Assembly: GCA_044354985.1 (NCBI GenBank)
Contig: JBIKYZ010000002.1
Coordinates: forward strand, 2,324-66,323
Origin: Pseudanabaena sp.
GTDB taxonomy: Bacteria > Cyanobacteriota > Cyanobacteriia > Pseudanabaenales > Pseudanabaenaceae
DNA: 64,000 nucleotides
Reading direction: 5' to 3'
Both the position numbers and the translations under genes were made by a program. Below are positions 1-64,000 of the stretch, in pieces. Below the pieces are notes generated by a model. The model was given only the letters and a program-made list of their open reading frames with translations, was not told where the DNA came from and ran no database searches. How positions within the stretch are numbered: position 1 is the stretch's first letter; each line of letters begins with the position of its first letter.

Positions 1-202
1 TTAGTAGGATTTTCAGCCGATTTTGCTGATTTATAAGAAGATAAAGAGTCAGTCATGCAAGTTTATGAGGTTCAGGCTTTCTTCGTGAATCTTGATAAAA
101 CTCAACAGAAGTATTTGTAATAGTTAGAAATCATATTAAGAGCAGTTCTAGATTTGGTTTGGAGATTTAACAATTTCTTCGCGTTAGGTATTTACACCGA
201 TC

Positions 203-234
203 AAAAAAAACACCGCGAAGCTGTGTTTTTTTTT
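203..234 (-). terminator. Hairpin with flanking A/T runs just 3' of the Spy-like gene
   Basis: A8-CAC / CGCGAAGCT / GTG-T9 lies 10 nt past the CDS end at 245. It could terminate transcription in either direction. Confidence 0.5.
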
Positions 235-244
235 GATTTCATTG

Positions 245-841
245 CTATAGATTGTCTAGACGTTTTTTGAGGCGGTTTTCAATACGGTCTTTCATGCTCT
301 CTCTCGGATGATTTGGGCGATTTTTTTGCATGATTTCTTTGAGTTGCGAGCGCTGTTGTGGGGTCAGGATTTCACGCATGGCTAGCATTCTCTCAAAATG
401 TTGCTTGCGTAATTCTTGCTGAAGGTTTAGCACTTGATTATGTTTTGCCCTAATTACGTCACTGCTCTCAGACCCACCGAGTAAATCTCGTAACTCAGTA
501 TTTGCTTGACGAGATTGCTGTGCAAGTTCTTGAATACGAGCAAGATCGCGATCGCGAATTGCCTTAATCTTTTGTAACTGCTCAGTTGATAAATTTAATT
601 GTTTGAGCATCCTACCTGACGGCATATCGCCACTTTCAGCACGATCTGGACGATTGGGTACTTGGGCTAATATTTCGGGTTCTGAATCAGGCTTATTTTC
701 AGGGATAGCTTGAGATTGTGCTTGAATTTGAGATTGCGCCGATTGCGACTGTAAGTTGGCATTACTAGCCCAAATAGCACCAGTGACCGCAACTACAGCG
801 GAAGCGATCGCACAATATTGAAAAATTTTTGATTTAAACAT
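245..841 (-). CDS. Periplasmic Spy/CpxP/ZraP-type (LTXXQ-motif) stress protein
   Basis: The ATG at 841 follows a GGAGAA SD and opens a signal peptide (MFKSKIFQYCAIASAVVAVTGAIWA). The protein is Q/E/R-rich and helical, with LSTEQLQKIK and LTPQQRSQLKEIM motifs. The longest ORF would start at 886. It is the last gene of the ECF operon. Confidence 0.55.
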   Translation of the reverse strand: MFKSKIFQYCAIASAVVAVTGAIWASNANLQSQSAQSQIQAQSQAIPENKPDSEPEILAQVPNRPDRAESGDMPSGRMLKQLNLSTEQLQKIKAIRDRDLARIQELAQQSRQANTELRDLLGGSESSDVIRAKHNQVLNLQQELRKQHFERMLAMREILTPQQRSQLKEIMQKNRPNHPRESMKDRIENRLKKRLDNL

Positions 842-857
842 AATATTTCTCCTCTGT

Positions 858-1301
858 TTACTCATAGTCAAGAGGTGATAAATCACTCAAAAGCTGCGTA
901 TCTGTTGAAGTAGGTGCATTAACCGCTTGATAGGTTGTGTCATTGGTCATATTCCAACTGCTGATCAGCGACTGCTCGATCTCAGCTTTTTCAGATTCGC
1001 TAATACTTGCCATTTGATACTGAGATCGGTTCGTTACCCAGTTAAAAGTAATCCCTGCAGCGATCGCGGCGGGGATCAATAAAGCCCAAGGTAGCCAACG
1101 GCGTAAATTTGCTTTAGAGGATTTTGGCGATCGCTGTGGATATTTACTGATTTCGGCAAATAGCTGTTTCTCAAAATTTGGGGCTGGAAGAGGGGCGATC
1201 GGTTTATTTTGTTTGAGAAAAGTCAATAAGGAGTCATCAGAATTTTCACTAGGGTCTTCGCCAAAGTGTTCTGGAAAATCTTGAGAATATTTGTTTTTCA
1301 T
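858..1301 (-). CDS. Putative membrane-anchored anti-sigma factor
   Basis: ATGA overlap with the upstream ECF sigma gene. Cytoplasmic N-terminus, one TM segment (WLPWALLIPAAIAAGITF) and a short periplasmic tail. The assignment is mainly positional. Confidence 0.45.
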   Translation of the reverse strand: MKNKYSQDFPEHFGEDPSENSDDSLLTFLKQNKPIAPLPAPNFEKQLFAEISKYPQRSPKSSKANLRRWLPWALLIPAAIAAGITFNWVTNRSQYQMASISESEKAEIEQSLISSWNMTNDTTYQAVNAPTSTDTQLLSDLSPLDYE

Positions 1302-1918
1302 AACTCGACTCCTTGCGCTTCTAAAAACTTTTTGATGGCACTACGGGCATGAAATAACCGCGATTTCACCGTGCCGACAGGAATAGATAAAATTTCGGCG
1401 ATATCTTTTTGCGGTAACTCCTCTAGATCATGCAGAACCAATACAGCGCGATGATCTTCACTTAGCTTTGCTAAACCGCGTTGCATTATGTCTTGATAAT
1501 GCATTTGGGTTAAGCTCGGTTGCAAATCACTTTCACGGGCGATCGCATCGTCAGCAAGATTTTCTAATTGATCATCTTCGACAGAGATATTTCGCGATCG
1601 CATTTTGGCTAAAGCTTTACGGCGATCACTCGCCACATTAAAGGCAATTCGATAGAGCCAAGTGGAAAACTGGGCGGACTGTCGAAATTTGGCTAGTCCT
1701 TTCCATGCCCGTAAAAAAACATCCTGCACCAAATCATCTAGCCCATCGGAGCCACATAGCTGGTAAAGCGTAGAGCGAACCTTGTGATGATGACGTTGAT
1801 ACAGTTTTTTAAAACCATGGGGATCACCTTGCAAGCAAGCTTGCACAATCGCGAGATCGGGATCGAGCTGAGGTGATTCTCTAATATCTGTTTTTTCTGT
1901 TTTTACCGCTCTGAACAT
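1298..1918 (-). CDS. ECF-type RNA polymerase sigma-70 factor
   Basis: Region 2 (DLVQDVFLRAWKGLAKF) and region 4 HTH (LPQKDIAEILSIPVGTVKSRLFHAR) motifs. Confidence 0.85.
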   Translation of the reverse strand: MFRAVKTEKTDIRESPQLDPDLAIVQACLQGDPHGFKKLYQRHHHKVRSTLYQLCGSDGLDDLVQDVFLRAWKGLAKFRQSAQFSTWLYRIAFNVASDRRKALAKMRSRNISVEDDQLENLADDAIARESDLQPSLTQMHYQDIMQRGLAKLSEDHRAVLVLHDLEELPQKDIAEILSIPVGTVKSRLFHARSAIKKFLEAQGVEL

Positions 1919-2032
1919 CTATGGCGAACATCCGTATGAGCATCTATACTTGGTGAGGCAATATTGGCGGGTTTAACTTATTTCTAAGTTATTAGTTTTG
2001 ACCGCCATAACCTTAATTAGGTTCAATTCACA

Positions 2033-2533
2033 ATGTCTGCTGTTAGTTCTGTATTAATTCCTATTATTAAACTATGGTTGCGATCGCAGGTCGAGCATAT
2101 CGAAACCATCGAAATTGCGATCGCTGGCAAAAGTCGTCAAATTTTAAGTGGTGACATCCCCAAAGCAACAGTCATCGGCGCAGGAGCCAAATATAAAGGT
2201 TTAGCAATAACCAATATCGATTTGTGTGCCGAAGCTATTCATCTAAATATTTCCCAAATCATCAAAGGTGAGGCTTTACGATTAATTGATCCCATCCACG
2301 TCACAATGGATGTAGAGCTTTCGTCCGAGGATCTGCAAAGTTGCCTCAAGTCACCGATTTTCTTAGAAGCGATCGCTGCTGATACACCTCCCGTAGCCAA
2401 CAGCGATCAGGAGATTCACGCATTACTAGAAACCCTTGTGCATAAACTCGGCGATGAATTTACACTCCATGAACTAGCGATCGCCGATGGCTGTGCAAAA
2501 TGTCGTGGTGAATTCGCGATCGCTGCAACCTAA
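2033..2533 (+). CDS. DUF2993 (LmeA-like) family protein
   Basis: The N-terminal pattern (IIKLWLRSQVEHIETIEIAIAG...LSGDIPKATVIGAGAKYKGL) resembles DUF2993 proteins common in cyanobacteria. Confidence 0.45.
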   Translation: MSAVSSVLIPIIKLWLRSQVEHIETIEIAIAGKSRQILSGDIPKATVIGAGAKYKGLAITNIDLCAEAIHLNISQIIKGEALRLIDPIHVTMDVELSSEDLQSCLKSPIFLEAIAADTPPVANSDQEIHALLETLVHKLGDEFTLHELAIADGCAKCRGEFAIAAT

Positions 2534-2595
2534 AAAAATCATAAAGGTACGCTAGTGCTTTTATGATTAATCCAAGCCCTCTGTGATCCCTATAA

Positions 2596-3117
2596 ATGTC
2601 CCTTGTTAATTTTGTAAATAAATTTCAGCAGTTTGTCTTGATTGTGGTCATCAACTTCGCATATATAGCGATCGCGACTCAGCCTACATGGGCAGCCTCA
2701 TTTGCAGTTAGAGTTTTTGATGGCGATAACATCACCCTTGTCGATCGGGGCATCAAAACTAAAGTACACCTTGCCTGTATAGATGCGCCTGAATTACTAC
2801 AATCCGAGGGACAACATGCTCGCTAAGTGTTACAAAATATTCTTGACGATGAAGAGGTTTACATAAAAGTATTCAAAAAAGATAAATTTGGGCGTTACAC
2901 TGCCGAAGTTTTAGCGGGGGGACAAAATGCTAACAAAGTTATGGTGTCTCTGGGGCTAGCCCATTATGATCCCCTGCAAGAAAAAGACTGCCAAGGCTAT
3001 GAGGAACTGGAAGCACAAGCGCAGAGCGATAGCTTAGGCGTTTGGGCAAATGGGACTGAGGTGATTCTGCCAAGCCAATTTCGGCGTGAAAATAAATTAT
3101 TAGGCGTAGGATATTAA
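2596..3117 (+). pseudogene. Thermonuclease (SNase)-like secreted nuclease interrupted by an in-frame TAA at 2824-2826
   Basis: ORFs 2596-2826 and 2827-3117 share one frame. Joined, the sequence reads ...VHLACIDAPELLQSEGQHAR*VLQNILDDEEVYIKVFKKDKFGRYTAEV...GLAHY, the SNase-fold pattern. The N-terminus is hydrophobic. Confidence 0.6.
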
Positions 3118-3118
3118 A

Positions 3119-3151
3119 CAAAAAAAAGGAGCGTATTACGCTCCTTTTTTT
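3119..3151. terminator. Bidirectional hairpin terminator between the SNase-like gene and rpsU
   Basis: AAAAAAAAGGAGCG-TATT-ACGCTCCTTTTTTTT lies between convergent gene ends at 3117 and 3153. Confidence 0.7.
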
Positions 3152-3152
3152 A

Positions 3153-3344
3153 TTAACTATCGCGACGGCGAAAACGACCTCTACGCTTAGCATTTTCAGC
3201 TTTACGCTTACGTTTTTCGCCTGCGGTCTCATGGTACTGACAGCGACGAATATCTGCTAGTAAGCCAGCTTTCTGGATTTTTTTCTTAAATCGACGCAGA
3301 GCCGATTCAATCCCTTCATTTTCACCAACGATTATTTGAGTCAT
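3153..3344 (-). CDS. rpsU: 30S ribosomal protein S21
   Basis: 63 aa, basic, [39 protein letters not shown]... matches the S21 signature. Confidence 0.9.
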
Positions 3345-3483
3345 GCTTATTTTGGTAGCAAAGTATTGTTCTTAATTATGCTGTAGTTTGGCGCATTTTA
3401 ATTTAGGCGACGGGTATCTAGCTTAGCAAATCTAAGCCAAGATTGTAAAGTCTTATTTTGTAAGTCGCAAATTTAAGTTGGCT

Positions 3484-6225
3484 TTAGGTAACAAAAATGG
3501 CTTTTAACATGCCTTCTTCCTGATCTAGATGTAGCTGAAATCCTAATTTTCGGCAAATACTTTGCATTGCGTGATTGCTACCCAGAATATAACCAACGAT
3601 CGCACTGAGTTTTTCTTCCTTACCAATCTCTATTAGTCTTCTTAATAACTCTGAGCCTAATCCTTGATGCTGATAGCGATCGCTAACGATTAGAGCAAAT
3701 TCGGCTTCGTTTGTACCATGTAACTTACTCAACCTTGCCACCGCCAGAATCTCGTGCTCTGAAGTTTGCAGATTTTTAGAATCAGCGACTAAGAGCATTT
3801 CGCGATCGTAATCAATGAAGCAAATACGGGTTAAGCGCTCATGGGCAATACGCTGCTTGAGCTTAACCATATGCGCATAACGCAAATAGACACTCTCTTC
3901 TGAAAGCCCTTGATGGAACTGAACCATCAAGGGCTCATCTTCGGGACGAATCGGACGAATCGTGAGGCGATCACCTTTTAGGGATTCCCAAGGCTGAACG
4001 TACTTAGAAGGATATGGACGAATTGCAGGAATTGGTCGCTGTGTAATATCTGCATTGTGCAATACTACTCGCGCATCTAGGGCAATCATGCCATCAGGCG
4101 AAACCATTAGAGGATTGATATCAATTTCGCGAATCTGGGGCTGTTCAACGATTAATTGGCTAAAGTTAACCAATAATTGCTCAAGCTTTGCTAAATCGAT
4201 CGCCTTTCTGCCTCTGACTCCTTGCAAAGCTCGATAGATGCGAGTTTGTTCCATCATTCGTCGCGCAAGAGTTGTATTTAAAGGTGGCAAGGCTAATGCG
4301 CGATCTTGAAATATTTCGACTAACTGACCACCCATGCCAAAGAGCATTACTGCGCCAAACTGAGGATCGAGACTGCTACCTAAGATCAATTCATAGCCAT
4401 CTGTCTTGACCATCGGTTGCACAGTTACACCCAAAAAGGCTTGAGGATTTATAGCTCGAACTTTGGATGCGATCGCCATAAAAGCGCGAGTAACGGCTGC
4501 TGCATCTTCCAGATTAAGACGCACGCCACCTACATCCGTCTTGTGCGTGATAATCTCGGAATGGAGTTTAAGAACGACAGGATAACCAAAGCGATCAGCA
4601 ATTTCTACAGCTTCGAGATCGCTCGTAGCGATTTCGGTCGGTACAGTAGGAATTCCATAGGCAGCAAGTAATTGCTTAGATTCATACTCAGTTAGCAAAC
4701 TGCGATCGCTACTGATTGCTGGTGCTAAAATTTGCTCGGCAAGAAGGCGATCTGGTGCATACTGATCGGAGTCCACTGGCAAGGAAGGAGTTTCATAGAT
4801 CCCCCGCAAATTGTAGGTATACCGCCACATGTAGTTAAACAATCTAACGGCAGTATCGGGATAGGGATAGGTGGGAATATTGGCTTGATTGAGAATTTGC
4901 GTACCTGCGGCAATTTCTGCGCCACCCATCCAACTTGTTAAAACTGGTTTGCCTAATTGACTATAAGCCTTGAGCTTTTCCGCAGTCTGCGTAGGGTTAG
5001 TCATCGCTTGCGGAGTCAAGATTACAAGCAATCCATCACTATTGGGATCATTTACCATAACTTCCAAAGTTTTAGCATAGCGATCGCTACTTGCATCGCC
5101 CAAAATATCAATGGGATTATGATGGCTCCATTGCGAAGGCAAAAATTGATCGAGCTGTTGTAATGTCTCTGGAGCTAGTACAGACAATTCACCACCGTCA
5201 CTGATTAGGGCATCCGTTGCGATTGCGCCCGGTCCTCCAGCATTAGTAACAATCGAGAGGCGGTTTCCCTTAGGGCGTGGTTGTTTGGCGAGAATTTCTG
5301 CCATATCAAAGAGATCGGAGATCGTATGTACGCGCAATACCCCACAACGACGGAATGCTGCATTTAGTACTTCATCACTACCCGTCAAAGCTCCTGTATG
5401 AGAGGCTGCCGCTTTCGCCGCCGCTTCTGTATGTCCCACTTTCAATACAATGATTGGTTTATCCATCGCAACTTCACGAGCCGCTGATAGAAAAGCACGA
5501 GCATCACCAATTGATTCCATATATAAAACTATGCTGTGGGTGTGGGGATCATCTCCGAAATATTCAATCAAATCACCCCAGCCAACATCCAGCATTGAGC
5601 CAATGGAAACGAAGGCACTAAATCCCACATTATCGCCAAGGCTCCAGTCTAAAATCGAAGTACAGAGCGCTCCGCTTTGACTAATGAAAGCAACGTTCCC
5701 CGCACGAGTGATCGCTCCTGCAAAGGTGGCATTTAGTCCCGCCAGTGGATTCATGACTCCAAGACAATTCGGTCCAATAATTCGCATCCCACCCAGTCTT
5801 GCTTCAGCGAGAACTTGCTGTTCTAACGCTGCCCCCGCCTCTCCAATTTCTTTGAACCCCGCTGAGACAATTATTGCGCCTTTTACCCCGACCGCCACAC
5901 ATTCACGAATCACCTGAGGAACTGTCGCCGCAGGTGTTGCAATTACAACTAGATCGACGACTTCGGGAACACTAGCAATATCTGGATAGGACTTAATTCC
6001 CAATACACTATGACGCTGGGGATTGACTGGAAAAACAGTGCCACCAAAGGGACTGCGTATTAAATTCCAAAGCAATGTTCTTCCTACACTTCCTTCTCGT
6101 TCACTTGCTCCAATCACAGCAACAGAGCGAGGATGAAAAATACAGTCAAGGGGATGCCGCTGTCTTTTCCAAATATCATGAGCGGGATCGCCAGCACACA
6201 TTTGATTGTTTAAAACTTTCTCCAT
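3484..6225 (-). CDS. Bifunctional ADP-forming acyl-CoA synthetase-like / GNAT acetyltransferase (Pat-type protein acetyltransferase architecture)
   Basis: N-terminal CoA-binding domain ([17 protein letters not shown]), a succinyl-CoA-ligase-like domain, an ATP-grasp domain ([23 protein letters not shown]) and a C-terminal GNAT motif A ([16 protein letters not shown]). Confidence 0.8.
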
Positions 6226-6428
6226 GCCATTATCCTAAAACTTGATACCAATGCGATTTTCCCACTTAACAAGTAGAACCAGAAATACCTACTCTTTTTC
6301 TCTGATAGTGTTAAATAGGTAGGGATGTGCAGCGCATCGTGCCGCACATCCCTACCATATACCTTTCCTTTTAAGGATCGCCCCTTCTTTGACCTAGGAT
6401 AAAGTACTGGGAGATAAGGGATGGGATG

Positions 6429-6580
6429 TTATTAACTGGTGTTACGTGGAAGATTGTCAAGCCCTCACCCCTAGCCCCTCTCCCGCAGGAGAGGGGAACA
6501 AGGAAATATGGGTTTTGCTCCCCTTCTCCTGCGGGAGAAGGGGTTGGGGGATGAGGGTTCCACTTAACGTCAGTTATTAA
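6429..6580. mobile_element. MITE-like element made of two inverted copies of a ~38-nt GC-rich unit
   Basis: GCCCTCACCCCTAGCCCCTCTCCCGCAGGAGAGGGG (6461-6496) is repeated in inverted orientation at 6521-6559. Outer imperfect inverted ends are TTATTAACTGGTGTTACGTGGAA and TTCCACTTAACGTCAGTTATTAA. Confidence 0.5.
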
Positions 6581-6603
6581 GCCATTTAAGGCATATGTAT
6601 GTC

Positions 6604-6918
6604 TTAACTTACGATGAGAGCGATAAATATTGCCATTACTGTGAGCAAAACAGCAAATACAAATTGAGATTTAGAGCGAAGTAGCTCTTCAGTAGTCAAA
6701 AGAGTAGGCTCTTCGACATACATCGGGGTCAGAATTGCGTAGTTATTCAGCAATCCCTGATCATCTACGGTATAACCGCTTGAGATGGAAATACTTGGAT
6801 TGGGGGTAGGTTCAAAAGTTGTTTCTGTAACTGCTTCTGGAACTTCTACAGAGGGTAGCTCACTGCTATCACTACGACTATCTGCTACCTTCATTTCTTT
6901 GAGATCGATGGTAAACAT
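6604..6918 (-). CDS. Hypothetical tail-anchored membrane protein
   Basis: 104-aa ORF, acidic and Ser/Thr-rich at the N-terminus, with a single C-terminal TM segment (FVFAVLLTVMAIFIALIV). No recognisable family. Confidence 0.35.
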   Translation of the reverse strand: MFTIDLKEMKVADSRSDSSELPSVEVPEAVTETTFEPTPNPSISISSGYTVDDQGLLNNYAILTPMYVEEPTLLTTEELLRSKSQFVFAVLLTVMAIFIALIVS

Positions 6919-7008
6919 ATCGGTGATTCCTCAATGAATAGTTTTATCTTTTCACTCTATAATTATACCATTTTCTCTGGTAGCAGGATAAAAATAGACA
7001 CTGACAAA

Positions 7009-7812
7009 TCAAATATCGCTAGTTAAAATAAAGCGCCAATCACTTTCATCCATACCATGACTGACCAAACTAGCGATCGCATTAGGAAATACATTCTGAT
7101 TTGCAAGGGAGATCGCTAAATCATCATCCCTCGGCACACAGAACATATGGGTATATCCAGCGACGGGAACCGAAATCTCAGTAGGCAGGCGATCGCCCCA
7201 CTGTACATGCAGTAATGGCAACATTTCTCCATTACTTTTTAGCTTTAAATCTTTAATACCTTTTAGAGAGAGATAGGAGATGTTACCGCGATATTCAATG
7301 AGTATCGGTTCTAGCGATCGCATTACTTCCGCATCTACACCATAGATCCCCAATATAGACGAGCAGCGAAACCGCACCAGATTAAACTTCTCATAAACGC
7401 GCACAAGACGATTAGGTTTACCATCGCCTGCATTCATCGATATTGTATAGCCGCGATCGCATTCTCCAATACAGGAAGTCAAAGCATGATGCAAAATCCT
7501 CATCGAAAGATGTTGCCTCTGATAGTCAGGGTGGACTTTTAAATCGCAGAGATACCAAGCTAAACGCACTGGTTGATCCTGACGGTAAGGCACTTGTCTT
7601 AATATTCCTGCGCCAACAGCCGCCACGCGATCGCCATCCAAAGCGGCAAAGTAACTTACAGCACCAAGTCGATCAAAAAAGGCAAAGTAATTATCACCAT
7701 GATCGAGTTGAAAGAAATCATTACCCAATGGATAGAAAGCGGTTTTCTCAATCGCCTCAATTCCTGTCTGAAATAGTGAACGTTCTGCAAACTCAATACG
7801 ATGAAACCTCAT
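7009..7812 (-). CDS. GNAT-like acyltransferase-fold protein (N-terminal half), unknown C-terminal half
   Basis: GNAT motif-A-like YLCDLKVHPDYQRQHLSMRILHHAL. ATGA overlap with the upstream gene. Confidence 0.45.
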   Translation of the reverse strand: MRFHRIEFAERSLFQTGIEAIEKTAFYPLGNDFFQLDHGDNYFAFFDRLGAVSYFAALDGDRVAAVGAGILRQVPYRQDQPVRLAWYLCDLKVHPDYQRQHLSMRILHHALTSCIGECDRGYTISMNAGDGKPNRLVRVYEKFNLVRFRCSSILGIYGVDAEVMRSLEPILIEYRGNISYLSLKGIKDLKLKSNGEMLPLLHVQWGDRLPTEISVPVAGYTHMFCVPRDDDLAISLANQNVFPNAIASLVSHGMDESDWRFILTSDI

Positions 7813-8933
7813 GACCGAAACCCTACTACAACTTCACGATAGAAAAAAGAGCGATCGCTAGCAAGCAATTCCTGACTAAGTGAACGATCAATCGTAATAT
7901 GCTCTGCCATGTTTTCCGCTAAATTATGGTCGCCATTGAGCCTCCGCCCAATGATCGCACCACCCGAATTCAGGCAATAGACTATCTCTTTCAACATTTG
8001 GTGAATGCTGCTCAGAGGCATCCAGTCTGAGATATTAGAAAACTGAATCAAGTCGAATTTCTCTGAAGTGGCGAGTTGCTTAAGGCAATCTACGAAAGCG
8101 CCCTGATGTAGCTGTAATCGCTCTGTCCCTAATGTGCGAATATCATTTTGGGCTGAGGCTTGGAGATAAAGAGGAACTCCCTCTCCTTTGAGATCGGACG
8201 TATAGCGATCGCCCCAGACTTGAGTCAAGAAATAATTCTCATTGGGGATAAAGCGCTGTAAAGCTTGGGCAAATACATCGGCAAAATGCTCGCCAAAGCT
8301 GCGCTCCATCGAGTAGTTAACGGCAGCTTCGCTAAAGGCATCTATGAGGTGATCGCGCTCAAATACCTGCTCAAAAATATCGCGCCATTGTGGTTGCTGA
8401 ATAGCAACTAACTGTTCTTGCAAAGGTTCGATCCCAATCTGGGCAAACTTTTCTGCAAGTTGACGAAATAGTTGTTCAAAGCGTCCGACTTGATTCACTC
8501 CAAACCCTATCTGTTCCAATCTTGCATCCCAAAAAGCTTTTGTACTCGCAGGTAAATTTGGGCTTAAGCTGGCGTAGATACTCAGCCGATTGCGAGCGCT
8601 AGCAGATTTATCTGCACCAATCAACCGCAATTGTTCATCTAAAGATAAATGCAGTAAGGCTTGGCGGCGTAGTTCGACGAGATGTAGTTGGGCGGGATTA
8701 ATATCTACCGCTTCGATTTTGGCGATCGCAGGATGTGATAGCAAACTTAAGGCTGTACAACCACCTGAAGCCACCAAAAGCACCCTAAGCGGTTGCTGTC
8801 GCTTGGCTACCTCTTGGATTACACGCAATTCAACCCGAGGATCTTCACGCACTTGCGAGAAGGCTATTTCTGAGGTGATTGTCGAACTGGAGTCACAAAT
8901 CACGATATAAACTCCAGAAATAGTGAGCACCAA
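7809..8933 (-). CDS. DUF3419 / BtaA-like SAM-binding protein
   Basis: FSQVREDPRVE..., Rossmann-type VLLVASGGCTALSLL, and VDINPAQLHLVELRRQAL resemble the BtaA (SAM:diacylglycerol 3-amino-3-carboxypropyl transferase) family. The start is uncertain: TTG 8933, GTG 8930 or GTG 8903. Confidence 0.6.
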   Translation of the reverse strand: MVLTISGVYIVICDSSSTITSEIAFSQVREDPRVELRVIQEVAKRQQPLRVLLVASGGCTALSLLSHPAIAKIEAVDINPAQLHLVELRRQALLHLSLDEQLRLIGADKSASARNRLSIYASLSPNLPASTKAFWDARLEQIGFGVNQVGRFEQLFRQLAEKFAQIGIEPLQEQLVAIQQPQWRDIFEQVFERDHLIDAFSEAAVNYSMERSFGEHFADVFAQALQRFIPNENYFLTQVWGDRYTSDLKGEGVPLYLQASAQNDIRTLGTERLQLHQGAFVDCLKQLATSEKFDLIQFSNISDWMPLSSIHQMLKEIVYCLNSGGAIIGRRLNGDHNLAENMAEHITIDRSLSQELLASDRSFFYREVVVGFRS

Positions 8934-9645
8934 GCATTAAACCTTGCAATACTTGCCGACGAGTATGCGGATCTTCCCAACCTGCTTCTGCTAATAACAG
9001 CAAGTCTCTCGCATGTTCAGTATCCAGCTTTTCATGGAATGCATAGTGTGACTGACTACCCACTGCCGTCCAGCTACGTTGATATAAAGTTCTGGCGATC
9101 GCCGCACTGATGCCGACATAGAGATGTTCGATCATGCCGAGCATCGCGGCTCCCGATTCTCCTGACTGCATTAGGCAATAGGTCAAAATCGATTGATTAA
9201 ACGCCAATACTGGCATCGTACAAGGCGAATTTAATTCACCTTCAGTTGCCCCCAAAGCGCGAAGGTATTGCTGAAAAGTGTATTTGTGCGATCTCCAGCG
9301 ATCGCCGTGACCATGCTCTTCGGTAATATTTGCTAGTAATGGCAAGCGTGTTTCTAGAGTTTCCGTTCGGGCTAACACCGCAGCTAATGGCTGAGAAAAA
9401 GACTCTACGGCAAAACGAAATGGAAGTTGGCTACGCCTAAAAGAATTGCGATCCGTTAGGGGATCTGCCATCCAGAGCCTATAGGGATGGTTATTAAAGT
9501 CATAAACCTTTGCAATCCACAATACTGTGGATTGCAGAGATGGCATCTCGCTCAAATCTGCAAAGTCTAAGGTCGGATATTGCTGGACTCTCGGATTAGC
9601 GATCGGTTTTGCGATTAAAGTTTGCATATTCATTTCCTGCGTCAA
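8893..9645 (-). CDS. Heme-oxygenase-like di-iron (iron-containing redox enzyme) family protein
   Basis: All-helical, ~250 aa, with carboxylate/His motifs ITEEHGHGDRW, MIEHLYVG and FHEKLDTEHARD. 4-nt overlap with the upstream desaturase gene. Confidence 0.55.
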   Translation of the reverse strand: MTQEMNMQTLIAKPIANPRVQQYPTLDFADLSEMPSLQSTVLWIAKVYDFNNHPYRLWMADPLTDRNSFRRSQLPFRFAVESFSQPLAAVLARTETLETRLPLLANITEEHGHGDRWRSHKYTFQQYLRALGATEGELNSPCTMPVLAFNQSILTYCLMQSGESGAAMLGMIEHLYVGISAAIARTLYQRSWTAVGSQSHYAFHEKLDTEHARDLLLLAEAGWEDPHTRRQVLQGLMLGAHYFWSLYRDL

Positions 9646-10652
9646 TTAATCACAACAGTACCGACGGGCTGACGCTTCAAGCTGGCGGCGATAAAGTCTT
9701 GTACAAAAGAGAAATAAGAAGGAATGTATGGTGCTCCTTGTTGAATGAGATCTGACTTTAGCTCTTGATGAAGACGCGGTAGATGATACCAAGGTACGGC
9801 GGGGTAAAGATGATGCTCTAAATGATAGTTTTCATTACACATAAAAAATCTCACCAAAGGAATCGTCAAAATTGTGCGGGTTCCACGAACTAAATCTGCC
9901 TCATGTTCGAGCAAGGTGTGCTGACTCATCCCGCGAATATTGACCATTGTATTAATCCACAGCATCGGAATCAACCAACCATGAATTAGGAATGCTGTAG
10001 GAATAGGCGATCGCAGCACCCCTATCACCAATAAGCCCAGCAAAGCTACTTCGATCGCAATCCATACCCGTTCTGATTTATTTCCCTGCCAAAAGCCAAG
10101 GATCGGAATCGCAATAATGTAAACAGGATAACCAATGATCAATCTACCCCAATGCATCAAGAATGTTAGCCAGTTCCATTTGGTGTAGTTCTTGTAATGG
10201 TCGGGATCTCCTTCTATACCTAAGTGTTTGTGATGCTTGAGATGTAACACTTTGTATGCTGAGAAGTTTTGCCCAACGGGTAATGCGCAAAGAATACTCA
10301 GCCATCGATTCCAATGCGAGTTACGACTTAGTAATCCATGTACTCCTTCGTGGGTGAACAGACTAATGCCATGTAGAGAAGCTGCTGCTAATAAATACAG
10401 AGGTAAACAGAGAATGTATACCCAAGGTGTCGCGATCGCCTGTACTAAGGCATACAATGCAAGCGCCGCTACTAAGTACAAAACAATGAAGATCGGCAAG
10501 CGTTGAGGATGCTGATCAAGACTATGTAATTGCTTGAGTAGTTCGGCATCTAGCTTTGGCTTTTCTATCTCTTCACGAGTCTTATCCTGCTCAGGGCTAA
10601 GATTTTCCTTGTCTGAGAATTGTTGTGTTTTCATAGACCTAAGGATTTCCAC
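9642..10652 (-). CDS. Membrane fatty-acid-desaturase-family di-iron enzyme
   Basis: Three His boxes (HEGVHG, HLKHHKH, HLEHHLYP) set among TM segments. Hydrophilic 60-aa N-terminal extension. Confidence 0.8.
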   Translation of the reverse strand: MEILRSMKTQQFSDKENLSPEQDKTREEIEKPKLDAELLKQLHSLDQHPQRLPIFIVLYLVAALALYALVQAIATPWVYILCLPLYLLAAASLHGISLFTHEGVHGLLSRNSHWNRWLSILCALPVGQNFSAYKVLHLKHHKHLGIEGDPDHYKNYTKWNWLTFLMHWGRLIIGYPVYIIAIPILGFWQGNKSERVWIAIEVALLGLLVIGVLRSPIPTAFLIHGWLIPMLWINTMVNIRGMSQHTLLEHEADLVRGTRTILTIPLVRFFMCNENYHLEHHLYPAVPWYHLPRLHQELKSDLIQQGAPYIPSYFSFVQDFIAASLKRQPVGTVVIN

Positions 10653-10770
10653 AAAAAAGGATTAAAATGAGTTGCAATTATGAAATCTTATCTTTCATTC
10701 CTATCTTAAATTGTGCGCGATCTAAGTTTACATAGTGGTGACTGTCATCACAGGCGATCGATGATATAAA

Positions 10771-10860
10771 TGCGCTTTGCGCTTAAACCCAAACCAAAAA
10801 AACATAAAAGCGTTGCAAAGCAACGCTTTTATGTTTTTTTGGTTTGAGCGGCAATTGCTG
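10771..10860. repeat. Long hairpin repeat with the GCGCTTTGCGCT(C/T)AAACCCAAACC head
   Basis: CGCTTAAACCCAAACCAAAAAAACATAAAAGCGTTGC pairs with GCAACGCTTTTATGTTTTTTTGGTTTGAGCG. The head motif recurs at 16283, 43106 and 63959. Confidence 0.5.
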
Positions 10861-10893
10861 TAAATGCGCGATAACCTCCTCCATAAGCTAACC

Positions 10894-10932
10894 AAAAGGC
10901 AAGGGCAATTCATGAATTGCCCTTGCCTTTTT
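10894..10932 (-). terminator. Rho-independent terminator of gap
   Basis: AAAAGGCAAGGGCAATTC-ATG-AATTGCCCTTGCCTTTTT lies 5 nt after the gap stop codon. Confidence 0.75.
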
Positions 10933-10937
10933 AGGAT

Positions 10938-11999
<1,062 letters not shown>

Positions 12000-12182
12000 T
12001 CATGCTAACCCAAGTTCTATAGTCTAAAAACTCTAAAAACTTAATATGTCAGGGTTTGAATATATAAATATGGCGATCCCCAGCACTGTTGTCAGAAATA
12101 TATCAGCTTTTAGTCTTGAACAAAGAGGGATTTTTGGGTTTAAAGTTGGTGCATCTAAACTTGTTGAATTAGGGTTGCCTCT

Positions 12183-12743
12183 ATGAGTTTTTTTTATAAT
12201 GCTTACTTTCTGAAAACCCAACAGCCGATCGCCAAAGTTCAAGAAAAACTTCCACAGCCTGAACAGATTCCTAATTCAGATTGGATTGTTTGCGATTTTG
12301 GCGATAGCTATGTTGATGGGACATTCGAGGAAGATACATATTTGACCCAAGAGCTTTCAGAAGAATTTGGTGAAGTGATTTTCATTGCGATTGATACAAG
12401 CAACGATCAATTAGATTATGAACATTCCCTAGATGGTGTAATTCTGAGGAAGTTGTCATGGCTTTCCGATGGTTGCGAATCGACTTGGATGTGCGTTGAA
12501 GGTGAGATAGAAGAATGGGAACGAACTTCGATCTTTTCATTGGATAATTTAAACCGCACCAAGGAAATGATTCGCTACAATCGCCATTTACAATTACTCC
12601 CTGCTGCTGAGATGGAAGTTAAAGAACAAGAGTTACAGAATATTTGGCAAAACCCTCAATATTTACTCAATAGTCAATTGCCACTAGGCGATGCCACTTT
12701 AGGTATGGTAATTCAGAAACATTTCTTTGGTATCACCGAATAA
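12183..12743 (+). CDS. Hypothetical protein
   Basis: 186-aa acidic ORF followed by a strong hairpin (12742-12796). No family recognised. Confidence 0.4.
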   Translation: MSFFYNAYFLKTQQPIAKVQEKLPQPEQIPNSDWIVCDFGDSYVDGTFEEDTYLTQELSEEFGEVIFIAIDTSNDQLDYEHSLDGVILRKLSWLSDGCESTWMCVEGEIEEWERTSIFSLDNLNRTKEMIRYNRHLQLLPAAEMEVKEQELQNIWQNPQYLLNSQLPLGDATLGMVIQKHFFGITE

Positions 12744-12848
12744 AACCCAAAGAGTGTGAAGCGGCGCAAAGCTCAGCCTCACACTCTTTGGGTTTTATCC
12801 AAAATCGCGTTAAAGTAGTCCTACATCTAAAATATTCAGTCTATTAGG

Positions 12849-13613
12849 ATGACAAATTTTATGTCTCGTTTACCTCTTGCCTTGGCAACCGCCTTTGACC
12901 GCCGCAACGCTCTCAAAATTATTAGCGGTATCCAAAACTTCGATCGCAACTCCGTGAAAATGGTCGTGCAGGCAGCCGATCGCGGTGGCGCTACCTTTGT
13001 TGACATCGCGGCTGATGCTGAGCTAATTGCGATCGCTAAGTCTAATTGCTCTTTGCCTATTTGTGTATCCGCAGTCGAAGCTCACAAGTTGGCTGAGGCT
13101 GTGGCTAATGGTGCAGATCTAGTCGAAATCGGTAACTACGATAGCTTCTATGCGCAAGGTCGGATTTTTACCGCCGATGAAATCATTGCTTTGACTGCCG
13201 AAACTAGAGCATTATTGCCTCATACCGCTATCTCGGTCACAGTCCCACACACATTGCCTCTAGATGAGCAAGTCACCCTCGCTGAGAAACTCGAAGCGAT
13301 CGGGGCAGACATCATCCAAACTGAAGGTGGCAAAAGCTCGGCTCCAACTCATGCAGGTATCCTCGGTGCGATCGAAAAAGCATCTCCAACCCTCGCCGCT
13401 GCCCATGCCATCAGCCGCGCTGTATCAATCCCCGTACTTTGCGCTTCTGGATTGAGCAATATCACAGCACCTATGGCGATCGCTTCGGGTGCTTCAGGTG
13501 TTGGTGTTGGCTCCGCAGTTAACCAATTAAATGACGTGGTTTCCATGATTGCGACTGTTCGCGCTCTTAGAGAAGCGATTAATAGCAATGTTGCTAATCA
13601 AGCGATCGTGTAA
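12849..13613 (+). CDS. ycf23: Ycf23 / DUF561 family TIM-barrel protein
   Basis: ALKIISGIQNFDRNSVKMVVQAADRGGATFVDIAAD matches the Ycf23 N-terminal signature. Confidence 0.7.
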   Translation: MTNFMSRLPLALATAFDRRNALKIISGIQNFDRNSVKMVVQAADRGGATFVDIAADAELIAIAKSNCSLPICVSAVEAHKLAEAVANGADLVEIGNYDSFYAQGRIFTADEIIALTAETRALLPHTAISVTVPHTLPLDEQVTLAEKLEAIGADIIQTEGGKSSAPTHAGILGAIEKASPTLAAAHAISRAVSIPVLCASGLSNITAPMAIASGASGVGVGSAVNQLNDVVSMIATVRALREAINSNVANQAIV

Positions 13614-13770
13614 AATTAAGCTCTATTAAGTCTCCTCCTATCTCCCAAATTGGAAGAGGGGAGGAGACAAGTTCTTCTCTTTCCCGTTTCTACAGCCAAG
13701 AAATCAGAAAAAATCATACCTTTAACTTTTTAAAGGCTAAAGCTGTTTTTGATAACTATAAGGAGGGTAT

Positions 13771-13995
13771 ATGAAATTCTTAGAAGTTTTTAAAGAAGCT
13801 AATGGACAATACTCGTCAGTTAGAGTTCAGGTTTGGCTAGTCATTTTGTGCTTTTGTGGAGATTGGATTTGGCATATTGTTAGAGACAAAACATATGCTC
13901 CTGATATATCGATAGTGGGGATTGTTTTGGGTGTTCTGGGCGCAAAAGTAGTTCAGAAATTTGGGGAGGAGGGTAGTGCTGGTAAATCACAATAA
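13771..13995 (+). CDS. Small hypothetical membrane protein (2 TM)
   Basis: 74 aa with a GGAGGG SD 7 nt upstream. Two hydrophobic segments (VWLVILCFCGDWIW, ISIVGIVLGVLGAKVV). Confidence 0.35.
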   Translation: MKFLEVFKEANGQYSSVRVQVWLVILCFCGDWIWHIVRDKTYAPDISIVGIVLGVLGAKVVQKFGEEGSAGKSQ

Positions 13996-14024
13996 AAATT
14001 CACCCCATATCCGTTGAAACTACT

Positions 14025-15101
14025 ATGACAGGTTTACGTCGAATCATCTGTTCTACTCAAGGAGCAATCGATCTCCAAATTAACGGAGCATTGGGGATTT
14101 CCTTTAACGATCTAAATAGCGATCACGCTTCACGCATACCAGAAATTTGCCAGTTTTTATATCAACAGGGGCTAGACGGATTTTTGCCCACACTTGTAAC
14201 TACATCTATTGAGCAAACGCATCGATCGCTACTTGTTCTGGCTAAAGCAATCTCCTATCAAACGCGAAATCCTAATCCTCTCGAAGCCAAAATTTTAGGC
14301 GTGCATCTTGAGGGGCCATTTCTTCATCCTGACAAAAGGGGCGCACATCCGCAGCAACATTTATTACCGCTAAATCTCGAAACATTGCAGCAGGTATTAG
14401 GTGATTACACCAAAATTATTAAACTTGTTACCCTCGCGCCCGAACTCGATCCCACTGGTGAAACTATCAAATATCTATGCGATCGCAATATTACTGTTAG
14501 CTTAGGACACTCTACGGCTAATGCTGAGCAAACAAGATTAGCGATCGAGCAAGGCGCAACTATGGTTACTCATGCCTTTAATGCCATGCCAAGTTTGCAT
14601 CATCGGGATGTCGGTTTATTAGGTGAATCAATTTTAAGCGATCAGGTTTGGTGCGGATTAATCTCCGATGGAGTTCATGTTTCACCCGAAATGATCAAAC
14701 TACTCTATCGGATGACAAACAAAATTTTTCTAGTCAGCGATGCGCTTGCACCACTCGGTTTACCAGATGGCACTTATCCTTGGGATGATCGCCAGATTAC
14801 GATTAAAAATGGCACAGCAAGATTACCCGATGGCACGCTCTCAGGCACGACACTGCCCTTAATCAATGCAGTCAATAATCTGATCGAGTGGGGAGTTTGT
14901 GAGCCAGAAAATGCTATTAAATTAGCGATCGACTCTCCCCGCCTTGCCATAAATCTTGAAATCGATCAAGATGCGCCTCAAAGGCTCACTTGGTGTAGTT
15001 ACTCGTTCTCGTCTCCTGGACGAGCCGGCTCTACTTCGTTCGTCTGTGAAATTAGTGGAATGCAACGAAAAAATGATCCATATAAAACCCAAAAATGTTG
15101 A
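14025..15101 (+). CDS. nagA: N-acetylglucosamine-6-phosphate deacetylase
   Basis: IDLQINGALGISFND, HLEGPFL, LGHS and THAFNAM metal/active-site motifs of the NagA amidohydrolase family. The last codons lie inside a hairpin repeat. Confidence 0.8.
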   Translation: MTGLRRIICSTQGAIDLQINGALGISFNDLNSDHASRIPEICQFLYQQGLDGFLPTLVTTSIEQTHRSLLVLAKAISYQTRNPNPLEAKILGVHLEGPFLHPDKRGAHPQQHLLPLNLETLQQVLGDYTKIIKLVTLAPELDPTGETIKYLCDRNITVSLGHSTANAEQTRLAIEQGATMVTHAFNAMPSLHHRDVGLLGESILSDQVWCGLISDGVHVSPEMIKLLYRMTNKIFLVSDALAPLGLPDGTYPWDDRQITIKNGTARLPDGTLSGTTLPLINAVNNLIEWGVCEPENAIKLAIDSPRLAINLEIDQDAPQRLTWCSYSFSSPGRAGSTSFVCEISGMQRKNDPYKTQKC

Positions 15102-15180
15102 GGTGGGCTAAGCTCACCTCAACATTTTTGGGTTCAATTATTTTCTGTATATCCCTCAATTAAATATAGATAAGAACCGA

Positions 15181-15217
15181 TTTTTGAGTGGCGCGGCGAA
15201 GCCGTGCCACTCAAAAA
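15181..15217 (-). terminator. Hairpin terminator downstream of accD
   Basis: TTTTTGAGTGGCGCG-GCGAAGC-CGTGCCACTCAAAAA lies 6 nt past the accD stop. Confidence 0.6.
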
Positions 15218-15222
15218 TTGGT

Positions 15223-16191
15223 TCATAAGCTTAGCGTACTATCAGACATAGCATGGGTTACAGACTTAGTAGCACTATTAAGATTTTGATTGGTAGCAAT
15301 AAACTCTTGATGTTGATGCATTTTTAAAATCATTGCCAAACTTTGCTTGAGCTTAGTTCTTGGTACAACCGCATCTACAAATCCATGATCGAGCAAATAT
15401 TCTGATGACTGGAAGCCATCGGGAATTTTTTGCTTTAGGGTCTGCTCGATGACTCGCCGCCCTGTAAAACCGATTAAAGCTTTAGGCTCCGCCAAAATAA
15501 TATCGCCGAGCATTGCAAAACTCGCAGTCACGCCGCCCGTAGTGGGATTTGTCAAAACGGGAATATAAAGCAAATTAGCTTGCCGATGACGCTCAAGAGC
15601 CGCCGAGGTCTTTGCCATTTGCATTAAGCTCAAAATTCCTTCTTGCATCCGTGCTCCACCCGAAGCACAAAATATCAAAGCAGGAAAGCGTTTTGCAGTA
15701 GCAGTCTCTAGCATACGGGTGATTTTTTCACCCACTACCGATCCCATACTGCCGCCCATAAAGCGAAAATCCATTACTGCCATTGCAGCATCACACCCAT
15801 CGATCTTGCCAGTTCCAGTGATCACCCCATCACTTAAACCAGTTTTTTGCTTATATTCTTTGATGCGATCTATATAAGGCTTACGATCTTTAAAACCTAG
15901 TGGATCACAAGAAGTTAAATCTGGATCCATTTCCTGCCATGTACCCGCATCAATCAGCTGAGCTATACGCTCATAAGCATTAACCTGATTGTGATGACCA
16001 CATTCTGGGCAAACCATCAAATTGATTTTTAGATCCTTTACGTAGGTTAAAGCACCACAACTAGAACATTTGTGCCACAAACCGTCAGGAATTTCGCGTT
16101 CTTGAGAATTTTGATTTAGATTAGGAGTCTTGCGGTGATATGCTTCACCTGCACGGGAACGGGTTTCAGCAAACCAATCAAACAGTGACAT
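15223..16191 (-). CDS. accD: Acetyl-CoA carboxylase carboxyltransferase beta subunit
   Basis: N-terminal Cys4 zinc ribbon (CSSCGALTY...CPECGHH) and the carboxyltransferase core ([19 protein letters not shown]). Confidence 0.92.
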
Positions 16192-16320
16192 AGCGGCTCA
16201 CGGTTTACAGAACAAGCTTTAGTTGTCAATATTGACAGACGACAACTGTAGCCAAAAATACAAGTGTAACTTTGTCATCATACAGCGCTTTGCACTCTCA
16301 GTAAAACTGAAGAGCGCTGT

Positions 16321-16448
16321 CAGCAATTCTCATTATGAAACCAATTTTGTATTTTCCCCTGCTTGCGGTGGGAAATACAAAATTGGTTTTTTGAAAATCA
16401 GCCGCAGACTGATTTTCAAAAAACCAATTTTTAAAATTAGAATTGCTA
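16321..16448. mobile_element. MITE-like element, degenerate copy of the 23396-23526 family
   Basis: Starts CAGCAATTCTCATTATGAAACC and ends ...TTAGAATTGCT. Two internal hairpins. Shares the GGTTTTTTGAAA and TTTCAAAAAACC(A/G)ATTTT blocks with the other copy. Confidence 0.55.
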
Positions 16449-16477
16449 GATCGATGCAAAAGCATCGCCATTCAGTT

Positions 16478-18337
16478 TTATTCTAAGCTGTCGCTCGGTT
16501 TCTGCTTGACCCGCTCAACTTGGGAGTATTTCTCAACTGTTTGAGTCACTTCAAATAGGGATTGCTGCAAGGGTTTAATTGCAGTTTGTAAGTCTTCATA
16601 AGTAGCTTCTTCAGCTTCGTATAAATTCTTGAGAGCTTCCATGTTCTTAAGTGTAGGTTCACGCAAACTTGAAGTGATCACCGAGGGACCATTATCTCTG
16701 AGGATTTCTTCAACAGTGCGAATCAGGTTAGATGCTTGGTTCCGCATATTTGCTAATTCACGGCGAGCCTCATCTTCTTCAGAATAGACTTCAGCCTCCA
16801 TCCGCATTCTCTCAATTTCACTAGGGCTTAAGCCACCTGTGTTAGTGATGCTAATACTTTGCTCAACCCCAGTATCAATATCTCGGGCAGACACCTTGAG
16901 AATACCGTTAGCGTCAATATCAAAGGAAACCTCGATCTGCGGAATACCGCGAGGCGCGGGACGAATTCCCTCAAGCTCAAACTTGCCGAGGCTCTTATTG
17001 TCCTTGACCATTGCCCGTTCACCTTGAAGCACATGGATTTCTACTGCCGATTGATTATCAACGGCGGTGGAGAAAATCTGGGACTTGCTAGTAGGGATGG
17101 TGGTGTTACGCTCTAGGTTTTTGGTAAATACACCGCCTTGAGTTTCCAGACCAATTGAAAGGGGAATTACGTCTAGTAATAAGAGATCCTTAACCTCACC
17201 ACCTAAGATCCCCGCTTGCACAGCAGCCCCGATCGCTACGGCTTCATCAGGGTTAACTGACTGATCTGGCTTTTTGCCATCAAAAAATCTGGAGATCGCA
17301 TCTTGTACAGAAGGAATACGAGTAGAGCCACCAACCAAAATAATCCGATTGATCTCTTTCGGCAATAATCCCGCATCTTTAAGAGCTTGAGCCGTGGGTT
17401 CGAGTGTTGCTTTGACTAAAGATGCAGTAATCTCATCAAATTTAGAGCGCGTAAAGTCTAGCTCAATGGTCTTGGGTCCTGTTGCATCAGATGCAATAAA
17501 TGGCAAGCTAATCAAGGTTGACGGTGCGCTTGAAAGCTCAATTTTGGCTTTTTCAGCAGCTTCTTTGAGTCGCTGCAAAGCAGTTTTGTCAGCCGCTAAG
17601 TCAATTCCTTCTTTTTGTTTAAAGTCAGCAACTAGCCAATCTACAATCATAGCGTCAAAGTCATCACCACCAAGGTGATTATTCCCTGATGTTGCCTTAA
17701 CTTCAAAAATACCATCGCCAAGTTGTAGCACGGACACATCAAATGTACCGCCGCCAAGGTCAAACACTAAAACAATCTGATCTTGGTCTTGTTTGTCCAA
17801 GCCATAGGCGAGTGCAGCTGCGGTAGGTTCATTGACAATCCGCAAAACCTCCATGCCCGAAATCGCCCCAGCATCTTTTGTCGCTTGGCGCTGAGTATCG
17901 GTGAAATAGGCAGGAACGGTAATAACCGCTTGCGTCACTTCTTCACCTAGATAGTTCTCGGCATCTTGCTTAAGTTTTTGCAAGATCATTGCCGAAATTT
18001 CTTGAGGAGTGTAGGCACGATCGCCAATTTGGACATCTACAGTACTATCTTTACCCTTGACCGCAGTGTAAGGAACGCGGCTGCGTTCCTGTTCGGTCTC
18101 ATCCCAGCTACGACCAATAAATCGTTTGATACTGTAAACCGTATTTACTGAGTTGGTAACTGATTGGCGCTTAGCAACCTGCCCAACAATGCGCTCGCTG
18201 CTGTCTTTGACAAAAGCGACAATACTAGGTGTGGTTCGCCCTCCCTCTGCACTAGAGATGACAACAGGTTTACCACCTTCTAAAACAGAAACACAACTGT
18301 TTGTCGTACCAAGGTCGATCCCAATTACTTTCGACAT
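16478..18337 (-). CDS. dnaK: Molecular chaperone DnaK (Hsp70)
   Basis: [23 protein letters not shown] and VGGSTRIP motifs. 619 aa. Confidence 0.97.
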
Positions 18338-18453
18338 ATTCGCCAGTTCCGTTAAAAGCTTTTTTAAAAGTTTAGCTTAATGAATTTCTGAATAATGTAC
18401 CCTAAGAATGCATTTCAAGATGCAATCGCGATCGCAATCTTGAAATATTTATA

Positions 18454-19212
18454 CTAGTTAGATTCGCCAGAGCTATCTTCGGTCGTATTTTCAGAGGGGG
18501 TACTATCGCCACCATCAATTTTGCCAGATGATACTTTAACCAGAGAATGACGCAAAACTCGGTCGTCGCTGACTAAATATCCTGGGCGCAATTCCTCAGT
18601 GATTATGCCTTCGCCATATTCAGTCGATGGTTCTTGCATAATTGCTTCATGGAAATTAGGGTCAAAGTCTTGACCGACACATTCCATTCTGACTACCCCT
18701 GTCTCTTTGAGGCATTTGAGTAACTGCTTGTATACCGATTGATAACTTTTGTGAATTGACGCTTCACCATCTGTTTTGGGTGAAATTTGTAGCTGGGCTC
18801 GTTCAAAATCATCAACTACAGGCAATATTTTTTTGAGGATCTTGCCTGTAATTGAGCCTTCTTGCTCTTCTTTATCCCGCTCTGTACGTTTACGAAAGTT
18901 TTCAAAATCGGCATAAAGTCGTAAATATTGTTGCTTGCGATCGTCTAGTTGCTCTCTAAGCGATGTAGCTTCAGCGATTAAACCATTAATTTTGTCTAGC
19001 GTTGCTGCGGCTGCGGCGGTTGCTTTACTTGCTTCAGGTTTTGATTCGTTAGCTGTAGTCGCAGCTGCATGAGAGTCTTCTAGCACAGACGATTCTGGAT
19101 TTGTGATTTGATTTAATTCTTCGGTTGCAAGTTGTTGCAGCCGAGACTCAAGTACGTCATCATCTTCGTCGATGAGGTCGTCAGAATTTAGGTTGTTTTC
19201 TTCTTCGATCAT
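18454..19212 (-). CDS. grpE: Nucleotide exchange factor GrpE
   Basis: LRLYADFENFRKRTERDKEE signature with an acidic N-terminal extension. Directly upstream of dnaK. Confidence 0.9.
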   Translation of the reverse strand: MIEEENNLNSDDLIDEDDDVLESRLQQLATEELNQITNPESSVLEDSHAAATTANESKPEASKATAAAAATLDKINGLIAEATSLREQLDDRKQQYLRLYADFENFRKRTERDKEEQEGSITGKILKKILPVVDDFERAQLQISPKTDGEASIHKSYQSVYKQLLKCLKETGVVRMECVGQDFDPNFHEAIMQEPSTEYGEGIITEELRPGYLVSDDRVLRHSLVKVSSGKIDGGDSTPSENTTEDSSGESN

Positions 19213-19433
19213 TACAGTGATACTCTTTTAGCGCTTTTTAGACTAGCAGTAAATTGCTAAGAGTTAAAATTTAAGTGTTTAGTTTTGACATTTTTTGCTC
19301 AGTCATTTCGATTTTACTCTTTATCTGAGACAACGTATAGCAGTTAGTGTCATAAAACAGACAAACAAGGGAGAATAGTAGTGCACTTGTTGATTTTTGG
19401 CAGATATTTGAATTTGTAAGGCGATCGCTATTT

Positions 19434-19943
19434 ATGAAAATCCGTGCTGAGAGACTAGAAGATCTCAAGGAAATTTGTGCAGTCAATATAGCCGCCTTTG
19501 AGCAAGAAAATGAGGCAATTTTAGTTGATCGGTTAAGGGGGATTGACAACACACTTTCTTTTGTTGCTGAAGAATCCGAACAAATTGTCGGTCATATTTT
19601 CTTCAGTCCCGTTACGCTCGATGGTAAATGTCCTGAAGAATTAATGATTCTTGGCTTAGCGCCATTAGCAGTCTTGCCTCAATATCAACGGCGAGGCATT
19701 GGCACGCTATTGATTAAACTTAGTTTGGAGAAATGTACTGATTTAGGATGCAAAGCTGTGGTGGTGTTGGGATCTCCAGCATACTATTCACGTTTTGGGT
19801 TTATTTCCGCAAAAGAGAAGGGCTTAAAGTGTGAATACCAAGTTCTAGATGATGTTTTTATGGTCTTAGAATTGCAAAATGGAGCTTTGGATGGTTGTCA
19901 TGGAACCGTCAAATATCGATTAGAGTTCCAAGAATGCGCGTAG
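19434..19943 (+). CDS. GNAT family N-acetyltransferase
   Basis: 169 aa with motif A (VLPQYQRRGIGTLLIKLSLE). Confidence 0.8.
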   Translation: MKIRAERLEDLKEICAVNIAAFEQENEAILVDRLRGIDNTLSFVAEESEQIVGHIFFSPVTLDGKCPEELMILGLAPLAVLPQYQRRGIGTLLIKLSLEKCTDLGCKAVVVLGSPAYYSRFGFISAKEKGLKCEYQVLDDVFMVLELQNGALDGCHGTVKYRLEFQECA

Positions 19944-19960
19944 CGATCGCTTGTGTGAAA

Positions 19961-19999
19961 GCCAATATAAAGGGTGGCGAAGCCGCCCTTTATATTGGC
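19961..19999. terminator. Bidirectional hairpin between convergent genes
   Basis: GCCAATATAAAGGGTG-GCGAAGC-CGCCCTTTATATTGGC lies between ends at 19943 (+) and 20002 (-). Confidence 0.6.
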
Positions 20000-20001
20000 T
20001 T

Positions 20002-21936
20002 TCATGGCAAACAATTAAGAGTTGATTTTGTAGAGATGCCAGTCTCAGCAGCATTGCCAGAAGCTAGAGAGCAGAAATATTGGCGGATATTAGGCGCAAG
20101 ATTTACAACATTGGTAAAATCTGCGGCTTCGATACTGCCAATATTCTCAACGATCGCATTGCGAAAATTTGCCCCATTAAAATTTGTCCCCGCAAACTCG
20201 ATCAAAATTAGCTTTGATGCTGTTAGATTAGCCAAACTTAGATTTGCATTAGAGAGATTGGTCAAATGTAGTTCCGCCGATCGCAAATCTGAGGCGGACA
20301 AATTGGCTTCATCTAAGATCGCTTCACTCAAATTAGCTGCACTTAAATTACTCTCACTCAGATTAGCCTTAACTAAATTGGCTTTGCGAAGGTTAGCAAG
20401 CAATAAATTTGATCCCTTGAGATTCGCGGAATTGAGATCAGCTTCACTGAGATTTGCTCTCATTAGCTCTGCTTTTGGTAAAAGCGCTGAGACTAACTTC
20501 GACTGTGATAAGTTTGCCCGCAATAAATTTGCTTGAGATAAATTTGCTTCGGTCAGATTAGAAAAAGCTAAGTTAGCATCAACAAGACTAGCGTTACTAA
20601 GATCTGCGCCTCGGAGATCGACTTTAACGATCTTTGCACCATTCAAATTCGCATTTTTGAAAATGACTTGGCGCAAATCTACGCGCTCTAAAACAGAACC
20701 GCTGAGGTTAATATTGCTAAAGTCCTGACCTTGTAAGCGATCGCCTTGAATTCCTGTCAACTGCACATAGCGAAAATCACGCTGACCTTCGGCATATTTA
20801 GCTTGTAAAGTTGCGGCTGTGATTGGGATTAATTTTGGGGGTGCTACAGCAACTGGAGTGGGGGCATTTATTGGAGAAGGAGAACTTACTGGTAAATTAG
20901 TGGGAGTGTTAGTTCCTATAGGCTGAGGTTGCGATGGAGTATTTTTCGCCAGCCAAAAAATAATCCCTACAAGCCCTAAAGCTGCTATTCCCAACGCTAA
21001 AAATATCTTGTATTGCTTAAAAAATATAGGTTTTTCTTTGCGTGATGGCTGATCAGACTGGGCTTGCTGATCCTTGCCATGACATCGGCGGATCAGGCGA
21101 TCGCACAATTCACGGGTTTCATCATCAGGGATATTGGAGATCGACTGAAATACTGGAGACAACTCAGGCTCTTGAAAATCGTTTTGCCGAAAAATCAAAT
21201 TTTTATTGTCTTCATGAAATGTCTCCCAAAGATTTGGCTGACTTGCGAGAGCTCGAAGTGATAAGGAAATTACCGCAAAAGAAAATTCATCAAGGCGATC
21301 TCCAAAGTCCTTAGAAGAGCGCATAGGGGGCTGATAATTGGGATGTCCCACTTCAAGGGGCGGAGCACCTCGCAATGCGGGGACGTACATTCCGTCATAG
21401 TCAACAAGCTTTAGCTCTCCCTCAGAGTCAACCATGATATTCCCATGCTGCAAATCGCCATGGGCGATCCCCACCTTTTGCAGATCTTTTTGCAGTTGTT
21501 TCAATTGCCGATCTAAACGCAATAAAACTTGCGAATCGTCAATATGTTCGCCAATATAACGATCTATTTCTGCGCCTTGCACCCAATCCATTTTCAAAAT
21601 CGGATACCATTCGCCTTTGACGAGAATTCCTTGCATCAGGAACTCGAAATCGACTAAGTAAGGAATTTGATGTTGGCTGAGATATTCGCTGATTAACTTG
21701 TATCGCTGCTGTACATCTGATTGAGGAATCCTCGTAAAGCAACGCACTGCCCAAGAACGATTCCCCTTAGTTAGCTTGTAGACAGTGGCAAAGTTTCCCG
21801 ACCATAACAAGACTCGCCCCCGTGAATTTTTGGCAGTGCTTGACTGCTTAAGTTCAGGATCGACAAAGCAGAGATGCGGATTTTGCACCGCGATCGTAAA
21901 GTCGATGTTTAAGGGCCAAGCTTGAATATCTGTCAT
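20002..21936 (-). CDS. Atypical Ser/Thr protein kinase - TM - pentapeptide-repeat protein
   Basis: Kinase-like N-terminus (GNFATVYK, catalytic HGDLQHGNIMV, DYDGM), a Pro-rich linker and one TM segment (IFLALGIAALGLVGIIFWL). The C-terminal ~270 aa are A(N/D)LSx pentapeptide repeats. Confidence 0.8.
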   Translation of the reverse strand: MTDIQAWPLNIDFTIAVQNPHLCFVDPELKQSSTAKNSRGRVLLWSGNFATVYKLTKGNRSWAVRCFTRIPQSDVQQRYKLISEYLSQHQIPYLVDFEFLMQGILVKGEWYPILKMDWVQGAEIDRYIGEHIDDSQVLLRLDRQLKQLQKDLQKVGIAHGDLQHGNIMVDSEGELKLVDYDGMYVPALRGAPPLEVGHPNYQPPMRSSKDFGDRLDEFSFAVISLSLRALASQPNLWETFHEDNKNLIFRQNDFQEPELSPVFQSISNIPDDETRELCDRLIRRCHGKDQQAQSDQPSRKEKPIFFKQYKIFLALGIAALGLVGIIFWLAKNTPSQPQPIGTNTPTNLPVSSPSPINAPTPVAVAPPKLIPITAATLQAKYAEGQRDFRYVQLTGIQGDRLQGQDFSNINLSGSVLERVDLRQVIFKNANLNGAKIVKVDLRGADLSNASLVDANLAFSNLTEANLSQANLLRANLSQSKLVSALLPKAELMRANLSEADLNSANLKGSNLLLANLRKANLVKANLSESNLSAANLSEAILDEANLSASDLRSAELHLTNLSNANLSLANLTASKLILIEFAGTNFNGANFRNAIVENIGSIEAADFTNVVNLAPNIRQYFCSLASGNAAETGISTKSTLNCLP

Positions 21937-22778
21937 GACTCACAATGCACTTCGGTTGCATCCTGAATTTTGAGGCATAGCAAGGTTGTATCATCGTTGG
22001 CTATTTCATAGCGATCGCGCAATTCAGTCACCCACTTTGCAAACAAATCTTGTGTCTTGATCTGTTCTAATTTTACCCAAGGATCTTGGTTTGATTCTAT
22101 TTGCTTAAAAATCCAACAGGCGATCGCGTCGGTCGCCAAATAAAAGTAATCTCCGCATTTTGCAACTCCATGAATTTGCAAAATATTAATATTTGCCGCC
22201 TTTACATTGGTTCCGATCAGTCTTGGACGATTATTAAATTCATGGCTTTTTTGCAAAGGAAAACTTTTTTGCAAGGTGCGATCGCGCACTACAAACAAGC
22301 AAGAATCTCCCACAGCCAGAGATTTCCAACTTAAATCCGCAAAAACTTCTAAGCTCACAAAAGTCGCAAAAGCCCCTTCTCCAGCCTTACGTTTGGCAAA
22401 CCAAGACAAATCTTGTTGTCCTAACCATTGCTGCCAAGTTGCTTGTAATGGTAATAGCCAAGTTGTGGCACAAGCATAAACCTCTTGCCAAGGCAACTGG
22501 CGATCTGTAAAAGCCGTAACTAAAGCCCTTGCCCATTCTTGCGTAAAGGAAGACTCGGTTGCTCCATCCGACAATGCAATCGACATTATGGGATTACGTT
22601 GTACACAATCCCAAATATCTTCACATTCGGAGATCGCATTGCCTGCTTTCTGTACTGAAAAACCTTGAATAAGCTCAACGCCAAACCGTGATTTTTTTGT
22701 TTCTAAATCTTGCAAATTAGTTTTGGCAGATAAATCATATAAACTGCGATCGCCATATTTGCGATTAGTGGCAGCCAT
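21933..22778 (-). CDS. PP2C-like (PP2C_2 type) protein phosphatase domain protein
   Basis: ALSDGATES..., LAVGDSCLFVV and YLATDAIACW motifs. ATGA overlap with the downstream kinase gene. The longest ORF starts at 22901, but that start abuts the ycf54 terminators, so Met42 (22778) is preferred. Confidence 0.6.
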   Translation of the reverse strand: MAATNRKYGDRSLYDLSAKTNLQDLETKKSRFGVELIQGFSVQKAGNAISECEDIWDCVQRNPIMSIALSDGATESSFTQEWARALVTAFTDRQLPWQEVYACATTWLLPLQATWQQWLGQQDLSWFAKRKAGEGAFATFVSLEVFADLSWKSLAVGDSCLFVVRDRTLQKSFPLQKSHEFNNRPRLIGTNVKAANINILQIHGVAKCGDYFYLATDAIACWIFKQIESNQDPWVKLEQIKTQDLFAKWVTELRDRYEIANDDTTLLCLKIQDATEVHCES

Positions 22779-22954
22779 CAACTTAAACCCAAAATTTGCA
22801 TACCCATATTGGGAATGCAATCCAGAACAAGAATTATTGCAAAAGTATCTAAACACGATATCTGTGGTGATCGGCAATTTGATCAGCAAATTCAAGGTCA
22901 CACCTTAGCACATTAATCTAATAGAAAAGCCGCCAAATGGCGGCTTTTCTTATC

Positions 22955-22988
22955 AAAAAATAGAGCGTGCTTAGCACGCTCTATTTTT
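22955..22988 (-). terminator. ycf54 terminator, first of two tandem hairpins (second at 22925-22948)
   Basis: AAAAATAGAGCGTGCTTAGCACGCTCTATTTTT lies directly after the ycf54 stop. AAAAGCCGCC-AAAT-GGCGGCTTTT follows. Confidence 0.7.
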
Positions 22989-22989
22989 A

Positions 22990-23331
22990 TTATGCAATAG
23001 CTAAAGATGCTAAAGCATCTGCAATTGAGGCGCTCGGCGCTGTAAATTCACCCGTCACAACAAATTCAAGCCTTAGCTTTAGCCAACGCATTGTATTTGG
23101 ATCAGTTGTGATAATTGCCGCCGCAGGCTGGGGAATTTGTTTTTTAATACTTGCCATCTCAGGCGTTTCCAAAAAAGCAGGCTGCTCAATTAACCAAAAA
23201 TTAATTTCCTTATTGCGTGCTTCAAAATTGCGCCGACGCTCCGATAGGGTTTCACCCAAAGGTTTCCCTTCGTCTTCGCATAGGTACTTACGGCTAGCAG
23301 CCACAAAATAATATTGCTTTGAGTCTGACAT
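22990..23331 (-). CDS. ycf54: Ycf54 (Mg-protoporphyrin monomethyl ester cyclase complex factor)
   Basis: YYFVAASRKYLCEDE...LSERRRNFEARNKEINFWLIEQPAFLETPE...WLKLRLEFVVTGEF closely parallels Ycf54/Slr1780 as I recall it. Start chosen at MSDSKQ; the longest ORF reaches 23349. Confidence 0.8.
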   Translation of the reverse strand: MSDSKQYYFVAASRKYLCEDEGKPLGETLSERRRNFEARNKEINFWLIEQPAFLETPEMASIKKQIPQPAAAIITTDPNTMRWLKLRLEFVVTGEFTAPSASIADALASLAIA

Positions 23332-23395
23332 AAATTTTTTTCTTAACAAGGTAATAGCTTGTAAAGCCAGATCTATGTTAACGCTTATTTAACTT

Positions 23396-23526
23396 CAGCA
23401 ATTCTCATTATAAAAACCGGTTTTTTGAAAGCTCACCTTAGGTGAGCTTTCAAAAAACCGATTTTGTTGTTTCCAGCGCCGAAGGCGCTGGAAACAACAA
23501 AATCGGTTTCATAATGAGAATTGCTG
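23396..23526. mobile_element. MITE with ~24-bp terminal inverted repeats and a 9-bp target-site duplication
   Basis: 5' CAGCAATTCTCATTATAAAAACCG ... CGGTTTCATAATGAGAATTGCTG 3', with two internal perfect hairpins. It is flanked by ATTTAACTT at 23387-23395 and 23527-23535, and the right copy contains the stop codon of the HAD gene. Confidence 0.75.
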
Positions 23527-23528
23527 AT

Positions 23529-24344
23529 TTAACTTATAGAACTTTGCAATAGATTAAACTGTGACGTTAGTTCTAGAACATTATTTAAAACAAGATCAGC
23601 CCCATTTTGTCTGAGCAACGCTGCATAGCGATCGCGTAAATTTTGACTCACATGGGGAGGAATCACACCAACTGCAAAATATTGATAACTAGGATCATAA
23701 ATCTTCGCCTTAACGACCGTCAGCATATCCGCTACCGTATCACCGATGTAGACAACAATAGTTGCAGATTTATCCTGTCTGAGTTCAATTTGCTTCACAG
23801 CAAGTAAAAGTCCCGTAGGATCTGGTTTACCCGCTGCGTCTTCCATAGCAATCAATACAGGAGAGTCTATTTCTAAACGCTGCAAAACATAACTAGCTGA
23901 AGCCCTTGTCGCACCACTAAAAAATCCCCAGCCAATCCCTGCGATCGTCAAATCCCGAAAATATTCCGTTGTCGCGATCAACGGCTCCGTCGCAATATAT
24001 CCATCTGACCAGTCAGAATTCCTACCCCGATAACGACCCTGAAAGAATTCCACAATTGTTTCATAGGATATTGCGACCTCCTTCCCTAGACCTTGAAAAT
24101 ATCGCTTAATCAACTCCTGTGAAGCTTCCCAGTCATTATTCCAAATTCCTTCAGCTTTTAACTCGTCGATTTCCTCTGGGGTAGGACGATAATCTGCATT
24201 TGAAAAATATTCAACCGTATCTGCTAGTGCTCGGCGATAAGAACCCGATACATCGCGAATCACGCCATCAATATCAAACACAAAAATACTTGTGTTTAAT
24301 AGATTTAAATCAACTTTAGAGGTTTCAATCATGTTATATTGCAA
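23529..24344 (-). CDS. HAD-superfamily hydrolase
   Basis: Motif I FVFDIDGVIRD and motif IV-like YIGDTVADM. 271 aa. Confidence 0.7.
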   Translation of the reverse strand: MQYNMIETSKVDLNLLNTSIFVFDIDGVIRDVSGSYRRALADTVEYFSNADYRPTPEEIDELKAEGIWNNDWEASQELIKRYFQGLGKEVAISYETIVEFFQGRYRGRNSDWSDGYIATEPLIATTEYFRDLTIAGIGWGFFSGATRASASYVLQRLEIDSPVLIAMEDAAGKPDPTGLLLAVKQIELRQDKSATIVVYIGDTVADMLTVVKAKIYDPSYQYFAVGVIPPHVSQNLRDRYAALLRQNGADLVLNNVLELTSQFNLLQSSIS

Positions 24345-24392
24345 GATCGCTACTTTAATATGTAATTTAACTTTTCTTGGAGGTAGGTAGCA

Positions 24393-24692
24393 TTGTCCCA
24401 GTTTATTCTAAAAATCTTATGGTTAGAAAATAATGTAGCTCTTGCTGTCGATCAAGTCGTTGGCAAAGGTTTCAGCCCTCTCACCAAATATTTCTTTTGG
24501 CCCCGTGATGATGCTTGGGATCAACTTAAAACAGAAATGGAAAGCAAGCCTTGGATTGCTGATCAAGATCGAATTGAAATTTTAAATAAGGCAACCGAAG
24601 TAATTAATTACTGGCAACAAGAGGGTAAAAACCGCCCCATGACAGAAGCTCAAGGTAAATTCCCTGATGTCATATTTACTGGTAGTAACTAG
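24393..24692 (+). CDS. ycf65: 30S ribosomal protein PSRP-3 / Ycf65
   Basis: [52 protein letters not shown] is the Ycf65 signature. Confidence 0.85.
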
Positions 24693-24711
24693 TAATTATC
24701 GCGAAAGTCAC

Positions 24712-24749
24712 AAAAAGAAAGGCAGTGCTTAGCACTGCCTTTCTTTTTT
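24712..24749. terminator. Hairpin terminator after ycf65
   Basis: AAAAAGAAAGGCAGTGCTTAGCACTGCCTTTCTTTTTT. Confidence 0.65.
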
Positions 24750-24885
24750 GGGATAAGATGCGACAAACTGCCTCTTATGCCAAAACACAAAATGTCGTAG
24801 CCATTTTGTGTTTTTTAAACCCTTACAGAGTTTGATTTTTAATTCACAAAAGTGTTGTCACACTTTTGTGAATTAGTATTATTGG

Positions 24886-26277
24886 TTATTTGTCGAGATC
24901 AGGCATGGAAAGTACAGCCTCAGTCTTACGGTCAATACCCTTCTCAAATCCAGCAACAGCTGCGCGAGCGCGACCAGCGTGCCATAGGTGACCAACTAAG
25001 AACATGAAGGACAATACGAAGTGCGAAGTAGACAACCAAGAACGAGGAGAAACAAAGTTTACCGCATTGATTTCAGTGATAACACCACCAACTGAGTTCA
25101 AGGAACCCAAAGGAGCGTGGGTCATGTACTCAGCAGCGCGACGAACTTGCCAAGGTTGAACATCATTTTTAAGCTTATCAATGTCTAAACCGCTAGGTCC
25201 ACGAAGAGGCTCCAACCAAGGACCACGGAAATCCCAGAAACGCATGGTTTCACCACCGAAGATGATTTCGCCCGAAGGAGAACGCATCAGGTACTTACCT
25301 AAGCCAGTAGGACCTTGAGAAGTTGCAATGTTTGCACCTAGCTTTTGGTCACGGACAAGATATGTAAATGCTTGAGACTGAGAAGCTTCGGCAGCAGTAG
25401 GACCAAAGAATTCGCTAGGATAAACGGTGTTGTTAAACCATACAAAGCAAGTTGCAATGAAAGCCATGAAGCTCAATGCACCAAGACTGTAAGAGAGATA
25501 AGCTTCACCAGACCAAACAAGGGCGCGACGAGCCCAACCGAAAGGTTTGGTAAGGATATGCCAAATACCGCCACTAATACAGATCAAACCGATCCAAATA
25601 TGCCCACCAACTACATCTTCAAGATTGTCAACGCCAATAATGTTTCCTTCGCCGCCAAAGGGTGAATTGAAAACATAGCCAAATATGACAACAGGATTGA
25701 TCGTTGGGTTGGTGATTACACGTACATCGCCACCACCAGGTGCCCATGTATCGTAGAGACCACCAAAGAACATAGCCTTAAATACGAGTAGCAATGCACC
25801 GCAACCCAATATTATCAGGTGATACCCGATAATATTGGTCATTTGGTTCTTGTCTTTCCAGTCGTAACCAAAGAATGAAGAATAGTTTTCTAAGACTTCA
25901 GGTCCACGCAAGGCATGGTAAGTTCCACCAAAACCAAGTACAGCCGAAGAAATAAGGTGTAAAACACCAACCACGAAGTAAGGGAAAATATCTACAACTT
26001 CACCACCAGCACCAACGCCCCAGCCTTGAGTTGCCATGTGAGGAAGAAGGATAAAGCCTTGCTCGTACATTGGCTTTTCGGGAATAAAGTGCGCGACTTC
26101 AAACAAAGTCATTGCGCCAGCCCAGAATACGATCAAACCGGCGTGAGCTACGTGAGCGCCCAGCAGTTTGCCAGAAAGGTTAATGAGTCTTGCGTTACCA
26201 GACCACCAAGCAAAGCCCGATGTATCTTGTGTACGTCCACCCACTCCTAGCGAGTTTAAGTTAATGGTCGTCGTCAC
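24886..26277 (-). CDS. psbC: Photosystem II CP43 reaction-centre protein
   Basis: [34 protein letters not shown] and [24 protein letters not shown] start. 463 aa. Confidence 0.97.
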
Positions 26278-26446
26278 GAGAGGTTATCTCCAGAAAACTT
26301 TTTATAGGTTTAAAGTGCAAATAATTTTTTAGCTATCAGAAATCAGCTTTTGTAGCTGAACAACGTCTAGAAGTTTGATGAGAATCATCATAATCTAAAA
26401 CCTAGTCGAACTGAGCTGATATCTGATAGCTAAGTAAGTTGTTACT

Positions 26447-26488
26447 AAAAGATTTTGTACAGCTTAAGTAAACTGTACAAAATCTTTT
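26447..26488 (-). terminator. Hairpin 12 nt downstream of psbD (terminator or processing stem)
   Basis: AAAAGATTTTGTACAG-(10 nt)-CTGTACAAAATCTTTT lies within the psbD-psbC spacer. Confidence 0.5.
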
Positions 26489-26500
26489 GAATTACGAAGA

Positions 26501-27568
26501 TTACAATGCGTTACCGCGAGGCAATACTTCTTCAGGGAAGATAAATCTTTCAGCTGGTTGGTCTTGAGGAGCCATCCAAGCACGGATACCCTCATTCAAA
26601 AGCAAGTTCTTGGTGTAGAAAGTTTCAAATTCAGGATCTTCTGCTGCACGAACTTCTTGAGATACGAAGTCATAGGCACGCAAGTTCAATGCTAATCCGA
26701 CAATACCAACGCTACTGAACCATAGTCCAGTTACTGGTACGAATAGCATAAAGAAGTGCAACCAACGCTTGTTGGAGAAAGCAATACCGAAGATTTGGCT
26801 CCAGAAGCGGTTAGCTGTAACCATGGAGTAAGTTTCTTCAGACTGAGTTGGGTTGAAAGCTTTGAAGGTGTTAGCGGTTTTACCATCGCCATCTTCAAAC
26901 AATGTGTTTTCAACGGTAGCACCGTGAATAGCACAGAGCAATGCTCCACCAAGGATACCTGCTACGCCCATCATATGGAAGGGATTCAGAGTCCAGTTGT
27001 GGAAACCTTGTAAGAATAAGATGAAGCGGAAGATGCCAGCTACGCCGAAGGTTGGGCCGAAGAACCAACCAGATTGACCCAATGGGTACATTAAGAATAC
27101 AGATACGAATACGGCGATAGGACCAGAAAATGCAATCGCATTATAAGGACGGATACCGACTAGACGAGCAATTTCAAACTGACGCAACATAAAGCCGATC
27201 AAGCCAAAAGCGCCATGAAGTGCTAGGAATGTCCATAGTCCTCCAATTTGGCACCAACGGGTGAAGTCGCCTTGTGCTTCAGGTCCCCATAGTAGTACTA
27301 AAGAATGTCCAACACTAAGAGGGGGAGATGATACTGCTACAGTGAGAATGTTACAGCCTTCTAGGAAGCTAGAAGCTAGTCCGTGGCTATACCAAGATGA
27401 TACGAATGTGATGCCTGTGAACCAGCCACCAACTGCTAAAAATGCGGTGGGGAATAGCAGTAAGCCACTCCAGCCGATGAATACAAATCTGTCGCGCTTT
27501 AGCCAGTCGTCGATGCTGTCAAACCAGCCTCTTTCGACTTCTTGCGACCTGCCCATTGCAATGGTCAT
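26501..27568 (-). CDS. psbD: Photosystem II D2 protein
   Basis: [49 protein letters not shown] and the C-terminal [11 protein letters not shown]. 355 aa. Confidence 0.97.
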
Positions 27569-27964
27569 AATTCTAAATCCTGCTTTAACTACTAGTATTT
27601 ATATGGATTTGAAATTAGCTTAACACATCTTTACGTTTGCCTTCTTACAAAATACTTAAGAGCTTCAAACCCTCTCTAGAAAAAGGTTTGAACCAATTCC
27701 ATAAAGTATATATATTCGACAACAAATCTTAAAAAAATGTTAAGGGTTGTTAGATATATCTCTTTGGAGATAGAGGTCAATAAATTAATATATTTAATTA
27801 ACAATATAGCAGGACTAAATCCAGTCATTCAAAAATGCTTTAAGGATCAAAGATTGATGCATTATTGAGTTCAATAGACTAAGCATTTACACTTAGTGAA
27901 CTCCAAGAAAAAATGATCTATATAAATCCCCAAGACATCAAGCACAAATTTTGTAGTACTTCTC

Positions 27965-27998
27965 ACAAAGGAATGCGATCGCGATCGCATTCCTTTGT
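27965..27998. repeat. 34-bp perfect palindrome centred on two overlapping HIP1 sites
   Basis: ACAAAGGAATGCGATCGCGATCGCATTCCTTTGT equals its own reverse complement. It lies in the divergent region between psbD and the pilin-like gene. Confidence 0.9.
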
Positions 27999-28045
27999 TC
28001 AACAACAGGGCAGTATTAGTTAAGTCCGCACAAGAGGTGATCATA

Positions 28046-28750
28046 ATGATTGGACAATCTAAGGCAAAGCAATCTGATGTAGAGCAAATAAATCTCCTAC
28101 TAGACAAAATACTATCTAATGCCATCGAACTCTCAGAAGTAGATGAGGAAACTAGTTTGCTTGCTGATTTGTCTCAAGAAGATACTGCGCCTCAAAAGGA
28201 GAAAAAATCTGGACAGCTATTTCGTTGGGCAATTTTCAGCTTGTTGGGTTTTGGGTTAGTTGCAATAGGAGCTACAGCATTTCTGGGAGTGTCATCAAGC
28301 TGCAAAAATAAGAGTCCTGAAGGTAGGACTTATTTAGGAGCTATAGGTAAAACACAACAAGCTTTTTGGCTAGAAAATAGAGCTTTTGGGCGATCAATTC
28401 CTGCTTTAGCAATTGGCATTAGCGAGGAGACAGAATCCTATAAGTATGATATATAAAGTTTTGAGCATGTTGCCTACCATTACGGTGTTCCCAAGAATGA
28501 CAATTTAGTAAGTTATGTTGGTGCAGTGTTTGTTATACCTGAAACAGATCAAACATCGCAGGGCTTAACCCAACAGACAAATCAAACATCAAGCACAAAG
28601 ACAATCTCCAAGACAATCTCCAAAAAGGATCTGACTACAGTCACGATTCTTTGTGCATCTTCCAAAATTGGTGTAAAGCAAAAGCTAGCAAATCCATTTC
28701 TCCAAAATGGGACTCCAACATGTGCTGAGGGTACTGTAGCGTTCAATTAG
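28046..28750 (+). pseudogene. Type IV pilin-like G/H-family protein interrupted by an in-frame TAA at 28454-28456
   Basis: ORFs 27995-28456 and 28526-28750 share a frame with no other stop between them. Joined, the sequence reads ...GAIGKTQQAFWLENRAFGRSI...ETESYKYDI*SFEHVAYHYGVPKNDNLVSYVGAVFVIPE...C...C. The ATG at 28046 follows an AGAGGTGA SD. Confidence 0.55.
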
Positions 28751-28786
28751 CTGTCTCACAAAACTAACTTATAAAGAGATTGACCG

Positions 28787-29713
28787 ATGGATAACTACGT
28801 AAATTATCGTTATCGTGATTTTCAGAATCAATCGTTTCAGAATGAATTTCCTAAAGGCGAAGAGAAAAAAGCTGACTTTACAGGCTCAAGGTTAAAGAGT
28901 TGCGATTTTCGAGGGACAAATCTAGCAGGTGCTGATTTCTCGGAAACAGCGATCGGACAAGATAAACAGAATTTCCAAAAACAGATCATGCAAATGTCAT
29001 TGCATATCATTTTGGGCATCCCTCTCGGTTTATTATCTTGGTTTTCTGGCAGACTTGTTCTCGTGGGCTGCGGGGGGGAAGTCGCAAATCCTTATGGGTG
29101 GATTACAAATCCATTTATTTGGATGTTTGCCTTTGCCACAGCCGCAGCCATGTCTCAAAGAAGGCTTTTTTATATATACATGGGGCTAATTGGGTTAATG
29201 GTGATCTCTGCCATTAACTCTACTGCTTTGACGATAGTCGGCATAGGCGTGATGATTGCCGCATTTGTGATGTCTCTTTTTGGGCTATATCTGGGCTATA
29301 AAAAAGGAGCGATCGCGGTAGGCATGGTCTGGGTAGCGGTGGGAGTATCGTCTGCAATTTCGGCTGGCTATAGCTGGATCAAATACCGAGAAATTCATTA
29401 TGCAGTTTTATTTGCTGTACTGGCGATTTTGCCTGCGGTTTTAGCGACTAGGGCCTTTAATCTTCACTTTGCAAAAGTCAAAATGTCAGTGATGACTTCT
29501 TTTCATGGCGCAGATTTAGAAAATGCGCGATTTGTAAATTCGTACTTAGAAAATTGTGATTTTTTAGATACCAATCTACAAGGTGTAGATTGGTATGGTG
29601 CAACTTTAAAAAATTGCAAGTTTCCTAAGGGTTTTTCTATGGATGTAAATGAGGCGATCGCTAAACATCCTGAAGCTAATCCAGGGCTTGAACAATTGGC
29701 TGCGACTAATTAA
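28787..29713 (+). CDS. Pentapeptide-repeat membrane protein
   Basis: Pentapeptide repeats at both termini (FTGSRLKSCDFRGTNLAGADFSET; FHGADLENARFVNSYLENCDFLDTNLQGVDW) flank ~5 TM segments. Confidence 0.7.
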   Translation: MDNYVNYRYRDFQNQSFQNEFPKGEEKKADFTGSRLKSCDFRGTNLAGADFSETAIGQDKQNFQKQIMQMSLHIILGIPLGLLSWFSGRLVLVGCGGEVANPYGWITNPFIWMFAFATAAAMSQRRLFYIYMGLIGLMVISAINSTALTIVGIGVMIAAFVMSLFGLYLGYKKGAIAVGMVWVAVGVSSAISAGYSWIKYREIHYAVLFAVLAILPAVLATRAFNLHFAKVKMSVMTSFHGADLENARFVNSYLENCDFLDTNLQGVDWYGATLKNCKFPKGFSMDVNEAIAKHPEANPGLEQLAATN

Positions 29714-29728
29714 CTATGAAAAGAATTA

Positions 29729-30520
29729 GTGATTGGAACCATGATGGAAATACCTGATGTTATCAAAGGGATACTAATCCTTATTTTTGTATTTGTTCCG
29801 ATTGAGAAAGCATTAGCCGTTCATCACCAAAAACTATTACGTGAAGGTTGGTTTACAGATCTTTGTTATTATTTTTCTGGCTATTTTATTGGTCATGGCA
29901 CAACAAAATTATTAATTGTATTTGTATTGTTCAGTCAAAGATCAATACCGATAATGTCTAAATTAGTCGGTCAACAACCACTTATTTTGCAAGTAATTGC
30001 CACAATATTCATTGGCGATCTGTGCTTTTATTTTGCTCATCGGCTAATGCATACTGTTCCTTGGTTATGGCAATTTCACGCAATCCATCATAGCTCTACT
30101 CATATTGATTGGCTTGCCACAGTACGTGTCCATCCTTTTGAGCAGATTTTGACGAAGGCTTGTCAGATGATTCCCCTTTATTTGCTAGGGTTTTCGTCTG
30201 AGGCTTTGGCAATTTATGTGATTTTTTCGAGCGCGATCGCCTTTTTTATCCATGCCAATGTTCGAGTGAAGTTTCCGATTTTAAAATGGATTATTGCTAC
30301 ACCAGAATTTCATAGTTGGCATCATGATCGCTATCCACAGAAAAGTGCTCAAAATCTAGCTGTACAGTTACCAATTCTTGATTATATATTTGGAACTTTG
30401 TATATGCCTGAGAATGAACAACCAAAACTATATGGAACCAAATTAAATACCACAACAAATTATTTTAATCATTTAATTTATCCGTTTAAAAATTGGATTA
30501 ATAAAAATGCAGATAAGTGA
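29729..30520 (+). CDS. Sterol desaturase / fatty acid hydroxylase superfamily membrane di-iron enzyme
   Basis: His motifs HRLMH, HAIHHS and HSWHH in a polytopic membrane protein. Confidence 0.75.
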   Translation: MIGTMMEIPDVIKGILILIFVFVPIEKALAVHHQKLLREGWFTDLCYYFSGYFIGHGTTKLLIVFVLFSQRSIPIMSKLVGQQPLILQVIATIFIGDLCFYFAHRLMHTVPWLWQFHAIHHSSTHIDWLATVRVHPFEQILTKACQMIPLYLLGFSSEALAIYVIFSSAIAFFIHANVRVKFPILKWIIATPEFHSWHHDRYPQKSAQNLAVQLPILDYIFGTLYMPENEQPKLYGTKLNTTTNYFNHLIYPFKNWINKNADK

Positions 30521-31025
30521 TTTTCGGCAATTTGTCTCTAAGCGTAGATATTTAATCCCCTTAGCCTTAGTTGGATCGTTGCTAGTTGCTACTGCTGGAG
30601 TTTTGAGCATTTTTGCATATCAACATCAAATGAGCTTGCCAGTGTATTTGCAAAGCTTTAGTACGCCACAAATTTCTGTTGAGGAGTTGGCGAGTGGCAA
30701 ACTCGGATCTGTAGTTTTAATCGATGTGCGATCGCCTGAAGAATATGCTGAAGATCACATTGCGAATAGTGAGCTTGTGCCATTACCCGAAATTGAAGGT
30801 GAGGTGGGTATTCAAAGGGTTAAGAGTATTGTGGAACGCTATGCAAAGAATCATCAAGCTAAACCAACGGTAGTTTTATACTGTACTTCTGGGATGAGAT
30901 CAGTTAAAGCGAATAAGTATCTTAGCGATCGCGGCTATCAAGTGATAACTCTGACAGGTGGCGTTACCGCATGGCGCAAACAATTTATGCGATCACAGGA
31001 TCTACAAGTTTTGCCAGCCAAATAA
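30507..31025 (+). CDS. Membrane-anchored rhodanese-domain sulfurtransferase
   Basis: N-terminal TM segment and a rhodanese fold with the active-site loop YCTSGMRS. 14-nt overlap with the upstream gene. Confidence 0.75.
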   Translation: MQISDFRQFVSKRRYLIPLALVGSLLVATAGVLSIFAYQHQMSLPVYLQSFSTPQISVEELASGKLGSVVLIDVRSPEEYAEDHIANSELVPLPEIEGEVGIQRVKSIVERYAKNHQAKPTVVLYCTSGMRSVKANKYLSDRGYQVITLTGGVTAWRKQFMRSQDLQVLPAK

Positions 31026-31070
31026 AAAAGCGCCATATTTATGACGCTTCTCAGTTTTTTTCTTTTTAAG

Positions 31071-31144
31071 TCGGGATGATAGGATTCGAACCTACGGCAT
31101 CCTGCTCCCAAAGCAGGCGCGCTACCAAGCTGCGCTACATCCCG
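31071..31144 (-). tRNA. tRNA-Pro (anticodon UGG)
   Basis: The reverse complement CGGGATGTAGCGCAGCTTGGTAGCGCGCCTGCTTTGGGAGCAGGATGCCGTAGGTTCGAATCCTATCATCCCGA folds as a cloverleaf. Acceptor stem 7 bp, D stem GCGC/GCGC, anticodon stem CCTGC/GCAGG with loop TTTGGGA, T arm GTAGG-TTCGAAT-CCTAT. CCA is not encoded. Confidence 0.95.
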
Positions 31145-31274
31145 TTGCGAATATCTATGTTACTACACAAAGCGCTAAATATACAAAATTATTTTTGATA
31201 TTAAATTTTCACTGCAAGACTCTCTTTAAAAACAAAGGGCGATCGCTAATCAAAACCACATCTCAAGGCGATCG

Positions 31275-31808
31275 CTAATCTTGCAGCCTCTCTAAAAAGT
31301 CTTGATATTTTTTCTGTTGCTTTTCCTTTGTTGACCATGACTTCACCTTCTTAAAATCTATCGGATGACGTTTTGCAACCATCACTGCTTGATCGAGACT
31401 TTGGCGATCGTTCCAGTGATAGAAACCTGCAAGGCGATCCATTACGCATAAAGTCGGGGTAAGGATGTGTAATTCTAATTCACCAATTTTCTGCACGGTG
31501 CATTCTTTGTAATCAATATACTGTTCACCAATCATGAGGGGTGATGGAGGAAACTCAACATAATAATTTGTGTTCGGATGGATGAAATATCTACCTTCCT
31601 TGCTAAATCCTATCTGATACATGGCTGCTTCTAGCTTTTGAGAACTAGCGGGAGAAATAAAATCGAGATCGTCAGATTGATATTCATTTTCTGAGTACAC
31701 CGTAACGACTCCGCCACCAGTTAGCACGGCGATAATATTGGCTTTGGTAAGCGTATCTGAGACGATCGCAGCAATCTCAGCTAGGGATGAGGTTTTGTGT
31801 ATTTCCAA
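31275..31808 (-). CDS. Minimal nucleotidyltransferase-fold protein (possible AbiEii/MNT-like toxin-antitoxin component)
   Basis: IIAVLTGGGVVTVYS...SDDLDFISP gives the G-G ... DxD pattern of the pol-beta-type NTase fold. It overlaps the upstream wHTH gene by 32 nt. Confidence 0.45.
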   Translation of the reverse strand: MEIHKTSSLAEIAAIVSDTLTKANIIAVLTGGGVVTVYSENEYQSDDLDFISPASSQKLEAAMYQIGFSKEGRYFIHPNTNYYVEFPPSPLMIGEQYIDYKECTVQKIGELELHILTPTLCVMDRLAGFYHWNDRQSLDQAVMVAKRHPIDFKKVKSWSTKEKQQKKYQDFLERLQD

Positions 31809-32133
31809 GGGGTTTATCGGCTTTGCGAGGGCGACGGCGTTGGCGGTAATAGGCTTTGATTTCTTCGGGTGGGGTAACTCTGAGTCGTTGGGCTAATAGG
31901 TTTCTAACTGGAGTTACAAAGGGCGATCGCGGGTTCCATGTATAGAGGCGAGTTTTGCCGACTAATCGACTAACTAATAAGCCTGAGTCTTCAAATTTTT
32001 GCAGTTGTTTCTGTACTGAACTCAAGGATATCTCAAAGGTATCGGCGATCGCTTTGCCGTAGCCTTCTTCATAATTTTCCAGATATAGCAAAACCTGTTC
32101 GGGTGTTTTACCACCAAAAAGTTCTTTTAGCAT
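31777..32133 (-). CDS. Winged-helix (ArsR/MarR-like) DNA-binding protein
   Basis: LLYLENYEEGYGKAIADTFEISLSSVQKQLQKFEDSGLLVSRLVGKTRLYTWN is a typical wHTH. Basic C-terminal tail. Confidence 0.6.
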   Translation of the reverse strand: MLKELFGGKTPEQVLLYLENYEEGYGKAIADTFEISLSSVQKQLQKFEDSGLLVSRLVGKTRLYTWNPRSPFVTPVRNLLAQRLRVTPPEEIKAYYRQRRRPRKADKPLGNTQNLIPS

Positions 32134-32218
32134 AGGTTTTAAGCCTTAGACTATCTACCTATTATAGAGGTTATATAGTTGTTAGTAGAGGTAGATTTAT
32201 TTGGCTTGAGTTAAAGAT

Positions 32219-32331
32219 GATCGCTATTCGCTAAAAGTAAAAGCGAGATCGCTTTAAATGATGTTAAACAAATGCTTGGCTTATGAGATTGGAGCTAAAT
32301 CGCTATTTGCATAAGTGCAGTAAAGGCGATC
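32219..32331. repeat. 113-bp direct repeat, copy 1 (flanks the DUF29 gene)
   Basis: ~92% identical to 32914-33027. Both copies begin GATCGCTATT(C/T)GCTAAAAGTAAAA and end GTAAA(A)GGCGATC. Confidence 0.85.
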
Positions 32332-32391
32332 TTTTACAGTTAACATCTAGACTAGAATAAGTTGAGATGAGTGATCGCAGGAGAATCTCTA

Positions 32392-32862
32392 ATGACTCAA
32401 ACAATTGCAAAAAAAATATCACTTTACGACCAAGATCTAAATCTGTGGCTAGAAACAGTGATCGCGCAATTAAAGAGTGGTAGTTTAGAAAACCTCGATA
32501 TTGAAAATCTGGTAGAGGAGTTGGAAGGCTTGGCAGGTAGAGATCGACGTGAGTTAAGAAGAAGGCTATCGACACTTCTGGAACATTTACTCAAACGTTG
32601 CTATGTTGAAAGCGAGTATGACTATGCAGGATGGGAAATCACTATTGATCGCACTCGATTTGAAATAATCGGTATTTTGAGTCAGTCGCCTAGCCTTAGA
32701 AACTATGTAAATAGTGATGAATTGTTTGGAGAAGCTTTTACTCTTGCTTTGCGTACTGTAAGAAAAAATCAAGGGTATAAAAATGTTGATTTCCCAAATA
32801 GTTGGAAATTTAGTCGCGATATTGATGACATATTAAATGTTGATTTTTGGGAGATTTTATAA
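32392..32862 (+). CDS. DUF29 family protein
   Basis: LYDQDLNLWLETVIAQLKSGSLENLDIENLVEELEGLAGRDRRELRRRLSTLLEHLLK is the DUF29 signature. ATG at 32392 after GGAGA. Confidence 0.8.
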   Translation: MTQTIAKKISLYDQDLNLWLETVIAQLKSGSLENLDIENLVEELEGLAGRDRRELRRRLSTLLEHLLKRCYVESEYDYAGWEITIDRTRFEIIGILSQSPSLRNYVNSDELFGEAFTLALRTVRKNQGYKNVDFPNSWKFSRDIDDILNVDFWEIL

Positions 32863-32913
32863 AATATTTTATAAAACGTAAGATGCGATCGCTTACTCAA
32901 ATCATCACAAGGC

Positions 32914-33027
32914 GATCGCTATTTGCTAAAAGTAAAACCGCGATCGCTTTAAATGATGTTAAACAAATGCTTGGTTTATAAGATTGCAGCTAAATCGCTA
33001 TTTGAATAAGTACAGTAAAAGGCGATC
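32914..33027. repeat. 113-bp direct repeat, copy 2
   Basis: See copy 1. It ends 1 nt before the stop codon of the convergent gene at 33029. Confidence 0.85.
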
Positions 33028-33028
33028 G

Positions 33029-34168
33029 CTAAAAAACAGACTCTGCCTCAATAATGTTCTTCTGACGACTTTTAGTTAGTCTCTGCAAAGAATGTTCAAG
33101 CGCTAACTCTACAAAAGCATTAAGAGAATGAGAGTGCGCAGTAAATCCCATTAGATTAAGATAGATATCTGTGGGCATTGCTAGCCCTTTCCAGTAAGCA
33201 CTGTCAGCTTTTCTATACAGCTTTACGGGCTTAGTAAATTTGCCAGTTTGGATTTCTTCATCTGTAACAACTAACCAACTTTTTCTCTGATTTTCTATGT
33301 AAGCAACATATTGAACAATACCATCAACTATCCAGATTCGCATCATGGCAGTTCTTTTATAACTATCTCGTGCTTTTGCTTTCATGTTCCATTGTCCATT
33401 AACAGTCACAAAAGGTAACCATAGATATACCGCAAGACTTTCTCTCTTATTTTCCCAGCCTATTTCAGCGATGGGATTTTGTTTGTTTCTTTCAAAACGA
33501 ACCCATTTACCATCTGGCTTTTCATGAATTCTATAGTTTAAAGATTGAGCAAATTGATAAATCTGATCACGAATTTCAATAGCACATATTTTTTCACTCT
33601 CTGAACAATCCCCTAAAAGGTTAACAAAAGCTTTTGGAGGATCAGGCAAATTAAGTGTAAGCGCACTTTCAGTAGCTATTGGTATGTCTATTTTGGCTAT
33701 TTCTGCCTTTGTGAGCCATTCATACAATATAAATACAAAGCCTTGAACGCTGCTTTTGACTGCATACGAGAAGACAGTAAATTTAAGCTTGTGGTGTTTT
33801 AATGTTGTTACAGTACGATTTCTATAGTTTGGGCAAACAGTGTATAGTTCAATGGGTCTACTGTAATCAATTTGTTCATCAAAAGGTTTTTCTTCGACAA
33901 GAGCATCGAAATATGCGGTGATTTGGTCAATAACATGAGAATCTTCAACATTTTTTAATTCAATAATGATGAGTTGATTCTTATTTCCTTTCGCCAATAT
34001 GTCACAAACTCCCTCTCTGCAAATGTACTGACTTTTTAGTGGCTTTAGTCCAATTTTTGGGAGAACCGTATACCAAAAGAACCATTCTAGATGTCGTTCA
34101 GTCTCAAACTCTGCACTCTCCCCATAAACACGAAATCTAGGTAAGATTGGGCTGTCCTGATTTGCCAT
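33029..34168 (-). CDS. PD-(D/E)xK (NucS/DUF91-like) nuclease-domain protein with unknown C-terminal domain
   Basis: N-terminal ERHLEWFFW...GVCDILAKGNKNQLIIIELKNVED gives the E...D...ExK arrangement. AT-rich gene. Confidence 0.5.
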   Translation of the reverse strand: MANQDSPILPRFRVYGESAEFETERHLEWFFWYTVLPKIGLKPLKSQYICREGVCDILAKGNKNQLIIIELKNVEDSHVIDQITAYFDALVEEKPFDEQIDYSRPIELYTVCPNYRNRTVTTLKHHKLKFTVFSYAVKSSVQGFVFILYEWLTKAEIAKIDIPIATESALTLNLPDPPKAFVNLLGDCSESEKICAIEIRDQIYQFAQSLNYRIHEKPDGKWVRFERNKQNPIAEIGWENKRESLAVYLWLPFVTVNGQWNMKAKARDSYKRTAMMRIWIVDGIVQYVAYIENQRKSWLVVTDEEIQTGKFTKPVKLYRKADSAYWKGLAMPTDIYLNLMGFTAHSHSLNAFVELALEHSLQRLTKSRQKNIIEAESVF

Positions 34169-34270
34169 TTCATAGTCACTAAATCTACTAACAAGAATTT
34201 TATCAGTTTGATTGAGTTAGAGAGTTGCGATCGCGCTTTACTTTCACCGAGATTAAAGAGGCGATCGCCA

Positions 34271-34558
34271 CTAAGCAAATACAGGTACAGATTTTTGGGC
34301 TTCAGTATTTTCTTGATAACTGCCGCGAATCTGAACATACTCATCTTCCAACAGAAAATCTTTCACCTTCTCATACTCCTGCGCCGAATAAACCACTTGA
34401 TAACCCTCAGTTGGGTCATAAAGCGTATAGCTTCCATCCACATCACCAACCAACATCAAAACATAGGGCAGATCAGAGCTAGGATCGACCCACATTTCAA
34501 TAAATTTCCAACTAGATAACTTCGCTTGGTTTTGTGCGTGGAATGACATGATATTCAC
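34271..34558 (-). CDS. Hypothetical small protein
   Basis: 95-aa ORF (alternative Met at 34549) bracketed by ~42-bp direct repeats. No family recognised. Confidence 0.3.
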   Translation of the reverse strand: MNIMSFHAQNQAKLSSWKFIEMWVDPSSDLPYVLMLVGDVDGSYTLYDPTEGYQVVYSAQEYEKVKDFLLEDEYVQIRGSYQENTEAQKSVPVFA

Positions 34559-34743
34559 CCTTAATAATTTTCATCTCTGCAAAATACAACGGCAATCGAG
34601 TCCCTTCTATAGTAAAGATTTCGGTGAATTAGGCGATCACACCTTACTTTCACAGAGATTAAAGATGCGATGGTATGTTGTGTTTGATGCGATCAGTTAC
34701 AGTGAAGATATACTTAGATATAGACCTGTAAAAGGTTGAAGTT

Positions 34744-34965
34744 ATGACTAGCTTACTATTACAAGCATTTGAAAAAGCACAATCCTTACCAGAATATCTA
34801 CAAGACGAATTTGCTGTCCAATTTCTCGAAGACATAGAAAGCGAAATGCGTTGGGTACAAACTCTATCTCAACCACAGCCAGCTAAGCTAGATCAACTTG
34901 CTACTAAAGCTTTAAATAACTCCGCAAATGGAAAAACCAAGGTTTTAGGTTTCGACCAGCTATGA
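34744..34965 (+). CDS. Putative type II antitoxin
   Basis: 73 aa. MTSLLLQAFEKAQSLPEYLQDEFAVQFLEDIESEMRW resembles cyanobacterial antitoxins paired with RelE/ParE-type toxins. ATGA overlap with the downstream toxin remnant. Confidence 0.5.
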   Translation: MTSLLLQAFEKAQSLPEYLQDEFAVQFLEDIESEMRWVQTLSQPQPAKLDQLATKALNNSANGKTKVLGFDQL

Positions 34966-35060
34966 GATCAGAGTTAGATGAAGAATTTATCAAACTTTTT
35001 GCCAAACTACCCGAACGAGTCCAAAAAAGAGGAGCGATCGCATTACATCTCAACCCTTAA
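34962..35060 (+). pseudogene. Truncated RelE/ParE-superfamily toxin remnant (32 codons)
   Basis: MRSELDEEFIKLFAKLPERVQKRGAIALHLNP* has the toxin N-terminal pattern (F.K.F.KLP..VQ) but stops after 32 aa, where it runs into the convergent ATPase gene. Confidence 0.45.
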
Positions 35061-36384
35061 GGTCTAAGTCCGCATGCAAAAAATCGACAAACTGCTGGGC
35101 AGTGCGTCCAGATTGACCATTATGGCGAGTAGCCCATTGCAAGGCGCGAAAATTGAGATCATCATCCAACAATTCAATACCTGCACGCTTTGCGAGGTGA
35201 TGCACGATTTTGAGATAGATTTCTTGGTCGGCTTGCAGGAATGTCAGAGTTAAGCCAAAGCGATCGCTTAGAGATAACTTTTCCTGCATTGTGTCCCAAG
35301 GATTGACTTCTTTACTATCGCTAAGATCTCTCAGGCTAGGGCGATCGCTAAAATATTCGCGCAATAAATGACGACGATTAGAAGTGGCGTAAACTAAAAT
35401 ATTATTGGGTTGTGCGGAAAGATTCCCTTCCAGAACTACCTTGAGAGCCTTATAGTCTTCGCTCTCTTCCTCAAAGGACAAGTCATCCACAAAAATAATA
35501 AATTTCTGTGGAACTTGACGCAGAAGCTCGGCAATGATGGGCAAATCTTTCAGATCGTTTTTGGCGACTTCGACTAGACGTAACCCACGATCGGAATAGG
35601 CATACATCAATGACTTAACCATCGAAGACTTGCCAGTACCGCGACTGCCATAGAGCAAAGTATGCAACCCATGATAGCCCGCCAAAAAAGCTTCTGTATT
35701 CTTGTACAGAAGCTGTCTTTGTGACTCATAGCCAATGATATCGGATAGCTGCACCAAATCGGGATAGGCGATACCCTCTAGATGACCCTTGCACCAACGG
35801 AATGCATCGTAATCGGTAAAAATGCCCGTTCCTGACTGCCTGTAAAAATTGGCTAAATCTGGCAAAAGTTGAGTCCAGTCATCAGTGGATTGAAATTTGA
35901 GAATTAGCGATCGCTTAGCTTCTGAAAGCCTCGATATATCACTTTCTGACAATTGCAGCGTCACAGCGCGATCGCCAAAAGATTCTATACAATCAACTAG
36001 CTTATCTCCACCCCAAAGACTAATCTCTTCTAGGACTTGGAGATCATGCTTGGCGGCAGCGACCAATGATTGAGATAACAACTTAAATTCTGTGGTTTGC
36101 GCTTGCTGACTAAAGGGATTGTCAGAAGTCAAAATTTGCGAAATTATATAGTCTCTCCAGTTATAGCCTGTCGAGGCGATCGCGCGAAACCATTTGCCAT
36201 AGGCAAATAAATAGCTAAGTCGCCGTGAGCTATTTTCATGACCATCTAAAGCGAAGTTGGCGAGGCTATGCAATAACTTCACATAGGCTTCCCACGCTTC
36301 TTGCTCCAAAACATTTTGGTAAAGCAGTAGTGAGGCAATTCTCACTTGCTTTATATAAATCGATTGCCGCGTCTCTTCAAGCAT
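35050..36384 (-). CDS. DUF815-type AAA/P-loop ATPase
   Basis: Walker A LLYGSRGTGKSSMVKSL and Walker B FIIFVDDLSFEE, with a ~230-aa N-terminal helical extension. Confidence 0.7.
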   Translation of the reverse strand: MLEETRQSIYIKQVRIASLLLYQNVLEQEAWEAYVKLLHSLANFALDGHENSSRRLSYLFAYGKWFRAIASTGYNWRDYIISQILTSDNPFSQQAQTTEFKLLSQSLVAAAKHDLQVLEEISLWGGDKLVDCIESFGDRAVTLQLSESDISRLSEAKRSLILKFQSTDDWTQLLPDLANFYRQSGTGIFTDYDAFRWCKGHLEGIAYPDLVQLSDIIGYESQRQLLYKNTEAFLAGYHGLHTLLYGSRGTGKSSMVKSLMYAYSDRGLRLVEVAKNDLKDLPIIAELLRQVPQKFIIFVDDLSFEEESEDYKALKVVLEGNLSAQPNNILVYATSNRRHLLREYFSDRPSLRDLSDSKEVNPWDTMQEKLSLSDRFGLTLTFLQADQEIYLKIVHHLAKRAGIELLDDDLNFRALQWATRHNGQSGRTAQQFVDFLHADLDLKG

Positions 36385-36409
36385 ATCTACATCAAGTTAA
36401 TAAAGAGCC

Positions 36410-36448
36410 GATTTTTGGTTGTGCGGCTGCGCCGCACAACCAAAAATC
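36410..36448 (-). terminator. Hairpin terminator after the 97-aa gene
   Basis: GATTTTTGGTTGTGCGGC-TGC-GCCGCACAACCAAAAATC. Confidence 0.6.
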
Positions 36449-36463
36449 TTTTACTGCTAGTCT

Positions 36464-36757
36464 CTAGGATATTTCAGCATAATCTTGAAACTCTTTCCAT
36501 GTTATCCCTTGTTGGAAATAGTTAGGCTGATTTGGTTTATAGGGTGCGGCGAGGCGATCGATGGTCAATATTTCGGCGCGATCGCTAATTACTGGCACAT
36601 CAGGATCAAATGCTGTTGATCGCATCAAGGAGCTTGAAAACCCTTTGAAAATCATTACTTCATCAAGTTCATCATCAATTTTTAGCTTGACCAGTAAAAC
36701 TTCTTGAGGATGTTTACTACTATATATTTCTAGCTGTTGACCTTGATTTATAGACAT
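36464..36757 (-). CDS. Conserved hypothetical small protein
   Basis: 97-aa ORF with good coding character. No family recognised with confidence. Confidence 0.45.
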   Translation of the reverse strand: MSINQGQQLEIYSSKHPQEVLLVKLKIDDELDEVMIFKGFSSSLMRSTAFDPDVPVISDRAEILTIDRLAAPYKPNQPNYFQQGITWKEFQDYAEIS

Positions 36758-36876
36758 AGTATAAATGATTCTTATTTTAAGTTTAGGTTAGGCGGTGCAG
36801 ATTTCTAGAATATATTAGGAACTCAGCCTGTAGTGATACTGTCAACAAAATAAAGTAATTTCAAAGTTTTTAGCAT

Positions 36877-38445
36877 ATGTGGAAACCTCGATCTCCCAAA
36901 TTTGTGATTCATGCTTTACCGATCGCCATTCTGACCTTACCTTTAGTAAGCTTTTCAGCGATCGCACAAAGCAACTTTGGGCGTTCTGGAGAAGATGGCA
37001 ATCGTGGTCGAGATGGACGTAATGGGCGAGATGGGCAAGACATCAAAATTGTCAGTGATGGTAAACCTGCTGCTTATAATCTCACAGGGACAATAGGTGA
37101 AGATGCTGAAGATGGAACCGTAGGGCGATCGGCTAGTAGTTGTGAGCAGCCTCGTCGCACTCAATTCTCTCTAATTGGTGCATCTGGTGGTAGTGGCGGT
37201 GTCGGCGGTAATGGCGGTAATGGTGGTCGAGGCGGCAATGCAACTATTTTTTACACTGATATTGCCTCACTCCAGATGATCGAAATTCGCAATAATGGTG
37301 GAAGAGGTGGACGCAATGGACGCGGTGCTCTTGGTGGAAAGGGTTGTGAATGCCAAGAGACTTCTTGGACAATTACGACCTGTACTGCGGAAATTGAACG
37401 CAGACCAGCAAAGGATCCAAACGCTCCTTGGCAACATTATTCTAGAGAGTCGAGAGTTTGCTCAACATCAGGAGACAATTTTGGAGAAAACCTATTAACT
37501 AGCCTGTTAAGTAATGTTTTGTCATCATCAAAAGAGCCTAACAGCGACGGTAAGTGGATCTATCGCAGTAAAAAGGAACAATCAAGTAGTGCTTCTTATT
37601 CTTGTCAGAGTGGTCGCGATGGACTGACAAGTAATAACGGAATTGAAGGAAAGACTGGCTCCTATGGACAAATCACACTTGTACCGCGTTTAGATATTCC
37701 TGTGGAGATTACAAGCGATCGCACACCATTAGGAAATGCGATCGGCAAAAAAGTGGGACTAATCAAAAACATTTGGGTTGAGAGAAGTGGCTTGACACGT
37801 ATACTAAGGGCTAGTTCTGATGTTCCAGATAGATATACCTATCTCAAAGATACAGCACGACTTTTTTATCGATTTGATTGGGCTGCCAAAGAAACTCCTT
37901 TCGCGTTAGGAGTTGATCGAGTGGAAATTGGGGCAAAGGTAAATGTCCGCAATGAGAATGCAGAAATCGAATACCAATTACCTGGGACATTGGAATATCA
38001 AGTTATACCTGAGAATAATCTTCAAGTGGTGAAGATTACAGGCGGGTTTAATCCAGATCGGGTTAGTTCTTTCCAATTGCAAACTATCTCAGGTGTCGGT
38101 AATGACAATCTGTTAATCCTTAGCGATCGAGGCAATGTGCGCGAATTGCTCAAAGAGACACAAATCGAAGTGGAATGTTTTAGTAAGCAATCAGCAACGG
38201 GTGTAGTCGCTGGAGATTATGTAAAACGGCGCAAAGTCACCTTCAAAATTCCGCCAAAACTAGAGCCTAGCGAGGGAGCAAAAGTTAATGGCAATACTTA
38301 CACTTTGCCCGTTGGTCGTTATTGCTCACCTTGGCTCAAAGCTGATTACAATGCAGCCTATGGAATTGTGATCAGTCAAACCACCAAGAGCGGCGCAAAA
38401 TATAATCAAAGTATCGACAAGGCTTTTGTCGTCGGGAAAAACTAA
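36877..38445 (+). CDS. Secreted protein with collagen-like (G-x-y) and Gly/Asn/Arg-rich tracts and a large unknown C-terminal domain
   Basis: Signal peptide (ALPIAILTLPLVSFSAIAQS). Gly-rich tracts GEDGNRGRDGRNGRDGQD, GASGGSGGVGGNGGNGGRGGN, GGRGGRNGRGALGGKG and GRDGLTSNNGIEGKTGSYG, each followed by a short beta-like strand. Confidence 0.6.
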   Translation: MWKPRSPKFVIHALPIAILTLPLVSFSAIAQSNFGRSGEDGNRGRDGRNGRDGQDIKIVSDGKPAAYNLTGTIGEDAEDGTVGRSASSCEQPRRTQFSLIGASGGSGGVGGNGGNGGRGGNATIFYTDIASLQMIEIRNNGGRGGRNGRGALGGKGCECQETSWTITTCTAEIERRPAKDPNAPWQHYSRESRVCSTSGDNFGENLLTSLLSNVLSSSKEPNSDGKWIYRSKKEQSSSASYSCQSGRDGLTSNNGIEGKTGSYGQITLVPRLDIPVEITSDRTPLGNAIGKKVGLIKNIWVERSGLTRILRASSDVPDRYTYLKDTARLFYRFDWAAKETPFALGVDRVEIGAKVNVRNENAEIEYQLPGTLEYQVIPENNLQVVKITGGFNPDRVSSFQLQTISGVGNDNLLILSDRGNVRELLKETQIEVECFSKQSATGVVAGDYVKRRKVTFKIPPKLEPSEGAKVNGNTYTLPVGRYCSPWLKADYNAAYGIVISQTTKSGAKYNQSIDKAFVVGKN

Positions 38446-38591
38446 TGGTTGTAAGTACAGGAATTACGGATGCGATTCATAGTTTGAACGATTTAACAGT
38501 GCCTATAGCGCTTTTAATCTCAAGTTGAGTATTTTTAATGCCCCTTCTATGAGATTCTGGTATCAATATAGACTATGCACAACCTGCAAAA

Positions 38592-39287
38592 ATGCTTATG
38601 AGTTCGATTCGTGTTGTCCTAATTGAAGACCATGACCTGACCCGCATGGGCATGAAGATCGCCTTGCAACAGCAGGGAGAGCTTGTGTTTGTTGGGGAAG
38701 CTGCCACGGGTGCAGAAGGTGTATCGCTAGTAAATAGCCAACATCCTGATGTGGCGATCGTTGATTTGGGCTTGCCTGATATGGATGGCGTAGAAGTAAC
38801 ACGCCAAATCAAGGCAGCGGCTACTGATGCAGGTCGTGCCACTAAAGTTTTAATTTTGACGTTAACCGATAGTCAAGAAACCGTGTTAGCCGCTTTTGCC
38901 GCAGGTGCAGACTCCTACTGCATCAAAGATATTAGTTCCGAAAATCTAGTACAAGCGCTGAAACTAACTGCCGAAGGAAACTCATGGATCGATCCTGCGA
39001 TCGCAAGTATTGTCTTGCAGCAGGTACGCCGTCGTGAAGCAACTGTGGAAATTGATGCGGCTGAAGCAGACTATAAGCAAGTCCTTGCCGCTACGCCATT
39101 AACTGAGCGTGAGCTAGAAGTGCTATCTGAGATTGTCAATGGCAATAGCAATGCTGAGATTGCTGAGAGACTTTACATCACTGTGGGTACTGTCAAAACC
39201 CATGTACGCAATATTTTGAACAAGCTATGCGCTGATGATCGCACTCAAGCCGCCGTCCGCGCCCTCAGAGCAGGATTAGTCAAGTAA
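38592..39287 (+). CDS. NarL/LuxR-family response regulator (REC + HTH)
   Basis: The REC domain has an acidic pocket and phospho-acceptor (VVLIEDHD, DVAIVDLGLPDMDG). LuxR HTH: LTERELEVLSEIVNGNSNAEIAERLYITVGTVKTHVRNILNKL. No adjacent histidine kinase. Confidence 0.9.
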   Translation: MLMSSIRVVLIEDHDLTRMGMKIALQQQGELVFVGEAATGAEGVSLVNSQHPDVAIVDLGLPDMDGVEVTRQIKAAATDAGRATKVLILTLTDSQETVLAAFAAGADSYCIKDISSENLVQALKLTAEGNSWIDPAIASIVLQQVRRREATVEIDAAEADYKQVLAATPLTERELEVLSEIVNGNSNAEIAERLYITVGTVKTHVRNILNKLCADDRTQAAVRALRAGLVK

Positions 39288-39362
39288 AGTTTTTTAAAGA
39301 GATATGTGAAATACATACTCCCAAAAAATTTATCCTATAATCGGGTGTACTGATTTCAAGGT

Positions 39363-41255
39363 GTGTCTATGCTCCTTTCACTTTTGAGTGGTATTGCTCA
39401 AATATTAAACTTCATCGCGGCTAAATTGGAAGATTTAGCCGACTGGATATCAAGGCGATCGCCTTCCAGCGAATATCCAATGCTGCCCCAGAATGACCCT
39501 GAAATTAGTCAGCGTCAGGCATTTCTAGATAATGCAAGGCAACTCTATCAATACAACTACACCTACATTGAATCATTGCCAATGGTGGAAACAGTTCCAA
39601 CCAATGACAGATTCTCTTTACCTTGGATCATTCTCGTTCTCAAGACCGCCGTTAAACTTCTGCGGAACAATCAGGCGATTTTATCACTATCAAAAAATGA
39701 GAAGCAAACCACTGAAACTACGCAGGAAGACTTCTCACAACGTTTACTTGCTGCTAGTGAGTCCCGTTCTGAATCAGTTCTAGTAGAGCTATTAGCCGAT
39801 TTGCCAAAGGCTTTAGAAACTCAACCTACTGGTTTAGAAGGAGATAGAATTGAAGAATATGACAATCTATTTCGGATTATTCCTCTCCCTGTCATCAGTC
39901 AGAACTTTACTAGTAACGATGAATTTGCGAGATTGCGTGTTGCTGGCTTCAATCCTTTAGTGATTCAACAAATTAAAGCACTGGATGCAAGGTTTCCTTT
40001 AACTGAGGCGCAATTTCAAACGGTTTTGCCAAGTGATTCTCTAGCCGTAGCAGGAGCCGAAGGACGTTTGTATTTAGCCGATTACGCTGAACTAGAAGCG
40101 ATCGTGGGCGGGACATTCCTCACGCCTGAAAAGTCCAGACAGAAATATATCAATGCTCCTTTAGCGTTGTTTGCTGTTCCTCAAGGAGAAAAGAGCCTGA
40201 CTGCGATCGCCATTCAACTGGGACAAGACCCTAATACCAATCCCATCTTTTTGCGTCAAGCCGATGAGGAACCGAACTGGTTGCTTGCCAAAACTGTTGT
40301 CCAAATCGCTGATGCTAATTATCATGAACTGATTAGTCATTTGGGAAGAACTCATTTGTTTATCGAACCCTTTACGATCGCCACTAACCGCCAACTTGCT
40401 AGCAATCATCCCCTATACATTTTACTTAAGCCGCATTTTCAAGGCACTCTTGCGATCAATGATGCCGCGCAATCGACATTGGTTAGTGCTGGTGGATCAG
40501 TTGATAGTCTCTTAGCAGGAACGATCGCCACTTCTCGCGCTCTTGCGGTGCATAGTGTCAAAAGCTATAAATTTGATGAGGCGATGCTACCTGTAGATCT
40601 GAAGAATAGAGGTGTTGACGATCCGAAGTTACTGCCCGACTATCCCTATCGTGATGATGCTTTATTGATTTGGGAGGCGATCGCCACATGGGTCAAGAAT
40701 TATCTATCGGTCTATTACTTCAGTGATAGTGATGTGACAAGAGATACGGAACTGCAAGCATGGGCTGCAGAATTGATCTCTAATGAAGGTGGTCGTGTTA
40801 CTAGTTTTGGGCAGGATGGACAGATTCGCACTTTAGCTTATTTAATCGATGCTGTGACATTACTGATCTTTACAGGTAGCGCTCAACATGCGGCAGTCAA
40901 CTTTCCGCAAGGCGACATGATGGATTATACGCCCGCAATTCCCTTCGCGGGCTATAGTCCTGCTCCCACTGAGACCACAGGTGCAACTAAAGACAGTTTC
41001 TTTGCGATGTTGCCAACGATCGATCAAGCTAAGGGACAATTGCAGTTGACCTATCTGCTCGGTTCGGTCTACTACACCACACTAGGAGATTATGGTAGTG
41101 GCTATTTCAGTGATGATCGTATTCAGAAGCCATTACGCGATTTCCAAGATCAGTTAAAGGCGATCGAGCAGACGATCCAGTCGCGCAATGAAACCCGAAT
41201 TACTAATTATAGCTATCTAAAACCATCACGGATTCCTCAAAGTATCAATATATGA
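39363..41255 (+). CDS. Lipoxygenase
   Basis: NWLLAKTVVQIADANYHELISHLGRTHLFIEPFTIATNRQL (His ligands), GSAQHAAVNFPQ (His/Asn ligands) and a C-terminal ...PQSINI (terminal Ile carboxylate ligand). The N-terminal region is helical, not PLAT. Confidence 0.9.
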   Translation: MSMLLSLLSGIAQILNFIAAKLEDLADWISRRSPSSEYPMLPQNDPEISQRQAFLDNARQLYQYNYTYIESLPMVETVPTNDRFSLPWIILVLKTAVKLLRNNQAILSLSKNEKQTTETTQEDFSQRLLAASESRSESVLVELLADLPKALETQPTGLEGDRIEEYDNLFRIIPLPVISQNFTSNDEFARLRVAGFNPLVIQQIKALDARFPLTEAQFQTVLPSDSLAVAGAEGRLYLADYAELEAIVGGTFLTPEKSRQKYINAPLALFAVPQGEKSLTAIAIQLGQDPNTNPIFLRQADEEPNWLLAKTVVQIADANYHELISHLGRTHLFIEPFTIATNRQLASNHPLYILLKPHFQGTLAINDAAQSTLVSAGGSVDSLLAGTIATSRALAVHSVKSYKFDEAMLPVDLKNRGVDDPKLLPDYPYRDDALLIWEAIATWVKNYLSVYYFSDSDVTRDTELQAWAAELISNEGGRVTSFGQDGQIRTLAYLIDAVTLLIFTGSAQHAAVNFPQGDMMDYTPAIPFAGYSPAPTETTGATKDSFFAMLPTIDQAKGQLQLTYLLGSVYYTTLGDYGSGYFSDDRIQKPLRDFQDQLKAIEQTIQSRNETRITNYSYLKPSRIPQSINI

Positions 41256-41296
41256 ATTTTAACTGAAGCCACGCTTTGCGTGGCTTCAGTTAAAAT
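41256..41296 (+). terminator. Terminator of the lipoxygenase gene
   Basis: ATTTTAACTGAAGCCACG-CTTT-GCGTGGCTTCAGTTAAAAT directly follows the stop. A second hairpin at 41347-41384 serves the convergent lnt. Confidence 0.7.
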
Positions 41297-41393
41297 TGGA
41301 CAAATTTCTTGCATATAGCTATCGTCAGTCTTGTTAGGACATCAATCCATAAGCGAGTGGCGAAGCACCGCCACTCGCTTATGGGGTTTTGAT

Positions 41394-42923
41394 TTAGTGG
41401 CGACAGCTATAAATAGCGATGCTGGTCACACAAAGCAAAGGTGTCAACCAGTCACCCCATAGGACATATAGAGTTTTGGTATCGCGCAAATAAACTGTTT
41501 CTAAATGAGTTTCATAGGTATTTACATCTGAAAGCCAAACTGTGCGTCCGTTGGGATCGACAAAACCAGAATAGCCAGTATTAGTAGCTCTAACTGCCCA
41601 GCGATCGCTTTCAATTGCTCTTGCCACATCTTGAGCATGGTGTTGCGCAGACATATAAGAAGCAAAGTGGGAATTATTGGAAGCCGATAAAATTAATCTA
41701 CCACCTGCGGCAGATTGGAAACGGAAAGTTGCTGGATAAGCAGATTCATAGCAAATGCCTACGATGAAACGTCCCCAAGGAGTATCAACGAGTTGTTCGC
41801 TCGAACCCGCATCGACCTCGCCTCTGAGCGGAGATAAACGTCTAATCAGATTTCCTAAAAGTGGCTTAAAGGGAATATATTCGCCAACTGGGACAAGTCT
41901 CACTTTGTCATATTGACCGAGAATCTTATCTGAGCCATCAATCAGAAATAAACTATTGGTATAGTTATTGGGATCTTCAGCATTAGGATTGCGAGTTGTG
42001 CCAAACCCTCCCAACCAGACTGGAACGCGATATTTCTTCACAGCAAGATCAAACGGTTCGCGACGTGCATCATAGTTAGGATAGAGAAAAGAAATCGCAG
42101 TTTCAGGGGTGACAATCATTTCCGCCCCTAACTGAGCTAGTTTTTCATAGCCATTAGTGTAGTTATTAACAGCTATTTCCCATCCCTTTGGTTTAACAGT
42201 CAGAGCATTGGGGAAATTTCCCTGAATGATTCCTGATTTGATTGCTTGTCCATTGCCACTAGCCATGCGATCGCCTTGCATTTCCCACGCACCATAACCC
42301 GCGATCGCAATTAACAAAGAAATCGCTGCGATCGCATAACGTCGTCTTTCCACCCAAGTTCTATGCAAAAGAATTTCGGCAAACAATCCATTAATTGCCA
42401 CAATCGCCGTAGTCATGGTCTGCTGTCCAGAGATACGGCTAATTTGAAGCAACAGCAAATCATGGGGACTCTGGGTAAAGCCTAGCGCCGTCCAGTAAAG
42501 TGGCCCCCAACTCCACACAATTTCCAGTCCGCTAAACATCGCACAAGCAATAATTACCCGACTAGTTACATTGAGCCTCTGCGTGAACAATGACATTCCC
42601 CCAGCCCATAAGCCAGACAATACCGCACCCCACGCCGTAATCAGCAACCAAACCAATGTGGCAATCCAAAAACTCGTCCACCAAGGCACGCCCATCCATT
42701 CCATTGGATGCACCGTCGTAATCCAAAATAACGCCATACCGTGATAGCAAAATCCCCACATCGCTCCCATCGCGATCGCGTCTTTGACTTTCAGCTTTTG
42801 GGCAAGCATCCAAAGAGGAATCAAAGCGATCCATGCTAGCCACCATTGACTAAATGGGTCAGGGGTGAGTCCCATGAGTACACCACCTAGAGCGGCAAAC
42901 AGGAGATTTTGCAAGTTTCGCAT
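41394..42923 (-). CDS. lnt: Apolipoprotein N-acyltransferase
   Basis: Polytopic N-terminal domain plus a C-terminal CN-hydrolase domain with the catalytic Cys context GICYESAYP. Confidence 0.85.
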   Translation of the reverse strand: MRNLQNLLFAALGGVLMGLTPDPFSQWWLAWIALIPLWMLAQKLKVKDAIAMGAMWGFCYHGMALFWITTVHPMEWMGVPWWTSFWIATLVWLLITAWGAVLSGLWAGGMSLFTQRLNVTSRVIIACAMFSGLEIVWSWGPLYWTALGFTQSPHDLLLLQISRISGQQTMTTAIVAINGLFAEILLHRTWVERRRYAIAAISLLIAIAGYGAWEMQGDRMASGNGQAIKSGIIQGNFPNALTVKPKGWEIAVNNYTNGYEKLAQLGAEMIVTPETAISFLYPNYDARREPFDLAVKKYRVPVWLGGFGTTRNPNAEDPNNYTNSLFLIDGSDKILGQYDKVRLVPVGEYIPFKPLLGNLIRRLSPLRGEVDAGSSEQLVDTPWGRFIVGICYESAYPATFRFQSAAGGRLILSASNNSHFASYMSAQHHAQDVARAIESDRWAVRATNTGYSGFVDPNGRTVWLSDVNTYETHLETVYLRDTKTLYVLWGDWLTPLLCVTSIAIYSCRH

Positions 42924-43025
42924 AGCAGAGCTAAATAGTCTTTGTAATATGATTATGATGTAGTCAGCGAGTATGGCAAAAAACTATGGTTGCTAAACTA
43001 AAATCTAGCACAAAAGATCTTTAAC

Positions 43026-43109
43026 ACTGACTATGCTCTGTGGGTATTGGAGACAGCCAGGCAGCTACAAGCTAGAGATTTTGAAGCCATTGACCTAGAT
43101 AATTTACAG
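43026..43109 (+). pseudogene. DUF29 gene fragment truncated by a repeat element
   Basis: ...TDYALWVLETARQLQARDFEAIDLDNLQ parallels the N-terminus of the intact DUF29 at 32392. There is no start codon (a stop lies at 42999). The frame runs into the ACAGCGCTTTGCGCTC repeat at 43106 and stops. Confidence 0.55.
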
Positions 43110-43455
43110 CGCTTTGCGCTCAAATCCAAATTAATATAAACCCTAAAAGTGCTACTAAGCAAAGCTTTTAGGGTTTATATTGTGGATAGCTCGATCATTT
43201 TCATGAGTTTATGATTTTGATACTTACAAAAAATAATCAATCCAAAAAATGGCGGTGGGCGGGCTTAGCCCACCGCCATTTTTTGGATTGATTATTTTGT
43301 TATTGGAGTTGCCTTACGCTGTCAAAATCTCGGATCGACAAATGGCAGAAGATACAAAAGTTTGATATTACTGTGTTAAATTGTCCTGCTAAGTAGATGT
43401 TTCGTAATTTGATTGGGCATACAATAATCAGACTTCAATCTAGGCAAAAACTTGA

Positions 43456-44778
43456 ATGAACTTCGATCAATCATTAATACTAGAAAAAATTCGGCAACAG
43501 TTTGATAGTAGCCCCTATCCGCGTATACCTTTGGAACAGTCACCCAAAGATAACGCTTATCAGCTATACATCCATAATTTAGTTACTGCTTTTTATCGGC
43601 GCGATCGCCAAGTCATTGACACAACAGATAGATTGATCTTAGATGCGGGATGCGGATCTGGATATAAGTCTTTGATTTTGGCTGAAGCCAATCCTAATGC
43701 AAAAATTATTGGTGTGGATATATCGTCAGAGTCAGTGAAACTAGCTGAACAGAGGCTGAAATATCATGGTTTTGATAATGCTGAATTTCATTGCTTATCA
43801 ATTGAGGATTTGAGTGATCTAGGCTATCAGTTTGACTACATCAACTGCGATGAAACTTTGTATCTGATGCCTGATCCAGCGATCGCCCTAGCAGCAATGA
43901 AAGCTGTTCTAAAAGATGATGGTATTATTCGCGCAAATTTACATAGTGCTTTACAGAGACTGAGCTTCTACCGAGCGCAGCAAATGTTTACATTAATGGG
44001 AGTGATGGATGGGGACATTGGAGATCTAGAAATAGAGACTGTAATTGAAACGATGCAAGCCCTGAAAGATAACGTTAATCTCAAAGTACAAACTTGGGAT
44101 GCTAGTTTTTTGGGAGAAGCTGGCAAAGAGAAGATCTTAACGAATCAGTTATTACAAGGAGATAAGGGATTTGCGATCGCGGATCTTTTCTCAGCAATAA
44201 GAACGGTTGAACTAGAGTTTGTCAGTATGGTTAACTGGCGAGACTGGAATCTAAGAGAGCTTTTTAAAGAATCGGATAACTTGCCGTTAGTTTGGGAAAT
44301 GAGTTTACCCGATACAACCATTGAAGATCAGTTGAGGATGTATGAGCTAATTAATCCAATCCATCGCCTATTAGATTTTTGGTGTGGTCATTTCAGCCAA
44401 TCACCTCAGATGACATCTTTTGAAGAGTGGAATGAAGATGACTGGTATTCAGCAAGGGTATATCTACATCCACAATTAAAGACTCAACAATTTAGTGCAG
44501 ATTTGCAAAGTTGTGTGATGCAATGTCGTACAGTTAATTTGAGTCAACATTTATCTTTGGTCAAGCCAGTTGTAACCGTTGATAGCTCTATGGCGGCTTG
44601 CCTATTGCCTTTACTCGACTCTCCGCAAACTATTGCCACTTTGAGCGAATATTATGCAAAAATCAGACCAGTCAATCCGATCACTTTGCGATCGCAAGGT
44701 GTAGCCGAGGTGTTGCCGTTGGTGCAAAATACTATTTGCGATTTAGAAAGCCTCGGTTACTTGATGATAGACCAATAG
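43456..44778 (+). CDS. Class I SAM-dependent methyltransferase with unknown C-terminal domain
   Basis: Motif I ILDAGCGSGYKSLILAE, then IGVDIS and DYINCDETLYLMPD. Confidence 0.8.
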   Translation: MNFDQSLILEKIRQQFDSSPYPRIPLEQSPKDNAYQLYIHNLVTAFYRRDRQVIDTTDRLILDAGCGSGYKSLILAEANPNAKIIGVDISSESVKLAEQRLKYHGFDNAEFHCLSIEDLSDLGYQFDYINCDETLYLMPDPAIALAAMKAVLKDDGIIRANLHSALQRLSFYRAQQMFTLMGVMDGDIGDLEIETVIETMQALKDNVNLKVQTWDASFLGEAGKEKILTNQLLQGDKGFAIADLFSAIRTVELEFVSMVNWRDWNLRELFKESDNLPLVWEMSLPDTTIEDQLRMYELINPIHRLLDFWCGHFSQSPQMTSFEEWNEDDWYSARVYLHPQLKTQQFSADLQSCVMQCRTVNLSQHLSLVKPVVTVDSSMAACLLPLLDSPQTIATLSEYYAKIRPVNPITLRSQGVAEVLPLVQNTICDLESLGYLMIDQ

Positions 44779-44887
44779 TTTTGAAAACAAGGAAGTCGAT
44801 TTTTATGATGTGGCAAAGCCGCGCTATCAAAAATCGAGTTCCTTGTTTTCAGCCCTTACAAAAATTTGCCCCACTTATTTTGAAGGA

Positions 44888-45820
44888 ATGAAAACTGATA
44901 AACTTTTCTATCGCATCTTTCTATCACAACCTGATCTAATCTCAGAGTTAGTACCAGATATTCCTGCAAGCTGTGAGTTTGACTATAGTGCGCCCGTGGT
45001 CAAAGAGACTGAACTTCGACTAGATGGAGTACTCACGCCGATCTCTGACGATCTGAGATTGCCATTGGTATTCTTAGAAGCACAAATGCAAAGTGATGAT
45101 GATTTTTATGGTCGTTTTTTTGCAGGCATATTTCTTTATTTGCGACAGTATAAGGTTACTAGACCTTGGCGCGGATTGCTGGTTTTGCGCCGCCGTAGCC
45201 ATAACTTAGGGACTGATTTAGCTTATCAAGTTTTGCTAGGTACTTGGGTGCATCGACTTTACTTAGAGGATTTGATTGATATGGGGAATTTGAGCCCAAA
45301 CCTGTCTTTGTTAAGGCTGTTGGTTGTTTCAGATCAAGAAGTGAGTGAATCGGCTCAGGCGATATTGAGGAATAGTAATACGCCAGCAGAGTTTCGGATG
45401 CGGCTAGACTTAGTAGAGGCTATACTGATAAATAAATTTCCCCAGTTGAGTATTGAAGAGGTCAGACTGATGTTAAATCTTAAAGAGGCAGATATAACTC
45501 AAACACGTTTTTACCAAGAAGTTTTCCAAATCGGGCAGCAGGAAGGTCAGCAGATCGGTGGAGAGCTTGGTCGAAAAGTTGGGAGAAAGATTGGTCAAAA
45601 GATTGGGAGAAAGATTGGTCGCCAAGAGGGTCGCCAAGAGGGAGAAATTGAAATAGTGTTACGTCAGCTTTCCCGACGCTGTGGACAACTGTCGATCGCT
45701 CAACAAAAAAAGGTGCGATCGCTACAAATTAAAGACATCGAGAATCTTGGTGAGGCTTTACTAGATTTTAAGGGGATGGCTGATTTGGAGACTTGGTTGG
45801 ATAGTATGGCTAAGGTTTAG
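44888..45820 (+). CDS. Rpn-family recombination-promoting nuclease / putative PD-(D/E)xK transposase-like protein
   Basis: MKTDKLFYRIFLSQPDLISELV...RLDGVL...VFLEAQMQSDDDFYGRFF is typical of the cyanobacterial Rpn/DUF2887 type, with a DUF4351-like C-terminus. It contains the low-complexity run GRKVGRKIGQKIGRKIGRQEGRQEG. The longest ORF starts at 44810. Confidence 0.7.
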   Translation: MKTDKLFYRIFLSQPDLISELVPDIPASCEFDYSAPVVKETELRLDGVLTPISDDLRLPLVFLEAQMQSDDDFYGRFFAGIFLYLRQYKVTRPWRGLLVLRRRSHNLGTDLAYQVLLGTWVHRLYLEDLIDMGNLSPNLSLLRLLVVSDQEVSESAQAILRNSNTPAEFRMRLDLVEAILINKFPQLSIEEVRLMLNLKEADITQTRFYQEVFQIGQQEGQQIGGELGRKVGRKIGQKIGRKIGRQEGRQEGEIEIVLRQLSRRCGQLSIAQQKKVRSLQIKDIENLGEALLDFKGMADLETWLDSMAKV

Positions 45821-45987
45821 TTAGAGATGCGATCGCAAAATGTAGTTGAGATGTTATCGTTGTTCTAAAACACTATTGCTGATCTAGAGAACTTAGGCTA
45901 CTTGATGACAGATAAAGCCTAAGTACCTTGCATCTGTTTTTTAGATGAGGTTAAAAAGATTTTTATTAAAATAAAGACTCGGTAGGA

Positions 45988-46824
45988 TCAAGAAATATTC
46001 AAATAATCGTAAATTTCGTCTAGAGAGAAACACATTTTATTAATTGCCTGATATTTAGGTTCTCCTTCATTAACGCCATGAAAGGTTAAATAACCTCTTT
46101 CGTAAGCCCAGTCATTGAAGCATAGTCTAATGTGTAAACCTTCTTCTTCTAAAACAGAAGGTAGACTAAGAAAGAATTTCCTGTAAATACCAACATACTT
46201 ACTTTCACAGAGATATGCTTTGTTAAAGCCTATTGCCACGCATTGAAGATTTGGATTTGATTTAAGGTAGTCAAACATAGCTTGAGTGCAGCAGGCAGAA
46301 GCGATGTTGAATATGTCATCAAGGACAATTAGACCACCATTAGATAGGTATTTATATGATAGTTCTATGTCAGAGTAAACAGCATCATAGCTATGCTCAC
46401 CATCAATATGTACAAATCTAAATATGGGGTTATAGGCTCCTAATAATTGAGAATGTCTCTTGGCTACAATTCTAGAGTCAACTGGATAGGTGAGTATTCG
46501 ACTTTCATCAACCTCTGAAAATGCAGAGACAACTTGTTTAACTGCTTCGATATCTTGGTAGGGATCAAGTAAAAAAGCTCGTTCTTGGTTCTGTAAAGAG
46601 CAACATAAGAATGCAATAGTTGCTCCTTTAAGAACTCCGATCTCCAAAATATCCCCTTGGATATCATAAAGGATTTGTAAACCAAGTAACTGATCGAAGG
46701 TGTGCCACACTTGAAGGGTATTAATACCTTGATTTAATGGAAAAGTCTGTTGATGTTTTTGAATGAGACTCATTAATTTAATTGGGTAATTAGTTGAATA
46801 GTTTTTTAACTCTGCCATAATCAA
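45988..46824 (-). CDS. Class I SAM-dependent methyltransferase (Methyltransf_24-like)
   Basis: ILEIGVLKGATIAFL, HIDGEHSYDAVYSDIEL and GGLIVLDDI. Confidence 0.65.
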   Translation of the reverse strand: MIMAELKNYSTNYPIKLMSLIQKHQQTFPLNQGINTLQVWHTFDQLLGLQILYDIQGDILEIGVLKGATIAFLCCSLQNQERAFLLDPYQDIEAVKQVVSAFSEVDESRILTYPVDSRIVAKRHSQLLGAYNPIFRFVHIDGEHSYDAVYSDIELSYKYLSNGGLIVLDDIFNIASACCTQAMFDYLKSNPNLQCVAIGFNKAYLCESKYVGIYRKFFLSLPSVLEEEGLHIRLCFNDWAYERGYLTFHGVNEGEPKYQAINKMCFSLDEIYDYLNIS

Positions 46825-46842
46825 CGGACTATTAAGCTTAGC

Positions 46843-49041
46843 TTAGCAAGCTAACAACTCCGTTTTTCTTGCTTCAATAAACAAGTCGTAATCATATCGG
46901 TGAAAAGCATAGACATCAAGGTAATAGATTGTAACTTCTCCGCTTTGATAGCGATTACATTTTAAACAATGATTTAGATCATCAAATCTATCACGAAGAT
47001 TATAGTCAATACTGATTAGATAATTGCCAAAGTTATCATAGATTAGAAAGTGTGAATAGTCAGATTCTACTAACCTGTCTATAGTGCTGATGGCTTCATT
47101 TATACCACTCGATCTAAAGCTGATATCATATTCAAAACATATTACAGGTCGAATACTTTTTATAGTTTCTATAGAATCTAGGATAATTTCAAAATCAAAA
47201 CCGTCACAATCGATCTTAAGTAACTTAGGCTGACAGAATTGAGGATATGCGTCTAAAATTGATTTTAAACTCTTGAGCTTGATGTTGTTTTCGGGGCTTT
47301 CTGATGTAGTAGCACTTGTTATAGATGCTGTCCCCCCTTTACTCGATACGTTATCCAAACTAATTATTTGATCATCTTCGCCGATAAAGTAAGGAGCAAC
47401 TTGTATATTTCCAATAATAGAAGCATTGTGTTTTAGAAATGGAATAAAATCAGGATGTCCCTCTATACACAAGATAGGGACATTTACATACTTGTTTATT
47501 AATGCTGCGCTATCTCCGACATTTGCACCAATATCAATAGCTGTAGAGTTACTATACTTAGTAAATACAATTTTAGAAATATTTCCTAATACAGTGTCAT
47601 ATCTCTTCCAGCGACTTTGATATCTATCCAACATATGATCTATTGGTAAGAGGATTTCACAGTTAGCAACTTTATATTTTTTTGCTTGTGGTTGAGGTGT
47701 TTTCTCTTCTAAGAACCAATTACCAGTTTTCTGTAACATATATTTTTTATTCTGTAACCCTACAGTCCAGTTAGCATGAAATATCATCGGACTTGGCTGC
47801 CCAGACTGAATTGATGATAACTCTGGATCAGATACAGACATTAAGCTTGCTGACATTCCATTAGCAAATAGAAGTTCTGACAGAGGAAATATATTTGTGA
47901 ATAAATATGGGCTGGATTGAATAAGATGGTTGATGACTGTTTGATCGTGATATTCAGGGTTAGTTTGAATAAAGTGACTGTGAAGATTAGTCAAAGAATC
48001 CAGCAATCTATGAGAAAAATCATTATTCACGAAACTCATAAACCCCGTGCAGAGATGTGGTGGAAAGTTAGCAGTTCCCTCGGTTTGGATTGATAGAGAA
48101 TAATGTTTGCCGATTTGTCGCAACAGGGGAAGTGGATTTTGTCGCCATGCGATATCAACATCTGTATAGACTACTTTTTTCACTCCTTGATTTAGTAAAT
48201 GCTTAATGGCAATCCATTTAGAGAGAGTGAATTTACCAAATTCGCCAGTGCCATAGTTGTGATAGTTATTATTATTCTGTAAATCGATATTCTCAACTAT
48301 ATCCTCGATTGCTGTAATATTACCGATACCATATTGCGATCGCAGTTCTGATAGTTCTTCAATAGCAGATGATGGCGTGAATATCTCTATATATTGAGGA
48401 TCGATATTGCAATTTCTAATACTTACAATTGTATTCTCTACAAATTCCTTTAACCCTCCTGATACAACTAATAAGATTCGATAGTCGTTTAGTTTAGAGT
48501 CTGCTTGGATTTGATATAAAATCCCTGTCATGATTGCTAAGGCTTGCTTATTGCCATCACTTAATGTCAGTATTTCAGGTAGCTTAGTTTGTGCAAAGTT
48601 TTTCCAGATTTGCGAATGCCTAGGTAAATAGATCAATCCTAAGTCATTGTTTGAATCTGAACTCTGAAGAGATTCTGACAAGTATCTATAGGCAAGATCT
48701 TTTGCTTTATCTAATTCTCCTGTTAATACACAGACAATAGCAAGATGAGCTTTGCACAAAAGACTATTTGTAATGTCTATTCCTTTTTTCAGGGCTTCAA
48801 TTGCATACTCTAGATATAGCCCTTTCTCGTTAGAATCTTCACTATTGTCTGCGGCAATCAAAGCCATGACTGCAACATTGTTAAAATCTAGCGCTGATTT
48901 TGGCTCATTCCAGTTTGTGCCTTCGATGTCAATGTCTAAGCTGTCCAGAAAATCGATATTAAAGCAGCAAGACTCGACATACTGGCAGTACATCAAGGCT
49001 TCATCCATAGTTTCCATTTCTGATAGATAGTTGTCTAGCAT
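46843..49041 (-). CDS. Multidomain protein: TPR-like N-terminus, nucleotide-diphospho-sugar glycosyltransferase, FkbM-family methyltransferase
   Basis: The middle domain has a DxD context (VVYTDVDIAWRQNP). The C-terminal FkbM-type motifs are AIDIGANVGDSAALI and LLKIDCDGFDFEIL. Confidence 0.6.
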   Translation of the reverse strand: MLDNYLSEMETMDEALMYCQYVESCCFNIDFLDSLDIDIEGTNWNEPKSALDFNNVAVMALIAADNSEDSNEKGLYLEYAIEALKKGIDITNSLLCKAHLAIVCVLTGELDKAKDLAYRYLSESLQSSDSNNDLGLIYLPRHSQIWKNFAQTKLPEILTLSDGNKQALAIMTGILYQIQADSKLNDYRILLVVSGGLKEFVENTIVSIRNCNIDPQYIEIFTPSSAIEELSELRSQYGIGNITAIEDIVENIDLQNNNNYHNYGTGEFGKFTLSKWIAIKHLLNQGVKKVVYTDVDIAWRQNPLPLLRQIGKHYSLSIQTEGTANFPPHLCTGFMSFVNNDFSHRLLDSLTNLHSHFIQTNPEYHDQTVINHLIQSSPYLFTNIFPLSELLFANGMSASLMSVSDPELSSIQSGQPSPMIFHANWTVGLQNKKYMLQKTGNWFLEEKTPQPQAKKYKVANCEILLPIDHMLDRYQSRWKRYDTVLGNISKIVFTKYSNSTAIDIGANVGDSAALINKYVNVPILCIEGHPDFIPFLKHNASIIGNIQVAPYFIGEDDQIISLDNVSSKGGTASITSATTSESPENNIKLKSLKSILDAYPQFCQPKLLKIDCDGFDFEIILDSIETIKSIRPVICFEYDISFRSSGINEAISTIDRLVESDYSHFLIYDNFGNYLISIDYNLRDRFDDLNHCLKCNRYQSGEVTIYYLDVYAFHRYDYDLFIEARKTELLAC

Positions 49042-49321
49042 TAGTTGTAATTTCCTAGCTTTTCGCTGTAGATGTTCTAACGATGTAATGATTCTTCTGG
49101 TAAATTAGCTTTGCTTTTAGGAAAGTATGAAGCCAATTTTTGAAAATGTTGAACGTTTTATATTGATGCTTTTTTGCTATGAACTAAAACTGGCTTAATC
49201 ATTTGTTTAGCAGAAAATCTAGATTGAAAAAGCTGCTGGTCTTCAGATGGCAGGTTTAAAATTACTTCTATGAGTGAATCAACAAGTTGTACATTCATTG
49301 TTCTGTATCCAATTTACTGTT

Positions 49322-52300
49322 TTATCTAGACTCATCAAAAAGTTCTTGCAATAAATTATACATATCTTGTGCTAATTTTTTAGGATTCCAAAGCGGAGCC
49401 AGATTAGCAGGATCTTTAGAGTCAATCAATTTTTGCTTAATTGAATTTCTGAACTCTGGCTCTAAACCATACTTAACAGCCCATATCATATATTCTTCCC
49501 AATTATGGGCAATCCCTGCATCAATACCTAATGCTTGCAAGAAGGAATAGCCCATTCTAGCGAAGGATTGTTCGCCCACCAGTGTTACTACTGGCAAATT
49601 GAACCACAGGACTTCGAGATTGTGACTGCCTCCATTGTAGGGGTAGGAATCTAGGAAAACATCCGCGATCGCATAAATACCCCGATGTTCTTCTTCAGTT
49701 TTGTAACTGGGTAAAAATTTGACGCGATCGCTATCTATCCCAATCTCATCACAGATTTCGTTATAAATGCTGCTTATCACTTCACGATCACCACTACCTT
49801 TATGTAGTAGTACGGAATTAGGCACTTGCTGCAAAATGCTAATACAAGCTTTTGCACTATCACGGTTAAACTTACGTGCTGGAGCCGCATAGAGATAGGC
49901 AACTTGATCGGACGCTATGCCAAGTTTCTCTCTTTCAATGTCTCGATCAATTTCTATAGCCTCAAAGCCTGATACTGCCATATGAGCATCAGGTAATCGA
50001 AGTATTTTTTCTACATAATGCTCATCTACGCCTTCAGGATGGGTGAAGCGATCGCCGAGCCAATAGTTATCAGGAGAAATAAATGGTGCATCAAAACCGA
50101 GCCAAGATAGCCGAATTGAGGCTAATTGCTTTCGACAGAGAATATGGGTGTTGAGGGGGATCGTCACCGAATCAAGGTCAATGATTACATCTAGTTGGTC
50201 TTCAGTAATGTCTGAAACTAATCGTTTAATCCTTCCATCAAAATTAAATTTTTCATTTTCATACCAATAGTGTCTTTCAGCAATTTGTTCAAACTTTTCT
50301 GTATGTTCATCAGGCTGAATCGTACCAGTAGTATATAAATATATCTGAGGAGTAATTTTTGATAGTTCTCTGATTACATCAAGGCTGCACCAACCTACAG
50401 GATGACGAGCAAAGTGAGGTGATACAAAACCGATTTTGAGAGGTCTATCACCTGCTGATATTTCACGACTTTTATCGTATGAATTACCGATCTCTAATTT
50501 GGACTTAATAACTCTATCCTGATAGAGAGAACCAATAAGTTTAAAGAGACTGGTATTTAAATTTCGATTATCTCGTAAGCTAGAAAGTATAAATATAAAA
50601 GAATTATATAGAACTTCCACCTCAACAGCTTCTAAGCTGTTAAAATATTTGTATAAGAATTCCTCTAACTCAGGCAATTTAACAATTGCAATATCTGCTA
50701 GTCCTGAATGAATGTAGTTAGAGATAAAGTTGACCGTAGGACGAACCTTTTCTTTCTCATGGCAAGATTCTAGAAATTGATCTGCGAGTTTTCGACGTAA
50801 TTTAAAATTGTGATGTAGAGAGTTATTGCTGTCAGATAAGATATCATTATTGAAATTCCAATAGGCATCGACAAGATGAAAGTCTAAATGCAAAGCTTTA
50901 TTGTAACAGAAGGCTGCATCTTCCATTTGTTTTGCTTTAGCGAAGGTATAGCCGAGATTGCAATAAACCTTAGCATCATTAGGATTTATTGCTAAAGCTG
51001 ATTGTAAACAAGCAATCGCTCCTTCTAGTTCGCCATATTCAGTTAAGCTTGCTCCTAAACCAATTAAAGCTGTAACTGATTCTGAGTTAATCTCTAGAGC
51101 CGTCTGATAAGCCGTAATCGATAGTTCCCATTCACATTGCTTAAAGAAAGCACTACCCATAGCCAGAGGAATGTCAATGTCTTCAGGATTAATAGCAAAG
51201 GCTTGATCATAGGTAAAGATCGCCTCATCTAGTTTATCCTGACTGGCTAACACCAGTCCCAAGTTGTAGAGAGCATTACCATGGGCAGGATCAAGCTCAA
51301 TCGTAATTTTGAATGACTCAATTGCTTGATCAAGTTGACCTGATTGGAACTGAGCAATGCCCATGTTGTAATGGGCATCTATATATTCTGGATGGAGAGA
51401 TATTGCCGTTTGCCAACAGGCGATCGCAGCATCAAGTTTGTCTTTTTGAGCTAAACGAATCGCGTCTTGGTTTCGTAATTCAGCTTCAGCGATGAACAAT
51501 TCACGATCGGCAACAGGATCGATCTCAATGTCAGGGTCTTCAGAATCTAGCCAAATTTGCCACATCTGCTCATAGGCAGATTCCATATCTTTTGTAAACT
51601 GTCGCGAGTTCCAAAGTGGTGCAGTTTGCTTGCCCTGACGCAATTTGAGAATCACTTGATTTCTCAAATCAATATCAGTTCCCAATCTAATTCCCCATTC
51701 CACATATTCTTCATCTGTCCATGCAATGCCTTCAGTAATGCCTGCATTGATCATCATTGTATAGCTATTTCGCGATGCAAACTGTTCACCTACCCGCGTC
51801 ACCATCGGAATCCCCATCCATAGGGTTTCGAGAGTATGAGTTGCACCGTTGTATGGATAGGTATCAAGAACGACATCTGCAAGTATCAAATTAGCCCTAT
51901 GTTCTGCTTCGCTATTAGTAATCGGCAAAAAGCGTAAGCGTTCTTTTTCCACTCCTTCTGTTTCTGCCATTTGATAGAAGAACTCTTTGAGCGATTCTTG
52001 ATCGCCCATACTTTTAAGAACTAAATAGCTATTGGGAACTGATTTAACAATTTGCATCTGTAAGCGTATCGTGTCAGGATGACGCTTCATCGATGCTTGT
52101 GCGCTGAAATAGATAACGGCATCAGCAGGAATGTCGAGAGTATCGCGGCGAACTGTGGGAGTGGATGATTCAAAGCCATCAACAGCAATATAGGTCTGTG
52201 GCAATCGCCAAATTTTTTCCGTATAGTATTCGTCCGCATCTTCAGGCAAAACATAGGGATCGGCAATAAAATAGTCTATATTTTGAAGACCAACTGCGTC

Positions 52301-53794
52301 CCAACCAAGCCATGTTACATGTATTGGAGCTGTCTTAAGACTCGATAAGGCTGTGCCGTATGCACTAGTAATGCTGTCTAAGTCAATAAGTATATCAATC
52401 CCATCGCATTGTATTTGATTGGCTAACGATACAATATCTTTCTGAGAATTAGTATTAGCCTTGTAAAATTGTTCTATGTACCAAGATCTCAGTAAGTCAC
52501 TATCTTTGGACTCCCCGATATATCCATATAACTCAAATCTCTGACGATCATGATTTTGGATCAGCCATCTCGCTAAGTAGCCGACTGAGTGTCTTCTAAA
52601 ACAAGTCGATATATAACCAATTTTGATAGGGAGACCCGACCTATAATACTTTTTCCTAAGAAATAATCTTTTTTTGTAATTAGCTATATTCTTATTGAGT
52701 TCTAATTCAATTTTTTGAATTGCTAATTGACGTACATCTCTAAATAAATTATGTCGAATTTTGGGATTATCACTAAAATACTGCGAATAAAATCCCGTTG
52801 TCATTAGATAAAGAAAAGCCTCGTCAGTGGATATCTGATCTATTGACTGTGAAGAAGTTAGCTGCGAAATACTATCTTCATACTTTCCATAGGATTGACT
52901 CGCTTCTTTCCAATAACTACAGTTAACAATCAAGGCTCTAGTCAGCCACTCATAGGCAAAAACTCGATCTAAAAGGCGGCGATTTTGGGATAACTGCTCT
53001 AGTTCTCTAGCAATTAAGACTGCTTTATGGCTGTCTTTTCTTATGTATAAATCAATCTTCTGTTTGTATAAGTTAAAATTTTCGCTATTAATCTTTAATC
53101 CGATTTCCACACATTGAATAGCATCATCCTGTCTTTTGTTTTCATTTAAAAAGATAGTAAGATCACACAGCTTATTTGCTATTTCTAATCTATACTCATT
53201 ATGAAGTAAGCATATATTTTCAAATGCTTCTAGAGTCAAATAATCATAATCAGAAAGCTTGATAAATACTGTTTCTAATAGTCGAGAGATGACAGAAAAC
53301 TTTAGTCGATTGAAGCTTTGTAATTTATGTGCATTGAGCAAGTCTAGGTCTAACAGATTTTGAGAAGTAAAAGACTCTGATTTGATCAATAAAATAATTA
53401 TGCAAATTCGGTTGTCAAGATTATGTGAGTTTATCTCTAGTAAGCAATTACGTATCACTAGAGAATTTTGGTAATCTTTTAGTTCCTCAAGCCTATTTGA
53501 TTCTATCTCTAAAATATCATTAAGTTCTTGATTGAGTAAATCAACATCACTATGCTCTACTTTTATCTCTTTAATGAAACTGAGCCAAGTCGTCTTAGCT
53601 TGTTCTACCTTTCCTTGAAGTAGCTGGCATATGCCCAGATACCAGTGATTTGAGTTGGTTTTAGCGTCTATCTCTATAAGTTGCTCATATAGCGCTAAAG
53701 ATTCTTCATACCGTCTTTCAGAAAAATATGTACTAGCCTGCTCTACAAGTTTTTGAAATTGCGCTTTATTGTCAAAAAATATTGGGCTTAGCAT
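49322..53794 (-). CDS. Giant TPR protein with two GT41 (SPINDLY/O-GlcNAc-transferase-like) catalytic modules
   Basis: Architecture is TPR - GT41 - TPR - GT41. Each module has (L)PIKIGY(F)S..F.RH.VG and ...LD(T/S)YPYNG(A/G)(T/S)H(T/N)LE(T/V)LW..(I/L)P(M/V)VT..GEQ... followed by ...APLWN... . TPR consensus repeats lie at aa ~790-990. Confidence 0.8.
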   Translation of the reverse strand: MLSPIFFDNKAQFQKLVEQASTYFSERRYEESLALYEQLIEIDAKTNSNHWYLGICQLLQGKVEQAKTTWLSFIKEIKVEHSDVDLLNQELNDILEIESNRLEELKDYQNSLVIRNCLLEINSHNLDNRICIIILLIKSESFTSQNLLDLDLLNAHKLQSFNRLKFSVISRLLETVFIKLSDYDYLTLEAFENICLLHNEYRLEIANKLCDLTIFLNENKRQDDAIQCVEIGLKINSENFNLYKQKIDLYIRKDSHKAVLIARELEQLSQNRRLLDRVFAYEWLTRALIVNCSYWKEASQSYGKYEDSISQLTSSQSIDQISTDEAFLYLMTTGFYSQYFSDNPKIRHNLFRDVRQLAIQKIELELNKNIANYKKRLFLRKKYYRSGLPIKIGYISTCFRRHSVGYLARWLIQNHDRQRFELYGYIGESKDSDLLRSWYIEQFYKANTNSQKDIVSLANQIQCDGIDILIDLDSITSAYGTALSSLKTAPIHVTWLGWDAVGLQNIDYFIADPYVLPEDADEYYTEKIWRLPQTYIAVDGFESSTPTVRRDTLDIPADAVIYFSAQASMKRHPDTIRLQMQIVKSVPNSYLVLKSMGDQESLKEFFYQMAETEGVEKERLRFLPITNSEAEHRANLILADVVLDTYPYNGATHTLETLWMGIPMVTRVGEQFASRNSYTMMINAGITEGIAWTDEEYVEWGIRLGTDIDLRNQVILKLRQGKQTAPLWNSRQFTKDMESAYEQMWQIWLDSEDPDIEIDPVADRELFIAEAELRNQDAIRLAQKDKLDAAIACWQTAISLHPEYIDAHYNMGIAQFQSGQLDQAIESFKITIELDPAHGNALYNLGLVLASQDKLDEAIFTYDQAFAINPEDIDIPLAMGSAFFKQCEWELSITAYQTALEINSESVTALIGLGASLTEYGELEGAIACLQSALAINPNDAKVYCNLGYTFAKAKQMEDAAFCYNKALHLDFHLVDAYWNFNNDILSDSNNSLHHNFKLRRKLADQFLESCHEKEKVRPTVNFISNYIHSGLADIAIVKLPELEEFLYKYFNSLEAVEVEVLYNSFIFILSSLRDNRNLNTSLFKLIGSLYQDRVIKSKLEIGNSYDKSREISAGDRPLKIGFVSPHFARHPVGWCSLDVIRELSKITPQIYLYTTGTIQPDEHTEKFEQIAERHYWYENEKFNFDGRIKRLVSDITEDQLDVIIDLDSVTIPLNTHILCRKQLASIRLSWLGFDAPFISPDNYWLGDRFTHPEGVDEHYVEKILRLPDAHMAVSGFEAIEIDRDIEREKLGIASDQVAYLYAAPARKFNRDSAKACISILQQVPNSVLLHKGSGDREVISSIYNEICDEIGIDSDRVKFLPSYKTEEEHRGIYAIADVFLDSYPYNGGSHNLEVLWFNLPVVTLVGEQSFARMGYSFLQALGIDAGIAHNWEEYMIWAVKYGLEPEFRNSIKQKLIDSKDPANLAPLWNPKKLAQDMYNLLQELFDESR

Positions 53795-53830
53795 TAATTT
53801 GAAAAAGACTGGATATTATATTGATAATAT

Positions 53831-53868
53831 AAAAACGAGTAGAGAAACAATTAAAAATTTCTCTACTC
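53831..53868 (-). terminator. Hairpin (terminator/attenuator) between the pilin gene and the GT41 gene
   Basis: On the minus strand, GAGTAGAGAAA-TTTTTAATTG-TTTCTCTACTC-GTTTTT lies 31 nt after the pilin stop. Confidence 0.6.
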
Positions 53869-53898
53869 ATTAAATCTGATTTAGACTACTACTAATTA

Positions 53899-54477
53899 CT
53901 AGCTAACTCCTACAAAGTTAGCAGTAGCACACGAAGGCGCAGCATTAGTAGCTAGAGTAAATGCTTGACCAATTGCAGTTGCGTCTATGGAAATACCAGC
54001 ATTAACAGGGGGAAGTTTTGCTTCACATAAGCCAGCCAAGGTAGTCGCTTCATTGGAACCAGGAGGGGTAGCAAGGTTGACTGCACCTGCATAAACTTTA
54101 ATGCTAGGTTCAAGAGGAACTGCTACGCTATAAGCATTAGCGGCTGTACCAGTCACACCTCGGCTAGAGCCTGATGTTGAGTACACATAGTTTTCAGTGG
54201 TTTGAGCAATACCAATCGCTAAGGTTGCAAGGTCAGGACCGAAGCGTTGCTTTTCTAGGTAGTAGGCTTGTTGAGCGCGGTTTGCAGAACCAACATAGGT
54301 CTTAGCTTCAGATTGACGAGCTTTTGCAGCTTGGTTAAGGAAAGAAGGAAGTGCGATCGCAGCAAGAATACCGATGATGATGATAACAACGAGAAGTTCG
54401 ATCAGGGTAAAGCCCTTTTCGCCATTCTTCTTGTTGAGCATGTGTTGGATGAGCTTGGTCTTGAATTCAGATTTCAT
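53899..54477 (-). CDS. pilA: Type IV pilin (PilA-like)
   Basis: Prepilin leader ending ...GEKG/FTLIELLVVIIIIGILAAIALPSF. The C-terminal region has two Cys. Confidence 0.85.
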   Translation of the reverse strand: MKSEFKTKLIQHMLNKKNGEKGFTLIELLVVIIIIGILAAIALPSFLNQAAKARQSEAKTYVGSANRAQQAYYLEKQRFGPDLATLAIGIAQTTENYVYSTSGSSRGVTGTAANAYSVAVPLEPSIKVYAGAVNLATPPGSNEATTLAGLCEAKLPPVNAGISIDATAIGQAFTLATNAAPSCATANFVGVS

Positions 54478-54611
54478 AATTCTTTATTCCCGTGTATGTC
54501 AAGAAAGTTAACTTGTTGGCTTGTGAAAGTAACTTACCCATAAAAAAACAGGATGCTATCACTCTGACTAAAAATATTTTTGTGAGTTTCATCTCTTTTA
54601 CAACTGACTCA

Positions 54612-55184
54612 CTATTCCTGCAAAGAAAATCCTGTAGGGCATACCATCGTCTGTTCTCCTCCATTCAATGCTCCAGGAGGGATAGGACTAATATTTGGTG
54701 TATTCCCAATACAAAAGATGGTATCGATCCGCACTATTCCTGGAATACCTACTACTCCAACAAAAGCTTTGAGGTATGGAGACGTAGGTACTGCCACATT
54801 AGTAATTATTTGCTTGGGTTGCTGAGGCGTAAAGTTTCCATCCACACTACCCGCCAAAGCGCTGTAAGTATAGGAAGAAGAAGCAGTATCTACCCCTAGT
54901 CCCAAGTCGCCAATATTACTGGTAAATGTTCTTTTCTCTAGGTAGTATGCTTGCTGCAAGCGGCTCATAGTACCAATATATGCCTTCGCCTCGGCAAATC
55001 TTGCCTTGTCTGCTTGACTTAAAAATGATGGTAGCGCGATCGCAGCCAGCAAACCAATAATAATGATTACCACCAATAACTCAATCAGTGTAAAACCTTG
55101 TTCTTTATGGTTTACGTTACTAAAATGGCGATCGCGTAGCCATAAGCTGATGATATATTCCAATTCCAAATTATTAAAGTTCAC
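54612..55184 (-). CDS. Type IV pilin (second paralogue)
   Basis: ...KEQG/FTLIELLVVIIIIGLLAAIALPSFLSQADKARFAEAK. Unusually long (30-aa) predicted leader, and two C-terminal Cys. Confidence 0.8.
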   Translation of the reverse strand: MNFNNLELEYIISLWLRDRHFSNVNHKEQGFTLIELLVVIIIIGLLAAIALPSFLSQADKARFAEAKAYIGTMSRLQQAYYLEKRTFTSNIGDLGLGVDTASSSYTYSALAGSVDGNFTPQQPKQIITNVAVPTSPYLKAFVGVVGIPGIVRIDTIFCIGNTPNISPIPPGALNGGEQTMVCPTGFSLQE

Positions 55185-55250
55185 TTTCCCGCACCTACAG
55201 ATAACTTTTACCCCTTGTCCTATAGATCAAGTTACCCATTTTTCGGAGAT

Positions 55251-55832
55251 TTAAACCTCTCCAAAATATTCCAAAATATTAAGAATTCTCGTTTTTAGAT
55301 TGATCACATCTCGCGCATTACAAAACACATTAGTCTTGAGACGGCGATCGCTACATAGCCCAATCACTAAAACATTAATATGCTCAATATATGCAGCATT
55401 CAGTGCAGCTTTGCCCTCCTCATAAACAAGCGGTATACCTGGTTGAATAATGGCGAGATTTTGAAAAAATTGATTGGTACTAGCAAAACAATGATCTATG
55501 TATTGACTTAGCAAATTAAAATCCACATCGGTCTTGCCTTGAATATCGCCGAGGGTGTAAGCAATCATGTCAATCGGAGTGCGATCGCTAATAAAAGGTC
55601 TAGCCGATTCTTGCCAAACCTGCTCGGCAGCATCCAAAACATGATTCTGCACAAACAGCCTTGTTTGAAAGTCCATTGGTTCCGCAGGATCTAAGCCAAG
55701 CTGTGCAAAAACTTGGCTGGTTGTAGTGCGGACAAAGGGGATATTTAGGTGCGAGGATATCGCGATCGCTAATGTTGTTTTGCCAGTCCGATGTGCGCCA
55801 CAGAGTCCTAGATTGCCTTCAAGTTTAAACAT
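55251..55832 (-). CDS. Small P-loop NTPase / nucleotide-kinase-like protein
   Basis: Walker A GAHRTGKTT at residues 12-20, 193 aa. 8-nt overlap with the upstream Uma2 gene. Confidence 0.6.
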   Translation of the reverse strand: MFKLEGNLGLCGAHRTGKTTLAIAISSHLNIPFVRTTTSQVFAQLGLDPAEPMDFQTRLFVQNHVLDAAEQVWQESARPFISDRTPIDMIAYTLGDIQGKTDVDFNLLSQYIDHCFASTNQFFQNLAIIQPGIPLVYEEGKAALNAAYIEHINVLVIGLCSDRRLKTNVFCNARDVINLKTRILNILEYFGEV

Positions 55833-56688
55833 CGTCTGGATCGATACCTAAAGCTTGTAAACGCTCAGCAAGACGATTAGCACGTAGACTTTCCTGCTCA
55901 GCACGTAGACTTTCCTGCTCGGCGCGTAGACTTTCCTGCTCGGCGCGTAGACTTTCCTGCTCAGCACGTAGGCTTTCTTGCTCAGCACGTAGACTTTCTT
56001 GTTCAGCGCGTTGCTGATGTGTTTCAGCACGTCTACGCTCTTGGGCGGTGCGTTGCTGTTCTTGCCAAACCTGGATTTCTGATTGCTGTAAACGTTGGCT
56101 TAGTTCCACAGGCGACAAAAATCTCTGACCGTCGGGACGCGAGATGATTAAATCCTGTCCGATTGCCCAATCAAATCTAATTCCTAACAATGGACTAACC
56201 CAATTCAGCATTGATGGAATTTGGACGAGGCGATCGCCAACTCGCTGCCAGCCTTCTAAGATCAGGTCATCAGGATCGTAAATGTAATATTCCTGAACCC
56301 CATAGGTTTGATAAAAGTCAAACTTATCTTCAAGGGAATCTTGACCACGCCGATCTTTATTACTGGGTGACAGGATCTCAAAAACGACCTGTGGGGCAAT
56401 ATTATCCTCTAGCCATTGTTTATAAGAACCCCTACGACCTTTGGGACGACCTAGCGCTACCATTACATCAGGTGCAACTCGTTTTTGAGTACGGCGCACA
56501 GGATACCAAAGTAAATCTCCCGCTACAAATACATTTGGGTCATCGGCATACATGATCTCTAGATTTTCTTTGATGATCACAATCCAGCGATATTGTTCGG
56601 TATTGTCAGCCATAGGATTGCCATCACTGTCAGGATAATCGATCTCTGGAGCGATCGCTTCTTCAGATGTTAGAGGTTGCAGAGTCAT
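55825..56688 (-). CDS. Uma2 (DUF820) family endonuclease with a C-terminal heptad-repeat extension
   Basis: EIDYPDSDGNPMADNTEQYRWIVIIKENLE..., FEILSPSN and QEYYIYDP are Uma2 PD-(D/E)xK hallmarks. The C-terminus carries (AEQESLR)x6. Start chosen at MTLQPLTSEE (GAGGG SD); the longest ORF reaches 56784. Confidence 0.75.
   Translation of the reverse strand: MTLQPLTSEEAIAPEIDYPDSDGNPMADNTEQYRWIVIIKENLEIMYADDPNVFVAGDLLWYPVRRTQKRVAPDVMVALGRPKGRRGSYKQWLEDNIAPQVVFEILSPSNKDRRGQDSLEDKFDFYQTYGVQEYYIYDPDDLILEGWQRVGDRLVQIPSMLNWVSPLLGIRFDWAIGQDLIISRPDGQRFLSPVELSQRLQQSEIQVWQEQQRTAQERRRAETHQQRAEQESLRAEQESLRAEQESLRAEQESLRAEQESLRAEQESLRANRLAERLQALGIDPDDV
55880..56005 (-). repeat. Six tandem 21-bp repeats inside the Uma2 CDS
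   Basis: The unit GCACGTAGACTTTCCTGCTCA (plus strand) occurs six times with 0-3 substitutions per unit and encodes AEQESLR heptads. Confidence 0.9.
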
Positions 56689-56783
56689 GGATTTACCCTC
56701 ACCGAAACCTGTGCATGATTTATCCATTAAAACATAATCGCTAAACATGAAAGACGATGTTTTGTCGCCTTTCATGTTTAGCA

Positions 56784-58049
56784 TTAAGCACCCAATACCC
56801 GCTTAGCTCTGGCTAAATAGGACTGACGATCAGCTAAGCCATTTGTGCCGCCGTTGATGATACGGGTAATAGTAAGGACATCATCGCGATCGGCATGTCC
56901 ATTAAGTTTCCGAGTATCCCAAAACCAGCCTGCACTGAGACAGGCTAGATCGAAATCTCCTAAACGCTGAGGATTGTTGATCAAATCCACGCCCAAGGCT
57001 CGACCACAATCAAGATAGTTGGCTCTTCCCGTAACTTGGATCAAGCCACGCCCCTTAAACCTGACACCGTCGCCAGCCTGAGTATTACCAAGATCTCTTC
57101 TTCCTTCATAGGCTGCACCAGAGGCATATTCCTCGTTAGTGTTAAATCCATCGCTTTCATGTCCCAATTGAGCGAGGAAATGCGCTTTACGCAGAGGTGT
57201 CGTGATTGCGTAACGCTGCATTGTGTTATTCAAGTGGGGCAGCAATTTTTCAAGGCGATCACGTCGGGAATAAGGTGCGATCGCACTCAGTTGTTCTTGA
57301 GTAATCAACCCAGAAGCTTTAGTTAGATTGGTTTCAGTAGTTCGGGGGTATAAGCCCTCATATGGCTCTTGATCGAGACGACGGGGAGGCAGATTATTGA
57401 GAATCCGAATCGTGCTATCAACTAGTACATCCTTGGGGTTGAAATCATCTTTAAGTCCAGTAATCAATTGATCTAAGCGCCGCGCTGCTAATTTGCGGTG
57501 CTCAGTCAGATTTGGCGCTTGGTAAAGCCCTTCATAGGGCTTGCGTAAAATAGGGCGCAAAGTTAAGCCACTCATCACTCTGATTAAGTCATCAATTCGA
57601 CCGTCAGCACTATTATGTTTTGGGTCAGTGATCTGACCGATCGCTGCTACTAATGTCTGTGCCGCTTGTTTGCGCCATGTTGCCAAATCCGCCGCAGGGA
57701 AAAGTCCCGCATAGGGCGATCGCCCTGTTGGACGTGCGGGTAAATTTCGTAAAAAGCGAATCAAATCATCGATCGCCCCATCAAAAACGCTCCCTTCAAC
57801 ATCGGGAATCTTGGGCACGGAAGCCTGAAGAGTTAATGCCGCCCGACTGCGCCATGTTGGTAAATCTGCCGCAGGCAAAATACCTGCATAGGGCTGTCGA
57901 GTCTCTGTACGTGCGGGTAAGTTATTTAACACGCGCACGAGATCGTCCACCAGTCCATCTTTTTCATTGATCGTACTGCCGACAATTTTGGGAACCAGAA
58001 ATCCAAGGGTTGCGGCTGCTTGCGATCGCCAAATCTCAACTTGTTTCAT
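56784..58049 (-). CDS. Glycoside hydrolase family 19 (chitinase/lysozyme-like) with four ~59-aa N-terminal repeats
   Basis: C-terminal AHFLAQLGHESDGFNTNEEYASGAAYEGRRDLGNTQAGDGVRFKGRGLIQVTGRANY is the GH19 catalytic signature. The N-terminus has four repeats of WR..AA.TL...(D)G.(I/V)DDLIR.L..LP.R....PY.GL. Confidence 0.8.
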   Translation of the reverse strand: MKQVEIWRSQAAATLGFLVPKIVGSTINEKDGLVDDLVRVLNNLPARTETRQPYAGILPAADLPTWRSRAALTLQASVPKIPDVEGSVFDGAIDDLIRFLRNLPARPTGRSPYAGLFPAADLATWRKQAAQTLVAAIGQITDPKHNSADGRIDDLIRVMSGLTLRPILRKPYEGLYQAPNLTEHRKLAARRLDQLITGLKDDFNPKDVLVDSTIRILNNLPPRRLDQEPYEGLYPRTTETNLTKASGLITQEQLSAIAPYSRRDRLEKLLPHLNNTMQRYAITTPLRKAHFLAQLGHESDGFNTNEEYASGAAYEGRRDLGNTQAGDGVRFKGRGLIQVTGRANYLDCGRALGVDLINNPQRLGDFDLACLSAGWFWDTRKLNGHADRDDVLTITRIINGGTNGLADRQSYLARAKRVLGA

Positions 58050-58082
58050 TGCCTTGATCGGGTAATTTCCTGCGTAACACCA

Positions 58083-59015
58083 TCATCTTATGAAACGCCC
58101 AAAAATCAATTTTACAAAGAAAGGATAGCGGAAAAAGATTTTGCCTAATCCACTGACAATCCATTCGCGTAAACTAATTATTGCCACAGGCAAATATGGC
58201 TCCACCAAGGACTCAAGGGTAACGATGAAGCTATTTGCCCTTGCTTCGATAGGTATGGAAACCCTGATCGTAATCCAACAAAAAATTAAAATGATAACTA
58301 CCGCGATCGCCACCAGTTGAAAAACTTTACTTTCTAGAAGACCGAGTAAATTTGTGAAAAATTTCTGGCTGGATTTTGGTAGCGATGGCAAGGTCAGATT
58401 GAGTTTGGAATAAATCCACCAAATCATTAAGACCACAATCGGAGCAGCGCTCGCCATCGCCCAACATTGATTAGATAAATAAGCAGTTAAATCGGCTGAG
58501 AAACTAAATCTTTTCCCCAGATTTTGCAACGGATCACACCATGTAATTGTCGTTGTAAAAGATACAGCGGCGATCGCAAAAGGACGTAATTTTTCTTCAA
58601 CATAATCAGCGATCGCCGTTAAAAATTGCCGTGAAATTTGACTAACCAGAAAACTATATGCCCTTAAAATGCGATCGGCATGAGGATGTTTCAAGATATC
58701 TTGACAGACTTTTTGATTCAGATCGCCATCGATATTTATCAATGTTCTTAATATTAACTTCTGCTCAGCTTCAGGCAAACTAACAGTATTGTCAGAGTAA
58801 AAAGTCCAAATTACAATTGCCCCTTGACGTTGGGCAGCTATGCCTACACTAGAAGCCAATACTTGCAATAATTCCTGACTATTAACCCGATAAATAATCT
58901 CATTCTTATCCGCTAAACCATGCGTATCTAGCTCTATCTGGGCAAGAACACTTGGGTTAAGCCACAGCTTAATTTCATCATCAACAATAGCCAACCAATT
59001 GGGCATAGCCACCAT
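58083..59015 (-). CDS. Hypothetical multi-TM membrane protein
   Basis: 310 aa. Soluble N-terminal ~150 aa, then 3-4 hydrophobic segments (WAMASAAPIVVLMIWWIY, VFQLVAIAVVIILIFCWITI, ...). 33 nt upstream of the GH19 gene. Confidence 0.5.
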   Translation of the reverse strand: MVAMPNWLAIVDDEIKLWLNPSVLAQIELDTHGLADKNEIIYRVNSQELLQVLASSVGIAAQRQGAIVIWTFYSDNTVSLPEAEQKLILRTLINIDGDLNQKVCQDILKHPHADRILRAYSFLVSQISRQFLTAIADYVEEKLRPFAIAAVSFTTTITWCDPLQNLGKRFSFSADLTAYLSNQCWAMASAAPIVVLMIWWIYSKLNLTLPSLPKSSQKFFTNLLGLLESKVFQLVAIAVVIILIFCWITIRVSIPIEARANSFIVTLESLVEPYLPVAIISLREWIVSGLGKIFFRYPFFVKLIFGRFIR

Positions 59016-59149
59016 AATAAATTATCCAAGCTTGGAAAGTTGCTTCCCTGCGGTACGCAACCTTACAAATTTGGGTTTGTAATTAATTAAGTCCATCTGC
59101 ATCCGCCTTATGTTTCATTACAGAACATGCCAAGCATATTCTCTAAAAA

Positions 59150-60016
59150 TTATTTGGATCGGAATGGCATCAAGTCTTTGACTAGATTTACACAAGTCGT
59201 AATCAATCCCGTCCATTGCTTCTCAGCATTATCAACCGCTTGATGATGCAATTCAAAAATTAGCTTTGCAATACTCGGATCAATTTTGCTTCTATTTGGA
59301 GTAAACAAATCATCCAGAAATCGATTTGTCAAATCACCATCAAGTTGGAACTTAGTCTGAGCATAGATACGTTCACCATTCAAAGTAGACTGCTCAAACT
59401 CCCATAACTTACGAAGATATCGAATTGTTGGAGCGTCAGGAACTAGCTCGCCATCAGCATCTTTAGGTAGATCTACTTGGAGAACTTTTTTGGCAAGCTC
59501 CCCATAACAAACTTGTTCGACCTCAAATTGCTCTTTTTGCCTAGGATCGCTTAAATTTTGGCGATTACTGAATATGCGTTCAGCACGCTTATAAATTTCT
59601 AGATCTCGATTGTATCGATCAAGCTCAGTCTGAGTAGCTGCCGAACCTTTTTTTTGTAGCTCTTTACTACGATCAAGGAGCACTCTTTTGATGTCTTGTA
59701 AGCCCTCGTCAGTCTTATACATAACATTTTCGAGCAGATCAGCATAGAACTGTTTTGCATCAAATCTGGCGATCGGAATATGGCTAACGATCATCGTATT
59801 TACTTCTAGTGTCGTAATTTCTTCTAAAACATCTTTGATGGTTTCTCGAAATTTACGAAGAGTAGTACTTTCTCCAGCACCATCTTTGGTTGGTGCTGTT
59901 TTAGAAGCCGCAGGTGCTAATTCCGAAGATTTATTTACAGGCTTGCTACCAACAGCTTTAACCTGATTAGCATCATCTGCGGCATTACTTTTATTGTTTG
60001 TAGCCCGATCTCGCAT
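59150..60016 (-). CDS. Hypothetical protein, long paralogue of the 146-aa protein
   Basis: Disordered Lys/Ala/Ser-rich N-terminus. Shared blocks with the neighbour: F..(T/A)I..(V/I)...(I/L)..LE(V/I).T..V; T(K)(F/I).L.DGD(L/I).N; H..(A/Q)V(D/E).(A/G). Confidence 0.5.
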   Translation of the reverse strand: MRDRATNNKSNAADDANQVKAVGSKPVNKSSELAPAASKTAPTKDGAGESTTLRKFRETIKDVLEEITTLEVNTMIVSHIPIARFDAKQFYADLLENVMYKTDEGLQDIKRVLLDRSKELQKKGSAATQTELDRYNRDLEIYKRAERIFSNRQNLSDPRQKEQFEVEQVCYGELAKKVLQVDLPKDADGELVPDAPTIRYLRKLWEFEQSTLNGERIYAQTKFQLDGDLTNRFLDDLFTPNRSKIDPSIAKLIFELHHQAVDNAEKQWTGLITTCVNLVKDLMPFRSK

Positions 60017-60055
60017 ACAGATTCCTCAGTGACAGGTCGCATAAACCAGAAGCAA

Positions 60056-60496
60056 CTAGACCCGACTGAAGATGCGATCGCTACTAAAGCTAGCCGTATC
60101 TTCTTCAGGCTCTGATTCATTTTCACCATTTAACAGCCCTGTCACCTTTTGCCCAATATCGACAAGAGTCTTAAGATTATTGGCGATCGTCTCTGAACCC
60201 TTCTCAACTTGAATCTCATGAAAGCCGCGCAGTTCTGCATAGGGAGAGCCTTGCAAAAAGTCAGCTCCTAGCTCATTTTCGATATCACCATCAATCAGAT
60301 TAATCTTTGTCTTTAAGCGATTACCTGCCCTATGGGTCGTATCTCCTTCATGGGCAACCCAAGTCACAATTTCTAACTGCACAAGGTCAGAAAATATTTC
60401 AATCAAAGCATCACCAAAGTTTTTGGTTTCTTTGAGTTTGCTTTGAAAACGCACGGATGCAGTTACGGATACCGACGAGGAACTTGAGTACGTCAT
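60056..60496 (-). CDS. Hypothetical protein, short paralogue of the 288-aa protein
   Basis: 146 aa with a Ser-rich N-terminus. LVQLEIVTWVAHEGD...KTKINLIDGDIENELG...FHEIQVEKG. 39 nt upstream of its paralogue. Confidence 0.5.
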   Translation of the reverse strand: MTYSSSSSVSVTASVRFQSKLKETKNFGDALIEIFSDLVQLEIVTWVAHEGDTTHRAGNRLKTKINLIDGDIENELGADFLQGSPYAELRGFHEIQVEKGSETIANNLKTLVDIGQKVTGLLNGENESEPEEDTASFSSDRIFSRV

Positions 60497-60590
60497 AGAT
60501 GATACCTAATTATAAAAATCCTGATGAATTTTGATCAAGACAGATAACTGACTATTATTTTAAGCACTTAAACATAGACTTTTTCACAAT

Positions 60591-60639
60591 AAAATCTTTT
60601 GCTAAAATCTTTTATAAGTAAGTTTTCTATAAATCTTTT
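60591..60639 (-). promoter_or_regulatory. Three direct copies of (A)AAATCTTTT upstream of the 146-aa gene
   Basis: AAAATCTTTT at 60591-60600 and 60604-60613, and AAATCTTTT at 60631-60639. They lie 95-143 nt upstream of the start codon at 60496. Confidence 0.3.
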
Positions 60640-60697
60640 GTAAATTAGTTTTGACAAAAGTAATTTAAGTGATTTCACTAAACATCACTAAACAATT

Positions 60698-60961
60698 TTA
60701 ATGATAGTCAGATAGCTCAATTAATTCCATTGGCACAAAGCTTTCTTGTGGCAGCAAAATCAGTTGAGAGTAAATAAGTTTGCCAGTCATATCTATGCGA
60801 TTGATGGCTATTCCCATAGGTCGCGGTAGTTGCGCGGCATAGGAGTCAGCATAGTAGCGATAAATCTGCTTAGCAGCTCTGATAATCATCGGATCGACTT
60901 TTTTGATTACAGGTTCTGGCTGTCTCTCAATTTGTTCAAGGCGCTGGGCGGCATATGACAC
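60698..60961 (-). CDS. Hypothetical small protein
   Basis: 87-aa ORF. No family recognised. Confidence 0.35.
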   Translation of the reverse strand: MSYAAQRLEQIERQPEPVIKKVDPMIIRAAKQIYRYYADSYAAQLPRPMGIAINRIDMTGKLIYSQLILLPQESFVPMELIELSDYH

Positions 60962-61115
60962 AATGTAAACCCCTTAAATTTGACTATTATTTGCCTTATA
61001 AAAAGCTGCATCAGGACTTTAGCTGACTTTGTTTTTTTTAGCAAGATTTGAGCTAAGGATTATACATGAGTTGATATTTTTTGGGTTGCTATACAAGCAA
61101 AAATTAGCAAAAGAT

Positions 61116-61508
61116 TTAATTACCTTCGGCACTGGCTAGTTTAAGTCGAAACAGTTTACTGTAGAAGATTTGGGGGAAATCAACATAACCCTTGTCGCGA
61201 ATATTGGAGACAACTTCAATTAAATAGCCAACAAATTCTGAATTTTCTAATGTCATTTCATAGCTCATGTCAGCATCACCCTCGAAGGTCAAGCGACACA
61301 AAGCCAGATCGGACGGCAAGTTAGCCACGCGCCATACAGCCATAAAAGAAATAGGCGAGCTTCCTTCTACATGACGCTCGCCTGTAATTTCACCTTGTTT
61401 ATATAGGGAAATCGCATAGGGGAGAGCTTGACGCTTGTTTGGCTCTCGATAGTAGGGCATGTAGATTGAAACTTCTTGCGGTGGAGCAGCTTTAAGTTCG
61501 ATCGCCAT
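61116..61508 (-). CDS. Hypothetical protein
   Basis: 130-aa ORF. No family recognised. First gene after a triple-hairpin terminator array. Confidence 0.4.
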   Translation of the reverse strand: MAIELKAAPPQEVSIYMPYYREPNKRQALPYAISLYKQGEITGERHVEGSSPISFMAVWRVANLPSDLALCRLTFEGDADMSYEMTLENSEFVGYLIEVVSNIRDKGYVDFPQIFYSKLFRLKLASAEGN

Positions 61509-61607
61509 AGATGTTAGCGCCTTTATTAATATATGTTGCTGTGAATTTTTACAAAAAAGATTAGCAGGTTTTTGCCTTATTACAGCAATTAACGATCAAA
61601 CGAACCA

Positions 61608-61763
61608 CTAGAAAAATTTTGAAAGTGTTGCTTTGCAACACTTTCAAAATTTTTCTAGGTTTGGGGTTGGGGTTTAATTCACAGAAGTGTGGCAATACTT
61701 TTGTGAATTGGTAATGACTGATATTTATTAGTAGGGTGGGCATTGCCCACCCTACTAATAAAT
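61608..61763 (-). terminator. Array of three consecutive long hairpins after the ABC binding-protein gene
   Basis: Hairpins at 61723-61763 (ATTTATTAGTAGGGTGGGC-ATT-GCCCACCCTACTAATAAAT), 61676-61709 (the AATTCACA...TGTGAATT type, also at 24841-24874) and 61608-61658. Confidence 0.6.
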
Positions 61764-63082
61764 TAAGGGGAAACGCGATCAATTACAGTGATTTTGCCGT
61801 CGGGTTGGACTTCCCAAACGTCATAGCTACCTTTGACATCGCCATATTCATCTAGATCAACATTGCCGCTAGCACCTTGATAGTCAATGTCTGTACCAGC
61901 TTTGACCAGCTTGATCGCTTCGCAAACATCGCTGACTTCTTTGCCAGGGGCATTTGCAACTTCACGAATTTTACTCTTGATACCGTCGCCAGTGCCATCT
62001 TTTGCCGCTTCAGCAGCGATCGCAACTAAAGCCGCTGCGTCGTAGGAATGGGGAACAAAAGCGCCCAAATCTTGACCAGTTTTTTCTTTATAGATCTTGG
62101 TGAATTCGGCAAGAGACTTACCATCAGCTCCAGGCACAGTACCGATCGCACCTGCTAAAATCAATTTACCTTCAGGGGTACTACCAATTAACTTAGGAAA
62201 GTCCTCGGTTTTTACACCATCGGTGAGCAAAATCTTCACATCTTTGGTTAAGCCCTGTTCAAAAGCTGCCTTAATTACCGCACCGCCAGAATCGGGATAG
62301 AGAATTGCAGCAACTGCATCAGGTTTACTACCAAATGCGCCTTTAGCCTCAGCTTCAAAAGTGGTTGCCTTAGGATCGTAGCGAGTCGGGTTGCCTTTGT
62401 TGACAATTGTGCCACCAAGTTTTTCAAAAGCATCAACAAAGGCTTTCTCAAAACCCACGCCATAGTCATTATTAATTACGAGGGTCGCAACTTTTCGCGC
62501 TCCTTTTTTATAAGCAAGGTTTGCCAAAGCTAAAGCTTGGTATGTATCGGGTGGGGCAGTACGATACCAGTAACCATTAAATTCACCTTTTTTAGCACGT
62601 TCAGTAAAGACTGGGCTAGTGCTACCTGGAGAGATCATTACGACTTTATTTGGCACAGCGATCGCAAGGGCAGCTGTAGAAACACTACTGGCAAATGAAC
62701 CAACAACAGCACCAACATTGTCAACTTTGACGAGTTTAGTCATCGCCTCAGCCCCTGCTGGTGGATCGGTGCGATCGTCTTCTTTGAGGTAAGTGATTGG
62801 CTTCCCAAGCACACCACCGCATTTGTTGACTGTTTCCACAAGAAAATCAATCGATTTGATCATTGGCGCACCAATCGAGGATAGATCGCCTGTGATCGGA
62901 AGCAATGCACCTAAACGTAAGGTGTCTTTAACGCCACCACTACCTGAGCTTGTTGCAGGTGAAGTTGTAGATGGGGTTTTAGAGTCAGTAACTGTAGTGC
63001 TTGGCTGACAAGCCACAATCCAAATTGTGGTCACTGTTGCCAGCAGTGCTAGACAGAGTGTGGAGAAAAACCTTTTAGTCAT
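61763..63082 (-). CDS. ABC transporter substrate-binding lipoprotein (branched-chain amino acid / Leu-Ile-Val-binding family)
   Basis: Lipobox (TIWIVAC), a Ser/Thr-rich linker and a type I periplasmic-binding fold (LRLGALLPITGDLSSIGAP, VGAVVGSFASSVS). Confidence 0.8.
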   Translation of the reverse strand: MTKRFFSTLCLALLATVTTIWIVACQPSTTVTDSKTPSTTSPATSSGSGGVKDTLRLGALLPITGDLSSIGAPMIKSIDFLVETVNKCGGVLGKPITYLKEDDRTDPPAGAEAMTKLVKVDNVGAVVGSFASSVSTAALAIAVPNKVVMISPGSTSPVFTERAKKGEFNGYWYRTAPPDTYQALALANLAYKKGARKVATLVINNDYGVGFEKAFVDAFEKLGGTIVNKGNPTRYDPKATTFEAEAKGAFGSKPDAVAAILYPDSGGAVIKAAFEQGLTKDVKILLTDGVKTEDFPKLIGSTPEGKLILAGAIGTVPGADGKSLAEFTKIYKEKTGQDLGAFVPHSYDAAALVAIAAEAAKDGTGDGIKSKIREVANAPGKEVSDVCEAIKLVKAGTDIDYQGASGNVDLDEYGDVKGSYDVWEVQPDGKITVIDRVSP

Positions 63083-63153
63083 GGTTACGATGGACTACGA
63101 TCATATTTACGAAGTTGCTGTAATTGTATCTGCAAAAGTATCTGCAAAGTCTC

Positions 63154-63873
63154 ATGACATCTACCATTGATCCACGCCGCCAAAGAGAACTAGTCCGCTT
63201 GTTGGAGCGGATGGGGCTAGAGCAATCAACCCTAGAACGAGTTAATTCCGCTGGATTTGATTGGTTATTAATCGATCAAGCTTTGGTACATCCCAGTTTC
63301 TCAAATGATTACAACAATGATCAATTAGAGTTTGTAGGCGATAGCGTGCTGCGCTTGTCTGTGAGTTTGTTTTTAAAAGAGCGTTATGGCGATCGCAAAG
63401 TGGGGGACTTAGCCGCTCTGCGATCGCATCTTGTCAGTGACAAAACCCTAGCCGAAATAGCGAGTATTTATGAGTTGCAAAAATATGTTGTGGTCTCAAA
63501 TGCAGCGCGGAATGATCCTCAGGCTTTGCGATCGCTGCTGGCGGATGCCCTTGAAGCCTTAATGGCAGCGCTATATATTGCGACTTGCGACTTAGCCTAT
63601 ATTCGCAAATGGCTCGATCCGCATATGCAGCATTTTGCAGAATCATTATTGGCGATTCCGGCACTGGGAAATTACAAAGTTGCCTTGCAAGAATTAACTC
63701 AAGGTCGCTGGAAACGTTTACCTGAATACCGCAATGTTGATGGAGTTAACAATATTTTTTGTGTAGAAGTATGGTTTGACGATCGCTGCTGGGGCAAAGG
63801 TCAAGGCAAAAGTATTAAAGCGGCACAACAAGAAGCCGCTGCGATCGCCCTACAAAAGATGTCTCAGTTATAA
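63154..63873 (+). CDS. rnc: Ribonuclease III
   Basis: RNase III signature NDQLEFVGDSVLRL, ALEALMAALY and a C-terminal dsRBD (KGQGKSIKAAQQEAAAIALQ). The ATG at 63154 is preferred over the longest ORF start at 63124. Confidence 0.88.
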   Translation: MTSTIDPRRQRELVRLLERMGLEQSTLERVNSAGFDWLLIDQALVHPSFSNDYNNDQLEFVGDSVLRLSVSLFLKERYGDRKVGDLAALRSHLVSDKTLAEIASIYELQKYVVVSNAARNDPQALRSLLADALEALMAALYIATCDLAYIRKWLDPHMQHFAESLLAIPALGNYKVALQELTQGRWKRLPEYRNVDGVNNIFCVEVWFDDRCWGKGQGKSIKAAQQEAAAIALQKMSQL

Positions 63874-63879
63874 ATTACA

Positions 63880-63930
63880 AACCCAAATCCTTAAGGTTGC
63901 CCCTGAGGGGCAACCTTAAGGGTTTGGGTT
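63880..63930 (+). terminator. rnc terminator hairpin
   Basis: AACCCAAATCCTTAAGGTTGCCCC-TGA-GGGGCAACCTTAAGGGTTTGGGTT. Confidence 0.65.
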
Positions 63931-64000
63931 CATCTACTCAGCAATGCAAATTCGACTTACAGCGCTTTGCGCTCAAACCCAAACCAATAAAAACTTTGAG

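Follow-up and report, generated by a model that had tools for sequence, protein, structure and literature searches.

The window, i.e. the whole 64,000-nucleotide stretch of DNA that was analysed, belongs to a Pseudanabaena-like cyanobacterium and carries on its minus strand four tightly packed, co-oriented genes, here designated A, B, C and D. The ORF list returned exactly the four minus-strand genes described in an earlier note on this DNA. The features of the region are as follows:

10795–10931, minus strand: two hairpins between the operon and the upstream GAPDH gene (terminator scan and direct reading of the sequence)
10653–10794, minus strand: operon 5' leader with a putative promoter region, downstream of the two terminator-like hairpins
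9642–10652, minus strand: gene A, 336 aa; alternative start at ATG 10634
8893–9645, minus strand: gene B, 250 aa as listed; likely start at ATG 9627, giving 244 aa
7809–8933, minus strand: gene C, 374 aa as listed; likely start at GTG 8903, giving 364 aa
7009–7812, minus strand: gene D, 267 aa, N-terminus MRFHRI

Three overlaps between the genes had been proposed earlier, and two of them stood. The ATGA overlap of C and D (7809–7812) is solid, the N-terminus of D being the same in all homologues. The overlap of B and C is 11 nt, since the homologue N-termini of C (M-IC-..SEIAFSQ) support the GTG at 8903. The 4-nt overlap of A and B is doubtful as it requires a TTG start of B; the homologues of B begin at ATG 9627 (MQTLI...), AGGAA stands ahead of this ATG, and a 14-nt spacer is therefore more likely. 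In other cyanobacteria the gap between A and B is 20–220 nt. For each of the four proteins, homologues at E < 1e-70 number in the hundreds, so the four-gene observation is not due to chance. Judged by the hydrophobicity of the translations, B, C and D are soluble and A is a polytopic membrane protein.

Upstream of the operon, hairpin 1 is located at 10894–10931 and hairpin 2, with a 20-bp stem and a T-run, at 10795–10841. The leader (10653–10794) included no Rfam family above chance, and the promoter scan identified no promoter in it. Motifs for NtcA, Pho and Fur were found neither in the leader nor in 24 orthologous upstream regions.

B, C and D were adjacent in 68 of the 71 D-anchored genome loci with adequate flanks, the gene orders in the D-anchored genome loci being ABCD, BCD, CBD and DCB. 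The trio, in two gene orders, was spread over about eight phyla, its hosts including Cyanobacteria, Poribacteria, Planctomycetota, Myxococcota, Chlamydiae and Burkholderiales, among others. Type 2 loci, present in most of the phyla, have B, C and D with no membrane partner. The distance matrices of the three proteins were strongly correlated (r = 0.90–0.97, Mantel p = 0.001), with 45% identity between types for D against about 30% for B and C, and a B–D fusion (P0416) and a partial one (P0367) were detected. Among 80 A-anchored metagenome loci, all four genes were present in 41, in six different orders, and A stood alone in only one locus with long flanks (L102). The A subfamily is thus dedicated to the module and almost never occurs without B, C or D. 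No other conserved neighbour, apart from a fifth gene X described below, was found in 80 genome or 80 metagenome loci, and the loci included no transporter, NRPS/PKS, ligase or PLP enzyme.

The four genes are therefore a real functional unit and a widespread, uncharacterised enzyme set. The suggestion that the quartet might co-occur elsewhere held for B+C+D, which form the conserved and co-inherited core; A is an add-on that was seen in the cyanobacteria and, among metagenomes, in a third architecture. A lack of co-occurrence in other genomes, which would have spoken against a common pathway, is decisively contradicted, since the genes form a conserved, co-inherited unit.

A matched FA_desaturase (PF00487) with 135.6 bits (3.4e-39; Pfam cut-off 29.7 bits). 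Membership of PF00487 was judged from a Pfam score above the gathering cut-off, His boxes of the forms HX3H, HX2HH and HX2HH, and hydrophobic membrane blocks, and A has all of these: the boxes HEGVHG at 101, HLKHHKH at 137 and HLEHHLYP at 277, and blocks at 49–99 and 169–223. A is a predicted integral-membrane di-iron protein of the fatty-acid-desaturase/hydroxylase family, which agrees with the His boxes and the desaturase-like family reported earlier. In NCBIfam, A remained below the cut-off of every curated family. Its best match, both in the window and in a type-3 orthologue, was GntB, the guanitoxin L-arginine gamma-hydroxylase (NF041365; 70.7 bits and 1.3e-19 in the window, 82.3 bits and 4e-23 in locus L127), and the CrtR, CrtW and DesA models scored lower. 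With a 380-bit cut-off for that model, A is not a GntB equivalog.

UndB, GntB and RtxC share with A the membrane architecture of three His boxes, and the UndA/UndB, GntB and RtxC systems differ from the operon in having neither a DUF3419 protein nor a D-type GNAT. UndA and UndB act on fatty acids; the substrate of RtxC, dihydrorhizobitoxine, is a homoserine ether, and rtxC resides on symbiotic plasmids. The likeness of A to RtxC was gauged from plasmid-borne desaturases (rhizobial/Paraburkholderia symbiotic plasmids), and A was not close to these: a tblastn search of 72,556 plasmids gave partial matches in the region of the third His box, covering 26–33% of A, and a single longer match (69% coverage, 24% identity). 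Free L-arginine is hydroxylated by GntB, itself a transmembrane enzyme (bioRxiv 10.1101/2023.03.21.533663), so the membrane location of A is no proof of a lipid substrate.

B matched Haem_oxygenas_2 (PF14518) with 61.9 bits (8.8e-17; Pfam cut-off 28.9 bits). The motifs TEEHGHG at 108, MIEHLY at 171 and HEKLDTEHARD at 204 were present as described earlier, and the positions E109, H120, E173, H204, D208 and H211 align with the metal ligands of CADD. These six positions and Tyr55, the equivalent of CADD Tyr27, were invariant in 30 homologues and kept in the divergent types. The PF14518 match and the motifs bear out the proposed heme-oxygenase-like di-iron family, and B is classed as a predicted soluble heme-oxygenase-like di-metal oxidase of CADD-like type. 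Of the relatives named in the earlier note, CADD (CT610, the 4-aminobenzoate synthase of Chlamydia, an Fe/Mn oxygenase) was the closest solved one when the B family profile was compared with the PDB (2.9e-12). BesC reached only 0.16, and neither UndA, BesC nor SznF was nearest; B shares the fold of heme-oxygenase-like oxidases (HDOs) with UndA, yet is CADD-like rather than UndA-like. B does not belong to the CADD subfamily proper (TIGR04305; 26.3 bits against a cut-off of 200 bits), and type-3 B scored higher on the same model (54 bits). While CADD works alone, B is always accompanied by C and D.

C matched DUF3419 (PF11899) over profile positions 8–382 of 385 (140.9 bits, 7.9e-41). This is the family of BtaA, a lipid acp-transferase (SAM:diacylglycerol 3-amino-3-carboxypropyl transferase) that releases MTA. 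The motifs VLLVASGGCTALSLL at 51 and VDINPAQ at 76 were found in C, the AlphaFold model had a pLDDT of 91 with residues 1–14 disordered, and the Foldseek matches of the model were exclusively of the class-I SAM methyltransferase fold (TM ≤ 0.35). The BtaA-like Rossmann assignment made earlier was thus upheld, and C is a predicted SAM-dependent transferase of the DUF3419/BtaA family. The BtaA-type chemistry attached to it stood as regards the family; membership of DUF3419 alone does not imply that chemistry, because other DUF3419 clades occur in unrelated gene clusters. The companion gene expected of a BtaA proper was lacking: no btaB was found in about 150 loci or near the window operon, the check covering 80 genome loci, 80 metagenome loci and the nearest genes in the window.

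The BtaA/BtaB pathway of DGTS synthesis (Rhodobacter sphaeroides; BTA1 in algae) has in common with the operon a transferase that is full-length for the same Pfam family and has a SAM-binding Rossmann core, a comparison at family level; C scores just 141 bits on the DUF3419 model, and BtaA chemistry is not assured. In both, an adjoining second enzyme could act on the amine of the transferred amino acid. The operon differs in having a CADD-like oxidase and a GNAT as fixed partners and no btaB-type N-methyltransferase; DGTS synthesis is not known to require an oxygenase.

D exceeded the Pfam cut-off of Acetyltransf_1 only barely (3.1e-4; 21.4 against 20.7 bits), and weak GNAT matches were obtained for 22 of the 36 D-family members. 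The model of D had a pLDDT of 93.8 and 278 PDB matches at E ≤ 0.001 in Foldseek, the best 50 of the 278 all being GNAT-superfamily acyltransferases with a probability of 1.0. The matches (TM about 0.45) included Eis-like proteins, which ranked at the top, tandem GNATs, AAC(2')-Ia, histidine N-acyltransferase and NMT, the last in 40th place. The GNAT assignment of the earlier note was thereby confirmed: D is confidently modelled as a two-domain GNAT-superfamily protein and is probably an acyl-CoA N-acyltransferase. The comparison with OlsB-type N-acyltransferases suggested in that note turned out negative. Acetyltransf_5 (PF13444), the OlsB-type GNAT model, had no match to the window protein at E ≤ 0.1 and none in the 36 family members at E ≤ 0.01.

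D resembles instead an extended GNAT of the Eis/NMT type, having a complete N-terminal GNAT domain, a second alpha/beta domain and a fixed C-terminus. It differs from Eis and NMT in its low identity (~10%), a TM of about 0.45, its length (267 against ~400 aa) and a degenerate CoA loop. The C-terminus ...TSDI-COOH is invariant in sequence and position, also in the divergent D' subtype, and throughout a family of 886 clusters the end of the domain coincides with that of the protein. In Eis and NMT, the C-terminal carboxylate is in the active site and catalytic. The beta4/beta5 residues Y87, D90, K92 and Y122 are conserved; the pyrophosphate loop YQRQHLS (consensus YQxQxLS) retains the Gln, and both Gly of Q/RxxGxG/A are replaced. 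CoA use by D is not assured because this pyrophosphate-binding loop is degenerate; backbone-mediated CoA binding is possible.

The fifth gene, X, was present directly after A in 37 A-anchored metagenome loci. It encodes a polytopic PAP2_3 membrane protein (6e-15 and 6e-18), to which the inositol-phosphorylceramide synthase AUR1 is the nearest protein of solved structure; the catalytic motifs FPSLH and HY.VDL are common to both, the similarity being weak (E = 0.002, one stretch of 68 residues). X is a putative AUR1-like lipid phosphotransferase and, as a polytopic PAP2_3 protein, comparable with the PAP2 phosphotransferases of AUR1 and sphingomyelin-synthase type. X occurs in related loci only, and it was absent from the window and from all D-anchored genome loci of types 1 and 2. 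As further observations on the flanks, a gene for phosphatidylserine decarboxylase (Psd) adjoined C on its upstream side in Betaproteobacterium UKL13-2, and in one Myxococcales MAG the nearest ORF called upstream of C was an MMPL gene, each a single case.

As stated in the earlier note, the gene set matches no characterised pathway: btaB is lacking, B falls under the CADD cut-off and D is not OlsB-like. The operon is promising as an orphan-pathway lead, yet its function is not solved. At about even odds (probability roughly 0.5), it represents, in the four-gene form of the cyanobacteria, a widespread modular pathway for building or remodelling a membrane lipid's polar head group. The analysis established the gene set with its conservation, co-evolution and fusions, and the assignments to folds and families. 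We infer the product, every substrate and every reaction from family chemistry. In the first step, C would alkylate a lipid alcohol (diacylglycerol or a ceramide-like lipid) with SAM, the group transferred to it being most plausibly 3-amino-3-carboxypropyl (acp), which would give a homoserine ether. D would then N-acylate the new alpha-amino group, filling the slot of the N-methyltransferase BtaB in betaine-lipid synthesis, and its buried C-terminal carboxylate may be the catalytic base. B, probably in complex with D, would carry out an O2-dependent tailoring of the head group by hydroxylation, desaturation or oxidative C–C cleavage, and A may finally modify the hydrophobic part or the carbon adjoining the head group.

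The polytopic A, X beside A in 37 loci and the full-length DUF3419 match of C favour the lipid head-group pathway, and the invariant ligands of B, the confident GNAT fold of D and its fixed C-terminus suggest catalytic competence. Compared with what had been proposed earlier, the lipid reading gained from the dedicated A subfamily and the AUR1-like X in related loci; a betaine- or amino-lipid product is still something that we infer. Against it stand the solubility of the core proteins and their lack of a membrane partner in most phyla, X missing from the window and the D-anchored genome loci, the degenerate CoA loop of D, the DUF3419 clades found elsewhere and GntB as the best curated match of A. 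Moreover, characterised HDOs act mostly on amino acids, also peptides, or on free fatty acids (PMC13185094), and the Psd and MMPL genes, which hint at a lipid link, are single cases.

In an alternative that we consider rather unlikely, the product of the module is a soluble specialised metabolite derived from an amino acid. C would then methylate or acp-alkylate an amino acid or small alcohol, B would oxidise it (N-oxygenation, desaturation or C–C cleavage) in the manner of BesC, SznF and MboA, D would N-acetylate it for biosynthesis or self-protection, and A would act like GntB or RtxC, possibly giving an enol-ether/vinylglycine-type antimetabolite. Such a product is consistent with GntB as the best NCBIfam match of A, with GntB acting on a free amino acid and RtxC desaturating an amino-acid ether (PMC6304460), with the amino-acid and peptide substrates of many characterised HDOs (PMC13185094), and with the solubility of B, C and D. 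However, the GntB score of A is far below the cut-off, the plasmid desaturases cover at most a third of A apart from the one match of 24% identity, the loci have none of the transporters and biosynthetic enzymes searched for, and a lipid phosphotransferase of AUR1-like type has been recruited in 37 of them. The lipid head-group pathway is favoured because two lipid-type membrane enzymes accompany a BtaA-family transferase.

It is improbable that B is a CADD-like, possibly self-sacrificial Fe/Mn oxygenase that cuts an aromatic amine, or a small molecule related to one, out of its own conserved Tyr or a bound substrate, with C and D alkylating and N-acylating the product to an aromatic compound of cofactor-like or signalling type. 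No other solved relative comes nearly as close to B as CADD, the Tyr aligned with Tyr27 is invariant in all types, type-3 B reaches 54 bits on the CADD model and the B–D fusions suggest direct hand-over of the product. These scores are nevertheless far from 200 bits, and the HP(Y/F) motif at the Tyr27-equivalent helix is common across the wider heme-oxygenase-like superfamily. Lys152 of CADD, which is reportedly the amine donor, corresponds to an invariant Ile in B, and A and the PAP2_3 partner are left unexplained. Highly improbable is a non-enzymatic D serving as target or scaffold, its TSDI tail or another invariant residue being modified by C and B in protein modification or maturation: the invariant C-terminus of the 886 clusters and D', the higher between-type identity of D, the fusions and the degenerate CoA loop would fit, but D has the complete GNAT fold at high confidence and conserves Y87, D90, K92 and Y122, as is typical of active acyltransferases, a catalytic carboxylate as in Eis and NMT explains the tail more simply, and we know of no precedent linking DUF3419 to protein substrates.

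A more specific form of the lipid head-group pathway is tentative: the core trio, joined by A and in other loci by X, would make a new class of bacterial membrane lipid whose head group, an oxidised N-acylated homoserine ether (acp), is carried on diacylglycerol or ceramide. A CADD-like oxidase complexed with an NMT-like GNAT would catalyse a new reaction in it, and the lipid would occur in cyanobacteria, Planctomycetota, Myxococcota, the Poribacteria of sponges and environmental Chlamydiae. Should the lipid reading be true, the genes would encode a membrane-lipid head group not described so far, in about eight phyla of bacteria, including ecologically important cyanobacteria and sponge symbionts. 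They would also give a first function to the 886-cluster GNAT family, to a second BtaA-family branch and to a large clade of heme-oxygenase-like oxidases that is still an orphan. Even with a soluble product, the fixed trio of SAM-transferase, CADD-like oxidase and GNAT, with its natural fusions, is a well-defined, tractable entry point. It may lead to HDO chemistry that is new, and it is relevant to the question whether an enzyme of CADD type becomes catalytic once it has partners. A close relative has lost A and B entirely and C at its 5' end, so the operon is accessory, and this natural deletion variant together with the three gene orders provides ready comparative material.

The mechanical ORF list of the window contained four consecutive minus-strand genes, here A to D, at exactly the coordinates of the earlier note, and all the motifs quoted there were found:

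9642-10652, minus strand: A, membrane desaturase-like enzyme, 336 aa
8893-9645, minus strand: B, CADD-like oxidase, 250 aa
7809-8933, minus strand: C, DUF3419/BtaA-family protein, 374 aa
7009-7812, minus strand: D, extended GNAT protein, 267 aa

Three gene overlaps had been described. The ATGA overlap between C and D is solid because the N-terminus of D agrees with all homologues, and the B/C overlap was fixed at 11 nt, with homologue N-termini placing the start of C at a GTG at 8903. The 4-nt overlap of A and B is doubtful, as it requires a TTG start. Since the homologues start B at the ATG at 9627, with AGGAA in front of it, a 14-nt spacer is the more likely junction; the A-B distance in other cyanobacteria is 20-220 nt.

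Relatives of D were present in 166 genomes when one genome per species was scanned, and 80 loci were fetched. Flanks were long enough for judgement in 71 loci, and in 68 of these B, C and D were adjacent.

Gene orders of the D-anchored loci with adjacent B, C and D
A-B-C-D: 24 loci; cyanobacteria
B-C-D: 7 loci, three of which end just upstream of B
C-B-D: 36 loci; Poribacteria, Planctomycetota, Myxococcota, Burkholderiales, Bacteriovoracaceae, Lysobacterales
D-C-B: 1 locus; Chlamydiae

These conservation data exclude chance adjacency of the operon genes. The four genes do co-occur in other genomes, decisively so, and the operon withstands the objection that they might not; the conserved unit is nevertheless smaller than the quartet of the earlier note, its core being B, C and D. 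Clustering of all flanking ORFs revealed no other broadly conserved neighbour in the D-anchored loci, returning only Poribacteria-specific synteny and antisense shadow ORFs. The pairwise distance matrices of the three proteins were correlated (r = 0.90-0.97, Mantel p = 0.001), also inside each of the two genomic types (r ≥ 0.94). Identity between the types was 45% for D and about 30% for B or C, the metal-ligand and SAM motifs being kept in the divergent B and C proteins of the second type. The data show three enzymes that are inherited together: a SAM-dependent transferase of the DUF3419 family, a di-metal oxidase resembling CADD whose ligands are intact, and an extended GNAT.

The three exceptions to adjacency were one locus with C and D only (L068), one with D only (L083) and L007, from the Pseudanabaena sp. 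M085S1SP2A07QC MAG. In the last, the segment L007:8028-9026, syntenic with window 8934-10937, has ~1 kb of unrelated DNA, carrying a 147-aa ORF, in place of A, B and ~39 codons at the start of C. The replacement is bounded by the same GAPDH gene and by D, leaving a truncated C and an intact D. As this natural deletion variant demonstrates, at least one lineage can do without the operon and is losing it. On a contig labelled 'Sericytochromatia', the A-B-C-D quartet has a phage-type integrase gene on one side and a fragment of a DDE transposase on the other (L002-L004:5523-6488, L002:10850-11125), an arrangement suggestive of horizontal mobility. Two module copies were present in each of two MAGs, Synechococcales GFS_9157 (L040 and L044, both contigs) and Poribacteria PCPOR4 (L045 and L050). 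The alignment of the A gene of L040 is broken into two pieces that overlap, suggesting a frameshift or faulty assembly.

A scan of metagenomes anchored on A gave 80 loci, with 56-97% identity within the A subfamily. All four genes were present in 41 of them, in six different orders (ABCD, BAXCD, AXCDB, ACDB, BACD, and C-D-B divergent from A-X), and the remaining loci were mostly truncated forms of the same orders. Members of the subfamily hardly ever occur without partners: A alone was seen in 12 loci, 11 of which have less than 1 kb downstream of it, and L102 was the only such locus with long flanks. The persistence of the association through this shuffling of gene order is strong evidence for functional coupling. 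The additional gene X, directly following A in 37 loci (e.g. L127:5938-6843, L141:5792-6778) and missing from the window and the D-anchored genome loci, encodes a polytopic PAP2_3 protein (6e-15 and 6e-18). Compared with PDB, the X family profile matched only AUR1 (E = 0.002), which is the catalytic subunit of inositol-phosphorylceramide synthase; the alignment takes in the FPSLH and HY.VDL catalytic motifs. The divergent D' of this third architecture has its N-terminal GNAT domain in common with D (hhalign probability 98%, E = 2.7e-13) and ends in ...SSEI/TSEI. A di-iron membrane enzyme has joined the core repeatedly, and in the third architecture a lipid phosphotransferase resembling AUR1 has done so too.

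The reading we favour, with a probability of about 0.5, is that the enzymes of the set construct or remodel the head group of a membrane lipid. The lipid-leaning interpretation of the earlier note was strengthened in this respect, not proven. Minor hints in the same direction come from two single cases: in Betaproteobacteria bacterium UKL13-2, C-B-D is directly preceded on its own strand by a phosphatidylserine decarboxylase gene (L063:6265-7416), and in a Myxococcales MAG the first ORF called upstream of C is an MMPL gene.

C matches the DUF3419/BtaA family over its full length (7.9e-41). The confident model of C (pLDDT 91) has a class-I SAM-binding Rossmann core split by a large helical insertion, and structure comparison found no near solved structure (TM ≤ 0.35). 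Single-sequence searches of PDB with C, D, A and X gave zero matches. C would carry out a SAM-dependent alkylation of a lipid alcohol, the transferred group, by analogy with BtaA, probably being 3-amino-3-carboxypropyl. DUF3419 membership alone is weak evidence for a BtaA-type role because other clades occupy unrelated clusters. The search for an authentic btaA-btaB operon on plasmids found other orphan DUF3419 clades only. One of these, on the Rhizobium plasmid pMK-2 (L085), lies with KAS III, an oxidoreductase, an MBL hydrolase and a CoF-synthetase-like ligase, and another, on a Roseinatronobacter plasmid (L086), with a UbiA prenyltransferase, a PEP-utilising enzyme and an AMP-binding enzyme. 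In its proposed mode of action the operon resembles the BtaA/BtaB head-group pathway, yet it is not one: btaB was not found in about 150 loci, and the oxygenase is obligatory here.

A belongs to the membrane fatty-acid-desaturase/hydroxylase superfamily (Pfam 3.4e-39), with hydrophobic blocks at 49-99 and 169-223 and three His boxes; no sequence relative was present in PDB. On the lipid reading, A would desaturate or hydroxylate the hydrophobic moiety, and X, where present, would be a source or a consumer of the lipid alcohol or phospholipid. The best curated match of A was GntB (70.7 bits against a 380-bit cut-off), a transmembrane enzyme whose substrate is free arginine (bioRxiv 10.1101/2023.03.21.533663). 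A 2025 review calls GntB alpha-ketoglutarate-dependent (PMC12371840); this appears to be in error, since the originating group describes it as transmembrane and membrane desaturase-like proteins align with the NCBIfam GntB model NF041365 over almost its whole length.

The substrate of GntB leads to another possible product, a soluble, amino-acid-derived metabolite. RtxC desaturates dihydrorhizobitoxine, a homoserine ether of the kind expected from 3-amino-3-carboxypropyl transfer (PMC6304460), and amino acids are the substrates of most characterised heme-oxygenase-like di-metal oxidases (HDOs; PMC13185094). However, A falls well under every family cut-off and is not near the plasmid-borne desaturases, no associated transporter, ligase or PLP enzyme was found at the loci, and the PAP2_3 partner indicates lipids, so that we regard such a product as possible but rather unlikely. 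An RtxC-like identity of A is unsupported, the plasmid desaturases matching only in part. The mangotoxin mbo cluster, a candidate from the literature, is not the same system; besides its HDO and a reductase it has two ligases of the ATP-grasp type and a deiminase. No description of the present gene combination was found in the literature. The module is uncharacterised, widespread and experimentally tractable, a new combination of known superfamilies.

B is an HDO (Pfam 8.8e-17) and, like C and D, has no membrane segments. The earlier note had proposed comparing it with UndA and CADD; it is CADD-like, not UndA-like. A profile of 30 homologues gave CADD/4-aminobenzoate synthase as the sole convincing match (2.9e-12; BesC 0.16), and the six CADD ligand positions are invariant (E109, H120, E173, H204, D208, H211). 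The resemblance in fold and ligands, together with the invariant Y55 (equivalent to CADD Tyr27), would suit a CADD-like route to an aromatic amine. Against this, the equivalent of CADD Lys152 is Ile, B stands outside the CADD family (26 against a 200-bit cut-off), and A and X would be left unexplained; the route is improbable. For a lipid head group, B would provide an O2-dependent tailoring step, probably in a complex with D, as natural fusions of the two suggest: in P0416, a long member of the D family, an HDO and D are cleanly fused, and in another, P0367, D is attached to the C-terminal half of an HDO resembling B.

The sequence of D only marginally identifies it as a GNAT (21.4 against 20.7 bits). 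In the model of D (pLDDT 93.8) the GNAT domain is complete and a second alpha/beta domain comes after it; Foldseek matched it best to Eis-like proteins and further extended or tandem GNATs, AAC(2')-Ia, a histidine N-acyltransferase and N-myristoyltransferase (NMT). The comparison with OlsB proposed in the earlier note did not hold, D having no Pfam matches of the OlsB or LuxI kind. The CoA pyrophosphate loop is degenerate (YQRQHLS). An exhaustive profile search defined a family of 886 clusters at 50% identity, nearly all ~265 aa, with invariant motifs outside the GNAT core, variable N-terminal extensions and a C-terminal end that is always ...TSDI/TSEI, the last residue of the domain almost always being that of the protein. 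That D is a modified protein and not an enzyme is highly improbable given the intact GNAT fold. In Eis and NMT a C-terminal carboxylate serves as base. The architecture of D is alike, at only about 10% identity, and its fixed C-terminal carboxylate may by analogy have the same role. D would N-acylate the amine made by C, filling the slot of the methyltransferase BtaB in DGTS synthesis. In P0503 (497 aa, from an AT-rich organism), the D-family domain is preceded by ~240 hydrophobic N-terminal residues that match nothing in Pfam, so that P0503 may be a form of D anchored in the membrane.

The genes around the operon are housekeeping genes (GAPDH, the upstream neighbour; AccD; DnaK/GrpE; an ECF sigma factor). 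Base composition around the operon gave no island signal, and the nearest homologues of its proteins were from Pseudanabaena and Tumidithrix. An anti-phage defence role was rejected, with zero PADLOC matches. Neither the window nor 24 orthologous regions upstream of A contained NtcA, Pho-box, Fur or HLR1 sites, so phosphate-starvation control is unsupported. Two strong hairpins lie between the GAPDH gene and the operon, and further features follow D:

10894-10931: terminator-like hairpin, after the GAPDH gene
10795-10841: terminator-like perfect palindrome with a 20-bp stem, then a T-run
6604-6918, minus strand: ORF of 104 aa, its C-terminal 55 residues matching the whole Psb34 (photosystem II assembly) model
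6460-6559: hairpin of ~100 nt, downstream of the Psb34-like gene
3484-6225, minus strand: ORF of 913 aa, ADP-forming acyl-CoA synthetase fused to a C-terminal GNAT domain

The first two hairpins gave sub-threshold matches to plant and animal miRNA models, as is usual for long hairpins, and a riboswitch or regulatory RNA in the leader was rejected, sub-threshold hairpin matches to miRNA models being all that was found. The Psb34-like ORF scored 35.9 bits against a 45-bit cut-off and has an N-terminal extension of ~50 residues. It probably has its own promoter, judging from the extended -10-like TGGTATAAT in the 90-nt gap after D. The hairpin at 6460-6559 matched several miRNA precursor models on both strands below gathering scores, and is probably a terminator or repeat element. 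The synthetase part of the 913-aa protein has CoA-binding, succinyl-CoA-ligase-like and ATP-grasp domains, a layout corresponding to the architecture of Pat-type protein lysine acetyltransferases.

Follow-up and report, generated by a model that had tools for sequence, protein, structure and literature searches.

The pilA–ogt locus of a Pseudanabaena with a two-module GT41 gene and accessory genes, probably encoding pilin-modifying enzymes

A gene block lying 3' of two type IV pilin genes was analysed in a window of 64,000 nucleotides from a metagenome-assembled genome of Pseudanabaena sp. (Table 1). Judged from homology and gene order, this block is likely to be the form that the cyanobacterial pilA–ogt locus takes in Pseudanabaena, with a major type IV pilin gene followed by genes for cytoplasmic pilin-modifying enzymes, and protein-directed pilin modification appears to be the best reading of the locus. 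An earlier note on this DNA had called the block a candidate pilin glycosylation island. Its observation was confirmed, as every ORF was found in the window where it had been placed, on the minus strand, and its interpretation was partly supported. A GT41 ‘Ogt’ gene directly 3' of pilA is a known cyanobacterial arrangement, reported for 38% of genomes. The pilA–ogt link is stated in a 2025 review that treats GT41-based pilin glycosylation as established in cyanobacteria (PMC12288463), so the earlier remark that no characterised pilin glycosylation system was known to be built on tandem GT41 modules holds for the fused two-module form only. What is out of the ordinary here is that a two-module GT41 gene and genes predicted to extend and methylate the sugar are swapped as one block among close strains.

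Table 1. Features of the locus in window coordinates
Feature	Position	Strand	Basis or remark
MT440, conserved 440-aa class I SAM methyltransferase	43456..44778	+	convergent with the cassette; outside the coordinates of the earlier note
DUF2887/DUF4351 gene	44810..45820	+	bracketed by 85-nt repeat
Degenerate duplicate of the 3'-terminal 85 nt of the MT440 gene	45828..45912	+	75% identical to 44687-44771; in-frame stop
SAM methyltransferase, Methyltransf_24/TylF type, 278 aa as called	45988..46824	-	Pfam; 88% identical to the L082 261-aa gene at the same position
732-aa three-domain protein	46843..49041	-	helical N-domain, GT-A glycosyltransferase, FkbM; Pfam and TIGR01444
GT41x2 (1490 aa), aa 1111-1490 and stop codon, GT41 catalytic module 2	49322..50464	-	matches XcOGT, 5e-23
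GT41x2 aa 761-1110, TPR array (aa 780-970) and linker of second unit	50465..51514	-	TPR_1, TPR_2, TPR_11
GT41x2 aa 381-760, GT41 catalytic module 1, OgtA clade	51515..52654	-	matches human OGT, 4e-45
GT41x2 aa 1-380, N-terminal domain of OgtA-type unit	52655..53794	-	weak TPR_7 and ARM_TT21 matches, aa 14-86
Hairpin, intrinsic-terminator-like, between pilA and GT41 gene	53834..53871	-	15 bp stem, 8-nt loop, T-run
pilA, major-pilin-like, 192 aa	53899..54477	-	N_methyl; Pilin_GH 1.8e-23
Upstream pilin gene, PilA2-like, 190 aa, GTG start	54612..55184	-	N_methyl and Pilin_GH; G|FTLIE motif

The neighbourhood of related genes was surveyed in the 80 GT41 loci most similar to the query, kept of 564. 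In 77 of these 80 loci, from several cyanobacterial orders, the gene immediately preceding in the same orientation encodes a pilin, a figure that describes the OgtA clade and not all GT41 genes because the loci are the most query-similar ones. Two of the three other loci lie at contig ends. This adjacency speaks for the idea of a protein-directed pilin modification in the earlier note. Within the same best 80 of 564, FkbM or glycosyltransferase accessory genes occurred 3' of pilA–ogt in 29 loci, and no FkbM ORF was found upstream of ogt (0/80 vs 29/80 downstream, with equal sequence surveyed on each side). An MT440 homologue accompanied pilA–ogt in 50 of these 80 best loci: in 46 it immediately precedes pilA in the same orientation, and in 4 it lies downstream and is convergent. 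The same four-gene cassette was also found on an independent metagenome contig with 83-96% identity. All enzymes of the block lack a membrane segment or signal sequence.

The 1490-aa protein displayed Glyco_transf_41 matches (3e-77) in four stretches that form two full modules, together with canonical TPRs, in line with the domains described earlier. Many OgtA-type proteins of cyanobacteria share 54-66% identity with module 1, and the single-module Ogt genes found beside pilA align to aa 18-750; module 1 was assigned as the orthologue of the pilA-linked single-module Ogt. Module 2 is only 35% identical to module 1 and reaches 45-50% with TPR-rich GT41 proteins of Microcoleaceae and Limnospira, while the preceding TPR and linker region matches, with 28-29% identity, the TPR region of ~1066-aa GT41 proteins that stand alone. 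It was thus assigned to a different GT41 lineage, and the whole protein to a fusion of a pilA-linked OgtA-type unit with a second, TPR-rich one. The free-standing relatives of module 2 are not pilin-linked and lie in housekeeping neighbourhoods; module 2 may therefore act on different targets. The catalytic His and Lys are kept in both modules (H402 and K570, H1131 and K1308), corresponding to XcOGT H218/K388 and hOGT K842, and are invariant in 15 homologues; at the H920-T921-T922 motif of hOGT, module 1 has A-T-H and module 2 has G-S-H. The fusion is conserved across Pseudanabaenaceae and its gene occupies the same position in every Pseudanabaena locus examined. Full-length two-module homologues with a taxon name (40-88% identity) all belong to Pseudanabaenaceae or close relatives. 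The first 380 residues, TPR-like at the start and hypervariable (GC 0.323), are presumed to be the substrate-recognition region.

The 732-aa protein had been read as a TPR/glycosyltransferase/FkbM fusion. The glycosyltransferase and FkbM parts were recovered (Nucleotid_trans PF03407 at aa 255-433, FkbM at aa 503-638); the TPR part was not, as no Pfam TPR match was obtained and the N-domain is all-helical in the model. The resulting layout is a helical N-domain (~aa 40-185), a retaining GT-A domain (aa 186-445, with D294-V-D296) and the FkbM domain (~aa 500-640). The AF2 models were of moderate quality (mean pLDDT 63 and 72), with values of 85-95 in the GT-A domain. Foldseek matched this domain to XXYLT1, LARGE1, glycogenin, LgtC and GlyE (~1e-7), and the modelled fold resembles enzymes that lengthen glycans on proteins (XXYLT1, GlyE, glycogenin). 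Only 24 clusters of homologues were obtained, all Pseudanabaena-type or metagenomic, and in some of them this domain is fused to GT41. Single polypeptides in other genomes combine GT41 with PF03407 and FkbM, with FkbM, with PF03407 or with other methyltransferases. For the 278-aa methyltransferase the family was right and the start probably was not: M18 is the likelier start (45988-46773, 261 aa), since the L082 homologue has 261 aa and a form with the TTG start is not on record. The 732-aa gene was not found in P. minima or FACHB-1050, and it and the 261-aa gene are missing from the closest sequenced relatives.

On the left of the cassette, MT440 is a candidate third pilin-modifying enzyme, with 55-65% identity across cyanobacterial orders. 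The characterised proteins structurally closest to it, at high rmsd, are the protein-lysine methyltransferases Rv2067c and Rickettsia PKMT1/2, which in a profile search rank behind one uncharacterised methyltransferase only. The DUF2887/DUF4351 gene is probably not part of the modification pathway; in L004 and L032 it is placed differently with respect to MT440. The degenerate copy of the MT440 end, whose junction is also present in L005, is interpreted as a scar left by recombination or insertion at one border of a variable slot.

The two pilin genes behave differently. The upstream one is conserved with its flank, being 93% identical to the P. minima gene with a dS of 0.45, as for the flanking genes. 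In pilA, the leader and α1 helix are conserved and the head domain (aa 76-192) is variable: in an alignment of nine alleles, identity to the window pilin was 85-100% over aa 1-75 (91-100% for the closer alleles) and 34-94% over the head. Against P. minima, dS was 1.3 in the head and 0.15 in the N-terminal part. The head contains a Ser/Thr-rich loop (aa 99-113) and a Cys151-Cys183 pair, and the Ser/Thr-rich pilin strings quoted previously are present. The hairpin reported after pilA was borne out. A strong hairpin with a T-rich stretch, weak in one or two cases, occupies the same intergenic position in 10/10 Pseudanabaena loci, with unrelated stem sequences. Given its terminator-like character, co-transcription of pilA and the enzyme genes is not assured.

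Comparison with P. minima revealed flanking genes of 91-96% amino acid identity (dS 0.15-0.45) and a cassette of 34-78% identity (dS 1.0–1.8 or saturated), that is, a synonymous divergence three to six times that of the flanks. Values of dN/dS were 0.02-0.36 throughout block and flanks, and the whole block is evidently under purifying selection. These estimates point clearly to allelic replacement, with the pilin head domain, GT41 gene and accessory genes appearing as one exchangeable allele. Compared with strains that share 91-96% identity in the flanks, GT41x2 aa 1-380 shows 27-34% identity, saturated dS and no match at the DNA level. Close relatives vary in their accessory genes: FACHB-1050 has none, and P. 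minima has two of the FkbM type. Within the locus, divergence is highest in the pilin head and in the GT41 N-domain next to it, a co-variation inseparable from simple linkage within one recombining block.

Base composition had led to the suggestion of a comparatively recent acquisition. The composition itself was confirmed: GC is 0.364 inside the block vs 0.424 outside, and GC3 is 0.28-0.31 in block genes vs 0.35-0.41 in flanking genes. The HIP1 counts were also reproduced, with 12 sites in the first 3 kb and exactly five (48336, 49665, 49724, 50048 and 51420) within 45837-54352. From the 110 sites of the window (1.72 per kb), ~14.6 would be expected in this interval (Poisson P ~0.004, a post hoc estimate), which is the HIP1-poorest 8.5 kb of the window (sampled windows: median 14, minimum 6). 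Together with the high dS, the absence of the accessory genes from the closest relatives, and the repeat scar and DUF2887 gene at the left edge, these values would fit a foreign genomic island recently imported from a donor outside the lineage. We nevertheless consider such an origin unlikely. HIP1 scarcity alone is no mark of foreign DNA, because the core genes accD-dnaK and psbC-psbD lie in HIP1-free stretches of 3.9 and 4.3 kb as well. In relatives the two-module gene, which sits at this place throughout Pseudanabaenaceae, has a GC of 0.36-0.39 (0.41-0.42 in the two most distant loci) and is HIP1-poor in most; since low GC is a trait of the GT41 gene, recent foreign acquisition is not supported as stated. 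This distribution and that of the 732-aa homologues fit old alleles exchanged within the family.

It is also rather improbable that GT41x2 is mainly a regulatory or general O-glycosyltransferase with intracellular targets, for example transcription regulators or factors of the pilus motor or of pilus assembly, with the pilA adjacency reflecting co-regulation and not a substrate. The non-pilin neighbourhoods of module 2 relatives, the terminator ahead of the enzyme gene, and the exported pilin head facing cytoplasmic enzymes agree with this alternative, as does the loss of ogt in S. elongatus, which as far as indicated in PMC9306852 is pleiotropic and also affects biofilm-inhibitor production and sensing. 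However, in S. elongatus the mass shift and the GlcNAc lectin signal of PilA disappear when Ogt is missing or carries K445A, pilin–ogt adjacency holds across orders among the best 80 of 564 loci, and a divergence peak at pilin head and GT41 N-domain is an enzyme–substrate pattern, unexpected for a conserved intracellular regulator. Even less credible, and very improbable, is that the enzymes build or decorate an extracellular polysaccharide or LPS secreted via the pilus machinery, with no protein modified. O-antigen and exopolysaccharide clusters often contain FkbM and GT-A/GT4 domains, and a P. minima relative weakly matches Vibrio cholerae RfbT, but domain searches and a membrane-segment check revealed no flippase, polymerase, ABC exporter or membrane-anchored priming transferase in the block. 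The accessory domains are, moreover, fused to GT41 itself elsewhere, and GT41 is, to our knowledge, a protein-modifying family.

For the preferred reading, pilin modification, the following sequence of steps is proposed from homology and synteny. Strong pilA transcription would mostly end at the hairpin, and read-through or a weak internal promoter would give low expression of the enzyme genes. The OgtA-type half of GT41x2 would recognise the pilin through its variable N-terminal helical domain and move the first sugar from a nucleotide-sugar to Ser/Thr, probably in the loop of the head domain. The second unit, with its own TPR array, may serve further sites, a different sugar or a second substrate. 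The GT-A domain of the 732-aa protein would add a second, α-linked sugar, after which the FkbM domain and the TylF-like methyltransferase would O-methylate the glycan. More speculatively, MT440 may methylate the pilin protein itself. Modification would take place before or during export; cytoplasmic glycosylation of a Sec-exported head requires a timing mechanism, and we know of none demonstrated by anybody. Pilin head, GT41 gene and accessory slot would be exchanged together through recombination, on one side in the conserved 5' part of pilA and on the other at the 3' end of MT440, leading to strains with different pilus surfaces.

Among the closest known systems is that of Synechococcus elongatus PCC 7942, where a TPR and GT41 enzyme is likewise encoded beside the major pilin genes (PilA 0048/0049). 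This cytoplasmic Ogt (Synpcc7942_0051) depends on a catalytic Lys, and both the glycosylation of PilA and normal piliation require it (PMC9306852). Compared by description, it has one GT41 unit instead of two, and no fused second lineage or GT-A, FkbM or TylF accessory genes are described. Nostoc punctiforme OgtA (Npun_F0677) shares the order pilA then ogt, and the Nostoc-type loci of the survey align to GT41x2 aa 18-750 with ~45% identity. Its loss blocks PilA accumulation and motility, according to a paper citing Khayatan 2017. It is a single module, and MT440 in Nostocales lies upstream of pilA on the same strand, vs convergent here. The possibly methylated sugar suggested in the earlier note has a precedent in the CT-pilus cluster of Microcystis aeruginosa (MrpC BH695_0841, OGT BH695_0839, FkbM BH695_0838), whose subunit carries ten O-linked monosaccharides of 160 and 174 Da on Ser/Thr, suggested by the authors to be processed O-GlcNAc (PMC12397347). 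By mass arithmetic these residues match mono- and di-methyl deoxyhexose. GT41 and FkbM genes thus stand beside a heavily O-modified surface-filament subunit there too, although that pilus is tubular and non-type-IV, with an unrelated fold, and the cluster has no second GT41 and no GT-A domain.

In Pseudomonas aeruginosa, TfpO/PilO and TfpW are pilin-allele-linked glycosyltransferases associated with group I and IV pilins; the pilin allele and the modifying gene are co-inherited as a cassette 3' of pilA, and strains of one species differ. Those enzymes are membrane oligosaccharyl- or arabinosyl-transferases acting in the periplasm with lipid-linked donors, whereas the ones described here are predicted to be soluble, cytoplasmic and nucleotide-sugar dependent. 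Systems that glycosylate exported adhesins or filaments in the cytoplasm include Listeria GmaR–flagellin (GT41-like), Haemophilus HMW1C–HMW1 (GT41) and streptococcal GtfA/B, the last acting with GlyE and others on serine-rich repeat proteins. Their substrates and export routes differ, with neither type IV pilins nor methyltransferases known to be involved. The likeness lies in the first sugar being added in the cytoplasm, followed by GT8-type GT-A extension and then export, and the 732-aa protein has GlyE as one of its structural matches.

The open reading frames listed in the earlier note were all recovered on the minus strand with the same boundaries. Proteins identical to those of the window are present on NCBI, JGI and ENA contigs with the label Pseudanabaena sp. 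(MAG). The domain annotations were upheld by Pfam, except for the TPR of the 732-aa protein. This protein had been described as a TPR/glycosyltransferase/FkbM fusion. Its glycosyltransferase part (PF03407, nucleotide-diphospho-sugar transferase, 5.6e-15) and its FkbM part (TIGR01444, 71.8 bits with a cut-off of 37.7; PF05050, 34 bits with a cut-off of 22.7) were found, but no TPR match was obtained, and the N-terminal domain is helical in the structural model. The 278-aa methyltransferase is indeed of the Methyltransf_24/TylF type, but its start is probably M18, which gives 261 aa. NCBIfam returned no specific name for this protein, for the AAA_28 protein of the flank or for MT440, a 440-aa SAM methyltransferase encoded convergently with the block. 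The hairpin 3' of pilA is also present. The pilA-GT41 intergenic region that contains it is 104 nt long, and a terminator-like hairpin was found between the two genes in 10 of 10 Pseudanabaena loci, with unrelated stem sequences. A promoter scan of this interval was uninformative, with 30 matches and no excess over the 34.8 expected from shuffled sequence.

Positions and strands of the features discussed
Feature	Position	Strand	Remarks
Upstream pilin gene	54612-55184	-	
pilA	53899-54477	-	
Hairpin 3' of pilA	53834-53871		15-bp stem, then T-run; 28 nt past pilA stop
Two-module GT41 gene	49322-53794	-	1490 aa
732-aa gene	46843-49041	-	
261-aa methyltransferase gene	45988-46773	-	gene end at 45988
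MT440 gene	43456-44778	+	440 aa
85-nt direct repeat, copy 1	44687-44771		genuine 3' end of MT440 gene
85-nt direct repeat, copy 2	45828-45912		degenerate pseudo-copy with in-frame stop; 76 nt from methyltransferase gene end
HIP1-poorest 8.5-kb interval	45837-54352		
HIP1-free stretch, about 4 kb	14487-18427		normal GC; spans accD and dnaK
HIP1-free stretch, about 4 kb	23636-27974		normal GC; spans psbC and psbD
Second low-GC stretch	32000-35000		GC 0.357-0.371; HIP1 sites clustered at edges
Gene with NucS-like endonuclease domain	33029-34168		within second low-GC stretch
Perfect 31-nt inverted repeat	43230-43298		
Uma2-family gene	55825-56784		319 aa
21-nt tandem repeat	55859-55998		six to seven copies, inside Uma2-family gene; encodes AEQESLR heptads
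130-aa ORF	61116-61508		

Both pilin products have features of type IVa pilins, namely a leader Gly, F-T-L-I-E with Glu5 and a hydrophobic α1 (segments scoring 3.1-3.2). The prepilin motifs are KG/FTLIELLVV or QG/FTLIELLVV, and both proteins match N_methyl and Pilin_GH (Pfam) as well as TIGR02532. The C-terminal disulphide of type IVa pilins would be formed by Cys151 and Cys183, which are invariant among the pilA alleles. The arrangement is that of a pilA-ogt locus, since the major-pilin-like gene is directly followed, in the same orientation, by an OgtA-type GT41 gene; P. minima shows the same layout. The 130-aa ORF, some 6 kb 5' of the pilin genes, is 94% identical to a P. minima gene in which Pfam recognizes T4P_EbsA, the domain of the pilus-assembly factor EbsA. 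The four ORFs between this ORF and the GH19 gene gave no Pfam match.

The 1490-aa protein matches Glyco_transf_41 at 3e-77 (260.5 bits, cut-off 25). The match falls into four stretches and amounts to two complete modules, each with both catalytic lobes. Human OGT, SPINDLY, TtOGT and XcOGT were recovered with these modules at 1e-23 to 1e-45. H402/K570 of module 1 (aa 381-760) and H1131/K1308 of module 2 (aa 1111-1490) align with H218/K388 of XcOGT and K842 of human OGT, and are invariant across 15 full-length homologues. Both modules differ at the positions aligned to H920/T921/T922 of human OGT. The known donors of GT41 enzymes are UDP-GlcNAc (OGT) and GDP-fucose (SPINDLY), their catalytic/UDP-binding residues include K445 of SeOgt, and an N-terminal TPR superhelix selects the substrate. 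According to Pfam, clear and strong TPRs are located at aa 780-970, ahead of module 2; the 380 aa that precede module 1 (the N-domain) gave only weak TPR-like matches, at aa 14-86.

Full-length homologues have 1468-1528 aa and 40-88% identity, and those with a named organism are assigned to Pseudanabaena, to Pseudanabaenaceae or to a close relative. Module 1 clusters with the OgtA type (54-66% identity). Module 2 and its TPR array cluster with free-standing GT41 proteins of Microcoleaceae and Limnospira that have about 1066 aa (45-50% identity) and that in the two contexts examined adjoin rpiA and other housekeeping genes, not pilins. Since the two modules share 35% identity and belong to different clades, an origin by tandem duplication was ruled out, and the protein is a fusion of two paralogous lineages. 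The single-module Ogt of Nostoc, Microcoleus, Fischerella, Coleofasciculus and others aligns to aa 18-750, where it is about 45% identical. The N-terminal half is thus the orthologue of the pilA-linked Ogt, orthology to the S. elongatus enzyme resting on the literature and on Nostoc-type loci.

In the model of the 732-aa protein, a confident GT-A domain (pLDDT 85-95 over aa 186-445) with an invariant DxD motif for metal and nucleotide-sugar, D294-V-D296, follows the helical domain, as befits the GT8/GT77-like retaining enzymes of PF03407; the FkbM domain is poorly modelled (pLDDT below 50). A Foldseek comparison of the GT-A domain with solved structures returned XXYLT1, glycogenin, LgtC and GlyE at about 1e-7, with LARGE1 and UGGT also among the nearest. 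These closest structures are retaining GT8-type enzymes, several of which extend protein-attached glycans. The FkbM domain would act on a sugar hydroxyl. Relatives of the whole protein are few (24 clusters). GT41 domains were also found fused in single polypeptides with FkbM, with PF03407, with both, or with other methyltransferases, which is good evidence that these domains act in one pathway. No membrane segment was predicted in any enzyme of the block, and the block lacks a flippase, a polymerase and an exporter. Both points speak for reactions directed at a protein in the cytoplasm and against the synthesis of a polysaccharide.

The genomic association was evaluated by scanning a profile of the 1490-aa protein over one genome per species and taking the best 80 of 564 loci. 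In 77 of these 80, a pilin homologue of the same orientation is located within 1.5 kb 5' of the GT41 gene, a figure that applies to the clade closest to the query and not to GT41 genes at large; two of the other three lie at contig ends. On equal lengths of sequence to each side, an FkbM-domain ORF occurs downstream of ogt in 29 of the 80 and upstream in none, and the downstream ORFs are often fused to GT4 or to the helical N-domain of the 732-aa protein. A homologue of MT440 is present in 50 of the 80 best loci. In 46 it immediately precedes pilA, and in four it is found downstream in convergent orientation. The reverse search from MT440 placed its homologue beside pilin and GT41 genes in two of three genomes examined.

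MT440 is a class I SAM methyltransferase conserved across cyanobacterial orders (55-65% identity). Its top full-length structural matches are Rv2067c of M. tuberculosis and PKMT1/2 of Rickettsia (2.5e-11 to 1e-9), although the superposition is loose (rmsd about 14 Å, TM-score about 0.35). In the profile search Rv2067c (2.9e-15) and PKMT2 (6.9e-14) were matched mostly over the SAM domain, and the uncharacterised archaeal methyltransferase 3mgg ranked above them. On this similarity, its closest characterised relatives appear to be the protein-lysine methyltransferases Rv2067c and PKMT1/2. PilA1 of Synechocystis is Lys-methylated, and a 2026 paper credits this to an unrelated enzyme, Sll0171. For this reason MT440 is put forward as a candidate pilin methyltransferase purely as a hypothesis, but one that offers a concrete candidate for an unassigned pilin methylation activity.

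The earlier note had also read the composition of the block as a sign of comparatively recent acquisition. The underlying figures were reproduced. Exactly five sites of the octamer HIP1 (GCGATCGC) occur in the HIP1-poorest 8.5 kb, at the positions reported, against 12 in the first 3 kb and 110 in the whole window. The GC is 0.364 in the block and 0.424 outside, and GC3 is 0.28-0.31 versus 0.35-0.41 for the flanking genes. However, HIP1 depletion extends to highly conserved core genes, as the two HIP1-free stretches over accD-dnaK and psbC-psbD have normal GC, so HIP1 scarcity alone is no sign of foreign DNA. In the relatives examined, the GT41 gene at the same site is similarly atypical, with a GC of 0.36-0.39 (0.41-0.42 in the loci L007 and L009) and few HIP1 sites in most. 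The composition would thus characterize the gene family and would not mark a recent import from outside the lineage, and as sufficient proof of foreign origin it was ruled out. As for other signs of a genomic island, close relatives lack the accessory genes and there is a repeat scar, but the GT41 gene occupies the site in all relatives and no integrase was found for the block. The scar consists of an 85-nt direct repeat (75% identical) bracketing a DUF2887/DUF4351 gene at the left edge of the block, and by its sequence it looks like a trace of insertion or recombination. Another surveyed locus, L005, shares the repeat junction.

Exchange of alleles at a fixed site is better in keeping with the comparison of genes. 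The flanks (GH19, Uma2, AAA_28, upstream pilin and MT440) show 91-96% amino acid identity with P. minima, "Phormidium tenue" FACHB-1050 and the MAG M085S1. Against the same three genomes, pilA is 91-100% identical over aa 1-75 and 46-70% in the head domain, and the GT41 protein is 27-34% identical in the N-domain, with no DNA match, and 64-82% in the catalytic domains. In the accessory slot 3' of the GT41 gene, FACHB-1050 has no gene and P. minima has two FkbM genes, where the present block has those for the 732-aa and 261-aa proteins. With respect to P. minima, dS is 0.15-0.45 in the flanks and 1.0-1.8 or saturated in the block. Positive selection as the cause of this divergence was unsupported, because dN/dS is 0.02-0.36 throughout and dS is the raised quantity. 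Together these values indicate an old functional allele swapped in by recombination, neither fast-evolving nor decaying. The same four-gene cassette was found on an independent metagenome contig with 83-96% identity.

Allele exchange could be part of a wider picture, offered here tentatively and considered rather doubtful as a whole, in which the locus is multi-allelic and sets a pilus "glyco-type", with MT440 as a dedicated pilin protein-methyltransferase. The pilin head, the substrate-recognition domain of the two-headed GT41 and a swappable sugar-extending/O-methylating slot would form one unit, shuffled between strains by recombination that has its anchors in the 5' end of pilA, which is conserved, and in the 3' end of MT440. 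Such a locus would be the counterpart of O-antigen or pilin-group loci, but cytoplasmic and based on GT41, and pressure from phages or grazers might drive it. In cyanobacteria, type IV pili are behind motility, flocculation, buoyancy, DNA uptake and phage adsorption. Pseudanabaena is often found in freshwater blooms. Should the cassette model be true, strains that are near-identical elsewhere would show chemically different pilus surfaces, and phage host range, aggregation and strain typing would be affected.

Two or three GT41 units were observed at the pilin loci L089, L033, L047, L084, L010 and L007/L009, either as OgtA-type genes in tandem, as fusions of GT41 with GT-A, or as one single and one double unit. 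Tandem OgtA-type genes occur in L033, L047 and the contig L089, which encodes the MT440 protein of Synechococcus sp. PCC 7502. The two GT41 genes of L089 are both of the module-1 type, which ruled it out as an unfused precursor of the present fusion. In Pseudanabaena sp. ELA645, the order on one strand is pilin, pilin, MT440, GT41, GT41-PF03407 and FkbM-GT4. Several lineages thus carry multiple GT41 units independently, which suggests that the pilin repeatedly requires a second GT41 activity or more. The locus offers natural experiments on why cyanobacteria repeatedly put two GT41 units at one pilin locus, be it as the present fusion, as the tandem genes of L089 or as the GT41-GT-A fusion of ELA645, and on how a cytoplasmic GT41 recognizes a pilin, with variable N-domains paired with variable pilin heads.

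Other observations concern the surroundings of the block. DNA matching 23-3463 of the window lies just past MT440 and ctaA/ctaB in P. minima and FACHB-1050, in opposite relative orientation with respect to 43366-63641. This implies that at least 40 kb have been inverted or rearranged and that one of the breakpoints is near 43300, immediately left of MT440. The 31-nt inverted repeat is found at this breakpoint, and its hairpin gave a sub-threshold match, and the sole one, in an Rfam search of 43-56 kb. The Uma2-family orthologue of P. minima is shorter (297 aa), which suggests copy-number variation of the 21-nt repeat. The second low-GC stretch, with its NucS-like gene, was also recorded.

The view that no characterised pilin glycosylation is based on GT41 does not hold. 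In S. elongatus, the TPR-GT41 enzyme Ogt is encoded beside pilA, and the mass shift of PilA, its GlcNAc-lectin reactivity and normal piliation all need Ogt and its catalytic Lys445 (PMC9306852). Of 201 cyanobacterial genomes, 77 have ogt next to pilin genes according to the same study (PMC9306852), and a 2025 review gives the pilA-ogt link as general knowledge (PMC12288463). The proposal of a protein-directed pilin modification is well supported by homology, synteny and domain fusions, but as an instance of this known system and not as a new kind. Ogt-dependent glycosylation is shown for S. elongatus only; the Pseudanabaena block probably modifies the pilin, and the individual steps of the proposed pathway are held with much lower confidence. 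In Microcystis, an OGT and an FkbM methyltransferase are encoded beside the subunit of a different pilus, and the ten O-linked monosaccharides on this subunit have masses of 160 and 174 Da (PMC12397347). By arithmetic these masses correspond to mono- and di-methylated deoxyhexose, which makes the suggested methylated sugar reasonable. Compared with these systems, what seems to be new is that two GT41 lineages are joined in a conserved fusion, that alleles are exchanged like cassettes in which the pilin head is tied to the N-domain of the GT41 protein and to a swappable slot of tailoring genes, that FkbM/glycosyltransferase partners recur, and that MT440 is associated with the locus.

Follow-up and report, generated by a model that had tools for sequence, protein, structure and literature searches.

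The window, a 64,000-nucleotide stretch of DNA from Pseudanabaena sp., contains a run of eight minus-strand open reading frames from 61508 down to 55251 (Table 1). An earlier note had read the run as a candidate undescribed system, with lysis, defence or cell-wall remodelling as its possible role, and all eight frames are present where it placed them. The spacings it gave (39, 134 and 33 nt, then either a 1-nt overlap or 95 nt, then an 8-nt overlap) are confirmed, since the frame coordinates yield them.

Table 1. Genes and sequence features of the run and its flanks, in window coordinates.
Feature	Coordinates	Strand	Description
Three inverted repeats	61587..61763		Between the substrate-binding-protein (SBP) gene and ebsA
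ebsA, 130 aa	61116..61508	-	Type IV pilus biogenesis factor; NCBIfam NF045587
Extended -10 box TGTATAAT and ~95-nt leader	60962..61066	-	Ends AAGGGG-N8-GTG, the GTG being the p87 start
p87, 87 aa	60698..60961	-	GTG start; first gene of the putative p87-p146-p288-TM310 operon
p146, 146 aa	60056..60496	-	Stand-alone alpha-beta3-alpha domain (predicted); cassette gene 1
p288, 288 aa	59150..60016	-	Alpha-beta3-alpha domain (predicted) split by a ~130-aa coiled-coil insertion; cassette gene 3 elsewhere
TM310, 310 aa	58083..59015	-	N-terminal domain copy (predicted) and C-terminal transmembrane helices; cassette gene 4 elsewhere
GH19, 421 aa	56784..58049	-	Glycoside hydrolase of endolysin type; four novel repeats at the N-terminus; Pfam PF00182
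Hairpin and T-rich tail	56739..56783	-	Directly 3' of the GH19 stop, in the 95 nt that separate it from the conserved Uma2 start
Uma2-family PD-(D/E)xK protein	55825..56688	-	Conserved start Met33; (AEQESLR)x6 tail; Pfam Uma2
P-loop kinase-like protein, 193 aa	55251..55832	-	AAA_28
Two type IV pilin genes, 190 and 192 aa	53899..55184	-	Directly downstream, beyond the run drawn in the earlier note
TPR-GT41 O-GlcNAc-transferase-like protein, 1490 aa	49322..53794	-	Pfam Glyco_transf_41 x2 and TPRs

The 130-aa protein had been listed as unrecognised, but it belongs to a known family, EbsA (NCBIfam NF045587, 3.6e-48, 162.7 bits against a cutoff of 33), and Pfam PF28241 is recorded for an identical protein. 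The three hairpins reported upstream of its gene are present: a perfect repeat of 20 bp (61723-61763), one of 13 bp (61676-61709), and a long one centred on 61621-61645. The central inverted repeat is a dispersed palindrome of low copy. Their description as a terminator array is unconfirmed, because none of the three carries a T-tail and a terminator scan flagged none of them. On the other side of ebsA, the extended -10 box and ultra-conserved leader upstream of p87 are 90-100% identical across more than 20 species, unlike all other spacers in the run, which are unconserved. We found no conserved RNA structure in this leader and no Rfam match. The p87 protein itself occurs only in Pseudanabaenaceae among the genomes examined, with a median identity of 90% across 29 loci; in locus L046 its gene overlaps p146 by 4 nt. 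It matched no protein family and no PDB entry, and profile comparison indicates that it is unrelated to the domain common to the next three proteins.

These three genes, p146, p288 and TM310, form a cassette. The 288-aa protein had been called a paralogue of the 146-aa protein, a relationship that is invisible to BLASTP but holds by profiles and predicted fold, and that takes in the 310-aa protein as well. For p146 against p288, profile comparison gives E=0.003-0.007, a modest value resting on short motifs; p288 without its insertion aligns to p146 over 87 collinear columns (E=0.0067). The N-terminal part of TM310 matches p288 with 84% probability (E=7e-6) and p146 with E=0.0025. In the outside set, which is independent, genes 3 and 4 match each other at E=3e-5; for unrelated profiles used as controls, E is 0.08-0.5. 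The AF2 models of p146 (pLDDT 75.7) and p288 (pLDDT 76) have the same core topology, and RTLINIDGDLNQKV, noted for TM310, is a shared motif. Judged by profiles and models, p146, p288 and TM310 appear to be paralogues with one alpha-beta3-alpha domain of about 100 aa in common, in three forms: soluble (p146), with a coiled-coil insertion (p288), and membrane-anchored (TM310). The multi-TM character noted earlier for TM310 agrees with its hydropathy, which indicates hydrophobic segments at residues 183-202 and 222-258 and weaker ones besides. Searches of Pfam, NCBIfam, PADLOC and PHROGs returned no match for the domain, nor did sequence and fold searches of the PDB; the earlier note had likewise recognised no family for p146, p288 and TM310.

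A profile search with p146 found 547 proteins. The cassette is kept in six other cyanobacterial lineages, across orders, with profile E-values from 1e-14 to 1e-32 (hhalign orthology across lineages, E=9e-32, 5e-32, 3e-31 and 1e-14). Individually, p146 matches its orthologues outside the family with 99.9% probability, p288 matches outside gene 3 at E=3e-31, and TM310 matches outside gene 4 with 98.3% probability (E=1.2e-14). Outside Pseudanabaenaceae, the cassette includes an extra gene that encodes the domain with a long polyacidic disordered tail.

The 421-aa protein is a GH19 hydrolase, as first assigned (Pfam PF00182, 3.8e-10). The nearest matches of its catalytic domain are phage endolysins (PHROG 181, 7e-66; PDB 9ms7 endolysin, 6.8e-36) and the hydrolase of Pam2, a phage that infects Pseudanabaena (54% identity). 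The four repeats at the N-terminus, each about 58 aa long, are likewise real: they score 68-146 against one another, compared with an average of 21 and at most 39 after shuffling. They are conserved to the same degree as the catalytic domain, whose motifs are invariant in 35 orthologues. No phage counterpart of the repeats was found, and IMG/VR holds no match for them or for the p288 family. No signal peptide could be read from the sequence. GH19 is a constrained host enzyme of endolysin type; cell-wall remodelling, one of the roles first suggested, is possible for GH19 alone. It is tied to the locus only in the genus Pseudanabaena, and L042, L045, L046 and L048 have no GH19 after the TM gene. 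The hairpin that follows its stop codon (19 pairs in the terminator scan; -35 kcal/mol by RNAfold) is limited to the window and the close relatives L010, L014 and L015.

The Uma2 protein with its heptad tail was also correctly identified (Pfam Uma2, 8.9e-17; the tail can be read directly in the sequence). With the long start the frame spans 56784-55825 (319 aa). The start kept across species is Met33 at window position 56688, which favours the 95-nt gap over the 1-nt overlap. The nuclease had been taken as coupled to a larger system, a proposal that its distribution does not support: of 34 species-level genome loci, 9 have no Uma2 between GH19 and the P-loop gene, and there the slot is empty or holds XisI or other small ORFs. 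At empty junctions, the GH19 stop and P-loop start overlap as ATGA or lie 6-8 nt apart. Uma2 identity is incongruent with that of the flanking genes, and the gene has conserved upstream sequence of its own. Uma2 is a variable insertion in this slot.

The 193-aa protein is a P-loop NTPase, as noted (AAA_28, 28.9 bits against a cutoff of 27). It has no Pfam Thymidylate_kin match; it does match a PHROG annotated "thymidylate kinase" (8.6e-8), and phage homologues are located among replication genes. The family is widespread: of 58 loci from other bacteria, about 30 have a homologue in the tmk slot, in the contexts FabF-MltG-X-HolB-PSP1 and NrdR-X, with the neighbours confirmed by Pfam (YceG, DNA_pol3_delta2, PSP1, FabF). 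Never, in the 58 loci, does a homologue lie beside GH19 or pilins, contrary to the idea of an NTPase belonging to a system here. Gene neighbourhood and phage annotations suggest a housekeeping role for the protein, probably as a non-canonical dTMP/NMP kinase.

Downstream of the run, both pilins carry Pfam Pilin_GH and N_methyl domains and the NCBIfam prepilin-type N-terminal domain. Together with the TPR-GT41 gene they are the known pilA-ogt arrangement. In S. elongatus, pilA1 (0048/0049) and ogt (0051) adjoin, and PilA is glycosylated by Ogt (PMC9306852).

Of 46 species-level genome loci, nearly all keep the order SBP-EbsA-p87-p146-p288-TM310-GH19-[slot]-Ploop-pilA-pilA-OGT, and the run is core, vertically inherited Pseudanabaena synteny rather than a variable island. 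Linkage is lost in layers: deeper Pseudanabaenaceae retain just EbsA-p87-p146-p288-TM, and the six other lineages retain the cassette alone, with no EbsA, GH19, P-loop gene or pilins nearby. Gene order, proposed as a check on the single-system reading, thus holds within Pseudanabaena, but outside only the cassette persists.

We consider it likely that the run comprises several independent units in an inherited chromosomal neighbourhood, and not one lysis, defence or remodelling system. The first would be ebsA, probably a separate transcription unit, followed by the promoter box and leader, both invariant, ahead of the next gene. The second may be an operon of p87-p146-p288-TM310. The third would be GH19, a conserved endolysin-type enzyme of the host that bears a novel repeat domain and is ancestrally coupled in translation to the P-loop gene; the latter, as a putative thymidylate/NMP kinase, would be the fourth. 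Uma2 would be a selfish or accessory insertion in the spacer dividing these two, and pilA-pilA-ogt a known pilin and glycosylation locus. The most likely mechanism for the cassette is that its three proteins co-assemble through their common domain into a putative membrane-tethered hetero-oligomer, which TM310 would anchor and from which p288 would reach out as an arm. The single-system reading does not survive, as its genes do not co-occur elsewhere and some fall in unrelated families. What stands of the proposed undescribed system is a novel conserved unit inside the run, to which the GH19/Uma2/P-loop end does not belong; the only undescribed unit is the three-gene cassette on one novel domain.

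A single pilus-associated envelope operon, starting at the p87 promoter, reaching as far as the P-loop gene and working with ebsA and the downstream pilins, is unlikely. Here the cassette would serve at the base of the pilus as a cyanobacterial accessory complex, and GH19 would let the pilus through by opening the thick peptidoglycan. In flagella and secretion systems, specialised lytic enzymes open peptidoglycan, and the literature knows no pilus-dedicated peptidoglycan hydrolase in cyanobacteria. The locus has ebsA on one flank and pilA-pilA-ogt on the other, EbsA-p87-cassette adjacency is retained throughout Pseudanabaenaceae, deep branches included, and the unannotated cassette proteins recall cyanobacterial pilus factors, which are often small, unannotated and lineage-specific, e.g. 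EbsA, HmpF and Slr0845 (PMC12288463). However, the cassette adjoins no pilus gene in any of the six other lineages (6/6), and loci L049 and L050 carry it without ebsA or p87. The SBP and RNase III genes, though unrelated, are equally syntenic, so that genes staying together within a single family says little about a common function. GH19 lacks a signal peptide, its tie to the locus does not extend beyond the genus, and the P-loop protein belongs to a tmk-slot housekeeping family. The cassette's link to pili is weak.

Two features run counter to a division into units. Within the genus the whole run is co-linear and same-stranded with short gaps, and a single long transcript may start at the p87 promoter and take in GH19 and the P-loop gene. 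Pilus genes also lie at both ends, which could reflect a functional theme instead of neutral synteny.

It is very improbable that GH19 is a domesticated phage endolysin serving controlled self-lysis (filament breakage or necridia) or lysis-type protein release, independently of the cassette. Its phage-like catalytic domain and strong constraint across the genus fit this proposal, as does the lack of a signal peptide, so that wall access would need membrane damage or a dedicated route. Against it, no small holin-like membrane protein adjoins, there are no phage genes nearby, and the repeats are not phage-like. The holin-endolysin pairing first suggested is not supported, as TM310 is orthologous to cassette gene 4, which occurs without GH19 in six other lineages. 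The absence of phage structural genes and the IMG/VR result agree with the earlier judgement that this is no prophage. An abortive-infection or defence module of membrane protein, hydrolase, nuclease and NTPase is already refuted: in the window the endolysin-type enzyme and nuclease adjoin and overlap the P-loop gene, and PADLOC matches Uma2, alone of the run, to the single-gene candidate PDC-S03 (9e-10), but PADLOC gives no multi-gene match, the Uma2 slot is variable and hosts other selfish genes, the P-loop family is of housekeeping type and elsewhere never linked to GH19, GH19 and TM310 are not found together outside the genus, and the locus is core synteny.

Compared with the cyanobacterial pilus accessory factors EbsA, Hfq, HmpF and Slr0845, the run is similar in that its first gene is EbsA itself and its cassette proteins are confined to cyanobacteria, small or coiled-coil-rich, unannotated, and beside ebsA in Pseudanabaenaceae. 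However, the cassette lies away from pilus genes in six other lineages, and its proteins resemble none of these factors in sequence or fold. The YbaB/EbfC alpha-beta3-alpha fold is the top Foldseek match of the p146 model, with secondary-structure elements in the same order. However, the match is non-significant (E=1.3, TM about 0.45 on target, rmsd 6-7 Å) and the sequences are dissimilar, which makes the likeness a lead only.

As in holin-endolysin cassettes and lysis-type (type 10) secretion, an endolysin-type GH19 without a signal peptide lies 33 nt after a membrane-protein gene. TM310 is unlike a holin, being 310 aa long and having about 180 aa in a cytoplasmic domain. The locus also differs in its lack of phage context and in the four novel GH19 repeats, which are not a known wall-binding domain. 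P-loop homologues hold exactly the tmk position (fabF-pabC-mltG-tmk-holB; tmk...holB-yaaT) in many bacteria, and the protein carries Walker A and DR motifs, its phage homologues bearing the annotation thymidylate kinase; it differs in matching AAA_28, and in Pseudanabaena GH19, not mltG, is upstream. Finally, Uma2 resembles the PDC-S03 single-gene nuclease candidates in its Pfam domain, PADLOC model match and patchy occurrence, and differs from them in its C-terminal (AEQESLR)n heptad tail and its fixed landing slot between two core genes.

The eight-gene run on the minus strand is a composite, and the undescribed unit within it is the p146-p288-TM310 cassette, named after the 146-, 288- and 310-aa products of its genes. 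All eight open reading frames described in the earlier note are present, and the gaps it gave agree with their coordinates. Pfam upheld its calls of a GH19 hydrolase (PF00182, 40.4 bits; cutoff 25.5), a Uma2 nuclease (PF05685, 61.5 bits; cutoff 27) and a P-loop protein (AAA_28, PF13521), the last only just clearing the cutoff of 27 with 28.9 bits, with a homologue at locus L140 reaching 32.7 bits. The heptad tail of Uma2 could be read in the sequence as (AEQESLR)x6, and hydrophobic segments bear out the membrane character of the 310-aa protein. That the first five proteins lack a family holds for the 87-, 146-, 288- and 310-aa products, which have no match in Pfam, NCBIfam, PADLOC or PHROGs; the 130-aa product is EbsA, a type IV pilus biogenesis factor (NCBIfam NF045587 / Pfam PF28241), matched by NCBIfam over residues 5–122 of 130 at 3.6e-48 (162.7 bits; cutoff 33).

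Coordinates of the run, its surroundings and features at compared loci (window positions unless a locus is named)
Feature	Position	Strand	Remark
Central palindrome of hairpin array	61621-61645		upstream of ebsA
ebsA	61116-61508	minus	130 aa
Part of ebsA-p87 spacer	60962-61066	minus	box and leader
p87	60698-60961	minus	87 aa
p146	60056-60496	minus	146 aa
p288	59150-60016	minus	288 aa
TM310	58083-59015	minus	310 aa
GH19	56784-58049	minus	hydrolase
GH19 repeats	56784-57341 region	minus	residues 1-236
Slot equivalent	55832-56784		GH19/P-loop junction
Uma2	55825-56688	minus	nuclease
P-loop gene	55251-55832	minus	193 aa
OGT-like gene and transferases	45988-53794
DUF2887/DUF4351 gene	44810-45820
Second palindrome copy	L041:13513-13535		other species
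Gene 2	L053:8517-9866		outside Pseudanabaenaceae
Gene 2	L054:8604-12539		outside Pseudanabaenaceae
Slot accessory gene	L007:13315-13941
Slot accessory gene	L020:13236-13700
Slot accessory gene	L018:4126-4956

A genome scan with the p288 alignment gave 46 species-level loci, which were then compared by tblastn with all window proteins. Nearly all Pseudanabaena loci have, beside RNase III, the order SBP-EbsA-p87-p146-p288-TM310-GH19-slot-Ploop-pilA-pilA-OGT, where SBP is a substrate-binding-protein gene, the slot is the GH19/P-loop junction and OGT is a TPR-GT41 protein. Deeper Pseudanabaenaceae (L042, L045, L046 and L048) keep SBP-EbsA-p87-p146-p288-TM followed by unrelated housekeeping genes, and at L049 and L050 p146, p288 and the TM gene alone are retained. 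A third layer comprises six loci from other cyanobacterial lineages, including Lyngbya, a Synechococcales MAG, Coleofasciculus, Prochlorotrichaceae and Trichocoleus, each with a same-strand four-gene cassette among variable neighbours; EbsA, GH19, the P-loop gene and the pilins adjoin the cassette in none of the six. Freshwater metagenome contigs carry identical copies of the window locus, and homologues bear Pseudanabaena names. Conservation of gene order is near-universal in Pseudanabaena and reduces to the cassette alone in the six other lineages. The single eight-gene system once proposed resolves into separate units, and the failure of its genes to co-occur elsewhere is one of the outcomes named beforehand as refuting it.

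The four genes of the outside cassettes encode products of ~140 aa (gene 1), 400–1300 aa (gene 2) and ~250–290 aa (gene 3) and a ~210–350-aa membrane protein (gene 4). By profile comparison, p146 matches gene 1 (99.9% probability, E=9e-32) and gene 2 (99.9% probability, E=5e-32), p288 matches gene 3 (E=3e-31) and TM310 matches gene 4 (98.3% probability, E=1.2e-14), and on these scores the cassette is orthologous across cyanobacterial lineages. Searched exhaustively with HMMER, the p146 profile returned 547 proteins. Most are long and begin with the domain, which is followed in them by a polyacidic, Trp-containing disordered tail. The matches with a source name are all cyanobacterial and all labelled hypothetical, and the matches belong to no Pfam or NCBIfam family. 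Cluster names and literature give only "hypothetical protein" for the cassette.

The suggestion that the 146- and 288-aa proteins are paralogues is probably right and reaches the membrane protein as well, given motifs and hhalign similarity shared by all three and a predicted topology common to p146 and p288. BLASTP found no match between p146 and p288, and full-length hhalign was weak; the relationship became detectable only with the p288 insertion removed, TM310 added and controls run. The p146-domain motifs recur in p288 and in the N-terminal region of TM310 (TM310-N): an LEIxTWV-like β-strand leading to RTxINxDGDxxN and then a helix with a conserved His. Using hhalign, TM310-N aligned with p288 at 84% probability (E=7e-6), p146 with TM310-N at E=0.0025, and p146 with insertion-free p288 over 87 collinear columns (E=0.0067), against E=0.08–0.5 for unrelated control profiles (EbsA and P-loop); the independent comparison of outside genes 3 and 4 gave E=3e-5. 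The AF2 models of p146 (pLDDT 75.7) and p288 (pLDDT 76) have a common topology of helix, strand, two-strand hairpin and long helix, which p288 interrupts with a coiled-coil hairpin behind the first strand. Foldseek found no significant PDB match for either model, nor a BFVD match for p146, and its top match, YbaB-type at E=1.3, is a topological lead only. As a candidate fourth member of the domain family, p87 was rejected, scoring E=0.12–0.28 against the three families, the same as the controls; a PDB sequence search with p87 found no relative.

Outside Pseudanabaenaceae (L053–L058), gene 2 joins the p146 domain to a 300–1200-aa disordered tail that is polyacidic, contains Pro and Trp, and in related database proteins often ends in KRVPPPPPPPSRFPNQNN. 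Pseudanabaena lacks this polyacidic-tail paralogue; there, p87 precedes the cassette instead.

What is new here is a three-to-four-gene cassette kept across cyanobacterial orders, with a domain absent from Pfam and NCBIfam and without a relative among solved structures. Its proteins reach about 1,300 aa, and it offers cyanobacterial cell biologists a defined target. The products would most likely form a membrane-tethered hetero-oligomer put together through the common domain. The paralogous subunits are respectively soluble, coiled-coil and membrane-anchored, and such a complex is therefore directly testable. A fuller reading, which we regard as rather unlikely, is that the cassette, together with p87 (in Pseudanabaenaceae) or the polyacidic-tail paralogue (in other orders), is an undescribed, cyanobacteria-confined, membrane-anchored complex of the new domain, with a pilus-base, surface-motility or secretion role behind its adjacency to ebsA.

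In S. elongatus, Synechocystis and N. punctiforme, EbsA binds PilB and Hfq and is needed for pilus assembly (PMC8092324, PMC11407516). The run is followed directly by a pair of type IV pilin genes and the gene for a TPR-GT41 glycosyltransferase of 1490 aa; in S. elongatus, pilA1 neighbours ogt and PilA is glycosylated by Ogt (PMC9306852). Past the OGT gene come sugar- and methyl-transferases and no phage-like gene. The OGT-like protein has two GT41 modules, and its gene is followed by a nucleotide-sugar transferase-FkbM methyltransferase fusion and then by a methyltransferase resembling TylF. With the pair of pilin genes included, this stretch looks like a pilin-glycan locus. For the cassette itself, adjacency within one family is the sole hint that suggests a pilus-related role. 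A pilus gene adjoins the cassette in 0/6 loci outside Pseudanabaenaceae, and the surveyed papers on EbsA, Ogt and cyanobacterial pili mention neither the cassette genes nor a pilus-dedicated wall hydrolase. The ebsA adjacency carries little weight because the unrelated SBP and RNase III genes are equally syntenic.

The spacer between ebsA and p87 holds an invariant TGTATAAT box and then a ~95-nt leader upstream of p87. This leader is 90–100% identical in >20 Pseudanabaena species; all other spacers of the run are unconserved and of variable length. The leader shows no conserved RNA structure, Rfam match or conserved small ORF, and searches of the other spacers against Rfam and for RNA structure gave no match. 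At L046 the genes from p87 through p146 and p288 to the TM gene touch or overlap one another. We infer an operon that starts at p87 and ends with TM310 or possibly continues into GH19, with ebsA transcribed separately; the ultra-conserved leader is a by-product of the analysis. Upstream of ebsA, the three inverted repeats of the supposed triple-hairpin terminator array are real, and their terminator character gained no backing: they have no T-tails and the terminator scan did not flag them. The central palindrome, GAAAGTGTTGCnnnGCAACACTTTC inside a longer perfect stem, occurs in another species at another site, between GH19 and the P-loop gene, and looks like a low-copy dispersed hairpin element.

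GH19 is a constrained host enzyme, tied to the window locus only in one genus. All 35 orthologues compared have its HES, NEEY and QVTGR motifs (catalytic Glu pair, TGR) unchanged. The catalytic domain is endolysin-type, matching PHROG 181 at 7e-66 and the PWe2 endolysin (PDB 9ms7) at 6.8e-36, and the hydrolase of Pseudanabaena phage Pam2 is 54% identical to it. Since its nearest relatives are endolysins, the substrate is probably peptidoglycan rather than chitin. The protein has no signal peptide and begins with the first of four ~58-aa repeats, whose reality is borne out by pairwise scores of 68–146 against a shuffle maximum of 39. Across the genus these repeats are conserved as much as the catalytic domain. 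Searches of Pfam, PDB sequences, phage genomes and IMG/VR turned up no relative, and the repeats may form a new module that binds the wall or a partner.

A metagenome scan found 58 loci (L084–L141) from diverse bacteria (GC 32–56%) with P-loop homologues at 50–65% identity, none of them beside GH19, pilins or other run genes. With X as the homologue, the recurrent, Pfam-confirmed neighbourhoods are FabF-MltG-X, X-HolB-PSP1-MetG-RpiB and RpiB-GlyA-NrdR-X; the patterns FabF-MltG-X, X-HolB-PSP1-MetG and NrdR-X were seen in about 30 of the 58. We take a FabF-MltG-X, X-HolB-PSP1 or NrdR-X setting to be the classic tmk position, and many of the contigs with it are non-cyanobacterial. The P-loop protein matches PHROG families annotated as thymidylate kinase, and its phage homologues lie among replication genes. 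Searched up to E = 0.1, neither Pfam nor NCBIfam gave a match to the canonical Tmk model (Thymidylate_kin), and we therefore do not claim membership of that family; against PDB sequences, the P-loop profile matched Walker A alone. A non-orthologous dTMP/NMP kinase of housekeeping type would be the best reading, yielding as a by-product a candidate non-orthologous thymidylate-kinase family. The upstream partner of the gene is GH19 in Pseudanabaena versus MltG in other bacteria, both acting on the cell wall (predicted for GH19). A phage origin of GH19 and the P-loop gene as a pair was rejected, as the phage P-loop homologues are found among replication genes and not beside endolysins.

Uma2 is an insertion between GH19 and the P-loop gene. 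The junction is empty in six loci (L022, L023, L025, L032, L034 and L041), and in three of these the GH19 stop and P-loop start overlap (ATGA) or lie 6–8 nt apart. Most species-level genomes have Uma2 alone in the slot; a 207-aa ORF accompanies it in seven loci and stands alone in L037, and L020 has XisI there and L018 a 276-aa ORF. Uma2 identity is incongruent with that of the neighbouring genes; the sequence upstream of Uma2 is conserved in its own right, as is the start at Met33. Small accessory genes use the slot as a landing pad; the 207-aa ORF, with the sequence MSYSDFTTLDKVQ..., belongs to no Pfam family. A DUF2887/DUF4351 gene elsewhere in the window is scattered among core genes as Uma2 is; these are Rpn-type PD-(D/E)xK genes, typical dispersed accessory genes of cyanobacteria.

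The earlier note had also weighed a defence-type module and a holin-endolysin pair, and had seen no obvious prophage. The last point stands, with a neighbourhood free of phage genes and no relatives of the GH19 repeats or p288 in IMG/VR. Defence finds no backing in PADLOC-DB 2.0, where no system has several components matched by run genes; the sole candidate is Uma2 (PDC-S03, 9e-10, single-gene), and the matches to IetA and LmuB, with E no better than 0.004, amount to noise. Island-like variation among close relatives is also absent, the run being core synteny in the 46 genome loci with the Uma2 slot as the sole variable part. The holin-endolysin pairing fails on the membrane protein, which at 310 aa has an N-terminal domain homologous to p288 and p146 and has orthologues where GH19 is missing (L042, L045, L046, L048 and L053–L058). 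The eight-gene block is not worth pursuing as a defence or lysis module, which spares the effort of phage challenge and whole-block deletion. Set against a holin-endolysin lysis cassette, it differs in that GH19 co-occurs with no small holin-type membrane protein and stands outside any phage context.
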